Source of the DNA: Candidatus Epilinea brevis
GTDB lineage: Bacteria > Chloroflexota > Anaerolineae > Epilineales > Epilineaceae
DNA length: 64,000 nt
Assembly (NCBI GenBank): GCA_016710785.1
Contig: JADJUE010000006.1
Span: forward strand, 9,841-73,840
Direction of reading: 5' to 3'
A program made the position numbers and the translations under genes. Below the pieces are notes generated by a model. It made no database searches. It was not told the DNA's origin and was given only the letters and a program-made list of their open reading frames with translations. Positions 1 to 64,000 of the stretch are shown piece after piece. Within the stretch, counting starts at the first letter, position 1. Every line of letters begins with the position of its first letter.

Positions 1-1
1 G

Positions 2-694
2 GCCAGCATCGCCCACGGCGACGGCGACCTGCCCGCCGCGGCCGGGCTGCTCGCCGAGAGCCTGACCCTGCACGAGACCTGGTCTGAGCCGCACGGCCTC
101 TGCGACTGCATGATCCAACTGGCGGCCCTGATCGCCCACCCTTTGGCGGCCCCGGTGCATTGGCGCCGCGCCCTGCCGGCGCCCGCCGGCCCGCCCGCGC
201 AGGCGACCGGGCCGGACCTCGCCAGGCTGGCCCTGGCCACCCGCTTCGCCGCCGCCGCCGAAGCCGTCTTCGTCGCGCGCCTGCCCATCGAGCGCAGCGC
301 GCGCGACGAGATCGGCGCCCGGCTGGGCGCGGCCATGGGCCCGGCCGCCTTCGCCACGGCCTGGGCCGAGGGCCAGCGCTGGGGCGTAGCGGCGGCCATC
401 GCCGCAGCGCGCGCCGAACTGGCCGCGATGGCCAGGCCGCTCGCGGCCACGGTAGCGCCGGAAGCCGGCGCCGCGCCCCAACGTCCGGGCGGCCTCACGC
501 CCAAGGAGCTGGAGGTGGCGGTGCTGCTCGCCCGCGGCCTGACCTACAAGCAGGTCGCTGAGCGGCTCGTCGTGTCGGTGAAGACCGTCGAGACCCATGC
601 CAGCCGTGTGCTGGCCAAGCTCGGCCTGGCCAACCGCACGCAGCTGTCGGTCTGGGCCGGCGAGCAGGGGATGCTGGGTGGGGACGGGGACTGA
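2..694 (+). CDS. LuxR-family (LAL-like) transcriptional regulator, C-terminal part; 5' end lies outside the window
   Basis: Reading frame is open from window position 2. C-terminal ~60 aa 'LTPKELEVAVLLARGLTYKQVAERLVVSVKTVETHASRVLAKLGLANRTQL' is a LuxR/FixJ-type HTH signature. Confidence 0.75.
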   Translation, partial: ASIAHGDGDLPAAAGLLAESLTLHETWSEPHGLCDCMIQLAALIAHPLAAPVHWRRALPAPAGPPAQATGPDLARLALATRFAAAAEAVFVARLPIERSARDEIGARLGAAMGPAAFATAWAEGQRWGVAAAIAAARAELAAMARPLAATVAPEAGAAPQRPGGLTPKELEVAVLLARGLTYKQVAERLVVSVKTVETHASRVLAKLGLANRTQLSVWAGEQGMLGGDGD

Positions 695-731
695 GGGGGG
701 TGCGGGCTAAGTCGAGATCCGTGGTGGTGCA

Positions 732-975
732 GCGCCCTCCCGAAGGGAGGCGCCGGTAGCTCCTCCCCCCAGCGGGGGGAGGTTGGGAGGGGCCGCCACC
801 TGAACAAAGCTCGCCAGGCACACGCGCTCGGGAGACGCAATACAGCGGTTCGAGGCCTTCGGCGACCGAGGGGTTGGGCCGTTGATGGGTCGGTCCGCGA
901 CGGCCACGGCGGCCCCCCTCCCAACCTCCCCCCGCTGGGGGGAGGAGCTACCGGCGCCTCCCTTCGGGAGGGCGG
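732..975. repeat. Near-perfect inverted repeat element: 65-66 bp arms (732-797 and 908-975) around a ~110 bp centre; MITE-like or large cruciform element
   Basis: Arm 2 is the reverse complement of arm 1 apart from a 2-nt C-run length difference. Each arm also holds internal mini-palindromes (CTCCCGAAGGGAG, CCCCCCAGCGGGGGG). Confidence 0.8.
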
Positions 976-1187
976 GAGCGGGCATTTGCGGGGATTCGCG
1001 GCCGTTTCGACGGCTCCATGGCCTTGGCAACCAGGAACCTGCATTCCTGGGGCGGTCACGGCGATGCGCTGTCGCACGCTGAACCATGGCTAGGGCGAAA
1101 GATCAGGGTCGGGATCAGGGATATCCCTGACGACACGCGGGGCCGGCCGCGGTAGGCTCAGCGGCATCCCTTCCGACCTTTGAATCC

Positions 1188-4100
1188 ATGGAGCCTGCAA
1201 TGATCCGCCTTCGACCCGTCCTGGCGATCCTCGTCGCCCTCATCCTCCCCCTCTTGGGCCTGGCCGACGCCCGGCCCCGCGTCGCCCAGGCCGCGGACGC
1301 CTGCGTGGTGCCGCGCCTGGAGGTCATCCGCGGCAAGGACGTCATCCTCGACCAGTGCTACGACCGCGAGTTCGAGAACGACGGCACGGACTACGTCGTC
1401 CACACCTACTACACCGAGGACGCAGACAATGCCGACAACCTGGCCCAGTGTACGGACGAGGAGAACGCCGTCGACCGCTGCGAGCATGCCCTGACCCCCG
1501 ACGGCCTGGGCGGCGCCCATGCCGTCGCTGTCAAGGTGGCCACGAAGTTCCAGGCGGCGGCCGAGTTCTACCTGGACCGCGACCTGCCGCTGCTCTCCGA
1601 TGACGGTACGGAGTTCGAGCTGTTCATCGCCGAGGATCCCAAGAACGGCTGGAAGACAGCCAAGGGCTACTGGACCGACGACGACGGCGTGGAGTCCTGG
1701 ACGGATGAGTACATCCAGCAGAACGCCGTCCACGAATTGCAGCACCTGATGCAGGAGTTCTACAACGACGGCGTGGGCTTCCGGCAATGGTGGAGCGAGG
1801 GCTTCGCCCGCACGGTGGAGGACCGCACCCATGCCGAACTGGACGCCACAACGAGCGGCGCGGTCTTCGCCGACGCCAAGCGGCTGCTGCAGAACAGCTA
1901 CGCCGACAGCGACGGCGACGGCGATCAGGACGCGGACGAGCCCTCCTACCGCGAAGACGACATGATCAACATCAGCTACCGCAACGTGCTGTGGTGGACC
2001 TGGTTCATGGACCGCTACCGCACGGCCGGCGAGAGCGACCCGACCCTTGGCTGGGACGCGCTCGTCGACCTCTACGACCGCCTGGCCGCCCTGCCGGTGG
2101 TCGAGGGCGACGACGGCATGACCAATGCCCTGGACATCGTCACGGAGCTGGACAACAGCATCCGCGACCGGGGCAGCGACTTCTACACCGACTACCGCGA
2201 CTACACCGCGGCGCTCTACGCCTTCCAGGCCGATCCGCTGGACGAGCGCCTGGGCTTCCTGGATCCGGAGATCACCAGCGCGGCGGTGCCCCTCAGCGGC
2301 CATAACCTGGTCACCAGCGCCCAGCCCTACGGCAGCGCCGGCTTCTGGGGCCTGAACCCGCGCTCCAGCCAGCATTTCGAGTACAACCCGGCGGGCATGT
2401 GCCCCTACGTCGGCTTCGGCGTGGAGCCGGTGGGCGACGACGTGAGCCCCTGGGGCACCACGGTCATGAGCATCGCCGGCGGCCAGCTGCGGCACCATTG
2501 GACGACCACCGGCAACGAGCCTTGGAGCCGCACGCTCTACACCGGCGGCCTGGAAAGCATCGGTGGCGTGGTCACCGGCCTGTGGGACGCCAGCTTCGTG
2601 AACATCAGCCACGGCTGTGTCGACCCCAGCCTGACCATCACCAGCCCCACGGCCGACGATCCGGCCAAGGTCGGCGCGGCCGATGACCCGTCACCGTTCA
2701 TCGTCCGGACCCTGGTCACCGGCGCCGAGGGCGAACCGGTGAGCGGGCTGTCCTCCGACTTGTACGAGGTGACGCTGAAGCCCACGGGCGAGGCCGGGCC
2801 GCTGCTGCCGGCCACGGTCATCTCGGGCGTCGACACGCAGGGTGCCTACTGGCTGCTGGTGCAGGCGCCGGACGACATCGCCGGTGCGGTGACGGACGGT
2901 GTCTACGACGTCACGGTCACCCTGCCCGGCGGCGAGACGGCCAGCCAGGTCGCGGCGCTGCATTACGTGGCGCATAAGCTGGACCGCATCGTGGTGCTGG
3001 ACCGCTCGGGGAGCATGGGCGGCGGCACGGGCAAGATCGAGGCGGCGCGGAGCGCCGGGCGGCTGCTGGTGGACGAGCTGGCCGGCTCGGACCAGGGCGG
3101 CTACGTGGCCTTCCACCATGACGCGGCCCTGCGCGTGGCCCTGGCGCCGATGAACGCCGGCCAGCGAACGGCGCTGGAGAACAGCATCCAGGCCGAGGCG
3201 GCGGGCGGCAACACCTCCATCGGCGACGGGCTGCTCACGGCCGCCACGGAAGAGGATGCGCATGGCAGCGAGAAGAACGGCTGCGCCTTCGCCCTGCTGA
3301 CCGACGGCTACGAGAACGACCCGGCCTACTGGGACGACGTGAAGGCCGGCGTGCTGGACAACGGCTGCGCCATCGACGCGGTGGCCTTCGGGCCGGAGGC
3401 GAACGAGGATCTGCTCTACGAGATCGCGGCCGCGCAGCCCTCGACCAAGGGCTCCTTCGCCTACGCGCCGCGCAGCGGCAACGTGCCGGTGCTCACGGCC
3501 GCCGGCGACAAGCAGCTGGCCTGGGGCAACAACCTGGCGCGGCTCTTCGACGCCAGCGCCGCCCGCGGCGCGGCGCGGCAGCGCATCGCCAGCTTCGTGG
3601 GCTCGGGCGCGACCACCGAGCAGCAGAGCTTCGTCGTGGACGCGTCGGCGACCGAGCTGGTCATCGCCATCGCCTGGCCGCAGCCGCTGGTCAGCCCCTT
3701 CATCCAGCCCATGACGCCGGCCAACGTGGCCGTGCCGGTGGCCTTCCGCTTCAAGTCGCCGCAGGGCACGCACCAGATCTGGCGCATCCCCAACCCGCAG
3801 CCGGGCACCTGGAAGCTCTTGAACTTCATCCCCAACCAGCAGTCCTACGTCGGCGTGAGCGCGGTGACCAAGGTATCGATGCACCTCTTCGTGGACAGCC
3901 CCCAGTCCAGTCCGCTGCAGGGCCTGCGGGTGCCCCTGAAGGTGGCCATGGTGCAGAACGGCCAGCCGGGCCTGGGCGCCACGGTGACGGCGCGGGTGAC
4001 GGCGCCGGATGGCGTGCAGAAGACGCTGCTGCTGCACGATGACGGCGACCATCGGGACGGCGATCCGGGCGACGGGGTCTACGGCAACGTGTACAGCCGC

Positions 4101-5216
4101 ACGCCGGTGGGCGAGGTGGTGGTGGACGACCCGCATGGCGCCAAGGAAGGCAAGGCGCCGGCCTCGGTGGGCTCCTACCGCGTGGAGGCGGTGGGGCTGC
4201 TGGCAGGACAGCGCCGCGAGGATGAGGGCGCCTTCGTGGTCCGCCAGGACGTGGACAAGGATGGCGACGGTCTGCCGGACGGCTGGGAGACGGACAACGG
4301 CCTGGACCCGCTCGACCCGACGGACGGCCGCGACGACTCGGATGGCGACGGCCTCATCAACCGCTGCGAGCTGGCCCAGGGCACGCACCCGAACAACCCG
4401 GACACGGACGCCGGCGGCGAGAGCGACGGCAGCGAGACGCCCGGCTGTAACGCCTCGGGCATGGACCCGCTGGACGGCGCGGACGACCGGGTGGGCCGCT
4501 CGCCGGCCATCCTGGTCTCGCCGCAGGCCGACAGCCGCGGCCCGCGGCTGGTGGTGGGCCTGGCCCGCCCCTCGCGCGGCAGCTTCCGCTCGATGAACGT
4601 CTACCGCCAGGTCACCTCGGAAGACGGGCGGACGGTGGGGGACTGGCAGCTGGTGGGCCGGAAGCTGGCCACGCGGGTCTACATAGACCGCGACGTGCAA
4701 GACGGGCGGCGCTACGCCTACCGCATCGAGCCGACGGTGGTCGGGACGGAAGTCCGGGCGGTCGGCGGGACGGACCCGCGCGCCGGCACCCGCGCCAAGC
4801 TCAAGACGGTGGTAGCGGTGGCGGCCATCGCGCAGTCCACCCCGGTGGAGGCGAAGGCGGACCCCTACGCCCCGGAAGGCTCGCTGCTGATCGACGACGA
4901 CAACGGCCAGACGACCAGCCGCACGGTGCGCCTGCGCATCAGCGCCCTGGACGACGGCGACGCGCACGGCGCCGACGAGCCCTCGACGGACCTGCCGGGC
5001 ACGCCGACGGCGGCGCTGCAGATGCGCCTCTCCAACAGCGCCGACTTCAGCGGCGCCGCCTGGCGGCCCCTCGCCTCACAGGTGCCGGACTGGGACCTGG
5101 GCGAGCTTAGGCCGGGGCAGGAAGCGACGGTGTTCGTGCAGTTCCGCGACGCCGCCGGCAACGTCGGCGAGGGGAACGGGCAGGACGATTCGACGGTGTA
5201 CGTGGGCGGGCGGTAG
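1188..5216 (+). CDS. Very large secreted multidomain protein (1342 aa): signal peptide, HExxH-containing N-terminal domain, vWA domain (DRSGSMGG MIDAS motif), thrombospondin type-3-like Ca-binding Asp-rich repeats, Ig-like/beta-sandwich C-terminal regions
   Basis: N-terminus 'MIRLRPVLAILVALILPLLGLADA' is signal-like. 'NAVHELQHLMQEF' matches HExxH. 'IVVLDRSGSMGGGTGKIEAAR' is a vWA MIDAS motif. 'DKDGDGLPDGWETDNGLDPLDPTDGRDDSDGDGLINRCE' is TSP3-like. Single uninterrupted ORF. Confidence 0.85.
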   Translation: MEPAMIRLRPVLAILVALILPLLGLADARPRVAQAADACVVPRLEVIRGKDVILDQCYDREFENDGTDYVVHTYYTEDADNADNLAQCTDEENAVDRCEHALTPDGLGGAHAVAVKVATKFQAAAEFYLDRDLPLLSDDGTEFELFIAEDPKNGWKTAKGYWTDDDGVESWTDEYIQQNAVHELQHLMQEFYNDGVGFRQWWSEGFARTVEDRTHAELDATTSGAVFADAKRLLQNSYADSDGDGDQDADEPSYREDDMINISYRNVLWWTWFMDRYRTAGESDPTLGWDALVDLYDRLAALPVVEGDDGMTNALDIVTELDNSIRDRGSDFYTDYRDYTAALYAFQADPLDERLGFLDPEITSAAVPLSGHNLVTSAQPYGSAGFWGLNPRSSQHFEYNPAGMCPYVGFGVEPVGDDVSPWGTTVMSIAGGQLRHHWTTTGNEPWSRTLYTGGLESIGGVVTGLWDASFVNISHGCVDPSLTITSPTADDPAKVGAADDPSPFIVRTLVTGAEGEPVSGLSSDLYEVTLKPTGEAGPLLPATVISGVDTQGAYWLLVQAPDDIAGAVTDGVYDVTVTLPGGETASQVAALHYVAHKLDRIVVLDRSGSMGGGTGKIEAARSAGRLLVDELAGSDQGGYVAFHHDAALRVALAPMNAGQRTALENSIQAEAAGGNTSIGDGLLTAATEEDAHGSEKNGCAFALLTDGYENDPAYWDDVKAGVLDNGCAIDAVAFGPEANEDLLYEIAAAQPSTKGSFAYAPRSGNVPVLTAAGDKQLAWGNNLARLFDASAARGAARQRIASFVGSGATTEQQSFVVDASATELVIAIAWPQPLVSPFIQPMTPANVAVPVAFRFKSPQGTHQIWRIPNPQPGTWKLLNFIPNQQSYVGVSAVTKVSMHLFVDSPQSSPLQGLRVPLKVAMVQNGQPGLGATVTARVTAPDGVQKTLLLHDDGDHRDGDPGDGVYGNVYSRTPVGEVVVDDPHGAKEGKAPASVGSYRVEAVGLLAGQRREDEGAFVVRQDVDKDGDGLPDGWETDNGLDPLDPTDGRDDSDGDGLINRCELAQGTHPNNPDTDAGGESDGSETPGCNASGMDPLDGADDRVGRSPAILVSPQADSRGPRLVVGLARPSRGSFRSMNVYRQVTSEDGRTVGDWQLVGRKLATRVYIDRDVQDGRRYAYRIEPTVVGTEVRAVGGTDPRAGTRAKLKTVVAVAAIAQSTPVEAKADPYAPEGSLLIDDDNGQTTSRTVRLRISALDDGDAHGADEPSTDLPGTPTAALQMRLSNSADFSGAAWRPLASQVPDWDLGELRPGQEATVFVQFRDAAGNVGEGNGQDDSTVYVGGR

Positions 5217-5293
5217 GGCGGCGGAGACGGGCGGCGCCGGCACGCGCGGAGTCGGCATGCGCTAGCGCTGACGTCGGCGACGAAGGCTGAGGA

Positions 5294-5336
5294 CCCCCAC
5301 CCCGGTTCCCGCGAAGGCGGGGGGCCGGGGTGGGGG
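5294..5336 (+). terminator. Candidate intrinsic terminator / stable hairpin downstream of the 1188-5216 gene: perfect 12-bp stem CCCCCACCCCGG/CCGGGGTGGGGG with an internal mini-hairpin in the loop, no U-tract
   Basis: Perfect inverted repeat read directly from the sequence, 78 nt after the stop codon. A missing T-tract is common in high-GC genomes but lowers confidence. Confidence 0.4.
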
Positions 5337-5346
5337 CCTCGGGCCG

Positions 5347-5493
5347 GACTTGGACGACACGGCGCTCGCGGCCATCGCCAGCCAGCCGGCCTACTTCTAC
5401 CGAGCCCTGGACGCCGAGGCCCTGGCCGGAATTTACCGCGTCATCGCGGTGGCGATTCCCTGTCCAGTCGATTCCTTCTGGGGTCTCCGATAG
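5347..5493 (+). pseudogene. Orphan 3' gene fragment encoding a vWA-protein C-terminus (49 codons ending in a stop); relic paralogous to the 3' end of the 7856-11407 gene
   Basis: Translation 'DLDDTALAAIASQPAYFYRALDAEALAGIYRVIAVAIPCPVDSFWGLR*' aligns with the last residues of the 7856-11407 product 'ADLDEAALREMASGPSLYFQAPTAQELAGIYREIAVDIPCPAGAFWGGR*'. No upstream start or vWA body is present. Confidence 0.55.
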
Positions 5494-5562
5494 CGCAGCG
5501 GCACGGTCAGCCTGGGATAGCGCAGGCCGTCTGAGGATGGGCCACCGCCTGTCTGCTCGCGA

Positions 5563-5617
5563 TTGACCGAAGGTTGCAGTCCTTGTAGACTAGTCATCTG
5601 ACTAGTCATTAGGAGGA
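5563..5617 (+). promoter_or_regulatory. Putative sigma70-type promoter (TTGACC-N17-TAGACT) overlapping two direct repeats GACTAGTCAT (5588-5597, 5600-5609), followed by AGGAGG RBS; likely autoregulatory operator of the toxin-antitoxin operon
   Basis: Hexamers and the direct repeats (each containing the palindrome ACTAGT) were read from the sequence immediately upstream of the antitoxin ATG at 5623. Confidence 0.45.
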
Positions 5618-5622
5618 TTGCC

Positions 5623-5880
5623 ATGCATGCTTGGCCGGTACATGATGCCAAGGCCCGTTTCAGCGAGTTCCTGGAGGCTTGCCTGACAGAAGGGCCGCAG
5701 ATGGTGACCAGGCGCGGCGCAGAGGCGGCGGTTTTGGTTCCGGTGCAGCAGTGGCGGCTCCTCCAGGCCGCGGCGCGGCCCTCGCTGAAGGAACTGCTGC
5801 TCGCCGATGGCGCTCGCGGTGACCTGCTCGTGCCCCAACGAGGCCAGGCCCGCCGCCGTGCCGTGGCCGCGTTCCGGTAA
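5623..5880 (+). CDS. Type II antitoxin, Phd/YefM-like (85 aa)
   Basis: N-terminal 'HDAKARFSEFLEACLTEGPQMVTRRGAEAAVLVPVQQW' resembles Phd/YefM antitoxins. Strong RBS. Immediately precedes and abuts the PIN-domain gene. Confidence 0.7.
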   Translation: MHAWPVHDAKARFSEFLEACLTEGPQMVTRRGAEAAVLVPVQQWRLLQAAARPSLKELLLADGARGDLLVPQRGQARRRAVAAFR

Positions 5881-5884
5881 CGCC

Positions 5885-6292
5885 GTGTTCCTGCTCGACA
5901 CGAACGTGGTTTCGGAGTTGCGCAAGCCCATGCCCCATGGTGCGGTTCTTGAATGGCTGCGGTCGGTGGATGACGCGAGCCTCTTCGTTTCCGTGGTGAC
6001 CTTGGCCGAGATCCAGGCGGGGATCGAAGTCACCAGGGAGCAGGACGCCACGAAGGCGGCCGAACTTGAGGCGTGGCTCGAGTTGGTGGCGGCAGCGTAC
6101 AACGTGCTGCCGATGGATGCCCTGACGTTCAGGACCTGGGCCCGGTTGATGCACCGGAAGTCCGACACGCTCTACGAGGACGCGATGATCGCGGCCACGG
6201 CGCGTGTCCACCACCTGACGGTGGTCACGCGGAACACCTCCGACTTCGCGACCTTCGATGTGGACCTGCTGAACCCCTTCGAGCAGCCATAG
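5885..6292 (+). CDS. vapC: VapC-family PIN-domain toxin (start GTG 5885 inferred; the supplied ORF extends to 5807, overlapping the antitoxin)
   Basis: 'VFLLDTNVVSELRK...' is the PIN N-terminal acidic motif. 'TLAEIQAGI' and 'VVTRNTSDF' fit conserved VapC blocks. Placed 4 nt after the antitoxin stop. Confidence 0.8.
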   Translation: MFLLDTNVVSELRKPMPHGAVLEWLRSVDDASLFVSVVTLAEIQAGIEVTREQDATKAAELEAWLELVAAAYNVLPMDALTFRTWARLMHRKSDTLYEDAMIAATARVHHLTVVTRNTSDFATFDVDLLNPFEQP

Positions 6293-6300
6293 AGGCGAGT

Positions 6301-7524
6301 ATGCGTCGGACCATTGGGGCAGCGTTGATCGGTATGGCTGGCGTCGGCCTGTTCGCGGCCGGGGCCGCGCGCCCGGTGGTGGGTGCGGGACCGGTGGGGC
6401 CGGCGGGGCTGGCGGGGCCACGGAGTCCAGCCCGAGCCGCCGCCGCCTCGCCCTGCCCGGCGGGGGCCCTACTGTGCGAGGACTTCGAGGACACCGACTT
6501 CGCCGCGCGGGGCTGGTACGACGGGCCGCGCGGCGTCGTCACGGCCGCCGAGCATGCCCCGGGCAGCGGCCATGCCTTCGAATGCACCTATGCTCGGGGG
6601 GCCACGGGCTGCGAGGGCGGCACGCCGGCCCGCCATGCTTTCGACCTGACCGAGTCGCTCTACGTGGAGTACTGGGTCAAGTACGCCCCGGGCTTCGTCG
6701 GCAGCGGGAAGCCCTACCACCCCCACGAGTACGTGTTCATGACCAACAAGGACGGGCCCTACATCGGCCCGGCGGGCACCCACCTGACCACCTACGTCGA
6801 GCAGCTGGCTGGCCGCCCCCGCCTGGCCCTGCAGGACCTGCTCAACGTCGACACCCGCTGCATCCTGCGCAACGACGGCAGCTTCGTCGGCTGCGACGGC
6901 GACTTCAACAGCTTTCGCTTCACCGAGCGCCGCTCCGTGGCTGCCTGCAACGGCATCCAAGGCGACCTCGACCAGCACGACTGCTTCCCCACCGGCAATG
7001 GCCAATGGTATTCCTCTCGGGTCTGGGACGCCCCGGCGGGGACGACGCTCTACGGCGGCGACTGGCACCGGGTGGCCGCGCGTTTCAAGCTCAACAGCAT
7101 CGCCGGCGGCAAGGGCCTGGTGGACGGGACCCTGCGCTACTGGCTGGACGGGCGCCTGGTCATCAGCTACGACCACATCCTCTACCGCACCGCGGCCAAC
7201 GCCGACCAGCAGTTCAACCAGCTGCTGATCGCGCCCTACATCGGCGACGGCTCGCCCCTGCGCCAGACGATGTGGATCGACGACCTGCGCATCCTGCGCG
7301 ATGGCGACGGCGGGGGCGATCCCGGGCCGACGCCGACCGCGCCGGCAACATCGACAGCGGTTTCGACAGTGGCCCCGGCGTCGACCTCAACCGCGACCCG
7401 CATCCCGACCACGGCTTCGACGATCCTCCCAACCGCCAGCTCGACGCCGACGATGGTCTCGCGGCCGACCGCCACGCCCGTCCCGGATTGGACCCTGACC
7501 CTGCCCTTCCTCCTGGGGCGATAG
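6301..7524 (+). CDS. Secreted protein with N-terminal signal peptide, a globular domain possibly of concanavalin-A-like lectin/glycoside-lyase fold, and C-terminal Thr/Pro/Ser-rich tail ending LTLPFLLGR
   Basis: ATG at 6301 lies 9 nt after the vapC stop, preceded by a GA-rich RBS. Signal-like 'MRRTIGAALIGMAGVGLFAAGAA'. Functional assignment is by loose recall only. Confidence 0.65.
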   Translation: MRRTIGAALIGMAGVGLFAAGAARPVVGAGPVGPAGLAGPRSPARAAAASPCPAGALLCEDFEDTDFAARGWYDGPRGVVTAAEHAPGSGHAFECTYARGATGCEGGTPARHAFDLTESLYVEYWVKYAPGFVGSGKPYHPHEYVFMTNKDGPYIGPAGTHLTTYVEQLAGRPRLALQDLLNVDTRCILRNDGSFVGCDGDFNSFRFTERRSVAACNGIQGDLDQHDCFPTGNGQWYSSRVWDAPAGTTLYGGDWHRVAARFKLNSIAGGKGLVDGTLRYWLDGRLVISYDHILYRTAANADQQFNQLLIAPYIGDGSPLRQTMWIDDLRILRDGDGGGDPGPTPTAPATSTAVSTVAPASTSTATRIPTTASTILPTASSTPTMVSRPTATPVPDWTLTLPFLLGR

Positions 7525-7531
7525 GCTCATA

Positions 7532-7655
7532 GGTAGACACATCTCCGGTCTCGCGTGATGATGTCGTCGAGCGGCTTGGCCGCAATATGGAGAGGCTGAC
7601 TTTGGACTCAACATGCTCGGCCTCAGCCAGTCACGAAAACGACCGTTTTCGTAAC
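7532..7655 (+). repeat. Copy 1 of a conserved ~125-nt non-coding element found 3' of secreted/vWA protein genes; ends in a hairpin CGAAAACG-ACC-CGTTTTCG
   Basis: About 75-80% identical with indels to 11437-11560; both start 8-30 nt after a stop codon with CTCA(T/G)AGGTA(G/T)ACACATCTCCGG. A degenerate inverted third copy is at 21000-21097. Confidence 0.75.
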
Positions 7656-7855
7656 GGGTCGACGTATTCGACGCCCTGGCCTGCGACCCCTGGCCGTACG
7701 TGATGGGCGCGGGCGGCACTATCCTGCAGCACGAGCGCTTTCAGGAGGGGCCTTCGATTCTGTGGCCAGTGGAACCGGATTGGAGCGGAGCGCAACTTAT
7801 CTGATATCCTCATTGATCTGGACGGCGAGTGCGTTCTGGGCGAGGCGATGATGCG

Positions 7856-10800
7856 ATGGCGTCGATGACGGGCAATCCGAAGTATCGCGACCCACGATCC
7901 GGGGCCTTGGCTCGTCTCGCGCAGGTCCGCTCCGTTTGCTTTGCCGCGCTCCTCCTCTCATTCCAGGCAATCGCGAGCGCGGATCGTCCCATGGCAGCCA
8001 CCCAGGCAGCTGATCTGGTGAGTCGCTGGCCATTGCCGGCGCTGGGGGTCAACGAACCCTTCGTCGCCGAGAGCCTCACCTACCTGCTCGACCACAGACT
8101 GCTGGTCGCGGATGAGGATCAGGAATCGATATGGCAGGTGGATCCTCGGACCGGGACCGTGCAGCCTTGGCTGGTCCGGCCTACGTTTGGCATGCGGCCA
8201 TTCCAGGTTCGATACGATCCGTCGAATCGTGTGGTGTATGTCGCCAGCCGCACAGGGTCTGAGGGCGTCGGCCAACTGCAATACCTGGTGCTGGACGAGG
8301 GCGGCGCCTATCTGGACCGCTGGACGCTGCCAGTCCGTGACGACATGTGGCAGTCCAACGGCTCAGCCAATCGGCTTTCCATCACGCGGGACGGCCTGCT
8401 CGCCTGGCTGATCAACCCGCCTCCCGGCGATCCCGGTGAGCCGAGGTCGCAGATCGCCACGGCGGACCGGCATGGCCAGCGGAGCTTTGGCACCCGGTGC
8501 CCGGAGAAGTACACGGCGCTCGCGGCCGGATCGAGCGGACAGTTCTTCCTTAAGACCGACCTTCCCAACCGTCAGGGGTTCGAGCCGGGCTACCGGATCG
8601 ATCGAGTCGACGGGAGCTGCCGGCAGCAGGCGGCCTTCTATCGGTACGATGGCACGCATCCGTATTGGTCCAGCAGGGTCGGGTTGGCGAGCTGGCCATC
8701 GCCCGATCATGTCTATATGACGACCGATCTCGGCATCGACGTTTTCAACCATGCGGGAGCGCGGCAGTACCGCACGTATGTGCCCGATCTGTGCCCGGAC
8801 TGCCAGATCCTCTCCGTGGCGCCCCGGCCTGACAATCATTTCGCCGTGCTCAGTGAGGACGACCTTTCGGGCCAGGGTGCCGTCCTCGCTCAGGCCATCC
8901 AGTTTGACGCCCAGGGTGGCCCGATGCTGCGAACCATCTTCCGCCCGGCTCGAACACCCGTGGATTGGGTGGCCGGACGCCTGACGGTGGACCACGCCGA
9001 CCGGGTTCATGTGCTCTACCCTGACTCGGATCGCCTCGTCACGTTCTCTCCGGCGGGGACGCTGGAACGCCAGGTTCCCGCTCCCAGTTGGGCCCTCGAC
9101 GTGGATGCAGGCGGCGGCACGCTGGCCATCAAGGGGTCATCGGGCGCGCAGGGCTCCGTGCGGTTGCTCGGCCCCGATGGCCGGCTGCTGTGGCATCGAA
9201 CCTGCGACTGCGACACGGCGGCGGGGGTGGCCGTCGGGAGCGGAGGCGTGATCGTGCCCAACGCAGCGCCGCCGCGGCTGCAGAGCTTCGAGCTCCTCAC
9301 AGGTACGGACTCAGGCGCGTGGTCGTCGCCCAGTGTCACGGGCGATGCATTGCCCCTGGATGTCACGACCGACGGGGACCAGACGCTGCTCCTGGACGGG
9401 GTTCAGGAGCGGATCCAGGCTATCGACGCCCGGGGCAAGGTGCGGTCGTATGTCGGCGTTCCCGCCGGCACGTTTCGAATCGACGTGGGACCGGGAGGCC
9501 GGCTTGGCGCCCTGACGCGCAGCGGCGGCGTCCATGTCCACGGTGTCGCGGGGTGGCAGGAAGTCGACCTGACGACAATCGCCGGCGCGGAGTCGCTGCA
9601 ACCACGCGATCTGGCCTGGACCCCAGCGGGCACTCTGACGATTCTCGATGCGGATGGCCCCTCGATCCTTCAGCTGAAGGTCGACGTCCCTCCTGCCGCG
9701 GATCCCACCCCGCCGCCCGATGTGGCGATCGGTGGAGGCTCGTGCCGCGTGACCGGCGACAAACAGGCATCACCGCGCCGCGTCTTCCTGGGCGAGCCCG
9801 TGGAGGTTCGACTCACCCTTGACATCGCGTGCCCCGCAAGCCCACGGCCGCCGCTGGACATCCTCATCCTGCTCGGGAGTGGGCTGACCGGAGGCAATGG
9901 GACCGAACCGCATGACTATCAGTCGGCTGCCTGGCAAGTGGCCGAGCGCGTCGTCGAGGGGTTGGACCTGAGTCGGGACCGGGTGGCCATCTATCTCCAC
10001 GGCTACGGGCAGCTCACCGGGTTCAGCGGCGAGAAGCGGCGACTTCATGACGCCATTGTGCGCTCCGGGCGGTACTTCAATCCCTATCTGCCGGCCGATG
10101 CCAACAGCTTCGACGGGCTGGGCTGGGCCTTCGATGTCATGGACGCGGGCGGGCGCCGCGGCGCGACGCGGCTGCTCGTGCAGATCGACAAGAGCCTCAT
10201 GATCACCCAGCGGGACGGAACGGACATCGCCGCGGAGTCCCGACGTCGCGACGTGCGAGTCATCCTGGTTTTTCGCCCTCTTGACGGTGGATTGCCGTCA
10301 GCGGAACGGCAACGACTTCGGTCCATGGTGGCTGCCGAAGGAGACGTCTTGAACCTCGATGACGTGCTATCGAGCGATGCTCTGCTCGAGCGGATCCTGC
10401 AATCGAGTCGGGCGGGCGTGGTGCGCGACGTGGAGGTTTGGGACGAGGCGGGCCCCGACATGACCCTGCTGCGCGGCTCTCCGGCACCCAGGGCGTGGGA
10501 GGGCCCGTCGAGCGTCCGCTGGCATGTCGATGGGCTCCCGACCGGAGGGATGACCTTGACGCTCTCGGTTCAGCCGCAACGTCTGGGAACCCTACCCACG
10601 AACCGACGCGCGCTTGCGGATTTCACGGATCCGGCCGGGGTGAGAAGGCGATTCGAGTTCCCGGTGCCTGTCGTCGAGGTTATCGCGCCGCCGACCGCGA
10701 CTCGGACCGCGCCGCCAATAGCCACCGCCACGCCGTCCTTTACGCCGCCGCCGACTCCAACACCCGCTCCCGTCTACCTCCCTCTCCTGCTGCGCGAGAT

Positions 10801-11407
10801 GTGCACGCCCGAGCAGCGCCGGGTGGATGTCGTGCTGGTCCTGGATGGCTCGCTATCCATGCTTGAGCCCGCCGACCTGGGAAGCGCTCAGACCAAGCTC
10901 GACGCTGCGCGCGAGGCCGCGCGCAGTTTTCTCGACGCGCTCCGGCTGGATCAAGGCGATCAAGCGGCGATCGTGGCATTCAACGCTCAGCCGGCACTGC
11001 TCACCGGCCTGACCGCCGATCGCTCCGCTCTGGACTCCGCCTTGGCGTCCATCACGTCGGCGCCGCAAACCTGTATCGTCTGCGGCATGGATACCGGGGC
11101 CTCCGAGCTAGCCAGCACGCGGCGCAGGCCGGCCAATGCCCCGGTGCTGATCCTGCTCACCGATGGCCGGTCCAACCCGCAGCCGGTGACCGAGGCGGTG
11201 GCGCGAGCCGCCGAGGCCAAGGCGGCGGGGATCCGCATCTACACGATCGGCTTGGGCGCCGACCTGGATGAGGCGGCGCTCAGGGAGATGGCTTCTGGGC
11301 CGAGCTTGTACTTCCAGGCCCCGACCGCGCAGGAGCTGGCTGGGATCTATCGAGAGATAGCGGTGGATATCCCATGTCCGGCCGGGGCGTTTTGGGGCGG
11401 AAGATGA
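7856..11407 (+). CDS. Large secreted protein (~1180 aa): signal peptide, beta-propeller-like repeat region, degenerate central vWA-like region, Pro/Thr linker, C-terminal vWA domain
   Basis: 'RSVCFAALLLSFQAIASA' is signal-like. C-terminal 'VDVVLVLDGSLSMLEP...LILLTDGRSNP...IRIYTIGLGADLDEAAL' is a canonical vWA domain with MIDAS DxSxS. Start ATG 7856 chosen; the ORF is open from 7829. Confidence 0.8.
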   Translation: MASMTGNPKYRDPRSGALARLAQVRSVCFAALLLSFQAIASADRPMAATQAADLVSRWPLPALGVNEPFVAESLTYLLDHRLLVADEDQESIWQVDPRTGTVQPWLVRPTFGMRPFQVRYDPSNRVVYVASRTGSEGVGQLQYLVLDEGGAYLDRWTLPVRDDMWQSNGSANRLSITRDGLLAWLINPPPGDPGEPRSQIATADRHGQRSFGTRCPEKYTALAAGSSGQFFLKTDLPNRQGFEPGYRIDRVDGSCRQQAAFYRYDGTHPYWSSRVGLASWPSPDHVYMTTDLGIDVFNHAGARQYRTYVPDLCPDCQILSVAPRPDNHFAVLSEDDLSGQGAVLAQAIQFDAQGGPMLRTIFRPARTPVDWVAGRLTVDHADRVHVLYPDSDRLVTFSPAGTLERQVPAPSWALDVDAGGGTLAIKGSSGAQGSVRLLGPDGRLLWHRTCDCDTAAGVAVGSGGVIVPNAAPPRLQSFELLTGTDSGAWSSPSVTGDALPLDVTTDGDQTLLLDGVQERIQAIDARGKVRSYVGVPAGTFRIDVGPGGRLGALTRSGGVHVHGVAGWQEVDLTTIAGAESLQPRDLAWTPAGTLTILDADGPSILQLKVDVPPAADPTPPPDVAIGGGSCRVTGDKQASPRRVFLGEPVEVRLTLDIACPASPRPPLDILILLGSGLTGGNGTEPHDYQSAAWQVAERVVEGLDLSRDRVAIYLHGYGQLTGFSGEKRRLHDAIVRSGRYFNPYLPADANSFDGLGWAFDVMDAGGRRGATRLLVQIDKSLMITQRDGTDIAAESRRRDVRVILVFRPLDGGLPSAERQRLRSMVAAEGDVLNLDDVLSSDALLERILQSSRAGVVRDVEVWDEAGPDMTLLRGSPAPRAWEGPSSVRWHVDGLPTGGMTLTLSVQPQRLGTLPTNRRALADFTDPAGVRRRFEFPVPVVEVIAPPTATRTAPPIATATPSFTPPPTPTPAPVYLPLLLREMCTPEQRRVDVVLVLDGSLSMLEPADLGSAQTKLDAAREAARSFLDALRLDQGDQAAIVAFNAQPALLTGLTADRSALDSALASITSAPQTCIVCGMDTGASELASTRRRPANAPVLILLTDGRSNPQPVTEAVARAAEAKAAGIRIYTIGLGADLDEAALREMASGPSLYFQAPTAQELAGIYREIAVDIPCPAGAFWGGR

Positions 11408-11436
11408 ACGGCCGGACATACCGAGGAGCACTCAGA

Positions 11437-11560
11437 GGTATACACATCTCCGGACTCAAGTGATGATTTCGTTGAGCTGCTTGGCCTCAGACTGGAGAAG
11501 CTAAACTTTGGCCCCGACATGCCTGGCCTCAGTCAGTCACGAAAACGGTGGTTTCAGAAA
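11437..11560 (+). repeat. Copy 2 of the ~125-nt 3' element (see 7532-7655)
   Basis: Direct alignment with copy 1. Indels (e.g. CTGACTTT vs CTAAACTTT) break any common reading frame, arguing it is non-coding. Confidence 0.75.
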
Positions 11561-11685
11561 CTCGGGCGTCCAGAATAGGACCGTTTGTTGGACACCCCCG
11601 TGTCCCTCGTCGCTCAGGACTATCTGGGTATCGTAGTCTGACCGTACGCGGCTAGCAGCGAGTGGGTGACGCGCCGATATTGTGC

Positions 11686-12132
11686 CTATCGCTGTGGCTC
11701 TCCAAGTAGAAGCTCATTAATAATCTCATTGTACTTGGCGACGGTCTCCATGTCGACGGAGTCAGGCAAAATGAGGCCGATAGTGTTACAGTCATACGTG
11801 AGAACAAGCCGCGACATGTCATCAGCATCTTCACGGCCATAAAAGTCTATGTTTTCGCGCAATCTGGATTCGCGGTCACAACGAAAGAGATATGCCCGGT
11901 TCATCGTCATCGGGTCAGGATCTAAGTAGAAAGTCCAGGCATCACACATTTGAGGCGATGCTTCCGGACCTGAGTCCGGCCCAAGCAGCCCACGTCCGCC
12001 GGGAATGAGATGTTCCTTCTCGAATGCCTCGAATATTTCTTCTGCCGACAATCCACTTACACACGGCGCGGGTGAGTCAGTGGTGATGGTGATGCAGCCA
12101 CTAGCGGACACGATCATGAGCGCGACCATGCA
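11686..12132 (-). CDS. Hypothetical lipoprotein in a lower-GC patch (start at MVALMIVSASGC chosen; ORF open to 12228)
   Basis: Lipobox-like 'MIVSASGC'. Codon usage and GC visibly differ from the surroundings. No recognisable domain. Confidence 0.5.
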   Translation of the reverse strand, partial: CMVALMIVSASGCITITTDSPAPCVSGLSAEEIFEAFEKEHLIPGGRGLLGPDSGPEASPQMCDAWTFYLDPDPMTMNRAYLFRCDRESRLRENIDFYGREDADDMSRLVLTYDCNTIGLILPDSVDMETVAKYNEIINELLLGEPQR

Positions 12133-12461
12133 GGAGCGTAATGCGAGTGGGCGATACCATCTGTTGCGTAATGTTGTCAATCCGAGCACATATGGCCGCC
12201 TACGCAGTGGATTCATCCTATGCACCACACCCGTCCTAGTCTATGGCCTTGACACGGCTTTCTCGATCGGCGAAGAGTAACACCGATGCTCTTGCTGAGC
12301 CAATCGTCAGCTGCGTTGTCCACAAAACCTCCGTTTTGTGGACTGGGCTGCCCCTCCCCCGCCGGCGACGCTCTTCCGCTTGCATTCCTGTCCACCAATA
12401 GCGTACACCATACTCCGTTCACATATGCCCTTCCTCGACGGGTGTACATACTTACCGTGGG

Positions 12462-12495
12462 GCAGCCAGTCGGGTTGAGCAGAGACCGGGTTGTG
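12462..12495 (+). repeat. Left copy of an imperfect ~34-bp direct repeat (GCAGCCAGTCGGGTTGAG..GAG.CCGGGTTGT) bracketing the SRPBCC-pseudogene/iteron segment
   Basis: 18/18 identical core plus 14/16 in the extension versus 13410-13443. Confidence 0.6.
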
Positions 12496-12540
12496 GGTAA
12501 GTGGGTAAGTACCGAGTAAGCGTTCAGCGGGTCGCAGCCA

Positions 12541-13127
12541 GCACGGGCAGGAGCGAAGGATTGTCCTGCCTCAGATGAACTTGCAGGTGCCAGATGCCCT
12601 TCTGAACCCGCGGTTCCCCCAAGTCGGCCAACTGGTTCTTCGCCTCGGCGGTGGCGGCTGAGAAGTACTCAGTCGCGTCCTCGCCGATGCCGATGTTCCG
12701 TCTGCCAGTCCGTTCGACCTGACCAGAACGTGGAGGACGGGCGCCCCGCCAGGCGCGATTCCCTTAATTAAAGTCGTCAAGCCGGGGCTACAGTCACCGC
12801 CCTGGCACCCTGGATTGCAGGTCGGCGCTGTCAATCGGCATCCAAGGCCGTCACCTCGGCGATGGTGCGGCCGGGCGAGCCGAGGTAGCGCAGGGCCAGG
12901 GGCATCAACAGGCCGAACATCATCCGGTCGCGCAGCTTCAGGGTGCTCGGCGCGCCCTCCTCAGTCTCGAACCGGCTCCCGACCCGCAGGGGTCCCTCCG
13001 TCAGCGGCGTCATGACGCGAGGCTGATGATTCCACTCGACATGCCGCGGCAGGTCGGCGACGTAGGCGTAGACCTTGGCGACGGGCACCGCGATGTCGAC
13101 AGAGGCGCTGATGGTCTGCGTGGGCAT
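12541..13127 (-). pseudogene. SRPBCC (polyketide cyclase/START-like) family gene disrupted by a frameshift around 12830
   Basis: The 12831-13127 ORF encodes 'MPTQTISASVDIAVPVAKVYAYVADLPRHVEWNH...' (typical SRPBCC N-terminus) but stops after 98 aa. A different frame downstream continues with plausible sequence '...EDATEYFSAATAEAKNQLADLGEPRVQKGIWHLQVHL'. Confidence 0.5.
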
Positions 13128-13205
13128 GGGCGGGCCTCCTTGACCGCGGGACGATGATGGCGTCAGCCCGTGTCCGATGCGCCGTCACGGCAGCAGCCAC
13201 TCAGA

Positions 13206-13330
13206 ATGATGCCTTCATAAGGTAGCTATGATGCCTTCATAAGGTCAGTATGAAGGCATCATAGCGTTGCGCTTACGGCAGCATTCGGTCCCGCTTACGG
13301 CAGCATTCCCGTGCAGTGATGCCGTAACGC
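13206..13330. promoter_or_regulatory. Iteron-like repeat array: ATGATGCCTTCATAAGGT x2 (13206-13223, 13228-13245) plus an inverted partial copy (13249-13262), and GCTTACGGCAGCATTC x2 (13271-13286, 13293-13308) plus an inverted partial; each pair phased at 22 bp
   Basis: Exact repeats read from the sequence in the divergent intergenic region between the SRPBCC pseudogene and the HU-like gene. Confidence 0.45.
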
Positions 13331-13409
13331 GGCTGATCTCTCGATAAGCAGCGTTTCAGGCCACGTGGCGGAGGGTGCGATTGGGACATGGCGGTTAAGT
13401 TGGGCAGCG

Positions 13410-13443
13410 GCAGCCAGTCGGGTTGAGTCGAGGCCGGGTTGTC
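13410..13443 (+). repeat. Right copy of the imperfect ~34-bp direct repeat (see 12462-12495)
   Basis: Alignment to the left copy. Confidence 0.6.
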
Positions 13444-13663
13444 TGGGGGAAGCCGTCAGCCGGTAGCGGGGGCCAGGCGCCGCCGCTGATCAGGAGAGCG
13501 CCACGGACACGCTGTCACGCGGGCCGAGCGGGAGCCGCCATCAGCCGCGCCCATCGTGCCTGGCTCTTGTTGCGACTGTCGAGGGCTGGCCATTGGTTTC
13601 TCCGGGGCGACTGTCCTGCGTTGTAGCCGCTTGCGCTGCCGGCAGCCTTTGCTGCATTGATAA

Positions 13664-13790
13664 GTTCCAATTGGAACCCAGGGTCCGGAGCAGCTAGGAT
13701 GGACTCGAATTCTCGCCGTAGAACGAGCCGTGTCCCAATTGGAACCCCGCTCGCTAGACCCGGTGTTGACGAGCCAGTTCCAATTGGGAT
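13664..13790. promoter_or_regulatory. Three copies of the palindrome (G)TTCCAATTGGAA(C): 13664-13677 perfect 14-mer, 13733-13745, 13778-13790; putative operator array upstream of the HU-like gene
   Basis: Palindromes read directly; centre-to-centre spacings 68 and 46 bp. The CCAATTGG core is rare in the GC-rich background. Confidence 0.45.
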
Positions 13791-13930
13791 ACCATCCATT
13801 AGACCACGCGATGGAGAATCCATTACCCGGTGTTGGTGACAAGCGTTCAGCGGCGAACCAGGCGCTGCTCGGGGCCTTCGTGCCGACGCACCTCCATCAT
13901 CATCGTTCGAACACAGGGGGCATACCCATC

Positions 13931-14416
13931 ATGGCCAGACTCGTACAAGCCGTGGGTCGCTACGGACCGCGCGTCGTCGATGGTCCGCATGCCAGGCCAA
14001 AGGACCTGGCGGACTGGATGGCGGTCGCCGGCCTCAACCGCAACGTGGCGCGCATGGTCATCGGCGAGTTGGGCAACGCCATGCGCTTCCATCTGCTGCG
14101 CGGCTCGCCGGTGGTCATTCCCGGCGTTGGGCGTTTGCGCGTCACCGTCAGCCAGGACATGGAGCTGCGCATGCGCTTCGCGCCCGATCGGGCCTTGCTG
14201 CGCGACGTGCAGGACCGCGAGCAGTTCACCGGGCGCATCGCCAACGCCCAGCGCGGCGGCTTGTCTCATGCTGAGTACAAAGAACTCTGGGACGCCGAGT
14301 TCCCCGACGATCCCCTGCAGATCCCCGCCGGTCCGCCGCGCAAGACCAGGCCCGTGGTCCTGCGGCGCGGCAAGCGGCGCAAGTTGGCCCCCACCGCGGA
14401 AGACGCCGAGACATAG
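13931..14416 (+). CDS. HU/IHF-family DNA-binding protein with a C-terminal basic extension (162 aa)
   Basis: 'KDLADWMAVAGLNRNVARMVIGELGNAMRFHLLRGSPVVIPGVGRLRVTV' fits the HU/IHF fold pattern (helix-GL-helix then beta arm with PGxG). C-terminal 'RKTRPVVLRRGKRRK' tail. Start ATG 13931 chosen within the longer ORF 13730-14416. Confidence 0.6.
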   Translation: MARLVQAVGRYGPRVVDGPHARPKDLADWMAVAGLNRNVARMVIGELGNAMRFHLLRGSPVVIPGVGRLRVTVSQDMELRMRFAPDRALLRDVQDREQFTGRIANAQRGGLSHAEYKELWDAEFPDDPLQIPAGPPRKTRPVVLRRGKRRKLAPTAEDAET

Positions 14417-14755
14417 TCCGCGGTCGATGTTTCGACCCCGTTGCGCCCTTGGAGACTCTCCTTGGCGCCGGATTCCGCCATATCCCCACCAGCGGCCCCA
14501 CCGCGGCCGGCGAATACCCCCTATTTAAGTCGTCTCCCCTTCGGCGGCCAAGCGGCCGGCCGCAGGACGAGCATCGAGCACGCGGTCCATCCTGAAGTGC
14601 CGCGCCGCGTCCCTCAGCCACAATGCGCCACCAGCAGCAGGCCGCGCCTAACCCGTGGTCCCCGTTCAACGCTTGCACTGTTGGTCTGTCCCGCGGTTCT
14701 GCCACCGCCCACGGCTCTCGCCCTCCTTCCGCCCCCCACCCCAACGAGGCTTCCC

Positions 14756-16114
14756 GTGACCAGATTTCAGTCCTCCCTGCGCCTGGCCTTGTCGGCCGGG
14801 ACGGCCTTGGTCTTCGTTGCCGCCGGCACTCTCGCGGCCAGCGGATTCGTTTGGCGGATCTATGGTGAAGTACCGGGCATGGAACTGGCGCACAAGGTCG
14901 CCAGCATTGCCGCCTGGGCGATGGCGGTCTGCGTGCTGGCCGCTGCCGCGGCCATCGCCCTGCCCGTGGCTCTGCGGCCGGCGGACTTCAGGGGCAAGCT
15001 CGTCCTCGTGATCCCGGCCCTCCTGGTCGCGTCCACTGCCAAGGGCATGGTCTTCCAGGTGGCCGAGATAGGCACCGTGGGCGACCTCATCCGCGTCCCA
15101 CTCATCGGCGCGCTCAGCCTGACCGCCGTGTGGATCATCATGTCCGGCCTCCTGTCCTTCGTGGCGGCCATGGTGGTTCTCCAGCGCGGGGCACCCGACG
15201 CGCAGTCGCAGCGAAGGGCGCTACGGTCCCTCCAGGCGGCCTCGTTGCCGGGCCTGGTGCTGGGCCTGGCCCTGGCCGGCGCCCTGGCGCTGGCGGCTAC
15301 CCATCCACTGAGCAAGCCTGAAGTCTTCGGCGCGCCCCTCGGCGGCGCGCCAGCCGGCCCTAACGGCGGCGGGCAGGCCGGCGCACCAGCCGCCGGCAGC
15401 GGACAGGGCCAGACGAACGCGCCGGGCGCACCGGTCACTTCGGGTGCTGCTGCTGCCCCCGGAGCGCCGGCCGGCAACGGCGCCGGAGCACCTGGTGCCG
15501 CCGGTGGTGGCGCTTTCAGTGGCCCCGCTTCGCCGCTGCCGGCCATGGCCGTTGGCACTGTTCTCTTCTTCCTCCTGTTGGGCCTAATGGGCTATGCCCT
15601 GGCCCAGGCCGGCCGCGCCCAGGTCGACGCGACGTTGGACGCGACATCGGCGCCCGCCGCCGCGTCCGGCGAGGTCGGGCGGGCCCTGCTCGCCGCCCTG
15701 GCGCTTGTCACGGCCGGCCTCCTGCTGAGCCAGCTGGTCCGGCCGGCGCGAGACAACCCGCCGCCGCAGGAGGCCATGGCCTGGGATACCCCGGCCACCA
15801 AGGACCTGGCCACCCGCGCCTGCATGGACTGCCACAGCAACGAGACGGTCTGGCCCTGGTACACCGGCGTGGCGCCCAGCTCCTGGCTCACGGTGCTGCA
15901 CGTGCGCCGGGGACGCGAGTCGATCAACCTCTCCGAGCTGAATGCCCTGTCGGCCCGCCGCCGCGACCGCCTGCCGGATTCGCTGGAGCGCGCGGTCACG
16001 AGAGGCAGCATGCCCCCGTTCGACTACCTGCTCATGCATCCCGAGGCGCGGCTGAGCGAAGCCGAGAGGCAGCAGCTGGCGGACGGGTTCAAGGCGAGCC
16101 TGGCGGAGCGCTGA
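14756..16114 (+). CDS. Polytopic membrane protein with Gly/Ala/Pro-rich low-complexity segment and C-terminal haem-binding (CxxCH, Haem_bd-like) domain
   Basis: Several hydrophobic helices. C-terminal 'ACMDCHSNETVWPWYTGVAPSSWLTVLHVRRGRESINLSELN' contains CxxCH and resembles the Haem_bd domain. Start uncertain (GTG 14756 with GAGG upstream; ORF open from 14441). Confidence 0.6.
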   Translation: MTRFQSSLRLALSAGTALVFVAAGTLAASGFVWRIYGEVPGMELAHKVASIAAWAMAVCVLAAAAAIALPVALRPADFRGKLVLVIPALLVASTAKGMVFQVAEIGTVGDLIRVPLIGALSLTAVWIIMSGLLSFVAAMVVLQRGAPDAQSQRRALRSLQAASLPGLVLGLALAGALALAATHPLSKPEVFGAPLGGAPAGPNGGGQAGAPAAGSGQGQTNAPGAPVTSGAAAAPGAPAGNGAGAPGAAGGGAFSGPASPLPAMAVGTVLFFLLLGLMGYALAQAGRAQVDATLDATSAPAAASGEVGRALLAALALVTAGLLLSQLVRPARDNPPPQEAMAWDTPATKDLATRACMDCHSNETVWPWYTGVAPSSWLTVLHVRRGRESINLSELNALSARRRDRLPDSLERAVTRGSMPPFDYLLMHPEARLSEAERQQLADGFKASLAER

Positions 16115-16362
16115 TGGGCGGGCTCGCGGATCGCCATTCAGACTAACCGCGAGCTCTGCCCGGGGTCCTGACTGCCTGACACATCGCCATAGGCGACGAA
16201 AGCGACACTGGCGAACCTGGTATCGCAACACAATGGATTCTGAGAGTAGCCGATGGGTGTGCCGGGTCTCGAATCCTTCATTGGCCACGATGGCCCTGGT
16301 CGGAGCATAAACCTGCGCCAGGGGCCCGTCAACCGTCCGGTCCCGCCCGCGGTGAAATGGGG

Positions 16363-16391
16363 TTGACGGACGATTGGGGCGGACTTATACT
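16363..16391 (+). promoter_or_regulatory. Near-consensus sigma70-like promoter TTGACG-N17-TATACT upstream of the 16464 gene
   Basis: Hexamers and spacing read from the sequence, about 70 nt upstream of the ATG. Confidence 0.4.
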
Positions 16392-16463
16392 GCCGAGGCC
16401 GGGATTGAGTAGGCTGGATACGGTCGCCAGCCGTTGCCTTGATCTTTACATTGGAGGGTCTTC

Positions 16464-16859
16464 ATGACGAAGCGACGGATTCTCTGGATGTCCTTCCTCA
16501 TCGCGCTCGTGTTCACGGTCCTGGACGGGCTTGTCCACATCTTCTACGAGCCGCTCGAGATCTATGATTATCCCATCCATTTCTTCTGGATCCAGTCGCC
16601 GGTGATCAACTACGCGATCTCAAAGCTGCTGGCGTCGTCGGCCCTCCTCTTCATCATGTTCTACCTCTTTGCCAAGACGAGCTTGAGCAAGAACAAGCAA
16701 TACGTGTGGATCACGTTGATCCTCGTGGCGCTGCTGGAGATCCGGTACATCTTCAGCGGCGACTACACGACGACCTGGCATGTTCTCAACGTCATCAATC
16801 ACCTGGTGACCTTGGCTATTGGTATGGTCGTGGTGAAGCGATTCGGGTCCAGCGAATAG
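16464..16859 (+). CDS. Hypothetical small integral membrane protein (4 predicted TM helices) in a lower-GC patch
   Basis: Good RBS (GGAGGG, 7 nt spacing). Hydrophobic profile. Composition differs from the flanks. Confidence 0.55.
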   Translation: MTKRRILWMSFLIALVFTVLDGLVHIFYEPLEIYDYPIHFFWIQSPVINYAISKLLASSALLFIMFYLFAKTSLSKNKQYVWITLILVALLEIRYIFSGDYTTTWHVLNVINHLVTLAIGMVVVKRFGSSE

Positions 16860-16961
16860 CTGGCGGATGGTTCGATGATCGGTGCCTCGTCGTCGCTTGC
16901 ATCTCCTCCAGCAGCCACCTCGCCTAAGGTGTTTCTGCCGCGACTGGGGCGATAGCGACGA

Positions 16962-19945
16962 TCACTGCGCGCCAGCTCGCCCAAAGCGCGCCGTGAAGGT
17001 CGTGGCGGCCGCGTCGATGTTGGCGGTGAACTCGGGCTGCAGCGGATCAGCGATCGCGGCGTTGGGCGACCAGCCGGTGAAGGCAAATCCCGGCGCCGGC
17101 AGGGCGGTGACCGTCACCGGGTTCCCATCGAAGTAGATGCCCGTCCAGGGCATGCCGGCGGGGGTGACGGTGGAGATGCGCACGCGGCCCGCGCCGGGCG
17201 GCTCCACGCGCAAGGTGACGGCCACCGTCTTGGCGAAGCCGAAGTAGGCCAGGATGTGGGCTCGCTGGATGGCCGGCCGCTCGCGGTGGAAGCGCTTGAG
17301 GTCGGCCACCGCGCCCTGCCAGCGTTCCAGGTCGGGCGGGCAGTAGCTGCCGCCGCAGGCCTGGGCCCAGCGCAGGTGGTTGGCGCTGATCTCCGAGGCC
17401 ATGCGGCGGGCGTTGTCGTCGATGAGCGCGCCCATGTGGGCGGGGGTCCAGACGTCGTTCAGCAGGTCGGCGAAGCGGTTGACGAAGTCCCGCCGAAAGC
17501 CCTCGTTGCGCAGCAGGCCGTTGAACATGTCCGTGTAGACGTTGGGCTTGACCGGGCTGCGCAGGGCGAAGGCCAGGGAGTCGAAGTCGACCGCCGCCTC
17601 ACCGCCCGCGAGGGCCTGGGAGTAGGCGCAGTCCCAGAGCACGAAGCGCCAGCGGTTGTCGGCGGGCGGCCTGCCGCGGAAGGCCTGGATGTTGTTCAGC
17701 CACTGCGAGGAGTACCAGTCGCCGTTGGCGATGTAGATCTGGGTGGCCCAGTAGTCGACCCAGTTGTCCAGGTCGGCCCGCCGTCGGGCCTCGGCCATGT
17801 TCTCGGCCTGGCCGAGGTCCGCCGTACTCAGGAAGGTCGCCAGGTCGACGAAGTCCTGCTGGCTGCCGGCGTCGGCGAAAGTCGTGCCCACGTGGGTCTT
17901 GACGATGTCCACGTTGTCCGGATCGGCGCCGAAGTTGTCGCGTATGTAGTATTCGTTGAGCAGCTCCCGCGCGACGTAATGCCCCCAGTAGGCGCCGTTC
18001 ACGAACACCGCCACGTTCTGCGAGGCGGTGGCGGCGGCATGCGTGGGCAGGGCCATGCGGTTGGCGATGGTGTCGCGCATGCGGGCCGCCGTGGCGTCAT
18101 CGTCAGTGTTGCGCACCCGGAAACCGTGCAGCTTGCCCAAGGCGGGCTTGTCCTCGTTGAACAGCACATTCGGCACGTCGCCCTTCGCCCCGAAGTCGTC
18201 CTCGAAGCTGAACTGCAGCGACTTCTGGGCGAAAGCCTTCGAGAAGTTGCCGACCACCCGCAGCGCGGCCCGCTCGCTGAAGCGCTGCTGCCTGGCGGCG
18301 TCGAAGTAGGCTACCTCGCCCGGCACCTTGAGGCCCGACTCGAAGTTGTCGTAGATGGCTGGCCCGCCCCCCGCGCCATCGGCGAAGAGATCGCCCGGCG
18401 CGGCCACGACGCTGACCACCGGCAGCGCGGTCGGCTCGTCGATGAAATAGGCGGCCGTCACCACCTCGCTCGGCAGCTTGCCGGCTTCCAGGGCCAGGGC
18501 CCGCAGCACCTTGCTGCGCGTCAGGGCAATGGGCGTGCGGTAGCGGGTGGCGGAGGCGTCGGGCAGCCGGCCGTCCAGGGTGTAGCGCAGGTCGTCGCCC
18601 CCCAGGGCTACTGCCTGCCGGCCGGCGTAGAAGCCGGGCGCCAGGCCCAAGGTGGGGGCCTTGGCATAGCCGTCGTAGCAGGTGCCGCTGTTGGGCGCAC
18701 CGGGTGAAGGGCTGTCGCTCAGGCACCAGGCCTCGCCGATCCGGGCCAGCACATGCCCGCGTTGCAGCTCGGGGGGGATGGCCGCCGCGTCGGCCGCCAG
18801 GCCGCCAGGGGCCGTGAGCCGCAGGGTCTCGCCGACCTTGAGGCGGAAGTTGGCGTGCAGGGTGCCGGCAGCGGCGCCCGGCGGCCGGAACCAGGGCGGA
18901 TTGGGGTCGAACTGCGAGCCCGCGTCGGCCAGTCCGACATGGAGGAAGGGCCTGAGCGTGAGGTCGGACGAGTCGGCCCCGATGTTGTGGACCTCGATGG
19001 CCAGGACATTCCGCCCGTCCACGAGCAGCTCCGTCACCCGTCGGCGATCGACGGGAAAAGCCGGCGGCACCTGGTCCTGGTAGAGCACGGCCTCATGTTC
19101 GACAGCCAGCTCGTCCCAGGCCGGCGGCGTGCCGGCGAGGCCCTCGCGGGCGATCTCGACGCCGTTGAGGTAGGCCACGAAGCCGTCGTCGAAATCCATG
19201 TGCAGCAGCAGGTCGGTGACCTTGCCCTTATCGCGCACCGTGAACTCGCCGCGGGCGTAGACGCTGAGCGTGGCTTCGGGGACCTCCGACCGATCGTCGC
19301 CGTCGCCGTAGCCGATGCCGCCCGGCCCTTCCTCCCAGCCGGTGGCGTCGAAGCCCGGCTGGCGCCAATCCACCGGGATATCCGCCCGCCCCATGGTGAA
19401 GCGCCACCCGCTGCCATCCTGCACCGCCGTCTCCCAATGGTCCGTGGGCGCCCCCGCGCCGCCGTCCGGGCTCGCCGGCCGATCCTTGCCCGAGGCGAAG
19501 ACGACGCGCCGTTCGTCCGGGGCCAAGGTCACGGCCGGCAGGCGCCAGCGCTCCGGCTGCCGCGGATCGTCGCTGAGGGCGTAGCCGCTCAGGCCGAGGG
19601 CCGTGGCGCCTGTGTTGTGGATCTCGACCCAGTCCGACGCCTCGCCATCCTCGTCGAGGATCTCGCCACCGGTGGGCGCGATCTCCGACAGGCGCAGGGG
19701 GCCGGGCGGCGGCGTCGCGGGTGGGGCGGGCGCTGCCGTCGGGGAGCCGTCGGGGACTCAGGCGGCGGCGGATTCGTCGGTGGCGGTGGCGTGTCCCGCC
19801 CGGCGGCGCGTCCCAGCCAGGGCAGGTAGACCGCTTGGCCGCCGGCCTCGGCTTGCGCCGGCGCGGGCGGCAGGGTCCCAGGGCCGACGGCCAGCCCGAG
19901 CAGGGCGAGCAGAGGGGGCAGCCGGCGGCGGGTTGTCGGGGTCAA
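16962..19945 (-). pseudogene. CotH-family (spore-coat-protein-H-like kinase) secreted protein with lamin-tail-like and C-terminal beta-sandwich domains, disrupted by a frameshift from an 11-bp tandem duplication at 19735-19756 (alternatively a sequencing artefact)
   Basis: Body ORF 16962-19532 contains CotH signature blocks ('VFVNGAYWGHYVARELLNEYYIRDNFG', 'WVDYWATQIYIANGDWYS', 'RWRFVLWDCAYS'). Its frame stays open upstream to 19757 encoding a PT linker plus 'LRLSEIAPTGGEILDEDGEASDWVEIHN'. Upstream ORF 19589-19990 in a different frame encodes an RBS-preceded TTG start and Tat/Sec-like signal peptide 'TTRRRLPPLLALLGLAVG' plus 'AVYLPWLGR', then becomes Arg-rich nonsense. The junction is the perfect repeat GCCGTCGGGGA GCCGTCGGGGA. 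Confidence 0.6.
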
Positions 19946-20044
19946 GGAGCCTCCTGGGATGTCTCTGGATCGACGAGGGCGAAGGCGCACCTCAAGCCTC
20001 TCGGAGATCTTCTGCAGGTGACTGGGCTGAAGTGGCCTATTTCT

Positions 20045-20977
20045 TTATGGGGTTGCTTCAGGAGTTGGGTATACCCAGGTGGCACCAGGTGTTGGTCGAG
20101 ATCCTGGGCTCTCATTACAGAGGTTTGCTGCGTTTATCGGATACCGCTCAAGATACTGGGAGCCAAGCTCTGGTATTGCCTCGGCAGAAGCAAACACTTC
20201 CTCGATGGTCTTTCCATCTCCTGCCACAGGTAGCAGTGCGTCGAACTGCCCGGTCTCTTCAAAAGTCACTGCCATGTAGGTCGTACGCAACGGCACAGCA
20301 TCTTCCGTGGCGTCCTTCGGTGGAGATAACTTTCTAAGGTCGAAGCGTGAACGATGTGTGAGCTGCTCACTGTTCTCAAAGAGCACAAGCCACACTACAG
20401 GAGAGTTATCGTTCGACGGGTCGCCGGCAGGCTGCTCTTCTGCCCATCGATGCGCCACGGCCAATGATGTCCGTTTGACGACATTTCGAACCCACGAGGT
20501 CGTCCCGGTTAGCATCTTGGCATGCCAAATTGCTTCATCTGGAATGCACAGCATCCGTCTCCTCAATTGAGAGCGAAACTCCGACAGCTCATCGGGGTCT
20601 GGAATGGGAGTTTCCGGTGGCATATCAAAATACATCACTCGTGTGCCGATCGGGTTGACACCCATCGACCCTGGTGTAGATGTACCATTCGCTCCAGGGA
20701 TAAGGGGAGTTGCTGATGCGACAACTGACTGTCCAGGAACACTCGCTGAATCGTGCTGATTCAGGATAACCACTGCGGCAAGGCCAGCAACCAGACCGGC
20801 TACTGTGATAGCGAGCCAAATCGTGTCTTGGTGCGTCTTACGTGTCACTGGGAGCCTCCATGATGCTCTACAGGGTTGCAGCTCACGGGTAGACACTTTG
20901 CCCGTGGGTAGAGCAGGGGCCACCATGGCTCCATGGGCGTTTCGGGCATGGTGGTCCGCTTGGTGATGGCGGTGCAT
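20045..20977 (-). CDS. Hypothetical membrane-anchored protein (one TM helix) in a lower-GC patch
   Basis: ORF with hydrophobic segment 'IWLAITVAGLVAGLAAVVIL'. No recognisable domain. Atypical composition. Confidence 0.45.
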   Translation of the reverse strand: MHRHHQADHHARNAHGAMVAPALPTGKVSTRELQPCRASWRLPVTRKTHQDTIWLAITVAGLVAGLAAVVILNQHDSASVPGQSVVASATPLIPGANGTSTPGSMGVNPIGTRVMYFDMPPETPIPDPDELSEFRSQLRRRMLCIPDEAIWHAKMLTGTTSWVRNVVKRTSLAVAHRWAEEQPAGDPSNDNSPVVWLVLFENSEQLTHRSRFDLRKLSPPKDATEDAVPLRTTYMAVTFEETGQFDALLPVAGDGKTIEEVFASAEAIPELGSQYLERYPINAANLCNESPGSRPTPGATWVYPTPEATP

Positions 20978-20999
20978 GAACTGGCATGTGGTGGCTGCC

Positions 21000-21097
21000 G
21001 GGCAACGTCAAATGATAGGTGCCGAAGTTGCCGATCAGCGACTCGACGCCGATCTGATCGGCGAGCGAGCGATGGGGGAGAGGTGTCTACCTATGAG
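21000..21097 (-). repeat. Degenerate, truncated third copy (inverted orientation) of the ~125-nt 3' element, downstream of the minus-strand YfbK-like vWA gene
   Basis: Minus strand reads CTCATAGGTAGACACCTCTCC...GATCAGATCGGCGTCGAGTCGCTG, matching the first ~60 nt of copies 1 and 2. Confidence 0.45.
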
Positions 21098-21333
21098 GAC
21101 CAGTCCGATTGACGTGGTGGCTGGCTCTCCTTGGTCAGGATCACGAGATGGGGGATCTGCTATCACCACCGGGCAAGGATAGACCCGCCCCATGAGGCCA
21201 ACAACCGCTTTCCGTGACGGCACAACCGTCAGGGTGGTCTTCATCGACTGTCCTCGGGTAGGATGCGATACGGGGGCTCCTCAACTGCGATAATCGGAAG
21301 GGTATTGCGTCCCGCTTCCAGGATCTCGACGCA

Positions 21334-23373
21334 TCAGGGCGCGATTGCCGCGGCCTTGGCCGCCAGGTCTACCAAGGCCAGGAATCCCGCGCGGTGTCCG
21401 CCCGGATCCTCTCCCAGGGCGCTGGCCGCCAGGCTGCGCAGGTCGGCGAAGCTGGCGGCGCCGCGATGTGGTGAGCCGCGCAGCAACATGCCGAACTCCG
21501 CCACGGCGGCCGCGAAACGCAGGTTGTCCGAGGTGGCGGCAAAGGGCTGGACATCCAGTCCCAGCGCCACATTGAGACGCTTGCTCTCGGCGGCGTCCGG
21601 GAGCTTGTAGCGCAGCTTCACGGTGAGCAGTTCGCCTTCGAAGGCCGGATCGGCGCCGACGTAGCGTAGCGGATCGATGGCCGGCGTCGGGCTGGCCGAG
21701 CCGGACGGGGTGGGTGTAGCGCTGGCCTGCTCGAGCGGCGTCAGGGTGGGCGGAAGCTGCGGCGTGGCCAGGGCCGTGGGAACCGCCCGGCCCGCCGGCA
21801 CCAGCTCGTAGAGCGCGCTGATGCGATGACCCGCGCCGATCTCGCCCCCGTCCTTGCTGTCGTCGTTGAAATCGGCGGCCGCGAGCAGGCGGTTCTCATA
21901 GCCCAGCAGCCGATAGCCGGCCACCTTGCTGGGGTTGAACTCCAATTGCAGCTTGACGTCCTTGGCCACTGTCACCAGGGTGCCCCCGATCTCTTCGACG
22001 AGGACCTTGCGCGCTTCGGCCATGCTGTCGATGTAGGCGTAATGGCCGTTGCCCCGATCGGCCAGGCGCTCCAAGGTCTCGTCCTTGAGGTTCCCCATGC
22101 CGAAGCCGAGTACCGTCAGGAAGACACCGCTCTTGGCCTTGTCGCGGATCAGGGTCTCCAGGTTTGCCGGATCGGTGACGCCCACGTTGAAGTCGCCGTC
22201 GGTGGCCAGGATGACCCGGTTGGCGCCGCCGGGGATGAAGCTGGCCAATGCCGTCTCGTAGGCCAGGGCGATGCCCTCGCTGCCATGGGTGCTGCCGCCC
22301 GCTTCCAGTTGGTCGATGGCCGCCAGGATCCGCGGTCGCTCCAGGCCGGACACCGAAGGCAGGACTAGGCCCGAGCTGCCGGCGTACACCACCATCGCCA
22401 CACGGTCGGCCTCGCCGAGCTGCTCGGTCAGCAGCCGCAGGGCCTGCTTGACCAAGGGCAGCTTGTTGGCATCCTGCATCGATCCGGAGACATCGATGAG
22501 GAAGACGAGGTTGGAGAGCGGACGGTGGTCGAAGGCAATGGGCGCCGTCGTCAGGTTCACCCGCAGCAGGCGATGCTCCGGCTGCCAGGGCGCGTCGCTG
22601 AGCTCTAGGTTCACGCAGGGCGCCGCCTCCGGCAGGGGGTCCTGGTAGGGGAAGTAGTTGATCAGCTCCTCGATCCTGACGGCATCGATCGGCGGCCGCT
22701 GTCCGGCGGTCAGGAAGCGGCGGACGTTGCTGTACGACGCGCTGTCGACGTCGATGGCGAAGGTCGACAGCGGCGCGTCGGCGACCGCCTGGAAGGGGTT
22801 GTCCCAGAGCGAGCCGTAGGCCTCTTCTGCGCCCGTGTCGGTGGCCGCCGCCTGGGCCAGGCCGCCCGTCGCCGGCAGGTGGGGGGCGATCTGCAAGGGC
22901 ATGACCGGCGCCCCGGCATTGGCGTAGCGGGCCGGTGGCAGCAGCGGCTCCGGCGGAGCGCCGCCGCCGGTGCGCGGCGGCTGGGCCGCGGGCGTCGGAT
23001 GGAGGCCGGCCGCCGCCCGGCCTCCGCCTGCAGGACGGGGGACGGGGCTGCTGTTGACCTGCTTCCAGAGGGCGGTCGCCGTAATGCCCGCTTCCGGGCG
23101 CGGCGCGGTGGAGGTCTTGGTGGACGTGCTGCTGGGCGCCGCGGAGGGCGTGTCGACGGAGGGCGTGTCGACGGAGGGCGTGCCGGCGGGGGGCGTGCCG
23201 GCGGGGGGCGCCGTCGGCACGTTCCGCGAGGCGCAGGCATTGAGGCCCAAGGACAGCAGCAGCCCCGACGCGGTGATCAGCCAAGGTCGCGGTCGCGGCA
23301 GGGACGGGCGGGGCGAAGTCGATGGCCGCGGAAGGGCCTGGGGTGCGGCGACGCATGCGGGCGAGGGAATCAT
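21334..23373 (-). CDS. YfbK-like vWA-domain lipoprotein (vWA followed by DUF3520-type C-terminal domain)
   Basis: 'LSLGLNAC' lipobox. 'NLVFLIDVSGSMQDANKLPLVKQAL...ILATDGDFNVG' is vWA with MIDAS. 'LQLEFNPSKVAGYRLLGYENR' region typical of YfbK-family proteins. Confidence 0.8.
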   Translation of the reverse strand: MIPSPACVAAPQALPRPSTSPRPSLPRPRPWLITASGLLLSLGLNACASRNVPTAPPAGTPPAGTPSVDTPSVDTPSAAPSSTSTKTSTAPRPEAGITATALWKQVNSSPVPRPAGGGRAAAGLHPTPAAQPPRTGGGAPPEPLLPPARYANAGAPVMPLQIAPHLPATGGLAQAAATDTGAEEAYGSLWDNPFQAVADAPLSTFAIDVDSASYSNVRRFLTAGQRPPIDAVRIEELINYFPYQDPLPEAAPCVNLELSDAPWQPEHRLLRVNLTTAPIAFDHRPLSNLVFLIDVSGSMQDANKLPLVKQALRLLTEQLGEADRVAMVVYAGSSGLVLPSVSGLERPRILAAIDQLEAGGSTHGSEGIALAYETALASFIPGGANRVILATDGDFNVGVTDPANLETLIRDKAKSGVFLTVLGFGMGNLKDETLERLADRGNGHYAYIDSMAEARKVLVEEIGGTLVTVAKDVKLQLEFNPSKVAGYRLLGYENRLLAAADFNDDSKDGGEIGAGHRISALYELVPAGRAVPTALATPQLPPTLTPLEQASATPTPSGSASPTPAIDPLRYVGADPAFEGELLTVKLRYKLPDAAESKRLNVALGLDVQPFAATSDNLRFAAAVAEFGMLLRGSPHRGAASFADLRSLAASALGEDPGGHRAGFLALVDLAAKAAAIAP

Positions 23374-23511
23374 CGTACTTGCTCCTCTACGGGATCAGGC
23401 CGGTGACACGCGTCCCCCTTCGGGATGGCTGTCGGGCAATTACAGCAAGAAGCGTGCCGTTCTACAGGCGCGGTCACGGCGGGCGCACTCGCAGCACCGG
23501 CCGCTCTCGGC

Positions 23512-24417
23512 TCAGGCCCGGCAACCGCAGCTCCCGCCGGACCTCGCGGCCGGGCCGGTCGCGGGATCCGCGATCCTATCCGCCCCCGCACCGCAGCAAC
23601 CCGCCTTCGCCTCCGGCGCGCAGCAGTCGGCCTGCGCGGCGGGCTCGCAGCAGGACGCCGGCTTGGCCGCGCGGATGATGGCCGCGCCCGCATGCTCGTG
23701 GACGCGGTGCGTCTCCGTGATCGACACGCCGACGAATCCGGCGTCCGCGAGCGCTTGCTCGAACTGGCGGCGGGTCAAGGCGCCGGCGATGCAGCCGGTC
23801 CACTGCTGCATGTCCGCGCGGGTCGCGTCGTCCATGTGCTCGTCGGCGATCACGTCGCTGACCGCCAGCCGCCCGCCGGGCCGCAGCACCCGCGCCGCTT
23901 CGGCGAAGACGCGCGGCTTGTCGGCCGAGAGGTTGATCACGCAGTTGGAGATCACCACGTCCACCGAGCGGTCGGCCAAGGGGATCTGCTCGATGTAGCC
24001 CTTGTGGAAGGCAACGTTGTCCAGCCCGGCCGTCGCGGCGTTGGCGCGGGCCAGGCCCAGCATCTCGTCGGTCATGTCCAGGCCGATGGCCCGACCGGTG
24101 GGCCCCACGCGGCGGGCGGCGATCAGCACGTCGCCGCCGGCGCCCGAGCCCAGGTCCAGCACCACCTCGCCCAAGTGCAGCTCGGCGACCGCCGTCGGCA
24201 CGCCGCAGCCCAGCGAGGCGGCGAGCGCCGGCTCGTCCTCGCCGGCGTAGAGCGAGGCGCCGAACACCTCCACGCCGTCCCGGTCGGTGGTCAGGCCCGG
24301 CGCGCAGCAGCTGCCGGAGCCCGCGTCCATGTTCCCGCAGCCGCTCGCGGACGTGGCCGCATCCGCGTAGCGCCGGCGCACCTGCTCGCGCACGGTGTCG
24401 ACTTCGTCGAAAACCAT
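23512..24417 (-). CDS. arsM: Arsenite S-adenosylmethionine methyltransferase with Cys-rich C-terminal tail
   Basis: 'VLDLGSGAGGDVLIAARRVGPTGRAIGLDMTDEML' SAM-binding motif. Conserved Cys pairs ('SGCGNMDAGSGSCCAP', 'CVINL'). C-terminal 'CCEPAAQADCCAPEAKAGCCGAG'. ATG 24417 overlaps the arsR stop (TGATG). Confidence 0.85.
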   Translation of the reverse strand: MVFDEVDTVREQVRRRYADAATSASGCGNMDAGSGSCCAPGLTTDRDGVEVFGASLYAGEDEPALAASLGCGVPTAVAELHLGEVVLDLGSGAGGDVLIAARRVGPTGRAIGLDMTDEMLGLARANAATAGLDNVAFHKGYIEQIPLADRSVDVVISNCVINLSADKPRVFAEAARVLRPGGRLAVSDVIADEHMDDATRADMQQWTGCIAGALTRRQFEQALADAGFVGVSITETHRVHEHAGAAIIRAAKPASCCEPAAQADCCAPEAKAGCCGAGADRIADPATGPAARSGGSCGCRA

Positions 24418-24746
24418 CAACTCAGCCACTTTGCCAATACCTCCATGCGTTCGGAAACCAGGCTGTAATAGGCCCATTGCTGTCGCCGTTCGACGGTGAC
24501 CAGCCCCGCTTCGCGCAGCCGCTTGAGGTGATGCGACAAGGTCGGCTGCGTGATGTCGAAGCGCGGTTGCAGATCGCAGACGCAGACCGCGGCGCCCTGC
24601 GCCCGCAGCAGGTCCACGATCTGCAGCCGCACCGGATCGGCCAAGGCCTTGGCGATGGCCACCAGGTCCGTGGCATTCGCGATGGCCGCGGACGGCCGCA
24701 GGGGGGCACAGCAGGTTGCATCGCTTGCCAGCAATGGATCATTCAT
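24417..24746 (-). CDS. arsR: ArsR/SmtB-family metalloregulator
   Basis: 'LADPVRLQIVDLLRAQGAAVCVCDLQPRFDITQPTLSHHLKRLREAGLV' is a winged HTH with the ELCVCDL-type metal site. Start at MNDPLL (ATG 24746) chosen. Confidence 0.8.
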   Translation of the reverse strand: MNDPLLASDATCCAPLRPSAAIANATDLVAIAKALADPVRLQIVDLLRAQGAAVCVCDLQPRFDITQPTLSHHLKRLREAGLVTVERRQQWAYYSLVSERMEVLAKWLS

Positions 24747-24980
24747 GAACGTCAATATAGATCGGTATCGATGTAGGGGCAAACTCGGGCGTGGCGGGCG
24801 AACGGATGGGCCTCGGACGCGGATGCCCGTCAGGGTGTGGTCGGCGCGTGACATCTCAGTCGGAGGACGCTCGCTCCGGGAAGTCGGCGGTAGCCAGCAG
24901 CCGCCGGCCCCGGGCTACGGCAACACCGAGTCCGGGGCCGGCTTCGTTCGACCGACGCAAGCCGCTGTGCGCGTTCGACC

Positions 24981-25424
24981 TCAGGTTTCCGCCGCGGCGG
25001 GCGGGCCTTCCTCTACCGTGGACTTCTTCAGGAAGAAGCCCACCAGCACCGCCGTGAGCATGGGGAAGAACCAGGCGGCGAAGCTCAGGCCCAGTCCCAA
25101 CCCGGCCCCCAGCACTGTTCCCACCGCTTCGGCGTCCGATTGGACCTCCGACATCTGGTCGCCCGCCGTCCCCAGGACGAAGAAGGTGATCAAAGCCATG
25201 AAGGCCGTCCAGCTGAGGGCGAAGTTCTTGAGCAGGTTCCACGCTGCGCCGCCCTCGCGGCGCTCGCCGGCCAACAGCGGGCGGCGCGCCAGCCAGAGCG
25301 GCAGGGTGATGACCCAGAGCAGCAGTGCCGCGAGGGACCAGAGCGCCCAGCGGCCGCCGCGCCGGCGGGCGTCGCGGGCCACCCAGGCGGCAATCAGGAG
25401 CGACAGCAGGGCGCCGATGTTCAT
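24981..25424 (-). CDS. Hypothetical integral membrane protein (147 aa)
   Basis: ATG start, several hydrophobic helices. No domain recognised. Confidence 0.5.
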   Translation of the reverse strand: MNIGALLSLLIAAWVARDARRRGGRWALWSLAALLLWVITLPLWLARRPLLAGERREGGAAWNLLKNFALSWTAFMALITFFVLGTAGDQMSEVQSDAEAVGTVLGAGLGLGLSFAAWFFPMLTAVLVGFFLKKSTVEEGPPAAAET

Positions 25425-25458
25425 CGTGCGATCCTTTCGTCCATCGACTCGCCCGGCC

Positions 25459-25980
25459 CTACTGGCCGGCCTCCCAGGTCACCCGCGTGTCGCCGAGCAG
25501 CTTCGGGGTGTAGTGGATCCGCACCCCCGATCCCAGGCCCGACCAGGCCACATGGCCGCGCAGCTTGTCGCCGGCCAGCACCGTGCCGTCCAGGCCGCCG
25601 GTGTCGCTGTCGAAGAGCAGGGCGGTCTGGCCCTTGTTGCCGGCATCGTCCTTGGCCTCGAAGCTCATCAGGCTCGAGACCGTCAGATCCTTGCCGCTCG
25701 TGTTCTCGACGACGAAGACCGCCACCAGGTTGTTCTCCTCGTCCCGCGTGACGCTCTCCAGCGTGATCTGGTGATCGGCCAGCGCCACCGCATCGCCCAC
25801 CTGGAAGCGTTCAGCTTCCGCCGCCGTCGGTTGGGCCGCGCCCTCGACCGTCGCCGCGGCGACCGCCTCGGCTCCCGGCTCCACCTTGCGCGGTGCGTCC
25901 ACCGCGCCGCTCTCGCCACAGGCCATCGTGGTCAGCCCCAGCATCCCGATGCCCAAGGCCAACTTGAACCCTCGCATCAT
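25459..25980 (-). CDS. Lipoprotein, DUF4352-like (Ig-like) domain
   Basis: 'MLGLTTMACG' lipobox. 'NNLVAVFVVENTSGKDLTVSSLMSFEAKDDAGN' pattern resembles DUF4352 lipoproteins. Confidence 0.55.
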   Translation of the reverse strand: MMRGFKLALGIGMLGLTTMACGESGAVDAPRKVEPGAEAVAAATVEGAAQPTAAEAERFQVGDAVALADHQITLESVTRDEENNLVAVFVVENTSGKDLTVSSLMSFEAKDDAGNKGQTALLFDSDTGGLDGTVLAGDKLRGHVAWSGLGSGVRIHYTPKLLGDTRVTWEAGQ

Positions 25981-26129
25981 CGACCTCCCCCTGAAACTGC
26001 CGGGCCGGATCGCCCGGTCAGGGACTCAGGGTAGGGGGGCGTTGTTGCGGAATCGGCAACAGTTGGCGCGGGGATGCGGCGCGGGTCTGGGACGCGTGAC
26101 TCGCGTTGCGAATCAGGCCTCCCGGTCGC

Positions 26130-27134
26130 CTAGCCCTCTGCTGTGCCCGCAGGTCGCGGTAGACCGTATCGCTCAGCGAGCGCCGCCACCTGCCCCCGCA
26201 CGTGCTCGCGCATCGCTCGGGGCGCGAGTACCTCAGCCAGGGCGCCCCAGCCCTGCACCCAGGGGATCATCTCCGTCCAGTCGGCCACCGTCGCCCGCCA
26301 CTCGACGCCGCCGTCTTCCAGCTCTGTCAGCCTTTCCGACGGATGCCAACGCGTCTCGCGCAGCCGGTGTCCGGCCTCCGGGGCGAAGCGCAGGCGCACA
26401 TCCACGGGGTCCGCGGCGCTGATCCAGACGCCCCAGGCGCCGCGCAGCAGGGTTTCGGCGTCGAAATCCGCGGGCAGGTCGTAGGGCTCGTCGTGCAAGA
26501 TGTCTATGGAGCGGATCCGCTCCACCTTGAGCACCCGCGGCGCCCCTGGCGGTTCCAGCCAGCCGATGGCATAGGTGGTCATTCCCAGAGCGTAGGGCTC
26601 CATCAGCCAGATGGACAGGATTCGCTCAGCAGCCTGGCCCGGGCGGCTTTCGTAGCTCAGGCGCACCTTACGTCCTTGCGCCCAGGCCCGGGCCAAGGTG
26701 GACAGGCTCGTCAGGTACTGCGGATCCTCGCGCCGGTCCGGTCCGTCCACCGCGTCGGCCGAGCGGCTGACATGCCGGCCGATCAAGGGCGCCACGGGTT
26801 CAAGCGCCGTTCCGAGCTTGCGCAACGCCGATGCCGCGGACGGGTTGTGCCGGTCGCTCCGGGAGGTGTACAGGCGGGTGGCCAGGTGCACGGCCAGGCA
26901 TTCGTCAAGCGTCAGGCGAAGGCGCGTCAGGGAGTTGGCGGGGTCGATCCACAAGCGACCGTCGTCTTCCTCCACCAAGGCCAGCGCGTCGCTCAGGTCT
27001 TGGATGTCGCGCGTGACCGTCGAGCGGTTGACGCCCAGGCGTCGAGCCAACTCTACCCGCCGCAGACCCCGCGGATGGGACAGCAGCAATTGCTCCAGCT
27101 GCAGCAGGCGATCCGACTTCTTGGACCAACGCAT
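26130..27134 (-). CDS. WYL-domain transcriptional regulator (N-terminal HTH, central WYL, C-terminal WCX-like)
   Basis: 'RLLQLEQLLLSHPRGLRRVELARRLGVNRSTVTRDIQDL' HTH. 'RKVRLSYESRPGQAAERILSIWLMEPYALGMTTYAIGWLE' is a WYL-type segment. Start ATG 27134 chosen. Confidence 0.75.
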   Translation of the reverse strand: MRWSKKSDRLLQLEQLLLSHPRGLRRVELARRLGVNRSTVTRDIQDLSDALALVEEDDGRLWIDPANSLTRLRLTLDECLAVHLATRLYTSRSDRHNPSAASALRKLGTALEPVAPLIGRHVSRSADAVDGPDRREDPQYLTSLSTLARAWAQGRKVRLSYESRPGQAAERILSIWLMEPYALGMTTYAIGWLEPPGAPRVLKVERIRSIDILHDEPYDLPADFDAETLLRGAWGVWISAADPVDVRLRFAPEAGHRLRETRWHPSERLTELEDGGVEWRATVADWTEMIPWVQGWGALAEVLAPRAMREHVRGQVAALAERYGLPRPAGTAEG

Positions 27135-27166
27135 GGCCAACTTCCTTCTGCTGGTGTGCGTCCTGG

Positions 27167-27181
27167 GCGCGTCCGACGCGC
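27167..27181. promoter_or_regulatory. Perfect 15-bp palindrome GCGCGTCCGACGCGC 33 bp upstream of the WYL-regulator start; candidate operator
   Basis: Read from the sequence. Confidence 0.3.
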
Positions 27182-27242
27182 TCAGGATGCTGGCGATCGG
27201 TTGCAGAACGCGCAACGGCGCCGACGCAGACCCGTCCGACCC

Positions 27243-29899
27243 TCACTCCTCCCGCAGCACCCGCGCGATCGGCAGCCGGCGCAGGGCCAGCGCGCTCCAC
27301 AGACCCGCCACGAGGGCCGCGCCCAGGGCCAGGGCCAGGGCGGTCAGGAAGGGGGCGGCGTTGACCTGCGGCTGTATCGTCCAGCCGAAGGAGCGGCGGT
27401 TGACCACCCGGATCAGCAGCAGGGCCAAGGCCAGCCCGGTCGGCCAGCTGAAGAGGCCGGCGGCCAGGCCCATCAGGCTGGTCTCCAGCAGCGAGAGCGC
27501 CGTCATCTGGCCCTGGGTGAGCCCCATGGCGCGCAGGGTGGCCAGCTCGCGGGCGCGGCTGAGCTGCAGGGAGAGGAGTGTGGAGAGCACGCCGATGAAA
27601 GCCACCACCAGGGCCAGCAGCCGCAAGGCTCCTGTGACCGCGAAGGCGCGGTCGAAGACCGCAAGTACGTCCCGGCGCAGACCGCGGTTGGAGAGCACCG
27701 CCAGCCGCAGGCCCGGCTCCAGCGAGCCGGATGGGATGCGCAGCCTGCGGATGGCGACGCCGGAGCTGGGCGAGCCGGGATCGGGGTCGGGATCAGTCGC
27801 GTCGGCGAGCGCCTGGCGCAGCTCGGACGCGAAGCCCTCCGCGTCCTCGTCTTGCGCCAGCATCAGGGCTATCGAGCCGACGGCCGCGTCCCGCCAGTGG
27901 CGGCGGTAGACCCCGTCGGCCATGAAGACCACGCCCCGCTCGGAGCCGTAGTCATAGAAGACGCCGGCGATCGGGAAGCCCTGCGGCCCGTCGTCGGTGC
28001 TCAAGGTCAGACGATCGCCCAGGCCCAGGGAATGCCGGCGGGCGAAGGGCTCCGAGATCGCCACCGCGCCGTCCTCCACCGCCCGCCAGACCGCGGCGGC
28101 GCCACCCGGCGGGGCCACCAGGTAGGGCCGGTCGGCCCCGGCTATATCGCGACTGAGCGCCACCACGTCCACCGTGCCCAGCTGCGGCGAGCGCAGGGCC
28201 ACGTCACGGGCCGTGGCTACCTCGGCCACGCCCGGTAGCCCGGCCAGGGCCTCGGCGAGGCGCGGATCCAGCGTTCGCCCGCTGCGGGTGGCCGTGATGC
28301 CCGCCGGGGTCACGAAGATGTCCGCCTGCAGGGTCTGGCCCAACCAGATCTCCACCGTGCGCCGGAAGCTGCCCACCATCACGTCCACCCCGATCGAGAC
28401 GCAGACCGCCACCATCAGGGCCGCCGTCGCCACCGCGGTGCGGCTGAGGGAACGGGCGATGCCGCGCGGCGCCAGCCGGCCCACCGGGCCCAGCAGCAGG
28501 GCGCAGGGACGGGCCAGCAAGCGCATCAGGGCCAGGAGGCCCAGGGGCACCCAGAGCGCGAAGGCGAGCAGAAAGCAGGCCATGCCCACGAAGCCGGCGA
28601 CCACCCCCTGCCCCGGCCAGGCCAAGGCCCCCAGCCCCGCCAGGGCCACGGCGATGCCGAGGGCGGCCAGCCGCGGCGCGCTCGCGCGGCTGGCCGCTTC
28701 CTGCTCGGAGCGGCGCAGGGCGGTGACCGGGGGCACGCGGGTGGCCTCCAGCGCGGGCAGCAGCGCACCGATCAAGGACGCGCCCAGGCCGGCCAGGGCG
28801 CCCCAGACGAGGGTGGCCGCCGGCACCTCCACCTGGCGGACGGTGACCGTCATGTACAGGTCGTTGATGGGACCGGAAACCAGGGCCACCGCCCAGCGGC
28901 CCAGGATCAGTCCCAGGGCCAGGCCCACGGCGGTGCCTACGGCGCCTAGGAGCAGGGCTTCCAGCAGCAGCATCGCCTGAAGCTGCCCGCGCGTGACCCC
29001 CAGGGCCCGCAAGATGGCCAGGGTGCTGCGCCGTTGGACGACGCTGAAGCGCAGGGTGTTGAAGATCAGGAAGACCCCCACCAAGAGGGCCAGCAGGCTG
29101 AGGGCCCGCAGGTTCAGGCGGAAGGAGGCCGTCATGGCCGCCATGCTGCCTTCACCGCTTCCCGCCGGCTCGACCACCGCCCCCGGCGGCAGGAGGGCCG
29201 TGATCGCCGCCAGGCGTGCGGCCAGTGCCGGCCCTTCCGCCGGCAGGATCAGGTCGATGCGGTCCAGCCGGCCGCGCCGGCCCAGGAAAGCCTGCGCCGT
29301 GGCCAGATCCGTGAGCAGCAGGCCCTGCAGGGCGCGGCGGCTGAGGGCATCGGTGGGCCTGAGGAGGGCGACCACCCGCGCGTTCACCCGCCGGCCCTCC
29401 GCGTCCAGGGGCAGGCGGTCACCGGGCGCCAGACCCAGGCGGTCCGCCAGGTCCTGGCCCAGCAACACGGCATCGGGCTCCGTCAGAAGGGCGGCGAGCA
29501 GGTCGTCGCCCGGCGTGGTGTCATCCGGGCCCAAAAGCGTGCGGAAGGGCGCTTCGGCGAAGGGGTCCACGCCCAACAGGGTGAGGCTTTCGCCGCCCGG
29601 CCGGTCGATGCGGGCCTCGCCCTGCACCACCGGCGCGCCCAGCACCAGCCCGAGGGAGCCGCGCAGCCGGACATAAAGGGCTTCGTCCAGCCGCCGGCCG
29701 TCGCCGACGATGCGGTGGGTGGCGCGGCCGGCCACCGTCTCCTGTGACAGACGGAAGGCGGCCATGGCGCTCTGGTTGGCCAGCTCGACGGCGACGAAGA
29801 CCGCCACGCCAAGGGCCACGCCCAGAACCAGGAGGCCCGACTGCAGCGGCCGGCGCCGCGCCTGGGACCAGGCGATGCGTGCCAGCGGGGCCAACGGGA

Positions 29900-29903
<4 letters not shown>
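27243..29903 (-). CDS. ABC transporter permease with two FtsX-like domains (MacB/YbbP-type)
   Basis: 886 aa with duplicated 'FtsX' four-helix modules. N-term 'SQARRRPLQSGLLVLGVALGVAVFVAV' is typical. Start (TTG) overlaps the ATPase stop (TTGA). Confidence 0.85.
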
Positions 29904-30595
<692 letters not shown>

Positions 30596-30669
30596 GTGCA
30601 GGTCGACGGGGCTGAAGGAGGCTGGCGGGCCGACGCGATCGGCGATGGCAGGATCGTCAGAAAGGGGGA

Positions 30670-30697
30670 TTGACGAACGGAAAAAGAATGTTAGCAT
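30670..30697 (+). promoter_or_regulatory. Putative promoter TTGACG-N16-TAGCAT ending 7 nt before the ATG of the 30705 gene (possible leaderless transcript)
   Basis: Hexamers read from the sequence. No RBS between the -10 and the ATG. Confidence 0.35.
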
Positions 30698-30704
30698 ATA
30701 GATC

Positions 30705-32018
30705 ATGGAGCCTTGGCGCGTCTGGTTCCGTCGCTTCGCCGTCCGACCCGTTCTGGGGGCGGCCGTTCTGGCTTGCACCGCGACTGTCGGCTTGCTCCTC
30801 CTGCCCCTGCCCCTGGCCGCCGAAGATGACGCGGACGGTTGCCGTGTAGATGTGCAGCAGACCGTCAACCCCGCCGTCATCCTGTTGGGCGAGACCATCG
30901 AGGTCAGGCTGATCCTGCAGCCGCGATGCGGCCAGTCGGCCGGCCAGCCGCTGCATGTGGTGCTGGCCATCGACACCTCGGGGTCGATGCAGGGCCAGCC
31001 GATCATGCAGGCCGAGAACGCGGCGCGCCACTTCATCGAGGACCTGAACCTCGCCGACCATCCGAGCACATCGGTGGGAATCGTCAGCTTCAACAACAGC
31101 GCCGAGACAATCTGCGCCTTGACCAACCAGAGCAAGACGCTGAGCGGCTGCTTGAACAAGCTCGGCAATGCCCCTACAGGCGGCACGGACATCGCCGCGG
31201 GGCTCGTGGAGGCCGGCGAGTTGCTGAAGAAGGGGCGCAAGCAGTCGGCGACCCGCCCCTTGGCGGCCGTGCTGCTGCTCTCCAATGGGACGAATCAGGC
31301 TGGTTGCCATCCGGTGGAACGTGCCGCCAGCGACCTGAAGCGCGATGGCGCGCTCCTGGGAACGGTCTGCGTCGGGGCGGACTGCGACCAGGACTGCATG
31401 CGCAAGGCCGCCAGCCAGCCCCGTTTCGCCTTGGCGGTGACCGACGCGGGTCAGCTGGCCAGCGCCTTTGACAAGCTGCGCCGGGAGATGGTGGACGTGG
31501 TCCTGGAGGACGCCAACATCACCCAGCTACTGCCACCCGATGTCACCCTGGTGGGCGTCGGCGCACCCGGTGAGCCCGAGCCGCGTATCGACGACGATCC
31601 GGTCGAGGGAGCCTCGCTGCGCTGGAAGGTGCCGTTGTTGGCCAAGGCCGGCCTGACCCTGACCTACCGTGTCCGGCCCACCCGCCTCGGCGAGCAGCCC
31701 AGCGGTCTCCGGGCCTGGACCGTCATCAGGCGCAGCGACGGGGGAGGGTTGCAGGCGGACTTCCCCCAGCGGACGATCCTGGTGCTTCAAGCGCCCTTGG
31801 AACCGCCCACCGCCGCGCCTTCGCCTACCAGGACACCCGTCCCGCCGACCCGTGTGGCTACGGCCATCCCTTCGGCAACGCCGGCGGTCATCGCTACGGC
31901 CAACGTCAAGCGTGTCGTCCACCGCGCCTTCCTGCCCCGGATGCAGAAGCCGCGGCTGGACGATCCCGATTCCGGCCTGCAGCAAGCCCAGCTCTTCCCC
32001 TTCCGCGATCGGCCCTGA
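30705..32018 (+). CDS. Secreted vWA-domain protein with C-terminal Pro/Thr-rich tail
   Basis: Signal-like 'AVLACTATVGLLLLPLPLAA'. 'LHVVLAIDTSGSMQGQP...LLLSNGTNQ' is vWA with MIDAS. C-terminal linker then 'AFLPRMQ'. Confidence 0.8.
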   Translation: MEPWRVWFRRFAVRPVLGAAVLACTATVGLLLLPLPLAAEDDADGCRVDVQQTVNPAVILLGETIEVRLILQPRCGQSAGQPLHVVLAIDTSGSMQGQPIMQAENAARHFIEDLNLADHPSTSVGIVSFNNSAETICALTNQSKTLSGCLNKLGNAPTGGTDIAAGLVEAGELLKKGRKQSATRPLAAVLLLSNGTNQAGCHPVERAASDLKRDGALLGTVCVGADCDQDCMRKAASQPRFALAVTDAGQLASAFDKLRREMVDVVLEDANITQLLPPDVTLVGVGAPGEPEPRIDDDPVEGASLRWKVPLLAKAGLTLTYRVRPTRLGEQPSGLRAWTVIRRSDGGGLQADFPQRTILVLQAPLEPPTAAPSPTRTPVPPTRVATAIPSATPAVIATANVKRVVHRAFLPRMQKPRLDDPDSGLQQAQLFPFRDRP

Positions 32019-32055
32019 GCCGTCGCCGGCTGGCCTCACCCGCTACAGTTTGCAC

Positions 32056-32892
32056 GTGAACCTACCGCCTTTGGCGGCTGACCTCGATGCTGCGCGCCTT
32101 CGCGCCGCCCTTGCCGGCTGCCCTTTGGGCCTGCCGCTGGAGGTCCACGCCGAGCTGGCCTCTACCATGGATCGCCTGGCGCGGCTGGCCGATGCGGGCG
32201 CGCCGTCGGGCGCCATGGTCATCGCCGACCAGCAGACCGCGGGGCGCGGTCGCCTGGGCCGGTCCTGGCAGGCGGAGCCCGGCCAGGCGCTGATGTTCTC
32301 GCTGCTGCTGCGTCCGCCGCCCGCCCTGCAAAGCCCAGAACGCCTGGCCCAGTTGCCGATGGCCCTGGCCCTGGGAGCCTTGGCCGCGTTGCGCCTGCGG
32401 CTGCCCGACCCGAGCGCGGCGGCGCTGAAATGGCCCAACGACCTGCTGCTGGCGGGGCGCAAGGCGGCGGGGATGCTGACCGAGCTGGCCTGGGACGAGG
32501 CCGGTCCGCGCGTCATCGTGGGCTTGGGTCTGAACCTCCGCCAGCGCGCCTTTCCGGGCCTCCCTGACGCCACCAGCCTGGCCCTCGCGCTGCAAGCCGC
32601 GGTCGAGGACGAGGACCCGCGCCTCCATCGCGGCGACCTGGCGGCGGACCTGCTGCGCGCCGCGGCGGCGGAGCTGGCGCGGCTGGCCGACGGGGAGGCA
32701 TTGACGCCGCGCTGGGCGGCAGAGCTGGCCACCTTGGGGCGGTGGGTGCGGGTGCGGCGCCTGGAGGAGGACGGCGGGGTGCTTGAGGGGCTGGCCGAGG
32801 GTGTCGCCGCCGACGGCGCGCTGCTGCTGCGGACCGAGGCTGGCGTCCTGCTGCAGCTGCGAGCCGGAGATGTAAGCCTGTCCGGCGGCTAG
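32056..32892 (+). CDS. birA: Biotin--[acetyl-CoA-carboxylase] ligase (catalytic domain; no N-terminal HTH evident)
   Basis: 'QTAGRGRLGRSW' is the GRGRxGRxW biotin-ligase signature. 'KWPNDLLLAGRKAAGMLTE'. Start GTG 32056 or TTG 32050 inferred. Confidence 0.8.
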   Translation: MNLPPLAADLDAARLRAALAGCPLGLPLEVHAELASTMDRLARLADAGAPSGAMVIADQQTAGRGRLGRSWQAEPGQALMFSLLLRPPPALQSPERLAQLPMALALGALAALRLRLPDPSAAALKWPNDLLLAGRKAAGMLTELAWDEAGPRVIVGLGLNLRQRAFPGLPDATSLALALQAAVEDEDPRLHRGDLAADLLRAAAAELARLADGEALTPRWAAELATLGRWVRVRRLEEDGGVLEGLAEGVAADGALLLRTEAGVLLQLRAGDVSLSGG

Positions 32893-32893
32893 C

Positions 32894-33529
32894 TCACTCG
32901 CCCATGCCGCCGCCGCCCTGTGCCGCACCGGCACCCTCCGCCATCGACTGCGACGGGATCAGTCCGCCGTCGTCGTACGCGGTCGCGTCCAGCAGATCCC
33001 CGTCGCCCCAGACCTCCAGACGCCCCAGCTCCGGCTTCCATACCAGCTCGAAACGCTCGGGAGGGCGTTTGCCCTGGGCATAGCCGATACGCGACACGCG
33101 GTGGACCATCAGGCCGCGATTCAGTTCCTCGGCGACATAATGCTCCCTGCCACCCGGCGCGGCCAGCAGGACGGCGTGCAGCCGTCCGTCGGGGCTGGTC
33201 GAGCGTAGCACTGCACTGTCGCGCATGATCACCAGGAGCAGGCTGAAGAAGGTGGTCATGGCCAAGAGCACCACCTGCAGCACCGCGGGCCCGAACCAGT
33301 CCAGCCGCACCTGGGGCAGCCGCTGATGGATGCCTCGCCAGCCCAGGACCCACAGCCAGGTCAGGGCCAGGATCGCGGCGGTGGGTACGGTGGCCGGGTT
33401 CAGGTCGTTGGCCACCGACCAGGGGAGGAAGGCGAGGATGGCGACCAGGGCCAGCCAGATGGCTGACCAGGGAACGGCGAGTCGCCGCCGTCGGCGCTGG
33501 TCGATGACCGGGAAGGAGAGGCTGTCCAT
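32894..33529 (-). CDS. Hypothetical integral membrane protein (~211 aa)
   Basis: This is the downstream part of a long spurious ORF. From 'MDSLSFPVIDQRRRRRLAVPW' onward it has clear TM helices and protein-like composition. Confidence 0.5.
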   Translation of the reverse strand: MDSLSFPVIDQRRRRRLAVPWSAIWLALVAILAFLPWSVANDLNPATVPTAAILALTWLWVLGWRGIHQRLPQVRLDWFGPAVLQVVLLAMTTFFSLLLVIMRDSAVLRSTSPDGRLHAVLLAAPGGREHYVAEELNRGLMVHRVSRIGYAQGKRPPERFELVWKPELGRLEVWGDGDLLDATAYDDGGLIPSQSMAEGAGAAQGGGGMGE

Positions 33530-33618
33530 GAAAGGCTCCGTTGACGACATCGCCGGTGATGAGGGTTGTGTACGTGCGAGGCGGCCGCGGGGTTCACGGG
33601 CCCGGGGCGTGGGCGCCG

Positions 33619-35340
33619 TCAGGGGCCGCGCCGCAGCCAGTCTGCGGACCGGTCGCCGACCTTGGGGTCCTCCGGGTTGGCGCTGGTGATCTGATGGTAG
33701 GCCGAGATCCAGCGCACCAGCTCCTCGTCGCGCTTGTCCTGCTCGGCGCGCTGGATGGCGGCCAGCCGTTGATCCAGACGCAGGAAGATCTCGTCCTGCA
33801 CCGCCTGCGGATTGCGCACCGAATCGAAGGTGAAGCTGCCGGATTCGGCGGCCGTTTCGATGATCACATCGCCGAAGCGCAGGATGGCGGCCAAGGGGTT
33901 GGGGATGACGAAGCGCACGTCCTGCACCTGCCCCAGCGGTGCCTGCCGCTGTTCGGCGAAGATGCCCAGGGGGCGGCGGTTGATATCGATGACCAGTTCC
34001 CGCGTCACCACGTAGAGGTCGTTGCGCCAGTCCTCGAAGACCCACCAGGCCCAAGCCAGGAGGCCCAGCCACAGCAACAGACCCCCGGCCGCCAGCGGTC
34101 CCGCCAGCGGCCCGGAGCCCACCAGGGCGGCCAGCAGCGCCCCCGTGGCCAGGAGCCACAGGCCGATGGGCAGCCAGCCGTCCCGTAGCAGGCTCCACCA
34201 ATGCTTGCGGAAGGTGATGGTGCCGTCCGGGGCCTCGGTGCGCGCCGCCGGCAGGAGGTAGCGGAAGGCGCGCAGGAGGAGGCCTGGCCGCTGCACCTGG
34301 GCCACGTCGGCCTGGCTGGCCACACGCAAGGGCTCGTCGCCCGGCGTGGAGCCGTGGCCCATGGCCCCCAGCACCTTGCGCGCGATCATCACCTGGCGCT
34401 CGGAACCGGCGCGGTCGCGGGCGCGGCCGACCTGCTCGAAGATGAGGTCGCGGGCCTGACGCGGGTGGCGGACGCGGTCGAAGCCCAGCTTGCCTCTGGC
34501 CCCCGCGGTCTGGACGAAGATGTCGCCGTAATCCAGCAGCCGGGCCATCAGGCTGGGCTGCACGAAACGCACGTCCTGCACCCGATCCAGCCGCGCCGCC
34601 GAGCGCCGTTCGTCGATCCAGGGTTTGCGTTCCACGTTCATCACCCGGCGGTTGGTCACCACCAGGCAGTCGTGCCAGTAATCGTAGAAGGCGTAGGTCG
34701 CGGCCGCGCCGGTGGCCAAGAGCGCCAGTCCGGCCAGGGCCGCCAACGCCGATGGCCCCAGAACGCCGGCCGAAGCCACCAACCAGACCAGACCGGCCGA
34801 GCCGAGGAAGACCATCAGGGGGAACCCGACCAGACCCGGCAGCACGGTGAGCGGATGGCGCCGGAAGATGGTGATGGTCCGCTCTCCGCCAGGGCCTCGG
34901 CCGCCCGAAGGCACCCGCAGGCGTTCGCGCAATTCGTCCGGCAGCACCAACAGGTCCAGCAGCTGGGCGTCGGAACGCAGGATCTCCCAGAGGACCTCGC
35001 CGTCCAGGACCAGCAGCCTGACCCGGTCGAAGGCCAAGGCGGTGCTGTCGCGCGGTTCGTCGGCGAAGACGCCGCGCGAACCGATGACGGTGCCGTAGCC
35101 CGACATGCCTTGGTGCACCTGGCCGCCGTCCGGGCTCTGCTGTTGGAAGCTGACCATGCCGTCGATGACGATCCACAGGGTAGCGTCCACCCGTCCTTGC
35201 GCTGCGATGATCGCGCCCGCCGCGTGTTCCACCTGCTGCACCACCGGAGCGAGCGCCAGCAAGGCCCGCCGCGGCAGGTTGGCGAAGAGCGATGTGGCCG
35301 CCAGATGGGCCACCACCTGATCCAGGCTGACGGCGTTCAC
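33619..35340 (-). CDS. Cyclic-nucleotide-binding domain protein fused to two membrane-anchored bacterial PH (bPH_2 / YdbS-YdbT-like) domains
   Basis: N-term 'LFANLPRRALLALAPVVQQVEHAAGAIIAAQGRVDATLWIVIDGMVSF' is cNMP-binding-like. Two repeats of TM hairpin plus 'DxLxVTNRRV...IxxV' bPH-like modules. GTG start overlaps the uvrC stop (GTGA). Confidence 0.7.
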   Translation of the reverse strand: MNAVSLDQVVAHLAATSLFANLPRRALLALAPVVQQVEHAAGAIIAAQGRVDATLWIVIDGMVSFQQQSPDGGQVHQGMSGYGTVIGSRGVFADEPRDSTALAFDRVRLLVLDGEVLWEILRSDAQLLDLLVLPDELRERLRVPSGGRGPGGERTITIFRRHPLTVLPGLVGFPLMVFLGSAGLVWLVASAGVLGPSALAALAGLALLATGAAATYAFYDYWHDCLVVTNRRVMNVERKPWIDERRSAARLDRVQDVRFVQPSLMARLLDYGDIFVQTAGARGKLGFDRVRHPRQARDLIFEQVGRARDRAGSERQVMIARKVLGAMGHGSTPGDEPLRVASQADVAQVQRPGLLLRAFRYLLPAARTEAPDGTITFRKHWWSLLRDGWLPIGLWLLATGALLAALVGSGPLAGPLAAGGLLLWLGLLAWAWWVFEDWRNDLYVVTRELVIDINRRPLGIFAEQRQAPLGQVQDVRFVIPNPLAAILRFGDVIIETAAESGSFTFDSVRNPQAVQDEIFLRLDQRLAAIQRAEQDKRDEELVRWISAYHQITSANPEDPKVGDRSADWLRRGP

Positions 35341-37196
35341 AGGTAGGCCTTCAGTTCCTCCGCCGCGCGGCGGGTCATGCCGGGGACGGCCGCCAGGGCA
35401 TCCACCGAGGCGTTGCGAATGCCGTCCACCGAACCGAAATGCACCAGGAGCATTCGCCGCCGTTTGGGCCCGATGCCCGGCGCGTCGTCCAGGTTGGAGC
35501 GCAGGCCGCTGGCATTGCGCAGCTTGCGGTTGTAGCTGATGGCGAACCGGTGGGCCTCGTCGCGGCAGCGCTGGACCAGGTACAGGGCCTGGCTGTCCCG
35601 CGGCAGGATGACCGGGTCGCGCTGGCCGGGCAGAAAGAGCTGCTCGCGCTGCTTGGCCAGCGAAACCAGCGGTATCGCGTCCAGGCCCAGGCCTTCCATG
35701 ACCTGCCGGGCCCGGCTCAGCTGCCCCTTGCCGCCATCGACAAGGACCAGGTCCGGCGCCCGTTCGAAGGCCCCCGTCCGGGCGCCCGGCTCCACCAGGC
35801 CCGCGACCAGGGCTTCGCGGTGGCGGCAGAGCCGTTCGAAGCGCCGCGACAGCAGTTCGGCCATGGCCGCGAAGTCGTCCTGGCCGTCCAGGCTCTTGAT
35901 GCGAAAATGGCGGTAATCGCCCTTGTCCGGCGCGGCGTCCACGAAGACGACCATGGAGCCCACGGTATGGGTGCCCTGCAAGGTGGAGATGTCATAGCAT
36001 TCGATGCGGCGCGGCAGCTCGCTCAAGCCCAGGGCATCGCGCAGTTCGGCCATGGCCTGTTCGGCAACGCCGTCCTCGCTCTCGGCGCTGTGGGCCGCCT
36101 GCAGCACGCGCAAGGTCTCGGCGGCGTTGCTGACGGCCACGTCCACCAGCTCCCGCTTGCGGCCGCGCTGGGGCACGGTCAAACGCACCTTTGTGCCCCG
36201 TCGTTCAGCCAGCCAGCGCTCGATGATCTCGCTCTCGGCAATATGCTCCGGCAGTACGATCTCACCCGGCACCTTGGCCCCGTCGTCGTAGAACTGCTTG
36301 ATGAAGGCCGCCAGGAGCTCATCGGGGGATTCGGCGGCGCCGGAGAGCTGGAAGCTCTCGCGCCCGATGAGCTTGCCGTTGCGCACGAAGAAGACCTGGG
36401 CCACGGCTGCCCCGTCCTCCCGGGCCACCGCCACCACGTCCTGGTCGGAGAGGGTGGGGGCGATGATGCGCTGCCGCTCGACCACCTGCTCGATGGCCAG
36501 CACCCGGTCCCGGACGCGCGCCGCCCGTTCGAACTCCAGGCGCGTGGCATGGGCGGCCATCTCCTCGCGCAAGCGGTCCAGCACCTCCTGGGAATGGCCG
36601 TCCAGAAAGCGGCAGAGACCATCGATCATGGTCCGGTAGCCGGCCTGGTCCACCGCCCCCACGCAGGGGCCCAGGCAGAGGCCGATGTCCAGGTACAGGC
36701 AGGCGCGCGGGTCGCGGCCGGAGATGGTGCGGTCGCAGTCCAGGAAGGGAAAGACCTTGCGCAAGGCCCCCAGGGTCTCGCGCATGGCCGCCGCGCTGCT
36801 GTAGGGCCCGAAGTAGCGCGAACCGTCCTGCAGCACCCGTCGCGTGGCAAAGACCTTGGGAAAGCGTTCGCCCCAGGTGACCTTGATGTAGGGGTAGCGC
36901 TTGTCGTCCTTCAGCAGGATGTTGTAGCGCGGGCGATGCTCCTTGATGAGGTTCATCTCCAGGAGCAGGGCCTCCAGCTCGGAGGCGGTCACGATCCATT
37001 CCAGATCGGTGATATGGCTGACCAGGCGCTGCGTCTTGGGTTCCAGGCGCGCGGACTGGTGGAAGTAGGAGCGCACCCGGTTGCGCAGGTTGACGGCCTT
37101 GCCGACGTACAGCAACTCACCACCCTCCGCGTAGTACTGGTACACGCCGGGTACGGTGGGCAGGCTGTCGAGTTTGGACTGCAGGGCAGGAGGCAT
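35337..37196 (-). CDS. uvrC: Excinuclease ABC subunit C
   Basis: GIY-YIG 'VPGVYQYYAEGGELLYVGKAVNLRNRVRSYF', UvrBC and RNaseH-like middle, C-terminal HhH 'GIGPKRRRMLLVHFGSVDGIRNASVDAL'. Start ATG 37196 chosen within the longer ORF. Confidence 0.9.
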   Translation of the reverse strand: MPPALQSKLDSLPTVPGVYQYYAEGGELLYVGKAVNLRNRVRSYFHQSARLEPKTQRLVSHITDLEWIVTASELEALLLEMNLIKEHRPRYNILLKDDKRYPYIKVTWGERFPKVFATRRVLQDGSRYFGPYSSAAAMRETLGALRKVFPFLDCDRTISGRDPRACLYLDIGLCLGPCVGAVDQAGYRTMIDGLCRFLDGHSQEVLDRLREEMAAHATRLEFERAARVRDRVLAIEQVVERQRIIAPTLSDQDVVAVAREDGAAVAQVFFVRNGKLIGRESFQLSGAAESPDELLAAFIKQFYDDGAKVPGEIVLPEHIAESEIIERWLAERRGTKVRLTVPQRGRKRELVDVAVSNAAETLRVLQAAHSAESEDGVAEQAMAELRDALGLSELPRRIECYDISTLQGTHTVGSMVVFVDAAPDKGDYRHFRIKSLDGQDDFAAMAELLSRRFERLCRHREALVAGLVEPGARTGAFERAPDLVLVDGGKGQLSRARQVMEGLGLDAIPLVSLAKQREQLFLPGQRDPVILPRDSQALYLVQRCRDEAHRFAISYNRKLRNASGLRSNLDDAPGIGPKRRRMLLVHFGSVDGIRNASVDALAAVPGMTRRAAEELKAYL

Positions 37197-37611
37197 GGCG
37201 CAAGCATCCGCGGCAGGTGGGTCGTCCTGGTCCGCTGGTAACGCATCAGGGAAGACACGATGCAGAGCAAGTATATAGTCGCGCATGTGCGGCAAGCACA
37301 CCCGCCAGAATATGAAACTGCGGCTGGAGCGCGGCGCATTTTCATAGCAGGGTATGCGCGCCCGCGCAGCGGCGTTCCCCGGCCTGAGTGACGAAAATGC
37401 AACGCCCGACCCGGTAGACTGATCTCGGATGCGCCGCTGGGTGCCGCGGAGACCGGATGGCCTCGGCAAGCCCGGCCCGACGCAGTCAGGTCCTACGTGG
37501 GTGCCATCTCGACGGCGATCATGGATGCTCGATTCATCAGGCCGGCTGGAGCGGACGCGCGGGAGCACGGCCTCCCTCCGCTCCAGCCGGCGGCCGCGGC
37601 GCGCTGCGATC

Positions 37612-40266
37612 TCAGGGCGTCAGGACCAGGTCCTGGATCTGGGCGCTGCCCAGGCTGGCCCCGGAGAGACCGTCCAGCAGCTCTACCTCCAAGCGGTAGC
37701 GGTCGGCATCCAACCGCGCCTTGGGCGGCAACCGCAGCCAGACCCGTTCGCTGACCGGCTCGCCGGCCGGCCAGGCGCTGGTGGGGAAGACGCCGCCGAA
37801 AGGCATGCCTTGCAGTTCGGCCAGCACCGTTCCGGCGGGGTCGAGAAGGCGCAGCGTCCGGCTATGGTCCAACGCCAGCGGCCGGGCGGCCTTCCAGGTG
37901 ATGCGCACGGGCAGCCAGCCGGCCGAGGCATCCGGCGTGCCGGTCGTCTTGTCTGCCGCCGCGTCCTGTGGGTCGTCGCCCGACGCCGTGGCGGCGATCC
38001 GATCCTCGGCCGTGATCGCTACCAGGGTGAGGTCGCCCAGCTGCGCCAGATTGCCTTCAGTGGCCGGCAGCCGCTCGGGCAGGCGGCGGACGCGGATGGG
38101 GCCTAGGTAGACCTCGCCTTCGGCGCCGGCCGCCGCCGTGCGCAGGGGCTTTTCGCCGACCGTTGTGCTGAGCCGCAGCAGGTACAGGCCGGGGATGGTC
38201 GTGGCCGGCACGTTCAGGTTGACCAGGGCGCCGCCGTCGTCGTCCACCGCGGCCTCGGCCTCTACGGCTGAGTCGCGCCAATGCAGCAGGGGTGCGGCGG
38301 CCATCACCAGCTGGGCCTTGACCCTGAGGTCCGGCGGGGCCTGCCGCCAGCGCAGACGCAGCTCCAGGGTGTCGCCGGCGTCCAGCGGCAGGGTGTCCCT
38401 GCGCGCCGCTCGCGCCGCCGGCGGCTCACCCCTGGACGCCGGACTGCTCATCACGGCGTCGATCAGGCGCGGACGCGCTTCGCCGCCTTCCCAGGTCAGC
38501 CCGGCGGGAAGGCTCAGCGGCAAAGCTGCGCCCGTTTGCGGCAACCAGGCGAAGAGCGCGGGTTCGGCAGGGTCCGGCCGCGGCAGGAGCCAGGCGACCA
38601 GCGCCGCCACGGCCAGGACCGCGAGGCCGGTCAAGGCGCCCCGCAGCAGCCCGCGGCGGCGGTCGACGAGCCAGAGCGACAGCCACAGCAACAGGGCCAG
38701 CAGCGACAGGATCTCAGCGGCGGCGCGCACCGGACTGCGCCCCAGGCGCAAGACGATGCTGCAGTCGCTGGCGCATTCGCCCGGTTCCAGGGTCAGCTTC
38801 AACCAGCCGGAGCCCTCGACAGCGCTGGTTTCGCGGGGGCGGCCGCCGTTGACCCGCGCCTCCCAGCCGGGGAACCACAGGATCGGGAAGGCCAGGGTGC
38901 CCCGCTGGTTGCCGCTGATGATCAGCCGCCAGTCGCGGCGGGCAGGGTCGCGCAGGCCCGGGGTGACCCCCTCCAGCTGCGTAATGCCGGACAGCGTGCG
39001 GGGGTTGCCCTGATGCCCCAGGGCGGTCGCCAGACCGCCGGCGGGACGCTGGTGGACGGCCGCGGGGAGCGGGGCGGCGGTCAAGGTGGCCAGCCGCCCC
39101 GTCAGGCTCTCGTAGACGGTCATGTCGGCGCGTGCCGGCCCTTCGTTGGTCGGGGCCTGGGCCCCACCGCCCAACACCTGATCCGGCAGCACCCGGTCCA
39201 GGTGTGGGCGCTCGACGAAGGCGGGTAGCCAGAGCCAGGCGGACAGGGCCAGCCCCAGAGCCATGCCACCGGTCACGGACATCAGCGCTGCTTGCCCTGC
39301 GCCTGGGCGGCGCGGCCAGCGCCGAAGTTCCTGGTCCGCCAGCCAGCGCCGCAGGCGCCCTGGGCCGGCCCAGGGTGCAGGCAGGTCGAGGCTCGGCGTT
39401 GGCAGGTCGGTTGGCGGACCGGGCGGCGGACCGGGCGGCGCCGTCCCGGTGGCCTGGCGGCGCTGCCAGAGCAACGCCGCCAGGCTCAGGATGAGGACCG
39501 CTCCGCTCAGCCAGGGCCGCTCGGGACGCGGCTCGCAGGCGATGAGCAGCGCCAGCAAGCCGCCCCAGCGCAGCGACGCCCCCAGACCGGGCGAGCGGAC
39601 GGCGGTCAGGGCGGCGGCCAGGACCCAGGGGAAGAGGGCGGCCTGACCCAGGCGGCTGGGGGCGGACCCCGGTCCTTCCAGGGCCGCGGCCACCAGGAAG
39701 GCCGCCGGCAGCAGCAGGGCGGCCAGCAAGCCCGCACTGCGGCGCGGCCGGTGGCGGCGCAGCAGGCGGGAGGCACCCAGAGCAGCCAGGATCAGCCACA
39801 GGGCCAGGGTGACGCGCGTACCGGCGACCAGGTTGGCCTGCCCCAGGGCGGAGGTCTGGACCCCTTGGCGCAGGGCCTCCGGCAGACCCTCCTGAATGGC
39901 CGTGAGGCCGGCCTGTCCCAGGCCCACCAGCGCCGCACCCACATAGGGCAGAGGGCCGTGGAAGTTCCAGAAGGGGTAGCCCAGGCCGAACAGGGCATCC
40001 GGCATCCAGCGCGGCGGCCAATGCCCGGCGCGCAGGGCCAAGGTCAGTTCAAGCGTGCGCAGAACGGATTCGGTGTCCGCGCCGCGCAGGCGGGGCAGCG
40101 GCAGGCGTTCCGGCAGGAGGATGGGAAGGGCCAGCAGCAGACCGATGGCGGCGGCGGCCAGATCCGGTAGCCGTTCCCGCAAGCGGCCCAGGGCGCGACG
40201 CGGCGGGAGGAAGGCCCAGCGGCGCGGCGCGGACGCGCTGGGTTCGGCGCGGAGGTTGGCGTGCAT
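37612..40266 (-). CDS. Large polytopic membrane protein (884 aa) with C-terminal soluble domain; possibly a membrane glycosyl/arabinosyl-transferase-like protein
   Basis: Multiple TM helices. Conserved-looking 'GLGYPFWNFHGPLPYVGAALVGLG'. Family assignment is not secure. Confidence 0.65.
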   Translation of the reverse strand: MHANLRAEPSASAPRRWAFLPPRRALGRLRERLPDLAAAAIGLLLALPILLPERLPLPRLRGADTESVLRTLELTLALRAGHWPPRWMPDALFGLGYPFWNFHGPLPYVGAALVGLGQAGLTAIQEGLPEALRQGVQTSALGQANLVAGTRVTLALWLILAALGASRLLRRHRPRRSAGLLAALLLPAAFLVAAALEGPGSAPSRLGQAALFPWVLAAALTAVRSPGLGASLRWGGLLALLIACEPRPERPWLSGAVLILSLAALLWQRRQATGTAPPGPPPGPPTDLPTPSLDLPAPWAGPGRLRRWLADQELRRWPRRPGAGQAALMSVTGGMALGLALSAWLWLPAFVERPHLDRVLPDQVLGGGAQAPTNEGPARADMTVYESLTGRLATLTAAPLPAAVHQRPAGGLATALGHQGNPRTLSGITQLEGVTPGLRDPARRDWRLIISGNQRGTLAFPILWFPGWEARVNGGRPRETSAVEGSGWLKLTLEPGECASDCSIVLRLGRSPVRAAAEILSLLALLLWLSLWLVDRRRGLLRGALTGLAVLAVAALVAWLLPRPDPAEPALFAWLPQTGAALPLSLPAGLTWEGGEARPRLIDAVMSSPASRGEPPAARAARRDTLPLDAGDTLELRLRWRQAPPDLRVKAQLVMAAAPLLHWRDSAVEAEAAVDDDGGALVNLNVPATTIPGLYLLRLSTTVGEKPLRTAAAGAEGEVYLGPIRVRRLPERLPATEGNLAQLGDLTLVAITAEDRIAATASGDDPQDAAADKTTGTPDASAGWLPVRITWKAARPLALDHSRTLRLLDPAGTVLAELQGMPFGGVFPTSAWPAGEPVSERVWLRLPPKARLDADRYRLEVELLDGLSGASLGSAQIQDLVLTP

Positions 40267-40364
40267 GGCGGCCGATTGTAGCAGCCCGGGCGGCCGGCGT
40301 CGCCGGGCCGACGGCCGGTGTTCCCCCCACGTCGCGGTGGGGCCTCAACGGCGTTGTCCGATAG

Positions 40365-40400
40365 GATTGGCCACCCGCGATATGATTGGCCAACCGCGAC
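40365..40400 (+). promoter_or_regulatory. Tandem 17-bp direct repeats GATTGGCCA(C/A)CCGCGA(T/C) (40365-40381, 40384-40400) in the divergent region between the membrane-protein gene and the NHL gene
   Basis: Read from the sequence; 16/17 identical. Confidence 0.3.
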
Positions 40401-40426
40401 CCCCGTCCTGGATCATGGAGCTCGAC

Positions 40427-42286
40427 ATGAGGCCCGTGCTGACCCGTCCCCGCCTTGCTACCATCCTCCTGGTCTTCGCCGCCGCGGCGGCGGCGCCCAT
40501 CACCGGGCTGGCCGAAGGCGGCGGCCTGCCGCCCTGGCAGACCGTCTGGCGCGCCGCGGCGGAACCGGCCCTGGGCGCCGTGGTGGCGCCCGTGGATCTG
40601 GCCCTGGCTCCCGACGGCAGCCTGGTGGTGGTGGACAGGGAACTCCGGCGCGTGCAGCGCTTCGCGGCGGACGGCCGGGTGCTGGGTGCCTACCGTTTGC
40701 CGGGCCGCCCCTTCCTGACCCCCTTGGCCGTCGCCGTGGACCCGGTTCGTGAGCGGGTCTACGTTTCGGATTCTGAGCGGGCCACCGTGGCCAGCTTCAC
40801 CTTGGCGGGCGACTTCCTGACCGAGTGGGCGGATTTCCAGCAACCCGAGGCCTTGGCATGGGGCGAAGGGGGCCGCGTGCATGTCTACGACCGGCGGCGC
40901 AGCGGCCTGCTCACCCGTTCGCCGGAGGGTGAGCAGGCGCTGGACAACATCCCCGTCCAGGTGCCGCAGTCCTTCGCCAGCGAGTTGCCCAACGGCCTGG
41001 CCGTGGACGCGCAGGGCCAGATCTGGTTCGCCGCGGAGGCCCCGGTGGTCACCCTGCCGCCCATCCTCTACGTCTTCGACCGCCAGGGCGACATCGCGCC
41101 GCCGCGCACGCGGCTGGACTTCAATCCGCGCGACCTGGCCTTCGACCGCGCCGGACGGGGCTTCATGCTCGATGGTCTGGGAGCGCGGCTGGTGACCGAC
41201 TTCGATCGGCGCAGCGGGAGCTACCTGGCGCTGCCCATTCAGCGCGGCGCAAGGGCCTTGGCGGCCGGGAGCGCCGGCGAGGTCTGGTTGCTGGACGGGC
41301 CCAGCAGCGAGCACGAAGGGGGCATCTCGGGCTTGACGGTGACCGGCCAGCGGGCCACGGAACAGGTCTCATGGCGCTTCCCGTCGCTGGCGGCCGGCTG
41401 GTACCAGCAGCCGACCTATCTCGCCGCCGCTGGGTCGGACATCTGCCTCGCCGATGGCACCCACCGCCTGCAATGGTTGGATGCGGCGGGCGGAGGCCTG
41501 GCCCAGGCGCGGCGTCCCTTCGCCGCTGCCGTGGCCGGCCTGCCCGACGGTGACTGCTTCGTGGCGCGCGCCCGGCAGTCCAACAGCCTGGACGATGCCC
41601 AGGACCCCGATGTGGCCCCGGTCGGGACGCAGCGCCTGACGCTGGAGCGGCACCGGCGCCGGGGCGCGGTCGCGGAGCGGGTATGGACCCGGGACTGGAC
41701 GGAGCCCCTGACCGCCAGTCCTCCCAGCAGCCTGACCGCCCTGGCCGTCGACGCCGCCGGAGGGCGGCTCGTGCTGCTGGACGCCAGCGCCCGGCGCCTG
41801 CGCTTCTTCGACCTGGCCGGCGGCGAGCCGCGCGGCGAGCGGCTCCTGCCGCCCGCCGTGGGCTTCGCGCCCTGGAATGACGTGGAGGTGGATGGCCGGG
41901 GACGCATCTGGGTGCTGGATTTCGTCCGGCCGGGACTGTTGGTCCTGGACGCCGAAGGCGCCCTGCTGCGCGAGCTTCCGGCGCCCGCGGGGGCCTTCCG
42001 GCTGGCGGTCCTGCCTTCCGGCGACCCGGTGGTGCTGACCGCCCGCCGGGAGTTGGTGCAGCTGGACGCGGAGGGTCGGGAGACCGCGCGAACCGTCCTG
42101 CCGGCGCCCGCCGCGGGTGATTCCCGCCCGCCCGGCGACCTGACGGTGGATGGTGCCGGTCGCCTGCTGGTCACCGATCCGGCGGACGCGGCCATCCACG
42201 TGTTCGGCCCCCTGCGGCGCCCAGGCGGCCTGTGGCTGCCTTGGTTGGGCGGCGGCGCCGATGTCGACCGCGTCGGCGCGCCGTGA
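40427..42286 (+). CDS. Secreted NHL-repeat / six-bladed beta-propeller protein
   Basis: Signal 'LATILLVFAAAAAAPITGLA'. Repeated 'hydrophobic-D/N-G-x-I/V-W/Y-V-x-D' blades ('PNGLAVDAQGQIWFA', 'DLTVDGAGRLLVTDPADAAIHVF'). Confidence 0.7.
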   Translation: MRPVLTRPRLATILLVFAAAAAAPITGLAEGGGLPPWQTVWRAAAEPALGAVVAPVDLALAPDGSLVVVDRELRRVQRFAADGRVLGAYRLPGRPFLTPLAVAVDPVRERVYVSDSERATVASFTLAGDFLTEWADFQQPEALAWGEGGRVHVYDRRRSGLLTRSPEGEQALDNIPVQVPQSFASELPNGLAVDAQGQIWFAAEAPVVTLPPILYVFDRQGDIAPPRTRLDFNPRDLAFDRAGRGFMLDGLGARLVTDFDRRSGSYLALPIQRGARALAAGSAGEVWLLDGPSSEHEGGISGLTVTGQRATEQVSWRFPSLAAGWYQQPTYLAAAGSDICLADGTHRLQWLDAAGGGLAQARRPFAAAVAGLPDGDCFVARARQSNSLDDAQDPDVAPVGTQRLTLERHRRRGAVAERVWTRDWTEPLTASPPSSLTALAVDAAGGRLVLLDASARRLRFFDLAGGEPRGERLLPPAVGFAPWNDVEVDGRGRIWVLDFVRPGLLVLDAEGALLRELPAPAGAFRLAVLPSGDPVVLTARRELVQLDAEGRETARTVLPAPAAGDSRPPGDLTVDGAGRLLVTDPADAAIHVFGPLRRPGGLWLPWLGGGADVDRVGAP

Positions 42287-42329
42287 TAGACTGGGCCCTG
42301 CCATTGCCTGGTGAAGGAGGCTATTACCC

Positions 42330-44039
42330 ATGTACAGCGATCAACGACGACAGCCGATCGGCTGGATCCCGGCCGGCGCCCTGGCCCTGTCGCTCCTGGT
42401 GGGCTGCAAGCCGGCGGCTGCGCCCAGCGGGGCTCCCACGGCCGACGCGGCCGCCACCGTCCCGGCGGAGGCGGCCGATGTCGCGTGGTTCGAGGGCTCG
42501 GTGGAAGCGGCTTTCGCCGCGGCCAAGGCAGAGTCCAAGCCGCTCTTCCTCTACTGGGGCGCGGTCTGGTGCCCCCCCTGCCATTACCTGATGACGAAGG
42601 TGTTCCACCAGCCGGACTTCGTGGCCAAGAGCCGGGATTTCGTGGCTGTCTATCTGGACGGCGATACCGAAGGCGCCCAGACCTGGGGGGAGACGTTGAA
42701 CGTCAGCGGCTATCCCACGGTGCTGGTCATGAGCCCCGCGGGCGAGGAGTTGCTGCGGGTGCCCAACGGATTGGGATCGGAGCATTACGCCGCCGTCCTG
42801 GACCGGGCCAAGGCGATGACCCAGCCCATCGATGCCGTGCTCAAGGCCGTGCAAGCGGCCGGTCCGGCCCAGGCGACGCCCGAGCAGTTGGCTCTGCTGG
42901 CCTACTATGACTGGGATCTCGACGCCAGGATCAAGCTGGAGGATGCGCCGAAGCTGGATCTCTTTCGCCGGCTGTGGGCGGAGACGCCCGCAGAGCAGGA
43001 GGCGGTCAAGACGCGCTTTCTCAAGCTCTACCTGACGACCCTGCACGGGGCGCGCGAAGCCGCCGCGGAGGCGGACCCGCCCACCGAGCCGCCAGGGTTT
43101 GCCGACGAGGACCGCGCGGCGGTCGAGACCCAGATCGGTGCCTTCCTGGCCGATCCCGCCTTGCGCAACGACAACCTGGACCTCCTCTTCTACTGGAGCC
43201 AGGAGACGGTGGACCTGCTGCATCCCGGGCTGGGCTCGCAGCGGGACACCTTGCTGCGGGCCTGGGCGGATGCCGCCAAAGCGGTGGAGGTGGACGAGAG
43301 CCTGACCGTCGACGACCGCCTGACGGCGCTCTATCCGCAACTGGCCATGCTGCGGATGACCCTGCCCCCCACGCCCACGCCGCCCGCCGATGCCGCCGGC
43401 GGAACGGCCACGCAGGTTGCGGAATCCCTGCCGGCCGAACTGCTGCAGCATCTGCGGGATCAGGTGGCCTGGGCCGGCAAGACCGTGACCGACCCGGGCG
43501 AGCTGCAGGCCGTGGCCAGCACCATGATCTGGCTGCTGGACGAAGTGGGCCAGGGCGAGGCCTCGCAGGCCGTGCTGGACGAGGCCATCGGCCGCAGCCT
43601 GGCCCCCCATTACTACATGAGCTACCGGGCCTCCAAGGCCAAGGAGAAAGGCGATGCCGCCGCGGCCGTCGAATGGTCGCGTAAGGCCTGGGTGGGCGCT
43701 GAGGGGCGTGCGAGCCGCTTCCAATGGGGCTACGACCACCTGGCGATGCTCATGAGCCAGACGCCGGACGACGCGGCGACCATCGAGGGCGACACCGCCA
43801 AGGTGCTGGACGAACTCCTGGCCAACGATGACGCCTTCGCCAACCGCAACCTGGCCCGGCTCAAGCGCCTGCAGACGGCCATCGAGGGCTGGAACAAGGA
43901 TGGGGCGCATGCGGACTCCGCCGAGAAGATCCGTCAGCAGGTGCAGGTGGCCTGCGAGCGCTTCCCGGCGGAGGGCGAGGACAGCCCCCGCGACCGCTGC
44001 CTGGCCTTCCTGGCGCCGGCGGCCGCGCCGACGCCCTGA
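42330..44039 (+). CDS. Thioredoxin-fold lipoprotein (CPPC active site) with long alpha-helical C-terminal region
   Basis: 'LLVGC' lipobox. 'LFLYWGAVWCPPCHYLMTKVF' is a thioredoxin-like CxxC. Confidence 0.7.
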   Translation: MYSDQRRQPIGWIPAGALALSLLVGCKPAAAPSGAPTADAAATVPAEAADVAWFEGSVEAAFAAAKAESKPLFLYWGAVWCPPCHYLMTKVFHQPDFVAKSRDFVAVYLDGDTEGAQTWGETLNVSGYPTVLVMSPAGEELLRVPNGLGSEHYAAVLDRAKAMTQPIDAVLKAVQAAGPAQATPEQLALLAYYDWDLDARIKLEDAPKLDLFRRLWAETPAEQEAVKTRFLKLYLTTLHGAREAAAEADPPTEPPGFADEDRAAVETQIGAFLADPALRNDNLDLLFYWSQETVDLLHPGLGSQRDTLLRAWADAAKAVEVDESLTVDDRLTALYPQLAMLRMTLPPTPTPPADAAGGTATQVAESLPAELLQHLRDQVAWAGKTVTDPGELQAVASTMIWLLDEVGQGEASQAVLDEAIGRSLAPHYYMSYRASKAKEKGDAAAAVEWSRKAWVGAEGRASRFQWGYDHLAMLMSQTPDDAATIEGDTAKVLDELLANDDAFANRNLARLKRLQTAIEGWNKDGAHADSAEKIRQQVQVACERFPAEGEDSPRDRCLAFLAPAAAPTP

Positions 44040-44154
44040 CCGGCAATCGGGACTGCCGCCTGCAAGCATCGGACGCGCAGTCGCGTCCTATGCTCATGGA
44101 GCCGTCGGGCTCCTCCACCACCGTCGGCTAGAATCCTTCATCGTGAGCCAATCC

Positions 44155-45135
44155 ATGTCCTCCCCAGCTCCGCCTCGCCCCATGCCAGCTCCGGCCACCG
44201 ACTGGACCGACCCCGCCGCCCTGCGCGCCTACCTGCGACAGGTGCGCATTCTGCGGGACCCGGTCGACGGGCAGGCCCTCATCGACGCCACACCGGAGAT
44301 GGACGAGTACGTGGAGGTGCACGGCCGCTCGGCTGCCCTCTCCCTGGCGATGCTCGGCCGCCATCTGCCGGCGGGGCGCCGCCTCCGGGTTCTGGAGCTG
44401 GGTGGGGCGCCGTATTACTTCAGCGTCCTGATGGCCCGGGCCTTTGACATCGAGCTGACGGCGGCCAACGTGCAGGCCGGCGCCTGGCCGGGCGAGCCCG
44501 CCGAGCTCCGGCGCGGTGTCGTGGAGCTGGCGGTGCCGGACGGCGACGGCCGCCTGGACATCCGGGTGGAGGTCTTCAACATCGAGAAGGACCCCTTCCC
44601 GTTTCCGGACGAGCACTTCGACGTGGTGCTGTGCATGGAGGTGTTGGAGCATCTCTGCTACTCGCCCAGCCACATGCTGGCGGAGAGCCACCGGGTGCTG
44701 GCGCCGGGTGGGCTGTTCTTCCTGACCGTGCCCAACTTTCTCAACATCAAGCGCCTGGTCAACATGGCCTTGGGGCGCCCGACGGAATACCCTTACAGCG
44801 GCTACGGGGTCTACGGTCGCCATGCCCGCGAGTTCGCGCCCGGGGAAGTGGGGCGGCTGTTCGAGGCCTGCCATTACCGGGTGCTGGAATTGGCCACGGC
44901 CAATGTCTGGCCCACCTTCAAGGGACGCGACATGGCCAGCCGGATCAAGGGCCTGTTCAATGCCTTGCTCAACGGCTTGACGGCCTTGCCCTTGCCCTTC
45001 CTGGCCGCCAAGCGCGAGTACATCCTGTGTGCGGCGCGGGCCGAGGGCGAAGCCCTCTGCGCCTATCCGGACTGGCTCTACGTTCACCGGCATCTCTATC
45101 CCGCGCCGCCCAACGGCATCCCCAAGGATTCCTGA
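44155..45135 (+). CDS. Class I SAM-dependent methyltransferase
   Basis: 'RVLELGGAPYYFSVLMA' glycine-rich SAM motif. 'VLCMEVLEHLCYSPSHMLAESHRVLAPGGLFFLTVPN' Methyltransf_11-like. Start ATG 44155 (or GTG 44143). Confidence 0.7.
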   Translation: MSSPAPPRPMPAPATDWTDPAALRAYLRQVRILRDPVDGQALIDATPEMDEYVEVHGRSAALSLAMLGRHLPAGRRLRVLELGGAPYYFSVLMARAFDIELTAANVQAGAWPGEPAELRRGVVELAVPDGDGRLDIRVEVFNIEKDPFPFPDEHFDVVLCMEVLEHLCYSPSHMLAESHRVLAPGGLFFLTVPNFLNIKRLVNMALGRPTEYPYSGYGVYGRHAREFAPGEVGRLFEACHYRVLELATANVWPTFKGRDMASRIKGLFNALLNGLTALPLPFLAAKREYILCAARAEGEALCAYPDWLYVHRHLYPAPPNGIPKDS

Positions 45136-45137
45136 GC

Positions 45138-46205
45138 ATGGCCGCTGTCAGGCTGTCCAGCCGCTTGTCGGGCCATCTGCGGTCGCGGCGCTGGCGGCTG
45201 GCGGGCCTGATACTGGCGCTCGGCCTTGTCCTGGCCCTGGCCGCGGCCTGGTCGGCGTTGACGCCCCAGGTGCGGGCGAGCTTCCAACTGCGGCCGGGGT
45301 TCCTGGCCCTGGCTTTTCTCATCCAGACCCCGGGTTGGCTCCTGGCCGTGGATGCCTGGCGGCGGATGCTGCGCGCCACCCAGCCGGCCGGTGCGCCGGC
45401 GGGACCGGGAGATCCGCTACGCGGCATGCGTTTCGCGGAGCATCTGCAGGGCCATACCCTGGCGGCGCTGGCCCAGGTGCTACCGGGCAGCATCTGGGCC
45501 CCGCTCACGCGGGTGGCCTATTACCGCGAGCGGGGCCTGGGCACCTTGCGTACCGGGGCGGCCATGCTGCTGGAGATGACCTTGTTGGGCCTCGCCGGGC
45601 TGCTCGTCTTCCTGCTGGCGCTGCCCTTCGCTGTCGGTGTGCCGCCCGCCGCGCTGCCCTGGTTGCTGGCGGCGGGCGGCGCCAGCCTGGCCGCTCTGCA
45701 TCCGCGGGTCTTCGGGCGGCTGCTGGCGCTCTTGGCGCGGGGTCTGCGCATCCAGCCCGTGCCGGCCGCGCCGCGCCTTGGGCTTCTGGCCCGGCTCCTC
45801 GGCCAGGAGCTGCTCGTCATGGGGCTCAGCGGGTTGGCCCTGATCCTGGTGATCCGCTCCCTGCTGCCTTCTGCCGCCCATCCGGCGACGGTGCTGGCGG
45901 CTTGGGGCCTGGGGGTGGCCATCGCCAGCCTGCTGGCCTGGTTGCCGGCCACGGCCTTGCTCAAGGATGGCGGGATGATCGCTCTCCTCGCCCCGCTCTG
46001 CCTGGCGGCGGCCGACGGGCAGGCGCTGCCGGCTGCCGCGCTGGCCCTGGGGCTGACCCTGGCCTGGCGCTTGTGGACCCTGCTGGTCCTGCTTGTCTGG
46101 GCCGGCGGCGCCACCGTGGCGGTGCGCCGCGGTGGCCGCGGGGTCCGACCGATGACCGCTCTGCGGTCTGTGGATGATGGCGTTGGCGCCCATGACCGAG
46201 CTTGA
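45138..46205 (+). CDS. Integral membrane protein of the UPF0104 / lysylphosphatidylglycerol-synthase-TM-like (flippase-like) family
   Basis: About 8 TM helices. N-terminal basic stretch then 'LALGLVLALAAAWSAL'. Overall pattern recalls PF03706-type proteins. ATG 3 nt after the previous stop. Confidence 0.6.
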   Translation: MAAVRLSSRLSGHLRSRRWRLAGLILALGLVLALAAAWSALTPQVRASFQLRPGFLALAFLIQTPGWLLAVDAWRRMLRATQPAGAPAGPGDPLRGMRFAEHLQGHTLAALAQVLPGSIWAPLTRVAYYRERGLGTLRTGAAMLLEMTLLGLAGLLVFLLALPFAVGVPPAALPWLLAAGGASLAALHPRVFGRLLALLARGLRIQPVPAAPRLGLLARLLGQELLVMGLSGLALILVIRSLLPSAAHPATVLAAWGLGVAIASLLAWLPATALLKDGGMIALLAPLCLAAADGQALPAAALALGLTLAWRLWTLLVLLVWAGGATVAVRRGGRGVRPMTALRSVDDGVGAHDRA

Positions 46206-47004
46206 GACGGGGCGGCCCATCGCCGGCGAGCGGCCTGCCGGGGGCATCGCGGGCATGATCGAGTTGCGCCATGTGGCTGACGATCAGGCGCGCGCGGCCT
46301 ACGACGCGCTCTATGCCCGGGCCGGCATTCAGAACCTGGTGGGGCATCTGGACTGGCTCCTGGACCAGCTGGATACGAGGCCGGGCATGCGGCTGCTCGA
46401 CGTGGCCTGCGGCGAGGGCGAACTGGTGCGCCTGGCCTGCCGACGGGGCCTGGCGGCGCAGGGGGCGGACCTGTCGCAGGTGGCCCTGACCCGGGGTGGG
46501 ATCGGTCTGGCGCCGGGGGTCTTGGTGGCCGCCGACGGGACGGCGCTGCCCTTTCCCCGCGGCCATTTCCAGCGGCTGACCAGCGTGGGCAGCCTGGAGC
46601 ATTACGCGGACATGCCGGCCGGCCTCAGCGAGATGGCCCGCGTGCTGGATCCGGCCGGGCTGGCCCTGATCCTGGTGCCCAACAGCTTCGGCCTGCGTTG
46701 GAACGTGCTGCATGTCTGGCGCACGGGCGACGTGCACGACGATGGGCAGCCCATCCAGCGCTACGGCACCCGGCGCCAATGGCAGCGGCTGATCGAGGCC
46801 GCCGGGTTGGAGGTACTGCGTTGCCTGGGCAGCGAGGGCACGGAGGGTGCCCCGCTGCGCGGGAGGGATCTGGCGGGACTCGTCAGGCATCCCAGCCGTC
46901 TGCTGGGCCTGGCGGCTTCGTGGCTGCCGGTGGACCTGGCCAGCATGCTCGTCTTCATCTGCCGCCCGACTGCTACCATCGGACCAGGCGCGGCAGAGGG
47001 CTGA
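46174..47004 (+). CDS. Class I SAM-dependent methyltransferase (second)
   Basis: 'RLLDVACGEGELVRLACRRG' SAM motif. 'LPFPRGHFQRLTSVGSLEHYADMPAGLSEMARVLDPAGLALILVPN'. Start uncertain (46174-46255); overlaps the upstream gene end. Confidence 0.7.
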   Translation: MMALAPMTELETGRPIAGERPAGGIAGMIELRHVADDQARAAYDALYARAGIQNLVGHLDWLLDQLDTRPGMRLLDVACGEGELVRLACRRGLAAQGADLSQVALTRGGIGLAPGVLVAADGTALPFPRGHFQRLTSVGSLEHYADMPAGLSEMARVLDPAGLALILVPNSFGLRWNVLHVWRTGDVHDDGQPIQRYGTRRQWQRLIEAAGLEVLRCLGSEGTEGAPLRGRDLAGLVRHPSRLLGLAASWLPVDLASMLVFICRPTATIGPGAAEG

Positions 47005-47127
47005 GCCGCCGCTTGCGGCGTCGCGCCGGGCAACTACCACCAATGGCTTATTGCCTGACCAGGGTGCCGGTCCTAGGCTGGTCCCCCTGTTTCCGCGCCC
47101 ATAGCCCCTTGCCAGGAGAGACCCCCC

Positions 47128-48102
47128 ATGCGATTCCCCCATTCCGCCCTGCCGCTCTGCGTCGGTTTCCTGCTTGCGGGCTGCGCGCTCGTGGCGCGGC
47201 CGCACGCACGCGGCAACAGCGCGCTGCAGGCGGGCGACTACCCGGCGGCCATCGAGGCTTTCAGCGAGGCCATCGAAGCGGGTGACGCCGTCCTGATCGC
47301 GCATATCAACCGCGGGATCGCCTATGAGGCCAGCGGGCAGTCGCAGAAGGCCGTCACGGATTACGACGCCGCGTTGGCCATGACCGATCCCGCGCCCACC
47401 GACACGCAGCGGGCCGAGATCTTGAACAATCGCGGCGTGGCCTACATGGGCATGGACAAGCATCAGGATGATGCGCTTGAGGATCTCAGCGAGGCCATCG
47501 AGTTGCGCCCGGATTACGCCGAGGCCTATGCCAATCGTGGGCGCATCTACGTGGACCGCGAGTCCTATCAGGAGGCCATCGCGGACTTCGACAAGGCCAT
47601 CGAGTTGAGCCCCGAGTTGACCCAGGCCTATGGCAACCGTGGCCTGGCCTACCAGAACCTGGGTGATGACGAGAACGCCACCCGGGACTACAGCAAGGCG
47701 ATCGATCTCAGCCAGGACCCGCAGGCCCTCTGGAACCGGGGGATGCTGCGCTATGCCTTGGGCTGCTTCAACCTGGCCTATGAGGACTTCTCCGCCATCC
47801 TGGAGCGGGCGGACCCCAATGACCCGCTCTACTTCCAGGCCGAGAGTCAGAAGTTGTTCCTGGATGGTCGCCCCAAGGTGGAGACCACCTGCCGCGGCAT
47901 CGAGGGCCAGCGCGACGGTGACCCGGTCGACGAGGACGCCACCGCCACGGCGGCGGCCCTTGGCGAGGGCATCGGCGACGAAGCCACGCCCGATGGCACG
48001 GAGGATCTCGGGACCCCCGGGACTCCCGAGGCACCGGAGGCTGGTGAGGACGGCGCGGCAGAGGATGCCGCCACCGCCACGGCGACGCCCGGCGGATTGT
48101 AG
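47128..48102 (+). CDS. TPR-repeat lipoprotein with acidic C-terminal tail
   Basis: 'CVGFLLAGCA' lipobox. Repeated 'AxxxYxxAIxxxP' TPR units. Confidence 0.7.
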   Translation: MRFPHSALPLCVGFLLAGCALVARPHARGNSALQAGDYPAAIEAFSEAIEAGDAVLIAHINRGIAYEASGQSQKAVTDYDAALAMTDPAPTDTQRAEILNNRGVAYMGMDKHQDDALEDLSEAIELRPDYAEAYANRGRIYVDRESYQEAIADFDKAIELSPELTQAYGNRGLAYQNLGDDENATRDYSKAIDLSQDPQALWNRGMLRYALGCFNLAYEDFSAILERADPNDPLYFQAESQKLFLDGRPKVETTCRGIEGQRDGDPVDEDATATAAALGEGIGDEATPDGTEDLGTPGTPEAPEAGEDGAAEDAATATATPGGL

Positions 48103-48162
48103 GGGAGTTCGCGGCCGCCCCTGATCGGAACGGCGTCGTTGGATCGGTGATCGGAGCGGTGC

Positions 48163-49440
48163 TCAGTCCGCCGCGGCGGAGGAGGTGGGCTGAGCGTGGT
48201 GCTGCGGCGACCAGGGCCGCGACATGGCGCGGCGCTCATGGAGGGGAGCGGCGGGGTCCAGGACCTGGCCTTGCTGCACCGCTGCCTCGCCATAGCGCGC
48301 CTGGATGCGCTGCAAGGTGGTCTCGATGCGCTCCTGGGCGCTTTCCTCCTGGCGGAAGAGGTTGAGCTGGCGGGCGGTGGTGGGACAGAGGCCCTGGGCG
48401 GTCAGGCTCAGGCGCTCTACGGGCGTGCGGCAGCCGGCTTGATGCAGCAGCGCGACGGCCTGCGTGGTCAGGGCGTTGGCGCCAGCCAGGGGCGTCAGGA
48501 GCCGGCGCTCCAGGACCAGCGGCTGGCCCCGTTCCAGGTCTATCTGCAGGCGAAGCCGGCCGGCCATCTGGAACTGCCGCGCGAGAGGCCCGGCCAGCCG
48601 GGCCGCCAGCCGGCCGATATGATGTTCCAGGCTGCGATGGTTGGCGATGGGTTCCGGGAAGGCGTGCACGGCCTCCAGCAGGGGCTCTTGGGTCCATGGG
48701 CGCACGCGAGGGTCGTCCTCTCCGTGCGCCAGGCGCCAGGCACGCAGGCCGGCATGGCCGAAACGAGGCAGGATGCCGCCTTGCGGCAGGTCGGCATACT
48801 GATGCACCTTGATGATGCCCAACTCCCGCAAGGCGGTCAGCGTGCGGGTGGCCAGGGGGAGGTAATGGGTGGGAAGCCCGCCCAGGAACAGGACTTCCTT
48901 GCCCGGAGGCAGGACCATGCTGCCGCGTTCCCCCAGGTAGCGGGTGAGGATGCGGCTGGTCAGTTTGCCTGCCGCGAGGCCCACGCGGGCATCCAGGTCG
49001 GTGGCCTGGCGGACGGCGGCCAGCACGGCGTTCGCCAGGGTCTGCTCCGAGCCGCCGCGGGGGACGAGCCCCGCGGTGCCCAGCCAGCCCTGGGCGAGGT
49101 CGGCCGGTTCCACGGCGGGGCTGATGTCGTTGAGGGCGGCCAGCAGGGCCTGGAAGACCGTGGCGTAGACCTCTGGCCGGGCGGGAAGGACCTCCAGGCC
49201 GGGGCAGAGCCGCCGGGCCTCCGTCACGGTCATGCCGGGCAGGACGCCGGCGAGGTGTGCGGTGTAGGAGCGATCCTGAACCCGGAAGCCGAGCGCCTCC
49301 GGCGTGGCGACGACCACGGGGCGACCCATGCGCCGAAGGTCCTCGCGCTCCGCCAGGGCTACCGGCACATGGGGCAACCAGGCGCATACGACGCGGGGGA
49401 GCGCAGGAGCTGTCGGGGAGGGAGGGTGGGTGGAGGACAT
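48163..49440 (-). CDS. Y-family DNA polymerase-like protein, probably catalytically inactive ImuB-type
   Basis: 'VVCAWLPHVPVALAERE' resembles the ImuB/Y-family N-terminus. The canonical catalytic S(I/L)DE motif position reads 'AVEPADL'. Confidence 0.55.
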   Translation of the reverse strand: MSSTHPPSPTAPALPRVVCAWLPHVPVALAEREDLRRMGRPVVVATPEALGFRVQDRSYTAHLAGVLPGMTVTEARRLCPGLEVLPARPEVYATVFQALLAALNDISPAVEPADLAQGWLGTAGLVPRGGSEQTLANAVLAAVRQATDLDARVGLAAGKLTSRILTRYLGERGSMVLPPGKEVLFLGGLPTHYLPLATRTLTALRELGIIKVHQYADLPQGGILPRFGHAGLRAWRLAHGEDDPRVRPWTQEPLLEAVHAFPEPIANHRSLEHHIGRLAARLAGPLARQFQMAGRLRLQIDLERGQPLVLERRLLTPLAGANALTTQAVALLHQAGCRTPVERLSLTAQGLCPTTARQLNLFRQEESAQERIETTLQRIQARYGEAAVQQGQVLDPAAPLHERRAMSRPWSPQHHAQPTSSAAAD

Positions 49441-49524
49441 GGTCGAGCCTGGCGCCGATTGTATAGAACGCCTGTTCGATTGTCAAGCGTCCGCTCGATG
49501 CTGTAGCCGGCGGACGAGCGCGCT

Positions 49525-51006
49525 TCAGGCGGACGGCGCATCCTGGTTGACCCAGCGTGTCACCCCCGCGAACATGGCCACCAGCCCGTAGAACAGCAGG
49601 ATCAGGCTCAGGGCCAGGGCCGAGCCCAGAGCGCCCACCGGGGGGCCTTCCCCGCCCCCGCCCACCTGCATGCTGGCGATCATGGCGCCCAGGGCCAGAC
49701 TGTTCCAAAGGCCATGGCCCAGCACCGCCACGGCCGCGAGCCCCAGCCCCATCCGCGTCCGCCCCTCCACCGCGCCCAGCCGCCAGCCCAGCGCGGCCAC
49801 GCCCCCGAAAGCGGCGTGCATGACTGTGGTGCAGGCTCTCACGGCCACGGCGGCCACCCAGGGTAGGGGGCTGAAGACCATGGCGCTGTAGAAGATGGCC
49901 TCGAAGGCCCCGAAACCGGCGCCGGCGCAGACGCCCCGCCGCCAGGCACGCCGCCGGGCCTCCGCCGCGTCGAGCTGCGGCAACTCGCTCCGCTGCGCCA
50001 GGATCGGCCCCAGCAGCTTGGCCAGCTCCTCGGTGAACGGCGCCAGGGCACCCATCAGCATGAAGGCGGCCAGCACGAAGAGCGGTTGATCCAGAATGCT
50101 GCTGATCAGCTCCACCTGCAGCGCCGGATCCGGCGCCGCGCCCGCTGCCGGCTGCAGCTTCTCCAACATCTCGCCCAGCACCGCCGAGTCCCCCAGCAAG
50201 GCCACCACCAGTACCAGCAGCAGCAAGGCCAGCACCGATTCCACCACCATGGCCAGCAAGGTGGCCGCGCAGCCACCCCAGGCGATGCCGGTGGCCACGG
50301 ACTGCCAGGTGACGACCGGGTCTGACGAGGGCTGCGAGGTGGGGCGAGGCGGGGCGGGCGGGGCGAGTGGGGCGGACGGCTGGGGCGGCTGGGACGGATG
50401 GGACCCATAGGACCCATAGGACGGATAGGTTACAGAGGACTCAAGAGATACCGGGGACTCAAGAGATACCGAGGGCTCGGGCGATACCACGGCATGCGCG
50501 GGCCGGTCATCGTCATCGAGGAACGCAGCGCTCGCGGGCGCATCGATCCCCTGGGTTCCATTCGTCCCATCGGCATCATGGGGATCAGGGTAACCGACGG
50601 ATTGCGCCACGGCGCTTGCGCGTCCCGGCCTGCCTCGCCTTCCCATCGCCAGCCCCACCGCCATCAACGCCGGCAGCAAGGCCGCCCCCACATGCAGGAG
50701 CGGCATCAACAGCGCCGTGAGCAAGGGCTGGGCCGCGCTCATCACCAACGCGCCCAGGCCCAGCGCGAGCAGGAACCGCAGCAGACCGCGACCCGGCGTC
50801 AGGACGAAGGGCCGTGAGCCCCCGCCCCGAAGGCTCGCACCCAGGAACCAGGTGAAGAGCGTCAAGGCCCCGCAGACCACGGCAAAGACCTCGAGGCCCG
50901 GGGTGGGCGCCAGGAGGAGCGCGGCCAGAAACGCCAGGTAGACCAGGCCCAGCAGGCTGCCGACCAAGAGCAGCAGACCAGCCGCCCAACCCTTGGCGCC
51001 GTTCAT
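49525..51006 (-). CDS. PrsW-family intramembrane metalloprotease
   Basis: 'FTEELAKL' (EExxK), 'FGAFEAIFY' and 'HGLWNSL' motifs across TM helices. Long low-complexity cytoplasmic insert. Confidence 0.7.
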   Translation of the reverse strand: MNGAKGWAAGLLLLVGSLLGLVYLAFLAALLLAPTPGLEVFAVVCGALTLFTWFLGASLRGGGSRPFVLTPGRGLLRFLLALGLGALVMSAAQPLLTALLMPLLHVGAALLPALMAVGLAMGRRGRPGRASAVAQSVGYPDPHDADGTNGTQGIDAPASAAFLDDDDRPAHAVVSPEPSVSLESPVSLESSVTYPSYGSYGSHPSQPPQPSAPLAPPAPPRPTSQPSSDPVVTWQSVATGIAWGGCAATLLAMVVESVLALLLLVLVVALLGDSAVLGEMLEKLQPAAGAAPDPALQVELISSILDQPLFVLAAFMLMGALAPFTEELAKLLGPILAQRSELPQLDAAEARRRAWRRGVCAGAGFGAFEAIFYSAMVFSPLPWVAAVAVRACTTVMHAAFGGVAALGWRLGAVEGRTRMGLGLAAVAVLGHGLWNSLALGAMIASMQVGGGGEGPPVGALGSALALSLILLFYGLVAMFAGVTRWVNQDAPSA

Positions 51007-51046
51007 CGGTATCGCATGGGTCGGGCGGGGACCCCTCGGGAACCGC

Positions 51047-54000
51047 TCACCGCGTGGTGGTGGCCGGGACGAAGGACCAGATCAACTGGTAGGGAGCCTC
51101 GACCTCGCGGCCCTGAGCCCAGACGCGGATCCAGTAGCGACCGGCCTCCTGCCGCGGCAGCAGGATGCTCTCGTCCATCGTCGCGCGGTTGCGGCTGGCC
51201 GCCAGGTAGGCCGGGTTGTTGGGGTCCACGTAGATGAAGAGGTCGTAGTCGCCCTTGCCCTTGCGTGGAACCACCAGATCGACGCGCAGGTTGCCGCGCT
51301 GCCGGGGGGTCACCAGGTACCAATCATCGTCGTCCGTGCCGCTGCCCGCGGCCCAGAGCCGTCCGTTATAGCCCATGTCCGGGCAGAGAATCCGATCCTC
51401 GCGCTCCAGGTTGGGCGCGTCGGGCTCTGGATCATCGATGCCGGTCCAAGGCGGTTCGCAGAGCACATACTTGTCGATGACGATGAGCGGCAGGTAGGCC
51501 GGGGCCGGGGTCCGCGTCGGCGTGGGGGTGTAGGTGGGCGTGGCTGTGGGGGTAGGCGTGTCGGTGGGCGTCGCCGTAGGCGTATCGGTCGGCGTCGGGG
51601 TAGGGGTGTCGGTGGGCGTTGCCGTCGGCGTCGGAGTGGGCGTCGGGGTGTCCGTCGGCGGCGGCAGCTGCGGGGTCACGGTAGGCCCCGAGTTCTTGTC
51701 CGCCCGGAAGCTCCAGGCGTAGCTGGTCCCGTCGACCGTCAGGCTGACCGCGTAGCTGCGCCCGAATTTCAGCGGCTCGATGGGGATCAGGACCACCGCG
51801 TCGCGGGTGGCCAGGATGTCGCGGCCCAAGGCCTGCAACCCCGAATCCGGGTTGACATAGGTGTCCTCGGTGAACACGCAGTGGGCCGCGGCGCGGTCGT
51901 TGGCCGTCAAGGAAGCGGCCGTCACCTGCGGTCGGCGGGAGCCGTCACCCAGCAGCAGGACCACCGCCGGACCGCTGGCTGCGCCGGCGGAGGCCCCCGG
52001 GCAGCCGGTCAAGGGGTTGGGGCTGGCGCTGCCGGCGGTCCACAGGTAGCGGACCACCTCCACCAGCTGGTTGGGCGCCGGGTAGCGAACGGGATAGCGG
52101 GCACCCAGAGGCAGCTGTGCCTGGCGGCCACGCTCCACGTCCAGGACGGCGGCGAAGGGCCGCGCCGCATCGGTCTGGGCGAAGCTGCCGAAGCCCACCG
52201 CCGTCAGCCGCGGGTCCATCAGCCGCACCACGTCGAAGGCGTTGGCCGTCCATTCATCGATCGCCGATTCGGGTGACCGGTCGGCCTTCGTGTCGGCCAG
52301 CACCAGCGCACCCCGCCCCGCCGCCGCGCCCTCCTCGCTGAAGTAGGGGCTGGCGGGATCCTCGTCACGCACGACCAGGCCGCTGAGAACCACGTAGCGC
52401 GCATGGGCGGCGGCGCCGGCGCTCCAAGGCGCGGCGTCGTTGAGCCCGAACAGGCCCGCCAGGCTGCGGAAGACGTTGAGCCGCTCCTGCCAGGCCGGGC
52501 CGGTATCCGCCGGAGCCGCCGGCGCCAGGGGCCGATCGGGCGCGCCGCCGACCGTGCCACTGTCGAAACGGACGGTCCAGATAGGCGCGGCGAGGCCGCG
52601 GACGCGCCGCGCGCCAGCCAGCCGCGCGGCCCCGGGAGCCTGCCAATGGCTGTCCGGCTTGGGCGGGGCGGGCTTGGGCGTGGGCGGCTCTTCCTTGGGC
52701 TCCTCCGTAGGCGGCTCGGGCTTGGGCTCCTGGGTGGGCGGCTCCGGCGGGCGGGGCTTTGCCGGCTTGTCATCCTCCGGGTCCGGCGGCGGGGCCGTCG
52801 GCGCCTCGGTGGGGAGTTCCGCCGTCGGCGGCGCCAGGGAAGGAACGACCGTGGGGATGGCCGGGCGGAAGAAGCGCGTGGGCGTCGCCGGGTTCGGCCC
52901 CAGGCTCACGGCGATCTGTACCAGCTGGCCCGGCTCCATCGTCTCCCCGCTCGCCGGGTTCTGGCTGATGACGACGCTGGGGTCGACGGTGCCGGAGTAC
53001 TGGCGGACCAGGGAGAGCTGCAGATCGTTGGCCCGGATGACCTGCTCGGCGTCCGACTGCGACAGGCCGACCACGTTGGGTACGGTGACCCGGGCCGGCG
53101 TCGTGGGGGTGGGGCTGGCCGCCGAGGTGGCGGTAGGGCTGGCCGGGGCGATGACCGCGGCCACGGGCGCCAAGGTGGGCGGCGGCGCGGCGGCCACCTG
53201 CGTCGGCGCCGCGCGCTCTGCCGCTGAGCGCGAAAGGGCGCGGGCCATCGTGGGCCAGAAGACCAGCAGGCCGGCCAAGGTCAGCACCGTGCCGGCGCCG
53301 ATGGCCACGGTCGGCCACGAGACCTGCGGCATCTCGAAGCTGGGCATGACGGGCGGGCTGACCGGCGTGGCCACGGGCAGCTCGTAGGGGGCCACGACCA
53401 TGGCCGTCGCGTCATCGTCGGCTCCGCCGCCGCGGGCAAGGGCGATGAGCCGCGCCGCGGCCGCCACGGCAGGCTGGCTCACCACCAACGGGCCGATCTC
53501 CGCTTCGCGCAGGGCCTGGAAACACCCGTCGGTGGTCAGCACGATGCGATCGCCGCCGCCCAGGGGGATGGGGTCGCTGCAGACTGGCCGAGGCAAGGGC
53601 CCGCGGCCCAGCAGGGCCGCCGCGTCGCTGGGATCGTCGGTCAGGCGATAGGCCTGCCCGGCCCGCACCAGATGAACTCGCGCCCGCTGGCCGACATGCC
53701 CCACGATCAGGGTGTCGTTGCACAGGACGGTTGCCGCGGCGCAGACACCGCCGGCGCTCCCTTCCTGCTCCGCCGCCTCGCGCAGCGCCCGGTCAGCGGC
53801 GCCGAAGGCCAGCGCCAACGCGTCCGGGCGACCGTGATCGCGCGCCGCCGCGTAGTAGGCGCGGACGATCTGACGCACGGTTCGCTCCGCCGCGCGGGCC
53901 CCGGCCTCACCGGCGGCCCGGCCGTCCGCAACCACGTAGATGCTGCCGGCCAGTTCGGCGAGCTGGGGGTCGTCCGGCCGGTAGAAGGCCAGCTTGTCGC

Positions 54001-54061
54001 GGTTGGTGCCGGTGACGGGGCCGCCTTCGGTGGCATAGCCCAGGGTAGGATCGCTTGCCAT
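51047..54061 (-). CDS. Receptor-like PP2C-family Ser/Thr phosphatase: cytoplasmic PP2C domain, TM helix, extracellular PASTA domain, Pro-rich linker, unknown domain, PT linker, C-terminal PPC (pre-peptidase C-terminal) domain
   Basis: 'SIYVVADGRAAGEAG...GGVCAAATV...DRIVLTTDG' are PP2C metal-binding blocks. 'VTVPNVVGLSQSDAEQVIRANDLQL...ISQNPASGETMEPGQLVQIAVSLG' is PASTA. C-terminal 'DDDDWYLV...GDYDLFIY' is PPC-like. Confidence 0.8.
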   Translation of the reverse strand: MASDPTLGYATEGGPVTGTNRDKLAFYRPDDPQLAELAGSIYVVADGRAAGEAGARAAERTVRQIVRAYYAAARDHGRPDALALAFGAADRALREAAEQEGSAGGVCAAATVLCNDTLIVGHVGQRARVHLVRAGQAYRLTDDPSDAAALLGRGPLPRPVCSDPIPLGGGDRIVLTTDGCFQALREAEIGPLVVSQPAVAAAARLIALARGGGADDDATAMVVAPYELPVATPVSPPVMPSFEMPQVSWPTVAIGAGTVLTLAGLLVFWPTMARALSRSAAERAAPTQVAAAPPPTLAPVAAVIAPASPTATSAASPTPTTPARVTVPNVVGLSQSDAEQVIRANDLQLSLVRQYSGTVDPSVVISQNPASGETMEPGQLVQIAVSLGPNPATPTRFFRPAIPTVVPSLAPPTAELPTEAPTAPPPDPEDDKPAKPRPPEPPTQEPKPEPPTEEPKEEPPTPKPAPPKPDSHWQAPGAARLAGARRVRGLAAPIWTVRFDSGTVGGAPDRPLAPAAPADTGPAWQERLNVFRSLAGLFGLNDAAPWSAGAAAHARYVVLSGLVVRDEDPASPYFSEEGAAAGRGALVLADTKADRSPESAIDEWTANAFDVVRLMDPRLTAVGFGSFAQTDAARPFAAVLDVERGRQAQLPLGARYPVRYPAPNQLVEVVRYLWTAGSASPNPLTGCPGASAGAASGPAVVLLLGDGSRRPQVTAASLTANDRAAAHCVFTEDTYVNPDSGLQALGRDILATRDAVVLIPIEPLKFGRSYAVSLTVDGTSYAWSFRADKNSGPTVTPQLPPPTDTPTPTPTPTATPTDTPTPTPTDTPTATPTDTPTPTATPTYTPTPTRTPAPAYLPLIVIDKYVLCEPPWTGIDDPEPDAPNLEREDRILCPDMGYNGRLWAAGSGTDDDDWYLVTPRQRGNLRVDLVVPRKGKGDYDLFIYVDPNNPAYLAASRNRATMDESILLPRQEAGRYWIRVWAQGREVEAPYQLIWSFVPATTTR

Positions 54062-54374
54062 GCTCAAGGGGTGTCGGTTCCTTGGATCGGGCCGGCGCCT
54101 GGCCCCGTATGACGGTGCCGGCGCACGGCGGCAGGCCTCGCGGGCCTGGGGGATGTGGCGTGCTGTCAGTGTAGATGATAGCCGCTTGCCGCGTCAAGGG
54201 TTGCGCTGCGCCCACGGACGGCTATGATAAACCACTGGCGGGAGGGCGTTCTGGCTTCTCCTGCGTCCATAACAAACCGTCGCGGAGTCTTGGCGACCGG
54301 CGGGGCGGCTTTCGAGGAGGCGCCCCGCATTGATCGGAACCGTCAACGGCTCCTGGGTGGAGGAGAAGCCCCAC

Positions 54375-54650
54375 TTGGCCAAGGAAGAAGCAAAACTGGA
54401 GCTGGAGGGCATCGTCATCGAGGCGTTGCCCAACACGATGTTCAAGGTGCGCCTGGAGAACGGTCACGAGGTTCTGGCCTACCTTTCCGGACGGATGAAG
54501 AAGTTCTACATCAAGGTCCTCTTGGGTGACCGGGTCAATGTGGAGGTTTCGCCCTACGACCTGACGCGCGGGCGCGTGACCTACCGCCACAAGGCTCGGA
54601 CCCGCGCCGAGGAGGCCGAGGCCGCGGCCGCGGCTGCGGCGAAGTCATGA
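54375..54650 (+). CDS. infA: Translation initiation factor IF-1 with unusual Ala-rich C-terminal extension
   Basis: '[66 protein letters not shown]' is canonical IF-1. TTG start 54375 with GGAGGA 8 nt upstream. Tail '[18 protein letters not shown]'. Confidence 0.85.
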
Positions 54651-55102
54651 CCTCACCCTGGGGAGAATCGCTTCCCAGGGGGTTGGTGGTCCTGGTCTTC
54701 CTGTCGTTCGTTGTGGGTCTGGTAGCCTGTCAGCGCCCCCGCCCCACCGCGAGCGGCAGTGGCGATGGCCGCGTCCTGACCGTCCCGGCCATCGTCGTCG
54801 CTGCGCCCGCCGCCGGGGCGGTGGTGGCCTCGCCGCTGACGGTGGCCGGAACCGCATCGCTGGACTCGGCCACCCAGACCCTGGTGGGCATGGTGTTCAG
54901 CGTGGATGAAACGGGAGAGCACTGGCGTGGCAACGCGAGCATCGCCGTGCAGCCCGATGGGCGCTTCGCGGGGAACATCGTCTACACCGCCGCCACCGCC
55001 GGCCCGGGCATCGTCCAACTCGCGGTGATCGATGGGGCGGCCGGTACCGTGATGGCCCGCCAGCGGGTGGACGTCCAGCTGGCTGCCGCGCCGGCTCCCT
55101 GA
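54647..55102 (+). CDS. Lipoprotein with Ig-like (Gmad2-type) domain
   Basis: '[16 protein letters not shown]' lipobox. ATGA overlap with infA. Weak domain recall. Confidence 0.55.
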
Positions 55103-56574
55103 TGCTGGCCGCAAGAGGCCTGGGGCGGCGTTTCGGACGCCGCTGGGCGCTCCGCGGCCTGGATCTGGACCTTCCGGCCGGCGGTATCACCGCCGTCGTC
55201 GGACCCAACGGCGCCGGCAAGACCACCTTGCTGCGGCTCCTGGCCGGCCTGGACCGGCCGCAGGAGGGGCAGGTCCTCCTGGGCGGACGTCCCGTCCTGG
55301 AGGGACGCGAGCGTCGCGGGGCCATCGGTCTGGTCACCCATCAGCCCCGCCTCTATCCCCAGCTGAGCCCCCTGGAATTGTTGCGCTTCCATGCGCAACT
55401 CCACGGCCTGCGGCCGCCGGCGTCGGAACTGGCGGTCCTCCTGGACGCCCAGGGACTGACGCCCTGGGCCCACCGCCCCGCGCGGACGCTCTCGCGCGGC
55501 CTGGCGCAACGGCTTGCCCTGTTGCGGGCCCTGCTGCCGGATCCCGCCGTCCTGCTGCTGGACGAGCCCTTCACCGGCTTGGACCCCGCCGCCGCCGCCG
55601 ACCTGACCGAGCGCCTGCTGGCGGCGCGCGCGGCCGGCCGGGCCATCCTGCTGACCACCCATGACCTTGAACGCCTGCCGGGCCTGGCCGACGCGCTGCT
55701 GGCCTTGCGCGGCGGCCGCGCGGTCTGGCGGGGTTCCATCGAGGGCTGGGATGCCGCCGCCCTGCGGTCGGCGTACCCGTCCTGGATCGCGGCGCCGGCG
55801 GCGATGGCGATGGCACCGGCGGCAGGCGAGCCGGCCGCCGCCGCGGCCATCGAGGCTCGCCCAGCGGCCCTGGCCACGACGCCGGCCCCCGGTTTCGGGC
55901 GCACGGTCCGGACCGTGGTCTGGAAGGACCTGCTGGTGGAGGTCCGCGGCCGCGAGGCCCTGCTGCCGGCCCTGGTCTTCGGGCTGGTGGTCACGGTGAT
56001 CTTCCAGTTCGGGCTCCCGCGCGGTCTGGACGGCCTGGCGGCCGGGGCGGCCGGGGCCCTGTGGGTGGCCATGCTCTTCGCCGCCGTGCTGGCCCAGGGA
56101 CGCGGCGTGGCGGCGGAACAGGAGGCCGGCGGTCTCCTGGGGCTGCGGGCGGCGCCGGTGGACCTGGGCGCGGTCTTCACGGCCAAGTGGCTGACCGCGT
56201 GGCTGACTTGCGCCGTCCTGCTGCTGGCCCTGCTGCCGGCCTTCGTCATCTGGCTGGGACTGCCGGTGGAGCGGGCGCCGGCCTTGGGCGCCATCGCCTT
56301 GCTGGGCCTGGCGGGCTGGTGCGCCGTCGGAACCCTGGTGGCGGCCCTGGGCGCCTCCAGCCGGGCCCGGGAGACCTTGCTGCCGCTCCTGGGCTTTCCG
56401 CTGGCGCTGCCGCTCCTCCTGCCCTGCGTCCAGGCCTCCAATCTGGTTCTTGAAGGCGCGCCCGCGAGCGCCTTGGCCCCCGCCCTGGTTCTCATCGGGG
56501 CCTTCGGGGTGATATTCTGGGTGCTCGGCCTCTGGCTCTACCCGCTGGTCCTGGAAGACGCCGGGGATTCCTGA
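55102..56574 (+). CDS. ccmA: Heme-exporter CcmA ATPase fused to CcmB permease
   Basis: Walker A 'GPNGAGKTT', 'LSRGLAQRLALLRAL', 'LLLDEPFTGLD'. C-terminal half has 6 TM helices with CcmB-like 'FTAKWL' pattern. Followed immediately by ccmC. Confidence 0.75.
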   Translation: MLAARGLGRRFGRRWALRGLDLDLPAGGITAVVGPNGAGKTTLLRLLAGLDRPQEGQVLLGGRPVLEGRERRGAIGLVTHQPRLYPQLSPLELLRFHAQLHGLRPPASELAVLLDAQGLTPWAHRPARTLSRGLAQRLALLRALLPDPAVLLLDEPFTGLDPAAAADLTERLLAARAAGRAILLTTHDLERLPGLADALLALRGGRAVWRGSIEGWDAAALRSAYPSWIAAPAAMAMAPAAGEPAAAAAIEARPAALATTPAPGFGRTVRTVVWKDLLVEVRGREALLPALVFGLVVTVIFQFGLPRGLDGLAAGAAGALWVAMLFAAVLAQGRGVAAEQEAGGLLGLRAAPVDLGAVFTAKWLTAWLTCAVLLLALLPAFVIWLGLPVERAPALGAIALLGLAGWCAVGTLVAALGASSRARETLLPLLGFPLALPLLLPCVQASNLVLEGAPASALAPALVLIGAFGVIFWVLGLWLYPLVLEDAGDS

Positions 56575-56602
56575 CGGGACCGCCACCACCGTGCGAGGGG
56601 TG

Positions 56603-57280
56603 ATGATGACAAGCGCCACATGGCGACGGACCGAACGCGGATTGGGTTGGCTGGCGCTCCTGCTGAGCGCGATGACCCTCGTCGCCGGCCTCTGGTTCTC
56701 ACCGTCGGAGCGGGTGCTCGGCCGCATGGTCGGCATCCTGTATGTGCATGCCGGCGCCGCCTGGACGACCTATCTGGCCGGCGGCGTCACCGCTATCGCG
56801 GCCCTGGCCTATCTGCGCAGCCGATCGGAGGCCTGGGACGGACTGGCCGTGGCCGGCGGCGAGGCCGGACTCTGGCTGGGCACCGTCACCTTGCTCACCG
56901 GCTCCTTGTGGGCCCGCGGCGCGCAGGGCTGGTGGTGGCGTTGGGACGACCCGCGGCTGGTCCTGACCCTCTTCCTCTGGTTTCTGTATGCCGGCTACCT
57001 GACCTTGCGGCAGTTCACCGAGGGCGAGCGCCGTGCCCGTCTGTCCGCCGTGCTGGCCCTGCTGGGCCTGCCGGTGATGGTGCTCAACCACTTCGCCCTC
57101 ACCCTGTGGCAGCCGCGATTCCATCCCGCGCCGGTCATCGGTCGTCCGGGCGGACCGGCCGCCAGCCCGCAGTTCCTGTGGCTCCTGGGCCTCTCCATGC
57201 TGGCCTACACCGTGCTCCTGGCCTGGATGCTGCTGGGTCGTGCGCGCCTCGAATCCCTGCGCAACGCGCTGGAGGCCTGA
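56603..57280 (+). CDS. ccmC: Heme exporter protein C
   Basis: WWD motif 'GSLWARGAQGWWWRWDDPRL'. 6 TM helices. Confidence 0.8.
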   Translation: MMTSATWRRTERGLGWLALLLSAMTLVAGLWFSPSERVLGRMVGILYVHAGAAWTTYLAGGVTAIAALAYLRSRSEAWDGLAVAGGEAGLWLGTVTLLTGSLWARGAQGWWWRWDDPRLVLTLFLWFLYAGYLTLRQFTEGERRARLSAVLALLGLPVMVLNHFALTLWQPRFHPAPVIGRPGGPAASPQFLWLLGLSMLAYTVLLAWMLLGRARLESLRNALEA

Positions 57281-58398
57281 TGGGGTTCCAGGCGGACGCC
57301 GCGGACGCCGCGGATGTCGCAGCGGACAACGCCGGCGGCGGGCAGCTTCCCCCAGCGCTCGTGGCGCAGAGCGGCCCGGACCTGGTCCGCCTGGCCAGCT
57401 ATCCGGAGCACAACCCCAACCTGGTGATGGAGTTGAACCTGGAAGGCCGGCTCATCTACCTGAACCCTGTTGCCCGCGCGCGCTTTCCGGAGCTGGTCGA
57501 CCTGGGGACGGCGCATCCGCTCCTGGCCGATCTCACGCCCCTTGTCGCCGAGTTCCGCAGCGGTGCGCGAGAGGTCGCGGCGCGTCAGGTGGACCTGGGC
57601 GAAGCGGTCTTTGAAGAGAAGGTCTGCTTCATCGGCGCCACCGGGGCGGTGCTCATCTATGCCACCGACATCACCGCCCTCAAGCGCGCCGAGGCGGCGG
57701 TGGAGCTCTTGGCGGAGCAGCGTCGCCTGCTGGCGGGGCGGGTCATCCAGGCCCATGAGGAGGAGCGCCGCCGCGTGGCCGCCGAGCTCCATGACGAAGC
57801 CGGTCAGGCCCTGACCGTCCTGCGCATCAGCCTGGAGCTTCTGGCCCGCGAGCTCGACGAGGCCCTGCAGGCCCGACTGGCGGCCGAGGTGCAGGAGGCC
57901 GCGTCCCTGGTGCAGAGCACCCACGAGCGCATCCGCGCCCTGGCCCAGGGCCTGCGCCCGCCCACCCTGGGCGCCGACGGTCTGACGGGGCTGCTGGAGG
58001 CCACTTGCCGCGGTTTCGCCAACCGCACCGCCCTGGCGGTCGACTACCAGGGCCTGGCGGTCGACAAGGTCAGCGACGAACGGGTGCTGGCCCTCTTCCG
58101 TTTTCTGCAGGAGGCCCTCACCAATGTGCTGCGCCACGCCGACGCGCGCCTGGCCACGGTGCGGCTCGGCTGCGAGGCCGGTTGGCTCCGGCTGGAGGTG
58201 CGGGACGATGGGCGGGGCTTCCGATGGGCGCAGGATGACCCGGCAGGGGCGCCGGGGGGCGGTATGGGCCTGTCCAGCATGGCCGAGCGGCTGTCGCTGG
58301 TGGACGGTGGCTTGGAGATCGCCTCCAGCCCGGGTCTTGGCAGCCGGCTGCTGGCCTGGGTGCCGCTGGAACCGGAAAGCGATACAGGCAGACGATGA
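57280..58398 (+). CDS. PAS-domain sensor histidine kinase (HisKA_3 / NarL-partner type), cytoplasmic
   Basis: PAS-like 'LVMELNLEGRLIYLNP'. H-box 'ELHDEAGQALTVLRISL'. HATPase 'LQEALTNVLRHADA...VRDDGRGF...GMGLSSMAERLSLVDG'. ATG overlaps the ccmC stop. Confidence 0.8.
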   Translation: MGFQADAADAADVAADNAGGGQLPPALVAQSGPDLVRLASYPEHNPNLVMELNLEGRLIYLNPVARARFPELVDLGTAHPLLADLTPLVAEFRSGAREVAARQVDLGEAVFEEKVCFIGATGAVLIYATDITALKRAEAAVELLAEQRRLLAGRVIQAHEEERRRVAAELHDEAGQALTVLRISLELLARELDEALQARLAAEVQEAASLVQSTHERIRALAQGLRPPTLGADGLTGLLEATCRGFANRTALAVDYQGLAVDKVSDERVLALFRFLQEALTNVLRHADARLATVRLGCEAGWLRLEVRDDGRGFRWAQDDPAGAPGGGMGLSSMAERLSLVDGGLEIASSPGLGSRLLAWVPLEPESDTGRR

Positions 58399-59060
58399 TC
58401 CGAGTGGTGGTGGCGGACGACCATCCGCTGTTGCGCGAAGGCGTGCGGGCCCTGCTGGCCAAAGCCGATGACATCGAGGTGGTGGGCGAGGCGCCGGACG
58501 GGCCGACGGCCATCCTCCTGGCCAGCCGCTTGAAACCGGATGTCCTGGTCACCGACCTGGCGATGCCGGGCGCGGGGGGCATCGCGGTCCTGGAGGCCCT
58601 GGCGCGCGAGGGCCTGTCCACGCATGTCATCGTGCTCTCCATGCATGGCGACGACGCCCTCGTGGGCGAGGCCCTGGCCAAGGGGGCGCACGGCTACGTG
58701 CTCAAGGAAGCGGTGACCGAAGAGCTGCTCCTGGCCATCCGCACGGCCGCGCGCGGCGGCACCTACATCGGCTCGGCCCTCGGCCGGCCGCTGCTCGGCC
58801 AGGTCGCCCCTGAGGTCCGGCCGCCCAGCGGCGGCGCGGCGGCCAGCCTGACGGCGCGGGAGCTGCAGATCCTGCGCCTGATCGGAGCGGGGCATACCAG
58901 CAAGGTCATCGCCGCGGAACTGGGGCTGAGCGTCAAGACCGTGGAGCATTACCGCACCAGCCTGTTGGCCAAGTTCGGCGCCAGCAACCTGGTCGGCCTG
59001 ATCCGCGGCGCGCTCAGAGAGGGCCTCCTGGACCTGGGTGAAGACGGATGGGGACGGTAA
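58395..59060 (+). CDS. NarL/LuxR-family response regulator
   Basis: Receiver 'IRVVVADDHPLLREGVRALL...DVLVTDLAMPG'. C-terminal LuxR HTH 'LTARELQILRLIGAGHTSKVIAAELGLSVKTVEHYRTSLLAKFG'. ATGA overlap with the kinase. Confidence 0.9.
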   Translation: MIRVVVADDHPLLREGVRALLAKADDIEVVGEAPDGPTAILLASRLKPDVLVTDLAMPGAGGIAVLEALAREGLSTHVIVLSMHGDDALVGEALAKGAHGYVLKEAVTEELLLAIRTAARGGTYIGSALGRPLLGQVAPEVRPPSGGAAASLTARELQILRLIGAGHTSKVIAAELGLSVKTVEHYRTSLLAKFGASNLVGLIRGALREGLLDLGEDGWGR

Positions 59061-59179
59061 CCGAACCTGGCTTTTGCTAGAATCCCGACGCCCTTGTGCT
59101 AACGGCCGGCGCGCTCGCTATGGCGGTCCATCCGGCTACGCCGCCCGCGCGCGACCCGCCAGGAGAATCGACCAAGCCG

Positions 59180-62100
59180 ATGAACCGACCCATCCTCCCC
59201 GCGCCAGCCCGTGCAACGATGCTGGTTGGCCTGCTCCTCGTGGTCGGCGCCTGCAAGCCGAGCGCCCCTGGCCCCCTTCCCACCCTGGACCTGCCGGCCG
59301 ACCGCTATGAGCAGCTGGTCTCGGCCTACTTCGGCGGCGTGGCGGCCCTGCAGGTGGGCGATACCACCAGCCGCGGCAAGGACCTCTTGACCCAGGCCTC
59401 CGAGCTGGCGCCGGAAGAGCCGGCCATCCTGGCCGATCTGGCCCTGTATCACCTGCGCAATCAGGGTGCGGACACGGCCGCTGATCTGGTGGCTAAAGCG
59501 CGCAAGCTGGCGCCGCAGGAGAGCCGGCTGGCGCTCCTGGATGCCCTGGTCGCCGACCGCCGCGGAAAGCCGGAAGACGCGGTCAAGGTGCTGCGGGAGG
59601 CGGTGGCCCTGGATGGCGCGAACCTCCGCGCCCGCTATGCGCTCAAGGAAGCCATCGAGCGTGCGGGGGCGGCGGACGCCGACGCGGCGGTGGCCTCAGA
59701 ACTGGATGCCATCCTCGCGGTCAGCCCGCAGAACCCCGCGGCCCTGCTGGACCGCGCCCGCCTGGCAGCCAAGGCCGGTGATGGCGCGGCCGCGACGACG
59801 GCCATCCAGGCGCTGGGACCGCTGGCGGACGCCTGGCCCCCGGACGTGCGGGACCAGCTGGCGCAGGTCCAGGCCGCCCAGGCCGGTGACGTCAAGGCCC
59901 TGGTGCCGCGCCTGGCGGTGCTGCAGAACCTGCTGCTGCCCACGCCCGCCTATCAGGTGGCCATCCGCGCCCTGCGCTTGCCGGACGACGTGATCGGCGA
60001 GCCCATCGGCGCCTTCCTGCGCCTGCCGATGCCCCGGCCGCAGGCCGACGCGCCGGACATGGCCCTGGCTTTCGGGTCCGAGCCCATCGACGCGCCAGCG
60101 ATCGACATCGCGGTCCTGCCCCTGGGCGAGGAGGGGGCGGCCGCAACAGTTCTGGACCTGGGGGGCGCGGCACGCATCCTGGACGGGTCCCGGACGGCCG
60201 AATTGGCCTTTCCGTCGCTGTCCGTGCGGCCGAATGACGACGCGACGGCGGCGCCCGTGCGGCTGCTGGCCCTGGACTGGAACAACGACAAGCGGATGGA
60301 CCTGGCCGCCTGCGGCGTCGGCGGGCTGTTGCTCTACCGCGCCGACGCGGCGAGCTATACCGACGTGACGGTCGACAGCGGCCTGACTGACGCGGTGCTC
60401 AAGCCCGCCTGTACCGGCGCCTGGACTGCGGACATCGAGTTGGACGGCGACATGGACCTGCTCCTGGGGCAGGGCGCGGACAAGGCCGCCGTCCTGCGCA
60501 ACAACGGCGACGGCAGCTGGTTGGCCGTCGAAGCGTCGGACCTGGGTGACCTGAGCGACCTGCGCCAGCTGATCTGGGCCGACCTGGACAGCGACGGCGA
60601 TGCCGACCTGGCTGCCATCGCCGGCGAGCGGTTGACCGTCCTGGACAACAGGCGCAACGGCAGCTTCGCTCCCCAAGACCTGGGCGCGGCGGCCGGAGCG
60701 GTGGTCCTCCTGGCCGCGGACGTTGATGGCGATGGCTGGCTGGACCTCCTCACGCTCGCCGCCGACGGCGCCGTCGCGGCTCGGCGCGCCGATCCCGCCA
60801 CCGCCACCGCCGGCGCGCCGGCCTTCGGCGCGCCCGAGGAACTCCGTCCGGCGGTCGGGAGCGGCGCCGCCTGCCGGACCCTGCTCTGGGGCGATGTGGA
60901 CAACAACGGCGCGGCGGACCTCGTCGTGGGCTGCGATCAGCCCGCGCCGGTCACCCGCGTCTCCTTGAACGACGGGCAGGGTGCCTGGCAGGACTTGCCG
61001 CTGGTCGAACGCGCCGCGGCTCGCGCCCTGGCCGACCTGGACGGCGACGGCAAGCTGGACTTGGTGGGCATGGGCGACGCCGCCGGTACGGCGGCGATCC
61101 GCCTGACCAACCAGGGCGGCGCCAAGGACTACCATTACCAGGTGCTGCGCCTGCGTGGCCTGGAGATCCCCCCCGCCCCGCCCGGGCAGAGCGGCGCGCA
61201 GCAGAGCGGCGACCAGCGCATCAACAGCTTCGGCCTGGGTGGCCTGGTCTCGATCCGCTCCGGCCTGCTGACCCAGACCCGCCTCATCGACGGCCCGGCC
61301 CTGCATTTCGGCCTGGGTAGCCGCGGCGGCGTGGAGACCGCGCATATCTACTGGCCCAATGGCTTGCCCCAGGGCGAGTTCGATCTCGAGGGCGACGCTG
61401 CGGCGACGGCCCTGCAGCGGCTCAAGGGCTCCTGCCCCTGGCTCTTCGCCGATGACGGCAGCCGCATCGCCTTCGTCACCGACATCCTCTGGAAGTCCCC
61501 CCTGGGCCTGCGCATCAACGCCGTGGACACGGCGGGCGTGGTGCAGACCGAGGACTGGGTGAAGGTGCGCGGCGACCAGCTGGCGGCCAAGGACGGCTTC
61601 TACGACCTGCGCATCACCGCCGAGCTCTGGGAGACCCATTTCTTCGACCTGGTGAGCCTGATGGTGGTCGACCATCCGGAAGGCACAGAGGCCTTCGTCG
61701 ACGAACGCTTCAGCATCCCCCCGCCGCCCCTGGCGGTGCAGACCACCGGACCGCTCTTCCCGGTGGACCGGGCTCTGGACCAGGAAGGCCGCGACGTCAG
61801 CGACCGCGTGGCGGCGCGCGACGAGGTCTACCTGGACAGCTTCGCGCTCGGTGCCTACCAGGGTATCGCCCAGGACCATTGGGTGGAGGTGGATCTGACT
61901 CAGGCCTTGGTGAAGCTGCAGTCGGAGCAACCCGCGTCGGCGTCCGACGCTGCCGCGTCGTCGCCGCCGGCCCTCGCCCTCTACGCCACTGGCTTCATCT
62001 ACCCCACCGACAGCTCCATCAACGTGGCCATCGGCCAGGGCAAGGCGGTGGCGCCGCAGGACCTGAGCATCGAGGTGCCGGACGGCAAGGGCGGCTGGCG

Positions 62101-62818
62101 GACGGCCAAGGCGCGTCAGGGCTTCCCGGCCGGCAAGCACAAGAGCCTGCTGCTGCCCTTGGCGGGCCTGGATCCGGATGGCGCCGCGGCCCCTGAGCGC
62201 CTGCGCCTGCGGACCAACCTGGAGGTCTACTGGGACCAGCTGGCCTTGGTGGCCCTCGTTCCCGGCGAGGACGCCACCCGCACGCAGCGCCTGGCGGCCG
62301 AATCGGCCCAGCTGCGCTACCGCGGCCTGTCGGTCACCTCCCATACCGGCGACGACCCGGCCCCGCACGCCATGCCCGAGATCCCCGACTACAGCCGGGT
62401 GACGACCACCGTGCCATGGCTGAACCTGGGCGGCTTCTACACCCGCTTCGGCGACGTGAAGCCGCTCCTGGAGCAGGTGGACGACCGCTACGTCATCCTC
62501 AACGCCGGCGATGAGATCCTGCTGCGCTTCAAGGCGCCGGCCGATCCGCCGGCGGGCTGGGTGCGCGACTTCGTCTTCATCAGCGACGGCTGGGAGAAGG
62601 ACGGCGACTTCAACACCGCCTACGGCGAGACCGTCCTGCCCCTGCCGGCGCATGACAAGCCGGAGTACGCCGACCCGCGCCGCTTCGGCGCTGTGGGCAG
62701 CCTGCAGGACGATCCGGTCTACCAGGCCCACCCCCAGGACTGGATCGACTACCACACCCGCTTCGTTCCGCCGCAGCGCCTCAACCGGCCGCTGCAGGCG
62801 CTTCCGGCGGGTCGCTAG
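59180..62818 (+). CDS. CRTAC1-family lipoprotein: N-terminal TPR region, FG-GAP/VCBS repeat beta-propeller, ASPIC/UnbV domain, additional ~450-aa C-terminal domain
   Basis: 'LLVVGAC' lipobox. Repeated 'D-x-D/N-x-D-G-x-x-D-L' FG-GAP motifs. 'NSFGLGGLVSIRSGLLTQTRLIDGPALHFGLGSRGGVETAHIYWPNG' is ASPIC/UnbV. Start ATG 59180 with AGGAGA RBS. Confidence 0.8.
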   Translation: MNRPILPAPARATMLVGLLLVVGACKPSAPGPLPTLDLPADRYEQLVSAYFGGVAALQVGDTTSRGKDLLTQASELAPEEPAILADLALYHLRNQGADTAADLVAKARKLAPQESRLALLDALVADRRGKPEDAVKVLREAVALDGANLRARYALKEAIERAGAADADAAVASELDAILAVSPQNPAALLDRARLAAKAGDGAAATTAIQALGPLADAWPPDVRDQLAQVQAAQAGDVKALVPRLAVLQNLLLPTPAYQVAIRALRLPDDVIGEPIGAFLRLPMPRPQADAPDMALAFGSEPIDAPAIDIAVLPLGEEGAAATVLDLGGAARILDGSRTAELAFPSLSVRPNDDATAAPVRLLALDWNNDKRMDLAACGVGGLLLYRADAASYTDVTVDSGLTDAVLKPACTGAWTADIELDGDMDLLLGQGADKAAVLRNNGDGSWLAVEASDLGDLSDLRQLIWADLDSDGDADLAAIAGERLTVLDNRRNGSFAPQDLGAAAGAVVLLAADVDGDGWLDLLTLAADGAVAARRADPATATAGAPAFGAPEELRPAVGSGAACRTLLWGDVDNNGAADLVVGCDQPAPVTRVSLNDGQGAWQDLPLVERAAARALADLDGDGKLDLVGMGDAAGTAAIRLTNQGGAKDYHYQVLRLRGLEIPPAPPGQSGAQQSGDQRINSFGLGGLVSIRSGLLTQTRLIDGPALHFGLGSRGGVETAHIYWPNGLPQGEFDLEGDAAATALQRLKGSCPWLFADDGSRIAFVTDILWKSPLGLRINAVDTAGVVQTEDWVKVRGDQLAAKDGFYDLRITAELWETHFFDLVSLMVVDHPEGTEAFVDERFSIPPPPLAVQTTGPLFPVDRALDQEGRDVSDRVAARDEVYLDSFALGAYQGIAQDHWVEVDLTQALVKLQSEQPASASDAAASSPPALALYATGFIYPTDSSINVAIGQGKAVAPQDLSIEVPDGKGGWRTAKARQGFPAGKHKSLLLPLAGLDPDGAAAPERLRLRTNLEVYWDQLALVALVPGEDATRTQRLAAESAQLRYRGLSVTSHTGDDPAPHAMPEIPDYSRVTTTVPWLNLGGFYTRFGDVKPLLEQVDDRYVILNAGDEILLRFKAPADPPAGWVRDFVFISDGWEKDGDFNTAYGETVLPLPAHDKPEYADPRRFGAVGSLQDDPVYQAHPQDWIDYHTRFVPPQRLNRPLQALPAGR

Positions 62819-62871
62819 CCCCCCGGCCCGCCCACCAACCACTTCAACTTCTCACCAGGAACCCACAGACC

Positions 62872-64000
62872 ATGCGCACATCCCCCACCCTCCGCATCCT
62901 CCTGCCGCTGCTCCTCGTCGGCCTTATCGGTCTGGCCGCCGTCTTGTCGCGCCGTTCCGGCAAGCCCCAAGGCGGTAGCCAGGCCCTGGAACAGGGCGCG
63001 GCCGTCACCCGCTACGGCTTCGCCCTCCGGGAAGTGGCCAAGGAATCGGGCGTGGACTTCGTCCACCAGGCGCCCACCTTTGACGCCCGCTTGGGCCATA
63101 TCATGCCGCAGATGAACGCCATGGGCGCGGCGGTGGCGGTGGCGGACTTCGACAACGACGGCTGGTCGGATTTCTTCGTGGCCAACAGCAAGGAGGGCAG
63201 TGCCTGCGCCCTCTATCGCAACCTGGGAGACGGGAAGTTCGCCGATGTCGCCGCCGCGATGGGCCTGGCCGACCTCAACCAGGTCGGCAGCGGTATCGTC
63301 AGCGGCGCCCTGTGGGGCGACTACGACAACGACGGCGACGATGACCTCTTCGTCAACAAATGGGGCCGGCCGGAGCTGTTTCGCAATGAAGCCGGCAAGG
63401 CCTTCACCCCCGTCACCGAAGGCTCCGGACTGCCGGCCTGGCTCAATGCCTCCTCGGCCGTGTGGCTGGACTTCGACCAGGACGGCCTGCTGGATCTGTT
63501 CCTGGGCGGCTACTACGACGAACAGATCGACCTCTGGAAGTTGGCCGACACCAAGATGATGCCGGAGAGCTTCGAGTATGCGCAGAACGGGGGGCGCAAG
63601 TACCTCCTGCGCAATCTGGGCGAGGGGCGCTTCGAGGACGTGGCCGAGGGCGTCGGCCTGGTCAGCCGCCGCTGGGCCCTGGCCGCCGCCGCTGCCGATC
63701 TGCGCGGCACGGGTTACCCGGACCTGGTCATCGCCAACGATTACGGGGTGAGCGAGTACTTCCGCAACGACGGCGGCAAGTTCACCGAGATAGGCGCCAA
63801 GACCGGCATCGGGGATCGGCCCAAAAGCGGCATGAACGTGGCCATGGGCGACGTGTTCAACCAGGGCCGGCTGGCCATCTACATCAGCAACATCAGCGAG
63901 GAGGGCATCCTCGTGCAGGGCAACAACCTGTGGGTGCCCCGCGAGGGCAGCAGCGGTGACGACACGGTCTACGACAATCTGGCGCAGGCCATGAACGTCG
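62872..64000 (+). CDS. Second CRTAC1-family (FG-GAP + ASPIC-type) protein, N-terminal part; continues beyond the window
   Basis: Clean ORF from ATG 62872 to the window end. Signal 'LRILLPLLLVGLIGLAAV'. 'ADFDNDGWSDFFVANS', 'GDYDNDGDDDLFVNKWG', 'LDFDQDGLLDLFLGGY' FG-GAP motifs. Absent from the supplied ORF track only because it has no stop in the window. Confidence 0.8.
   Translation, partial: MRTSPTLRILLPLLLVGLIGLAAVLSRRSGKPQGGSQALEQGAAVTRYGFALREVAKESGVDFVHQAPTFDARLGHIMPQMNAMGAAVAVADFDNDGWSDFFVANSKEGSACALYRNLGDGKFADVAAAMGLADLNQVGSGIVSGALWGDYDNDGDDDLFVNKWGRPELFRNEAGKAFTPVTEGSGLPAWLNASSAVWLDFDQDGLLDLFLGGYYDEQIDLWKLADTKMMPESFEYAQNGGRKYLLRNLGEGRFEDVAEGVGLVSRRWALAAAAADLRGTGYPDLVIANDYGVSEYFRNDGGKFTEIGAKTGIGDRPKSGMNVAMGDVFNQGRLAIYISNISEEGILVQGNNLWVPREGSSGDDTVYDNLAQAMNV

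Follow-up and report, generated by a model that had tools for sequence, protein, structure and literature searches.

A frame-breaking 11-nt duplication in a predicted secreted CotH-family gene: mixed-strain consensus artefact or recent null allele?

In the 64-kb stretch of DNA that we analyzed (the window), a gene on the minus strand that encodes a CotH-family protein is broken at positions 19735-19756, where two perfect copies of an 11-mer abut and throw the reading frame out of register. This raises the question of whether the break is a genuine lesion in a living population, a switch that turns the gene on and off, or an error of the assembly, all three of which had been put forward in a sequence-only reading of the locus. 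The evidence from the window and from its relatives shows the break to be an ordinary lesion that involves no new mechanism, and that is either an error in the consensus or a null allele that has only just arisen.

One gene, two reading frames

The sequence confirms that a perfect 11-bp duplication at 19735-19756 (GCCGTCGGGGA twice, with GCCGTCGGGGAGCCGTCGGGGA as the plus-strand readout, and TCCCCGACGGC twice on the coding minus strand) splits this gene, as had been claimed. The 11-nt periodicity ends at both edges of this interval, which is the only perfect tandem duplication with an 11-nt unit anywhere in the window (first-order Markov simulations of the 64 kb predict 0.07 loci of this kind). 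The remaining perfect tandem repeats in the window with a unit of at least 9 nt have units of 9, 12 or 15 nt, all multiples of three.

Our reading of the open reading frames on either side of the duplication agrees with the earlier description of them. The 5′ fragment (19589-19945, minus strand) comprises a TTG start at 19945, a signal peptide, the motif AVYLPWLGR and the start of a Pro/Thr linker, and then runs out of frame into an Arg-rich tail that is terminated by a stop at 19589-19591. The TTG start lies 4 nt downstream of a ribosome-binding site, AGGAGG (19950-19955, minus strand), and is conserved in relatives, with the AGGAGG kept in L046, L048 and L054-L057. The body frame (16962-19757, minus strand) opens directly after a TGA at 19758-19760, is offset by 2 from the 5′ frame, and overlaps it by about 170 nt (19589-19757). 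Removal of one 11-mer yields a single open reading frame, of 990 codons from the TTG at 19945 or 1005 codons from a GTG at 19990, and thereby bears out the proposal that such a deletion restores one gene of about 995 codons. The repaired junction peptide, PPPPESPTAAPAPPATPPPGPLRL, is letter for letter that of the intact 990-aa orthologues P0122 and P0124 (approximately 98-99% DNA identity), the N-termini of intact orthologues match the first 67 residues of the 5′ fragment, and all relatives are in frame, which supports the pair of 11-mers as the frameshift site of one gene.

The deposited coding sequence is shorter than this gene. It spans 16962-19532 (856 aa, MBK8540449.1, recorded as a “CotH kinase family protein” of an “Ardenticatenia bacterium” MAG on a contig of 270,786 bp), and begins at an internal GTG within a segment resembling the lamin-tail domain (LTD), so that the annotated start at 19532 cuts away most of that segment. 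Since the database record annotates the 856-aa coding sequence only, the locus could be read as two separate genes, one for a small secreted peptide and one for a cytoplasmic CotH protein; with its start inside the LTD match, an Arg-rich out-of-frame tail on the 5′ open reading frame, and both parts fused in every relative, this two-gene reading is refuted by the orthologue alignment and retains virtually no probability. Exact look-up in the protein collection found neither the 118-aa nor the 133-aa version of the 5′ fragment, nor the repaired 990-aa protein. A search of the window for further split genes, by GC3 and overlap of open reading frames together with Pfam, found none.

Programmed ribosomal frameshifting (-1 or +2) would be another way to join the two frames, with the full-length protein still made, and a shift anywhere in the overlap of about 170 nt would suffice. 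However, the upstream frame has no heptamer of the type X XXY YYZ across the overlap, and, with the protein encoded in a single frame in every orthologue, there is no conserved recoding signal. We therefore consider this reading effectively refuted and its probability negligible.

A predicted secreted protein of widespread architecture

The repaired protein is laid out as a signal peptide, a YLPW motif, a Pro/Thr linker, LTD, CHB_HEX_C, CotH and a B-repeat. The predicted signal peptide (residues 1-32; 19850-19945, minus strand) consists of MTPTTRRR, a hydrophobic core and APAQA|E, and its residues have the layout of a common n-h-c signal ending in AQA|E. Its RR pair is conserved in orthologues, and T-R-R-R-L-P is a partial match to the Tat consensus S/T-R-R-x-F-L-K. 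The twin-arginine-like signal proposed earlier has no support from the models of the Tat signal in Pfam and NCBIfam, which gave no match, even at E ≤ 10 for NCBIfam on the N-terminal peptides, in a search where weak matches are removed by the HMMER filters. Directly after the signal peptide stands AVYLPWLGR (19808-19834, minus strand), which is conserved as [VIL][YFL]LPWL[GA][RQ] in orthologues P0001-P0008. Related YLPL motifs follow Pro/Thr linkers elsewhere in the window.

All of the domains lie on the minus strand. The assignment to the CotH family was upheld by a match to PF08757 at 17271-18263 (97.5 bits, with the cut-off at 23.8; E = 1.4e-27) that covers profile positions 1-320 of 322, i.e., the CotH domain is matched end to end. 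The lamin-tail-like segment reported earlier is present at 19464-19709, but its score against PF00932 is 31.3 bits, under the cut-off of 34.3; the Pfam domains precomputed for the orthologues include LTD. Between these lies a CHB_HEX_C_1/Fn3_assoc domain (18456-18641; PF13290, E = 5.7e-9; PF13287, E = 6.3e-9), and the C-terminus carries a Flg_new_2 domain resembling the InlB B-repeat (16977-17141; PF18998, E = 3.1e-6). A phmmer search against PDB sequences gave no match at E ≤ 0.01.

CotH of Bacillus is an atypical kinase of the spore coat, and the CotH proteins of Mucorales are invasins. Compared with the CotH family, the protein encoded in the window has in addition a predicted N-terminal signal peptide and a Pro/Thr linker. 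The architecture of LTD, CHB_HEX_C, CotH and B-repeat is shared with hundreds of proteins in the databases; the secreted LTD-CotH proteins of Bacteroidota differ in having a T9SS C-terminal tail (PF18962), which the window protein lacks. The suggestion that an exported CotH protein is of interest in itself does not hold, as proteins with LTD, CotH and CHB_HEX_C and secretion signals number in the hundreds, and the secreted LTD-CotH architecture is widespread.

Alleles of the linker repeat in relatives

We write X for TCCCCGACGGC and S for TCCGCCTCAG, which together form a 21-nt unit, with each extra unit adding 7 aa in frame. Among relatives, the allele with a single X (990 aa) is present in L054-L057, L063 and L046, and the allele X-S-X (997 or 998 aa) in L053, L058-L062 and L064, as well as in L052 with one mismatch in the second X. 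The arrangement X-X exceeds the one-copy allele by 11 nt, falls short of the two-copy allele by 10 nt, and is found in the window only. Out-of-frame alleles at the linker number zero among about 14 close assemblies and 8 more distant orthologues. Judged from these sequences, the linker site is a natural 21-nt copy-number polymorphism with one or two in-frame copies. It resembles the VNTR-like, in-frame polymorphisms in Pro/Thr linkers of secreted proteins, in that a near-perfect 21-nt duplication ((G/T)CCGCCTCAG plus X, 7 aa) is present or absent among strains, and an older, diverged copy of the 21-nt repeat is present in orthologues P0002 and P0003 (85-87% identical). The window allele differs from these in that it is not a whole-unit step, and therefore the frame is broken.

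The one-copy L057 and the two-copy L060 and L061 share one haplotype background. From 400 nt upstream to 800 nt downstream of the start, their only differences from the window, apart from the indel, are at gene positions 54 and 86 and at either 173 or 187. Aligned with the window over 1,813 nt, L060 has 9 mismatches and one gap, of 10 nt. Both types of allele also occur in runs of one project, PRJEB11413. A pattern scan of JGI metagenomes that allowed a spacer of 0-25 nt returned one contig, with two copies, and no second X-X, and a scan of genome contigs with the repaired protein returned relatives at 50% identity or less only. A search with the frameshifted 118-aa peptide gave nothing at E ≤ 1e-3 and missed even those orthologues with 67 identical N-terminal residues, making it uninformative.

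The flanking SNPs (AAT or ATT at gene position 173, and GAG or CAG at 187) occur in all combinations among relatives, and for this reason a gain of 11 nt by the one-copy allele is not separable by SNPs from a loss of 10 nt by the two-copy allele. The earlier account of the duplication as slippage is therefore one valid reading, but a two-copy allele minus its 10-nt spacer fits equally well. There is no flanking microhomology for the 11-nt duplication, and for the 10-nt deletion only 3 nt (TCC).

These alleles bear directly on the proposal that the repeat is a phase-variation (contingency) switch that toggles a secreted CotH protein between ON and OFF by copy-number slippage. Linker length does vary between strains, and the product is secreted or surface-exposed, the usual class of contingency gene; the locus also resembles the simple-sequence-repeat contingency loci of pathogens, in that a repeat-linked change of length alters the reading frame early in a gene whose product is secreted. 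However, all of the natural variation is a 21-nt in-frame step, the 11-mer is present only twice with no multi-copy tract, none of the approximately 22 relatives is out of frame, and toggling between X, X-X and X-S-X would require different, non-equivalent events. Contingency loci, in contrast, have long tracts of short units and ON and OFF alleles in population samples. The option of a phase-variation-like switch is thus not borne out, and we regard it as very improbable. Marginally better, but still highly doubtful, is the idea that the 21-nt repeat is a hot spot that also yields out-of-frame “half-step” alleles such as X-X, so that at any time part of the population would fail to export CotH. 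If true, a secreted function would be subject to a crude form of contingency, or to a polymorphism that includes cheaters, in an abundant Chloroflexota lineage of activated sludge (MiDAS midas_g_119, SBR1031 lineage). Even jointly, a switch or recoding is very improbable.

Consensus error or young null allele

Two readings of X-X carry most of the weight. The first, to which we assign a probability of roughly 0.55, is that X-X is an artefact of a consensus built from mixed strains, and the earlier option of an assembly error thus becomes the leading one, on the allele structure, the occurrence of both natural alleles on one background, the restriction of X-X to the window, the lack of decay and another error-like patch nearby. 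The window appears to be part of a population bin from activated sludge, with about 10-17x coverage in Nanopore reads and about 10x in Illumina reads, a provenance that we infer from accessions. Singleton et al. 2021 (PMC8012365) are the source of the sister bin JADJNM (L052), report bins of the same species at 9.9x/12.4x and 11x/17x coverage, used a pipeline of CANU, Racon, medaka twice and then Racon with Illumina reads, and caution that the MAGs represent “chimeric population bins” and suffer from platform errors. That the window comes from this data set is deduced from the accession series, and its placement in bin JADJUE from accession arithmetic, which counts against this reading.

We infer that the artefact would arise during polishing. 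In a pile of reads that mixes one-copy and two-copy strains, the 21-nt gap could be placed over X1+S, over S+X2 or between these, at equal score; S would be deleted in every placement, and each X in only some of the reads. Since all placements remove S while only some remove each X, a column-wise consensus would drop S and retain both copies of X, giving exactly X-X. This case would resemble the consensus errors known at strain-variable indels in long-read MAGs, in that a lone out-of-frame indel lies in an otherwise intact, conserved gene, at a repeat where co-occurring strains differ by an indel, and in a bin of apparently low Nanopore coverage with a deletion-biased patch close by. It would differ in the size of the indel, as the usual Nanopore errors are homopolymer indels of 1-2 nt, not 10-11 nt, and in its clean flanks. 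Alignments of the window with L054 (9,747 bp) and L056 (8,833 bp) are free of gaps, and those with the Illumina contigs L059-L062 are free of 1-nt indels, i.e., the assembly is otherwise clean. In addition, a final Racon round with Illumina reads should have restored one of the true alleles if short reads spanned X-X, and repeats are also genuine mutational hot spots.

The second anomaly confined to the window lies 3 kb away at 22615-22624, where five deletions of 1-4 nt (net -9) turn EAGGSPVRVNLE into EAAPCVNLE within a conserved vWF_A domain. The EAGGSPVRVNLE peptide is kept even in L047 and L048, which are 90% identical. This patch has the deletion-biased pattern of an unpolished long-read consensus.

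The second reading, which we regard as a possible but more tentative explanation, is that X-X really exists as an allele that lost its function very recently, i.e., a fresh pseudogene of the secreted CotH protein. It could have formed from the two-copy allele, by slippage between the TCC that starts S and the TCC that starts the second X with loss of the 10 nt of S, or from the one-copy allele by an 11-nt tandem duplication. The linker site is demonstrably length-unstable in nature, a two-copy allele is known from a background that is nearly identical (L060), the flanks are free of random indel noise, and the last polishing step used Illumina reads. As in recent frameshift pseudogenes that arise by slippage at a short direct repeat, the frame is broken relative to orthologues and the lesion lies exactly at the direct repeat, with no secondary lesions: the repaired gene has no additional stops or indels, as would be expected if the mutation is very young. 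Its private codon changes are 1 synonymous and 0 nonsynonymous in 990 codons; in favour of the artefact, the window therefore looks like known variants merged into a consensus. Purifying selection acts on the gene (dN/dS of 0.19-0.29 against orthologues), with no sign of the relaxed selection of a pseudogene. Also weighing against a null allele are the absence of X-X from every close assembly, more distant orthologue and metagenome scan described above, the weak or absent microhomology, and the error-like patch close by.

If X-X is real, translation from the TTG at 19945 would end at 19589 and give a 118-aa secreted nonsense peptide, with at best a cytoplasmic 856-aa fragment that lacks the signal peptide and most of the LTD, and the locus would be one more young pseudogene. 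Neither outcome raises a new biological question. Under the preferred reading of a mixed-strain consensus artefact, the window shows how a repeat that varies between strains can end up as an out-of-frame hybrid in a population bin assembled from long reads. What follows is mainly of practical value: MBK8540449.1 (856 aa) represents a 990-aa secreted protein with its N-terminus cut short.

A tandem duplication within one gene

The + strand at window 19735-19756 reads GCCGTCGGGGAGCCGTCGGGGA, so that the coding (minus) strand carries two tandem copies of the 11-nt unit X (TCCCCGACGGC), confirming the perfect 11-bp pair described by the sequence-only reading; the periodicity extends not one base further on either flank. 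Nowhere else in the 64-kb window is an 11-nt unit perfectly duplicated in tandem, and first-order Markov simulations put the chance expectation at 0.07 such loci per 64 kb; the remaining perfect tandem repeats with units of at least 9 nt have units of 9, 12 or 15 nt, which keep the frame. An 8-nt unit (GGCCGCCA, 2.25 copies) at 18792-18809, inside the CotH body, leaves the frame unbroken, and is not meaningful: the window has 4 such 8-nt tandems, against a chance expectation of about 2.3. The frame geometry proposed earlier also holds: on the minus strand, a 5′ frame begins at a TTG at 19945, preceded by AGGAGG, and terminates at a stop codon at 19589, the body frame, offset by 2, is open from 19757 to a stop at 16962, and removal of one X rejoins them as a single 990-codon ORF counted from the TTG.

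The split is a lesion in one gene, since its orthologues read through in a single ORF, which rules out two separate genes. The 856-aa body ORF corresponds to the record MBK8540449.1 (named “CotH kinase family protein [Ardenticatenia bacterium]”; MAG-derived, 270,786-bp contig), whose 90% cluster contains 990-aa proteins. The junction in the orthologous proteins P0122 and P0124 is PPPPESPTAAPAPPATPPPGPLRL, identical to that of the window gene repaired by deletion of one X, with Q replacing E in P0126-P0128 and P0130, and the more distant orthologues (63-93% identity) are single ORFs in 8 of 8 cases. Programmed ribosomal frameshifting that joins the two frames is excluded, since our search for an X XXY YYZ heptamer in the frame overlap found none and the two-frame layout is not conserved in relatives. 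Compared with the related contigs L054, L056 and L057, the 11 nt are the only indel inside the gene; the repaired gene has one synonymous and no nonsynonymous private codon change, with dN/dS of 0.19-0.29 against orthologues.

Repeat-length polymorphism at the junction

Our survey of the DNA of 15 related contigs demonstrated that the site is a natural repeat-length polymorphism with two in-frame alleles, X and X-S-X, where S is the 10-nt spacer TCCGCCTCAG. The single X that the sequence-only reading suggested looking for in relatives is present in L054-L057, L063 and L046 ([G/C]AG-X-AGCGCCC; 990 or 993 aa). GAG-X-S-X-AGCGCCC, encoding 997 or 998 aa, is carried by L053, L058-L062, L064 and L052, the second X of L052 having one mismatch. 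In this 2-copy allele a 21-nt stretch (7 aa) is tandemly duplicated almost perfectly, and the proteins P0002 and P0003 contain an older, diverged version of the duplication. The window's X-X, out of frame and found in none of the other loci fetched, differs from the 1-copy allele by +11 nt and from the 2-copy allele by -10 nt. A metagenome scan allowing any spacer of 0-25 nt between X copies returned one 2-copy contig and nothing else.

An on/off phase-variation switch, as suggested earlier, is very improbable: the unit is present in two copies only, the natural length step stays in frame, and 0 of approximately 22 relatives are out of frame. L057 (1-copy) and L060/L061 (2-copy) share essentially one haplotype background, with the indel and gene positions 54, 86 and 173 (or 187) as their sole differences from the window between -400 and +800 nt relative to the start codon, and runs with both allele types occur in one activated-sludge project (PRJEB11413), so that +11 and -10 origins of X-X are not separable by flanking SNPs.

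Origin of the window allele

We favor a consensus artefact as the source of X-X, at a probability of roughly 55%. In a pile of mixed X and X-S-X reads, the 21-nt gap would score equally over the first X and S, over S and the second X, or between; every placement would remove S, each X would be removed in some placements only, and a column-wise consensus would give X-X exactly. We infer that such ambiguous gaps may have generated the window allele. No microhomology flanks the 11-nt duplication, and a 10-nt deletion would have TCC only, which likewise points to an artefact. A second window-private patch, at 22615-22624 on the same contig and 3 kb from X-X, also counts toward consensus error: EAGGSPVRVNLE is changed to EAAPCVNLE by five small deletions (1-4 nt each; net -9 nt, frame kept) inside the vWF_A (PF12450) match of a vWA/YfbK-like gene (21334-23394, minus strand). 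All relatives, L047 and L048 at 90% identity among them, keep the longer form. The patch probably represents an error left over in the long-read consensus, and its deletion bias, the signature of unpolished long-read consensus, indicates that polishing with short reads did not work locally in this G+C-rich stretch.

A genuine, very recent null allele is a lesser but substantial possibility, favored by clean flanks (0 gaps in 9,747 bp versus L054 and in 8,833 bp versus L056), by the lack of 1-nt indels versus Illumina contigs, and by a sister-bin pipeline that closed with Illumina polishing. On the artefact side, this sister bin, JADJNM (L052; EsbW_18-Q3-R4-48_MAXAC.090), was assembled with CANU, Racon, medaka twice, and Racon with Illumina reads (Singleton et al. 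2021, PMC8012365); the accession series suggests that the window is part of the same data set, and accession arithmetic would place it in bin JADJUE. Also in favor of an artefact, Illumina/Nanopore coverage of bins of this species, MiDAS midas_s_119 (SBR1031), in that study was 9.9x/12.4x and 11x/17x, with polymorphic-site rates of 0.9-1.6%, and its authors describe their MAGs as chimeric population bins affected by platform errors (PMC8012365).

Encoded protein and neighbourhood

The repaired protein contains full-length CotH (PF08757; 97.5 bits, cut-off 23.8), CHB_HEX_C_1/Fn3_assoc (PF13290/PF13287; E=5.7e-9/6.3e-9) and Flg_new_2 B-repeat (PF18998; E=3.1e-6) matches in Pfam, and an LTD match (PF00932) of 31.3 bits, under its 34.3 cut-off. 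The N-terminus (MTPTTRRR, a hydrophobic core, APAQA|E) reads as a predicted standard signal peptide, with AVYLPWLGR and then a Pro/Thr linker behind it. The earlier “Tat-like” label is possible but unsupported; Tat models gave no match to the N-terminus, the RR pair nonetheless being conserved in orthologues. The LTD-CotH-CHB_HEX_C architecture is not unusual: our search returned 918 homologues at E<=1e-10, most of the best matches share it, and those from Bacteroidota commonly have a T9SS tail. A [VA]YLP[LW][LI] motif, covered by no Pfam or NCBIfam model, recurs beside Pro/Thr-rich linkers at 19808-19834 (-), 10772 (+) and 51499 (-), and may be a sorting signal or a domain-start strand. The CotH copy lies directly behind the signal peptide and is kept in orthologues down to 63% identity; the other two separate a PT linker from a C-terminal VWA domain (ORF 7829-11407) or from a C-terminal domain of ~140 aa (PASTA-domain protein, ORF 51047-54067).

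Between the CotH gene and a methyltransferase gene, a 3.6-kb segment (19988-23580) includes the vWA/YfbK_C gene together with a 293/310-aa ORF of lower G+C (~0.55; 20045-20977) with no family match. Its presence in L057, L059-L064, L047 and L048 and absence from L052, L054 and L056 indicate a strain-variable insertion or deletion adjoining the CotH gene. Toxin-antitoxin genes occur in the variable surroundings of the CotH locus in several strains (PIN-domain ORF, window 5789-6292, +; PIN/PhdYeFM, L047 5703-6448; Fic/MazE, L048 11081-11745). L052 (JADJNM010000004.1) encodes CBASS-type defence genes (SAVED-domain and DncV-like nucleotidyltransferase; 20201-22994) ~7-10 kb past the CotH gene 3′ end, and its alignment to the window stops short of them. 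Elsewhere, 54910-56574 (+) is a single stop-to-stop ORF with ABC_tran (CcmA-like) and CcmB matches, possibly a CcmA-CcmB fusion or else a pair of overlapping genes, and is followed by a Cytochrom_C_asm ORF (56513-57280).

If X-X is not an artefact, the strain would produce a 118-aa peptide with a nonsense tail, and the 856-aa remainder would be missing both the signal peptide and the greater part of the LTD. Whether artefact or real, the feature is ordinary; in practice, it is useful as a warning that MBK8540449.1 is a truncated model of a 990-aa secreted LTD-CotH protein.
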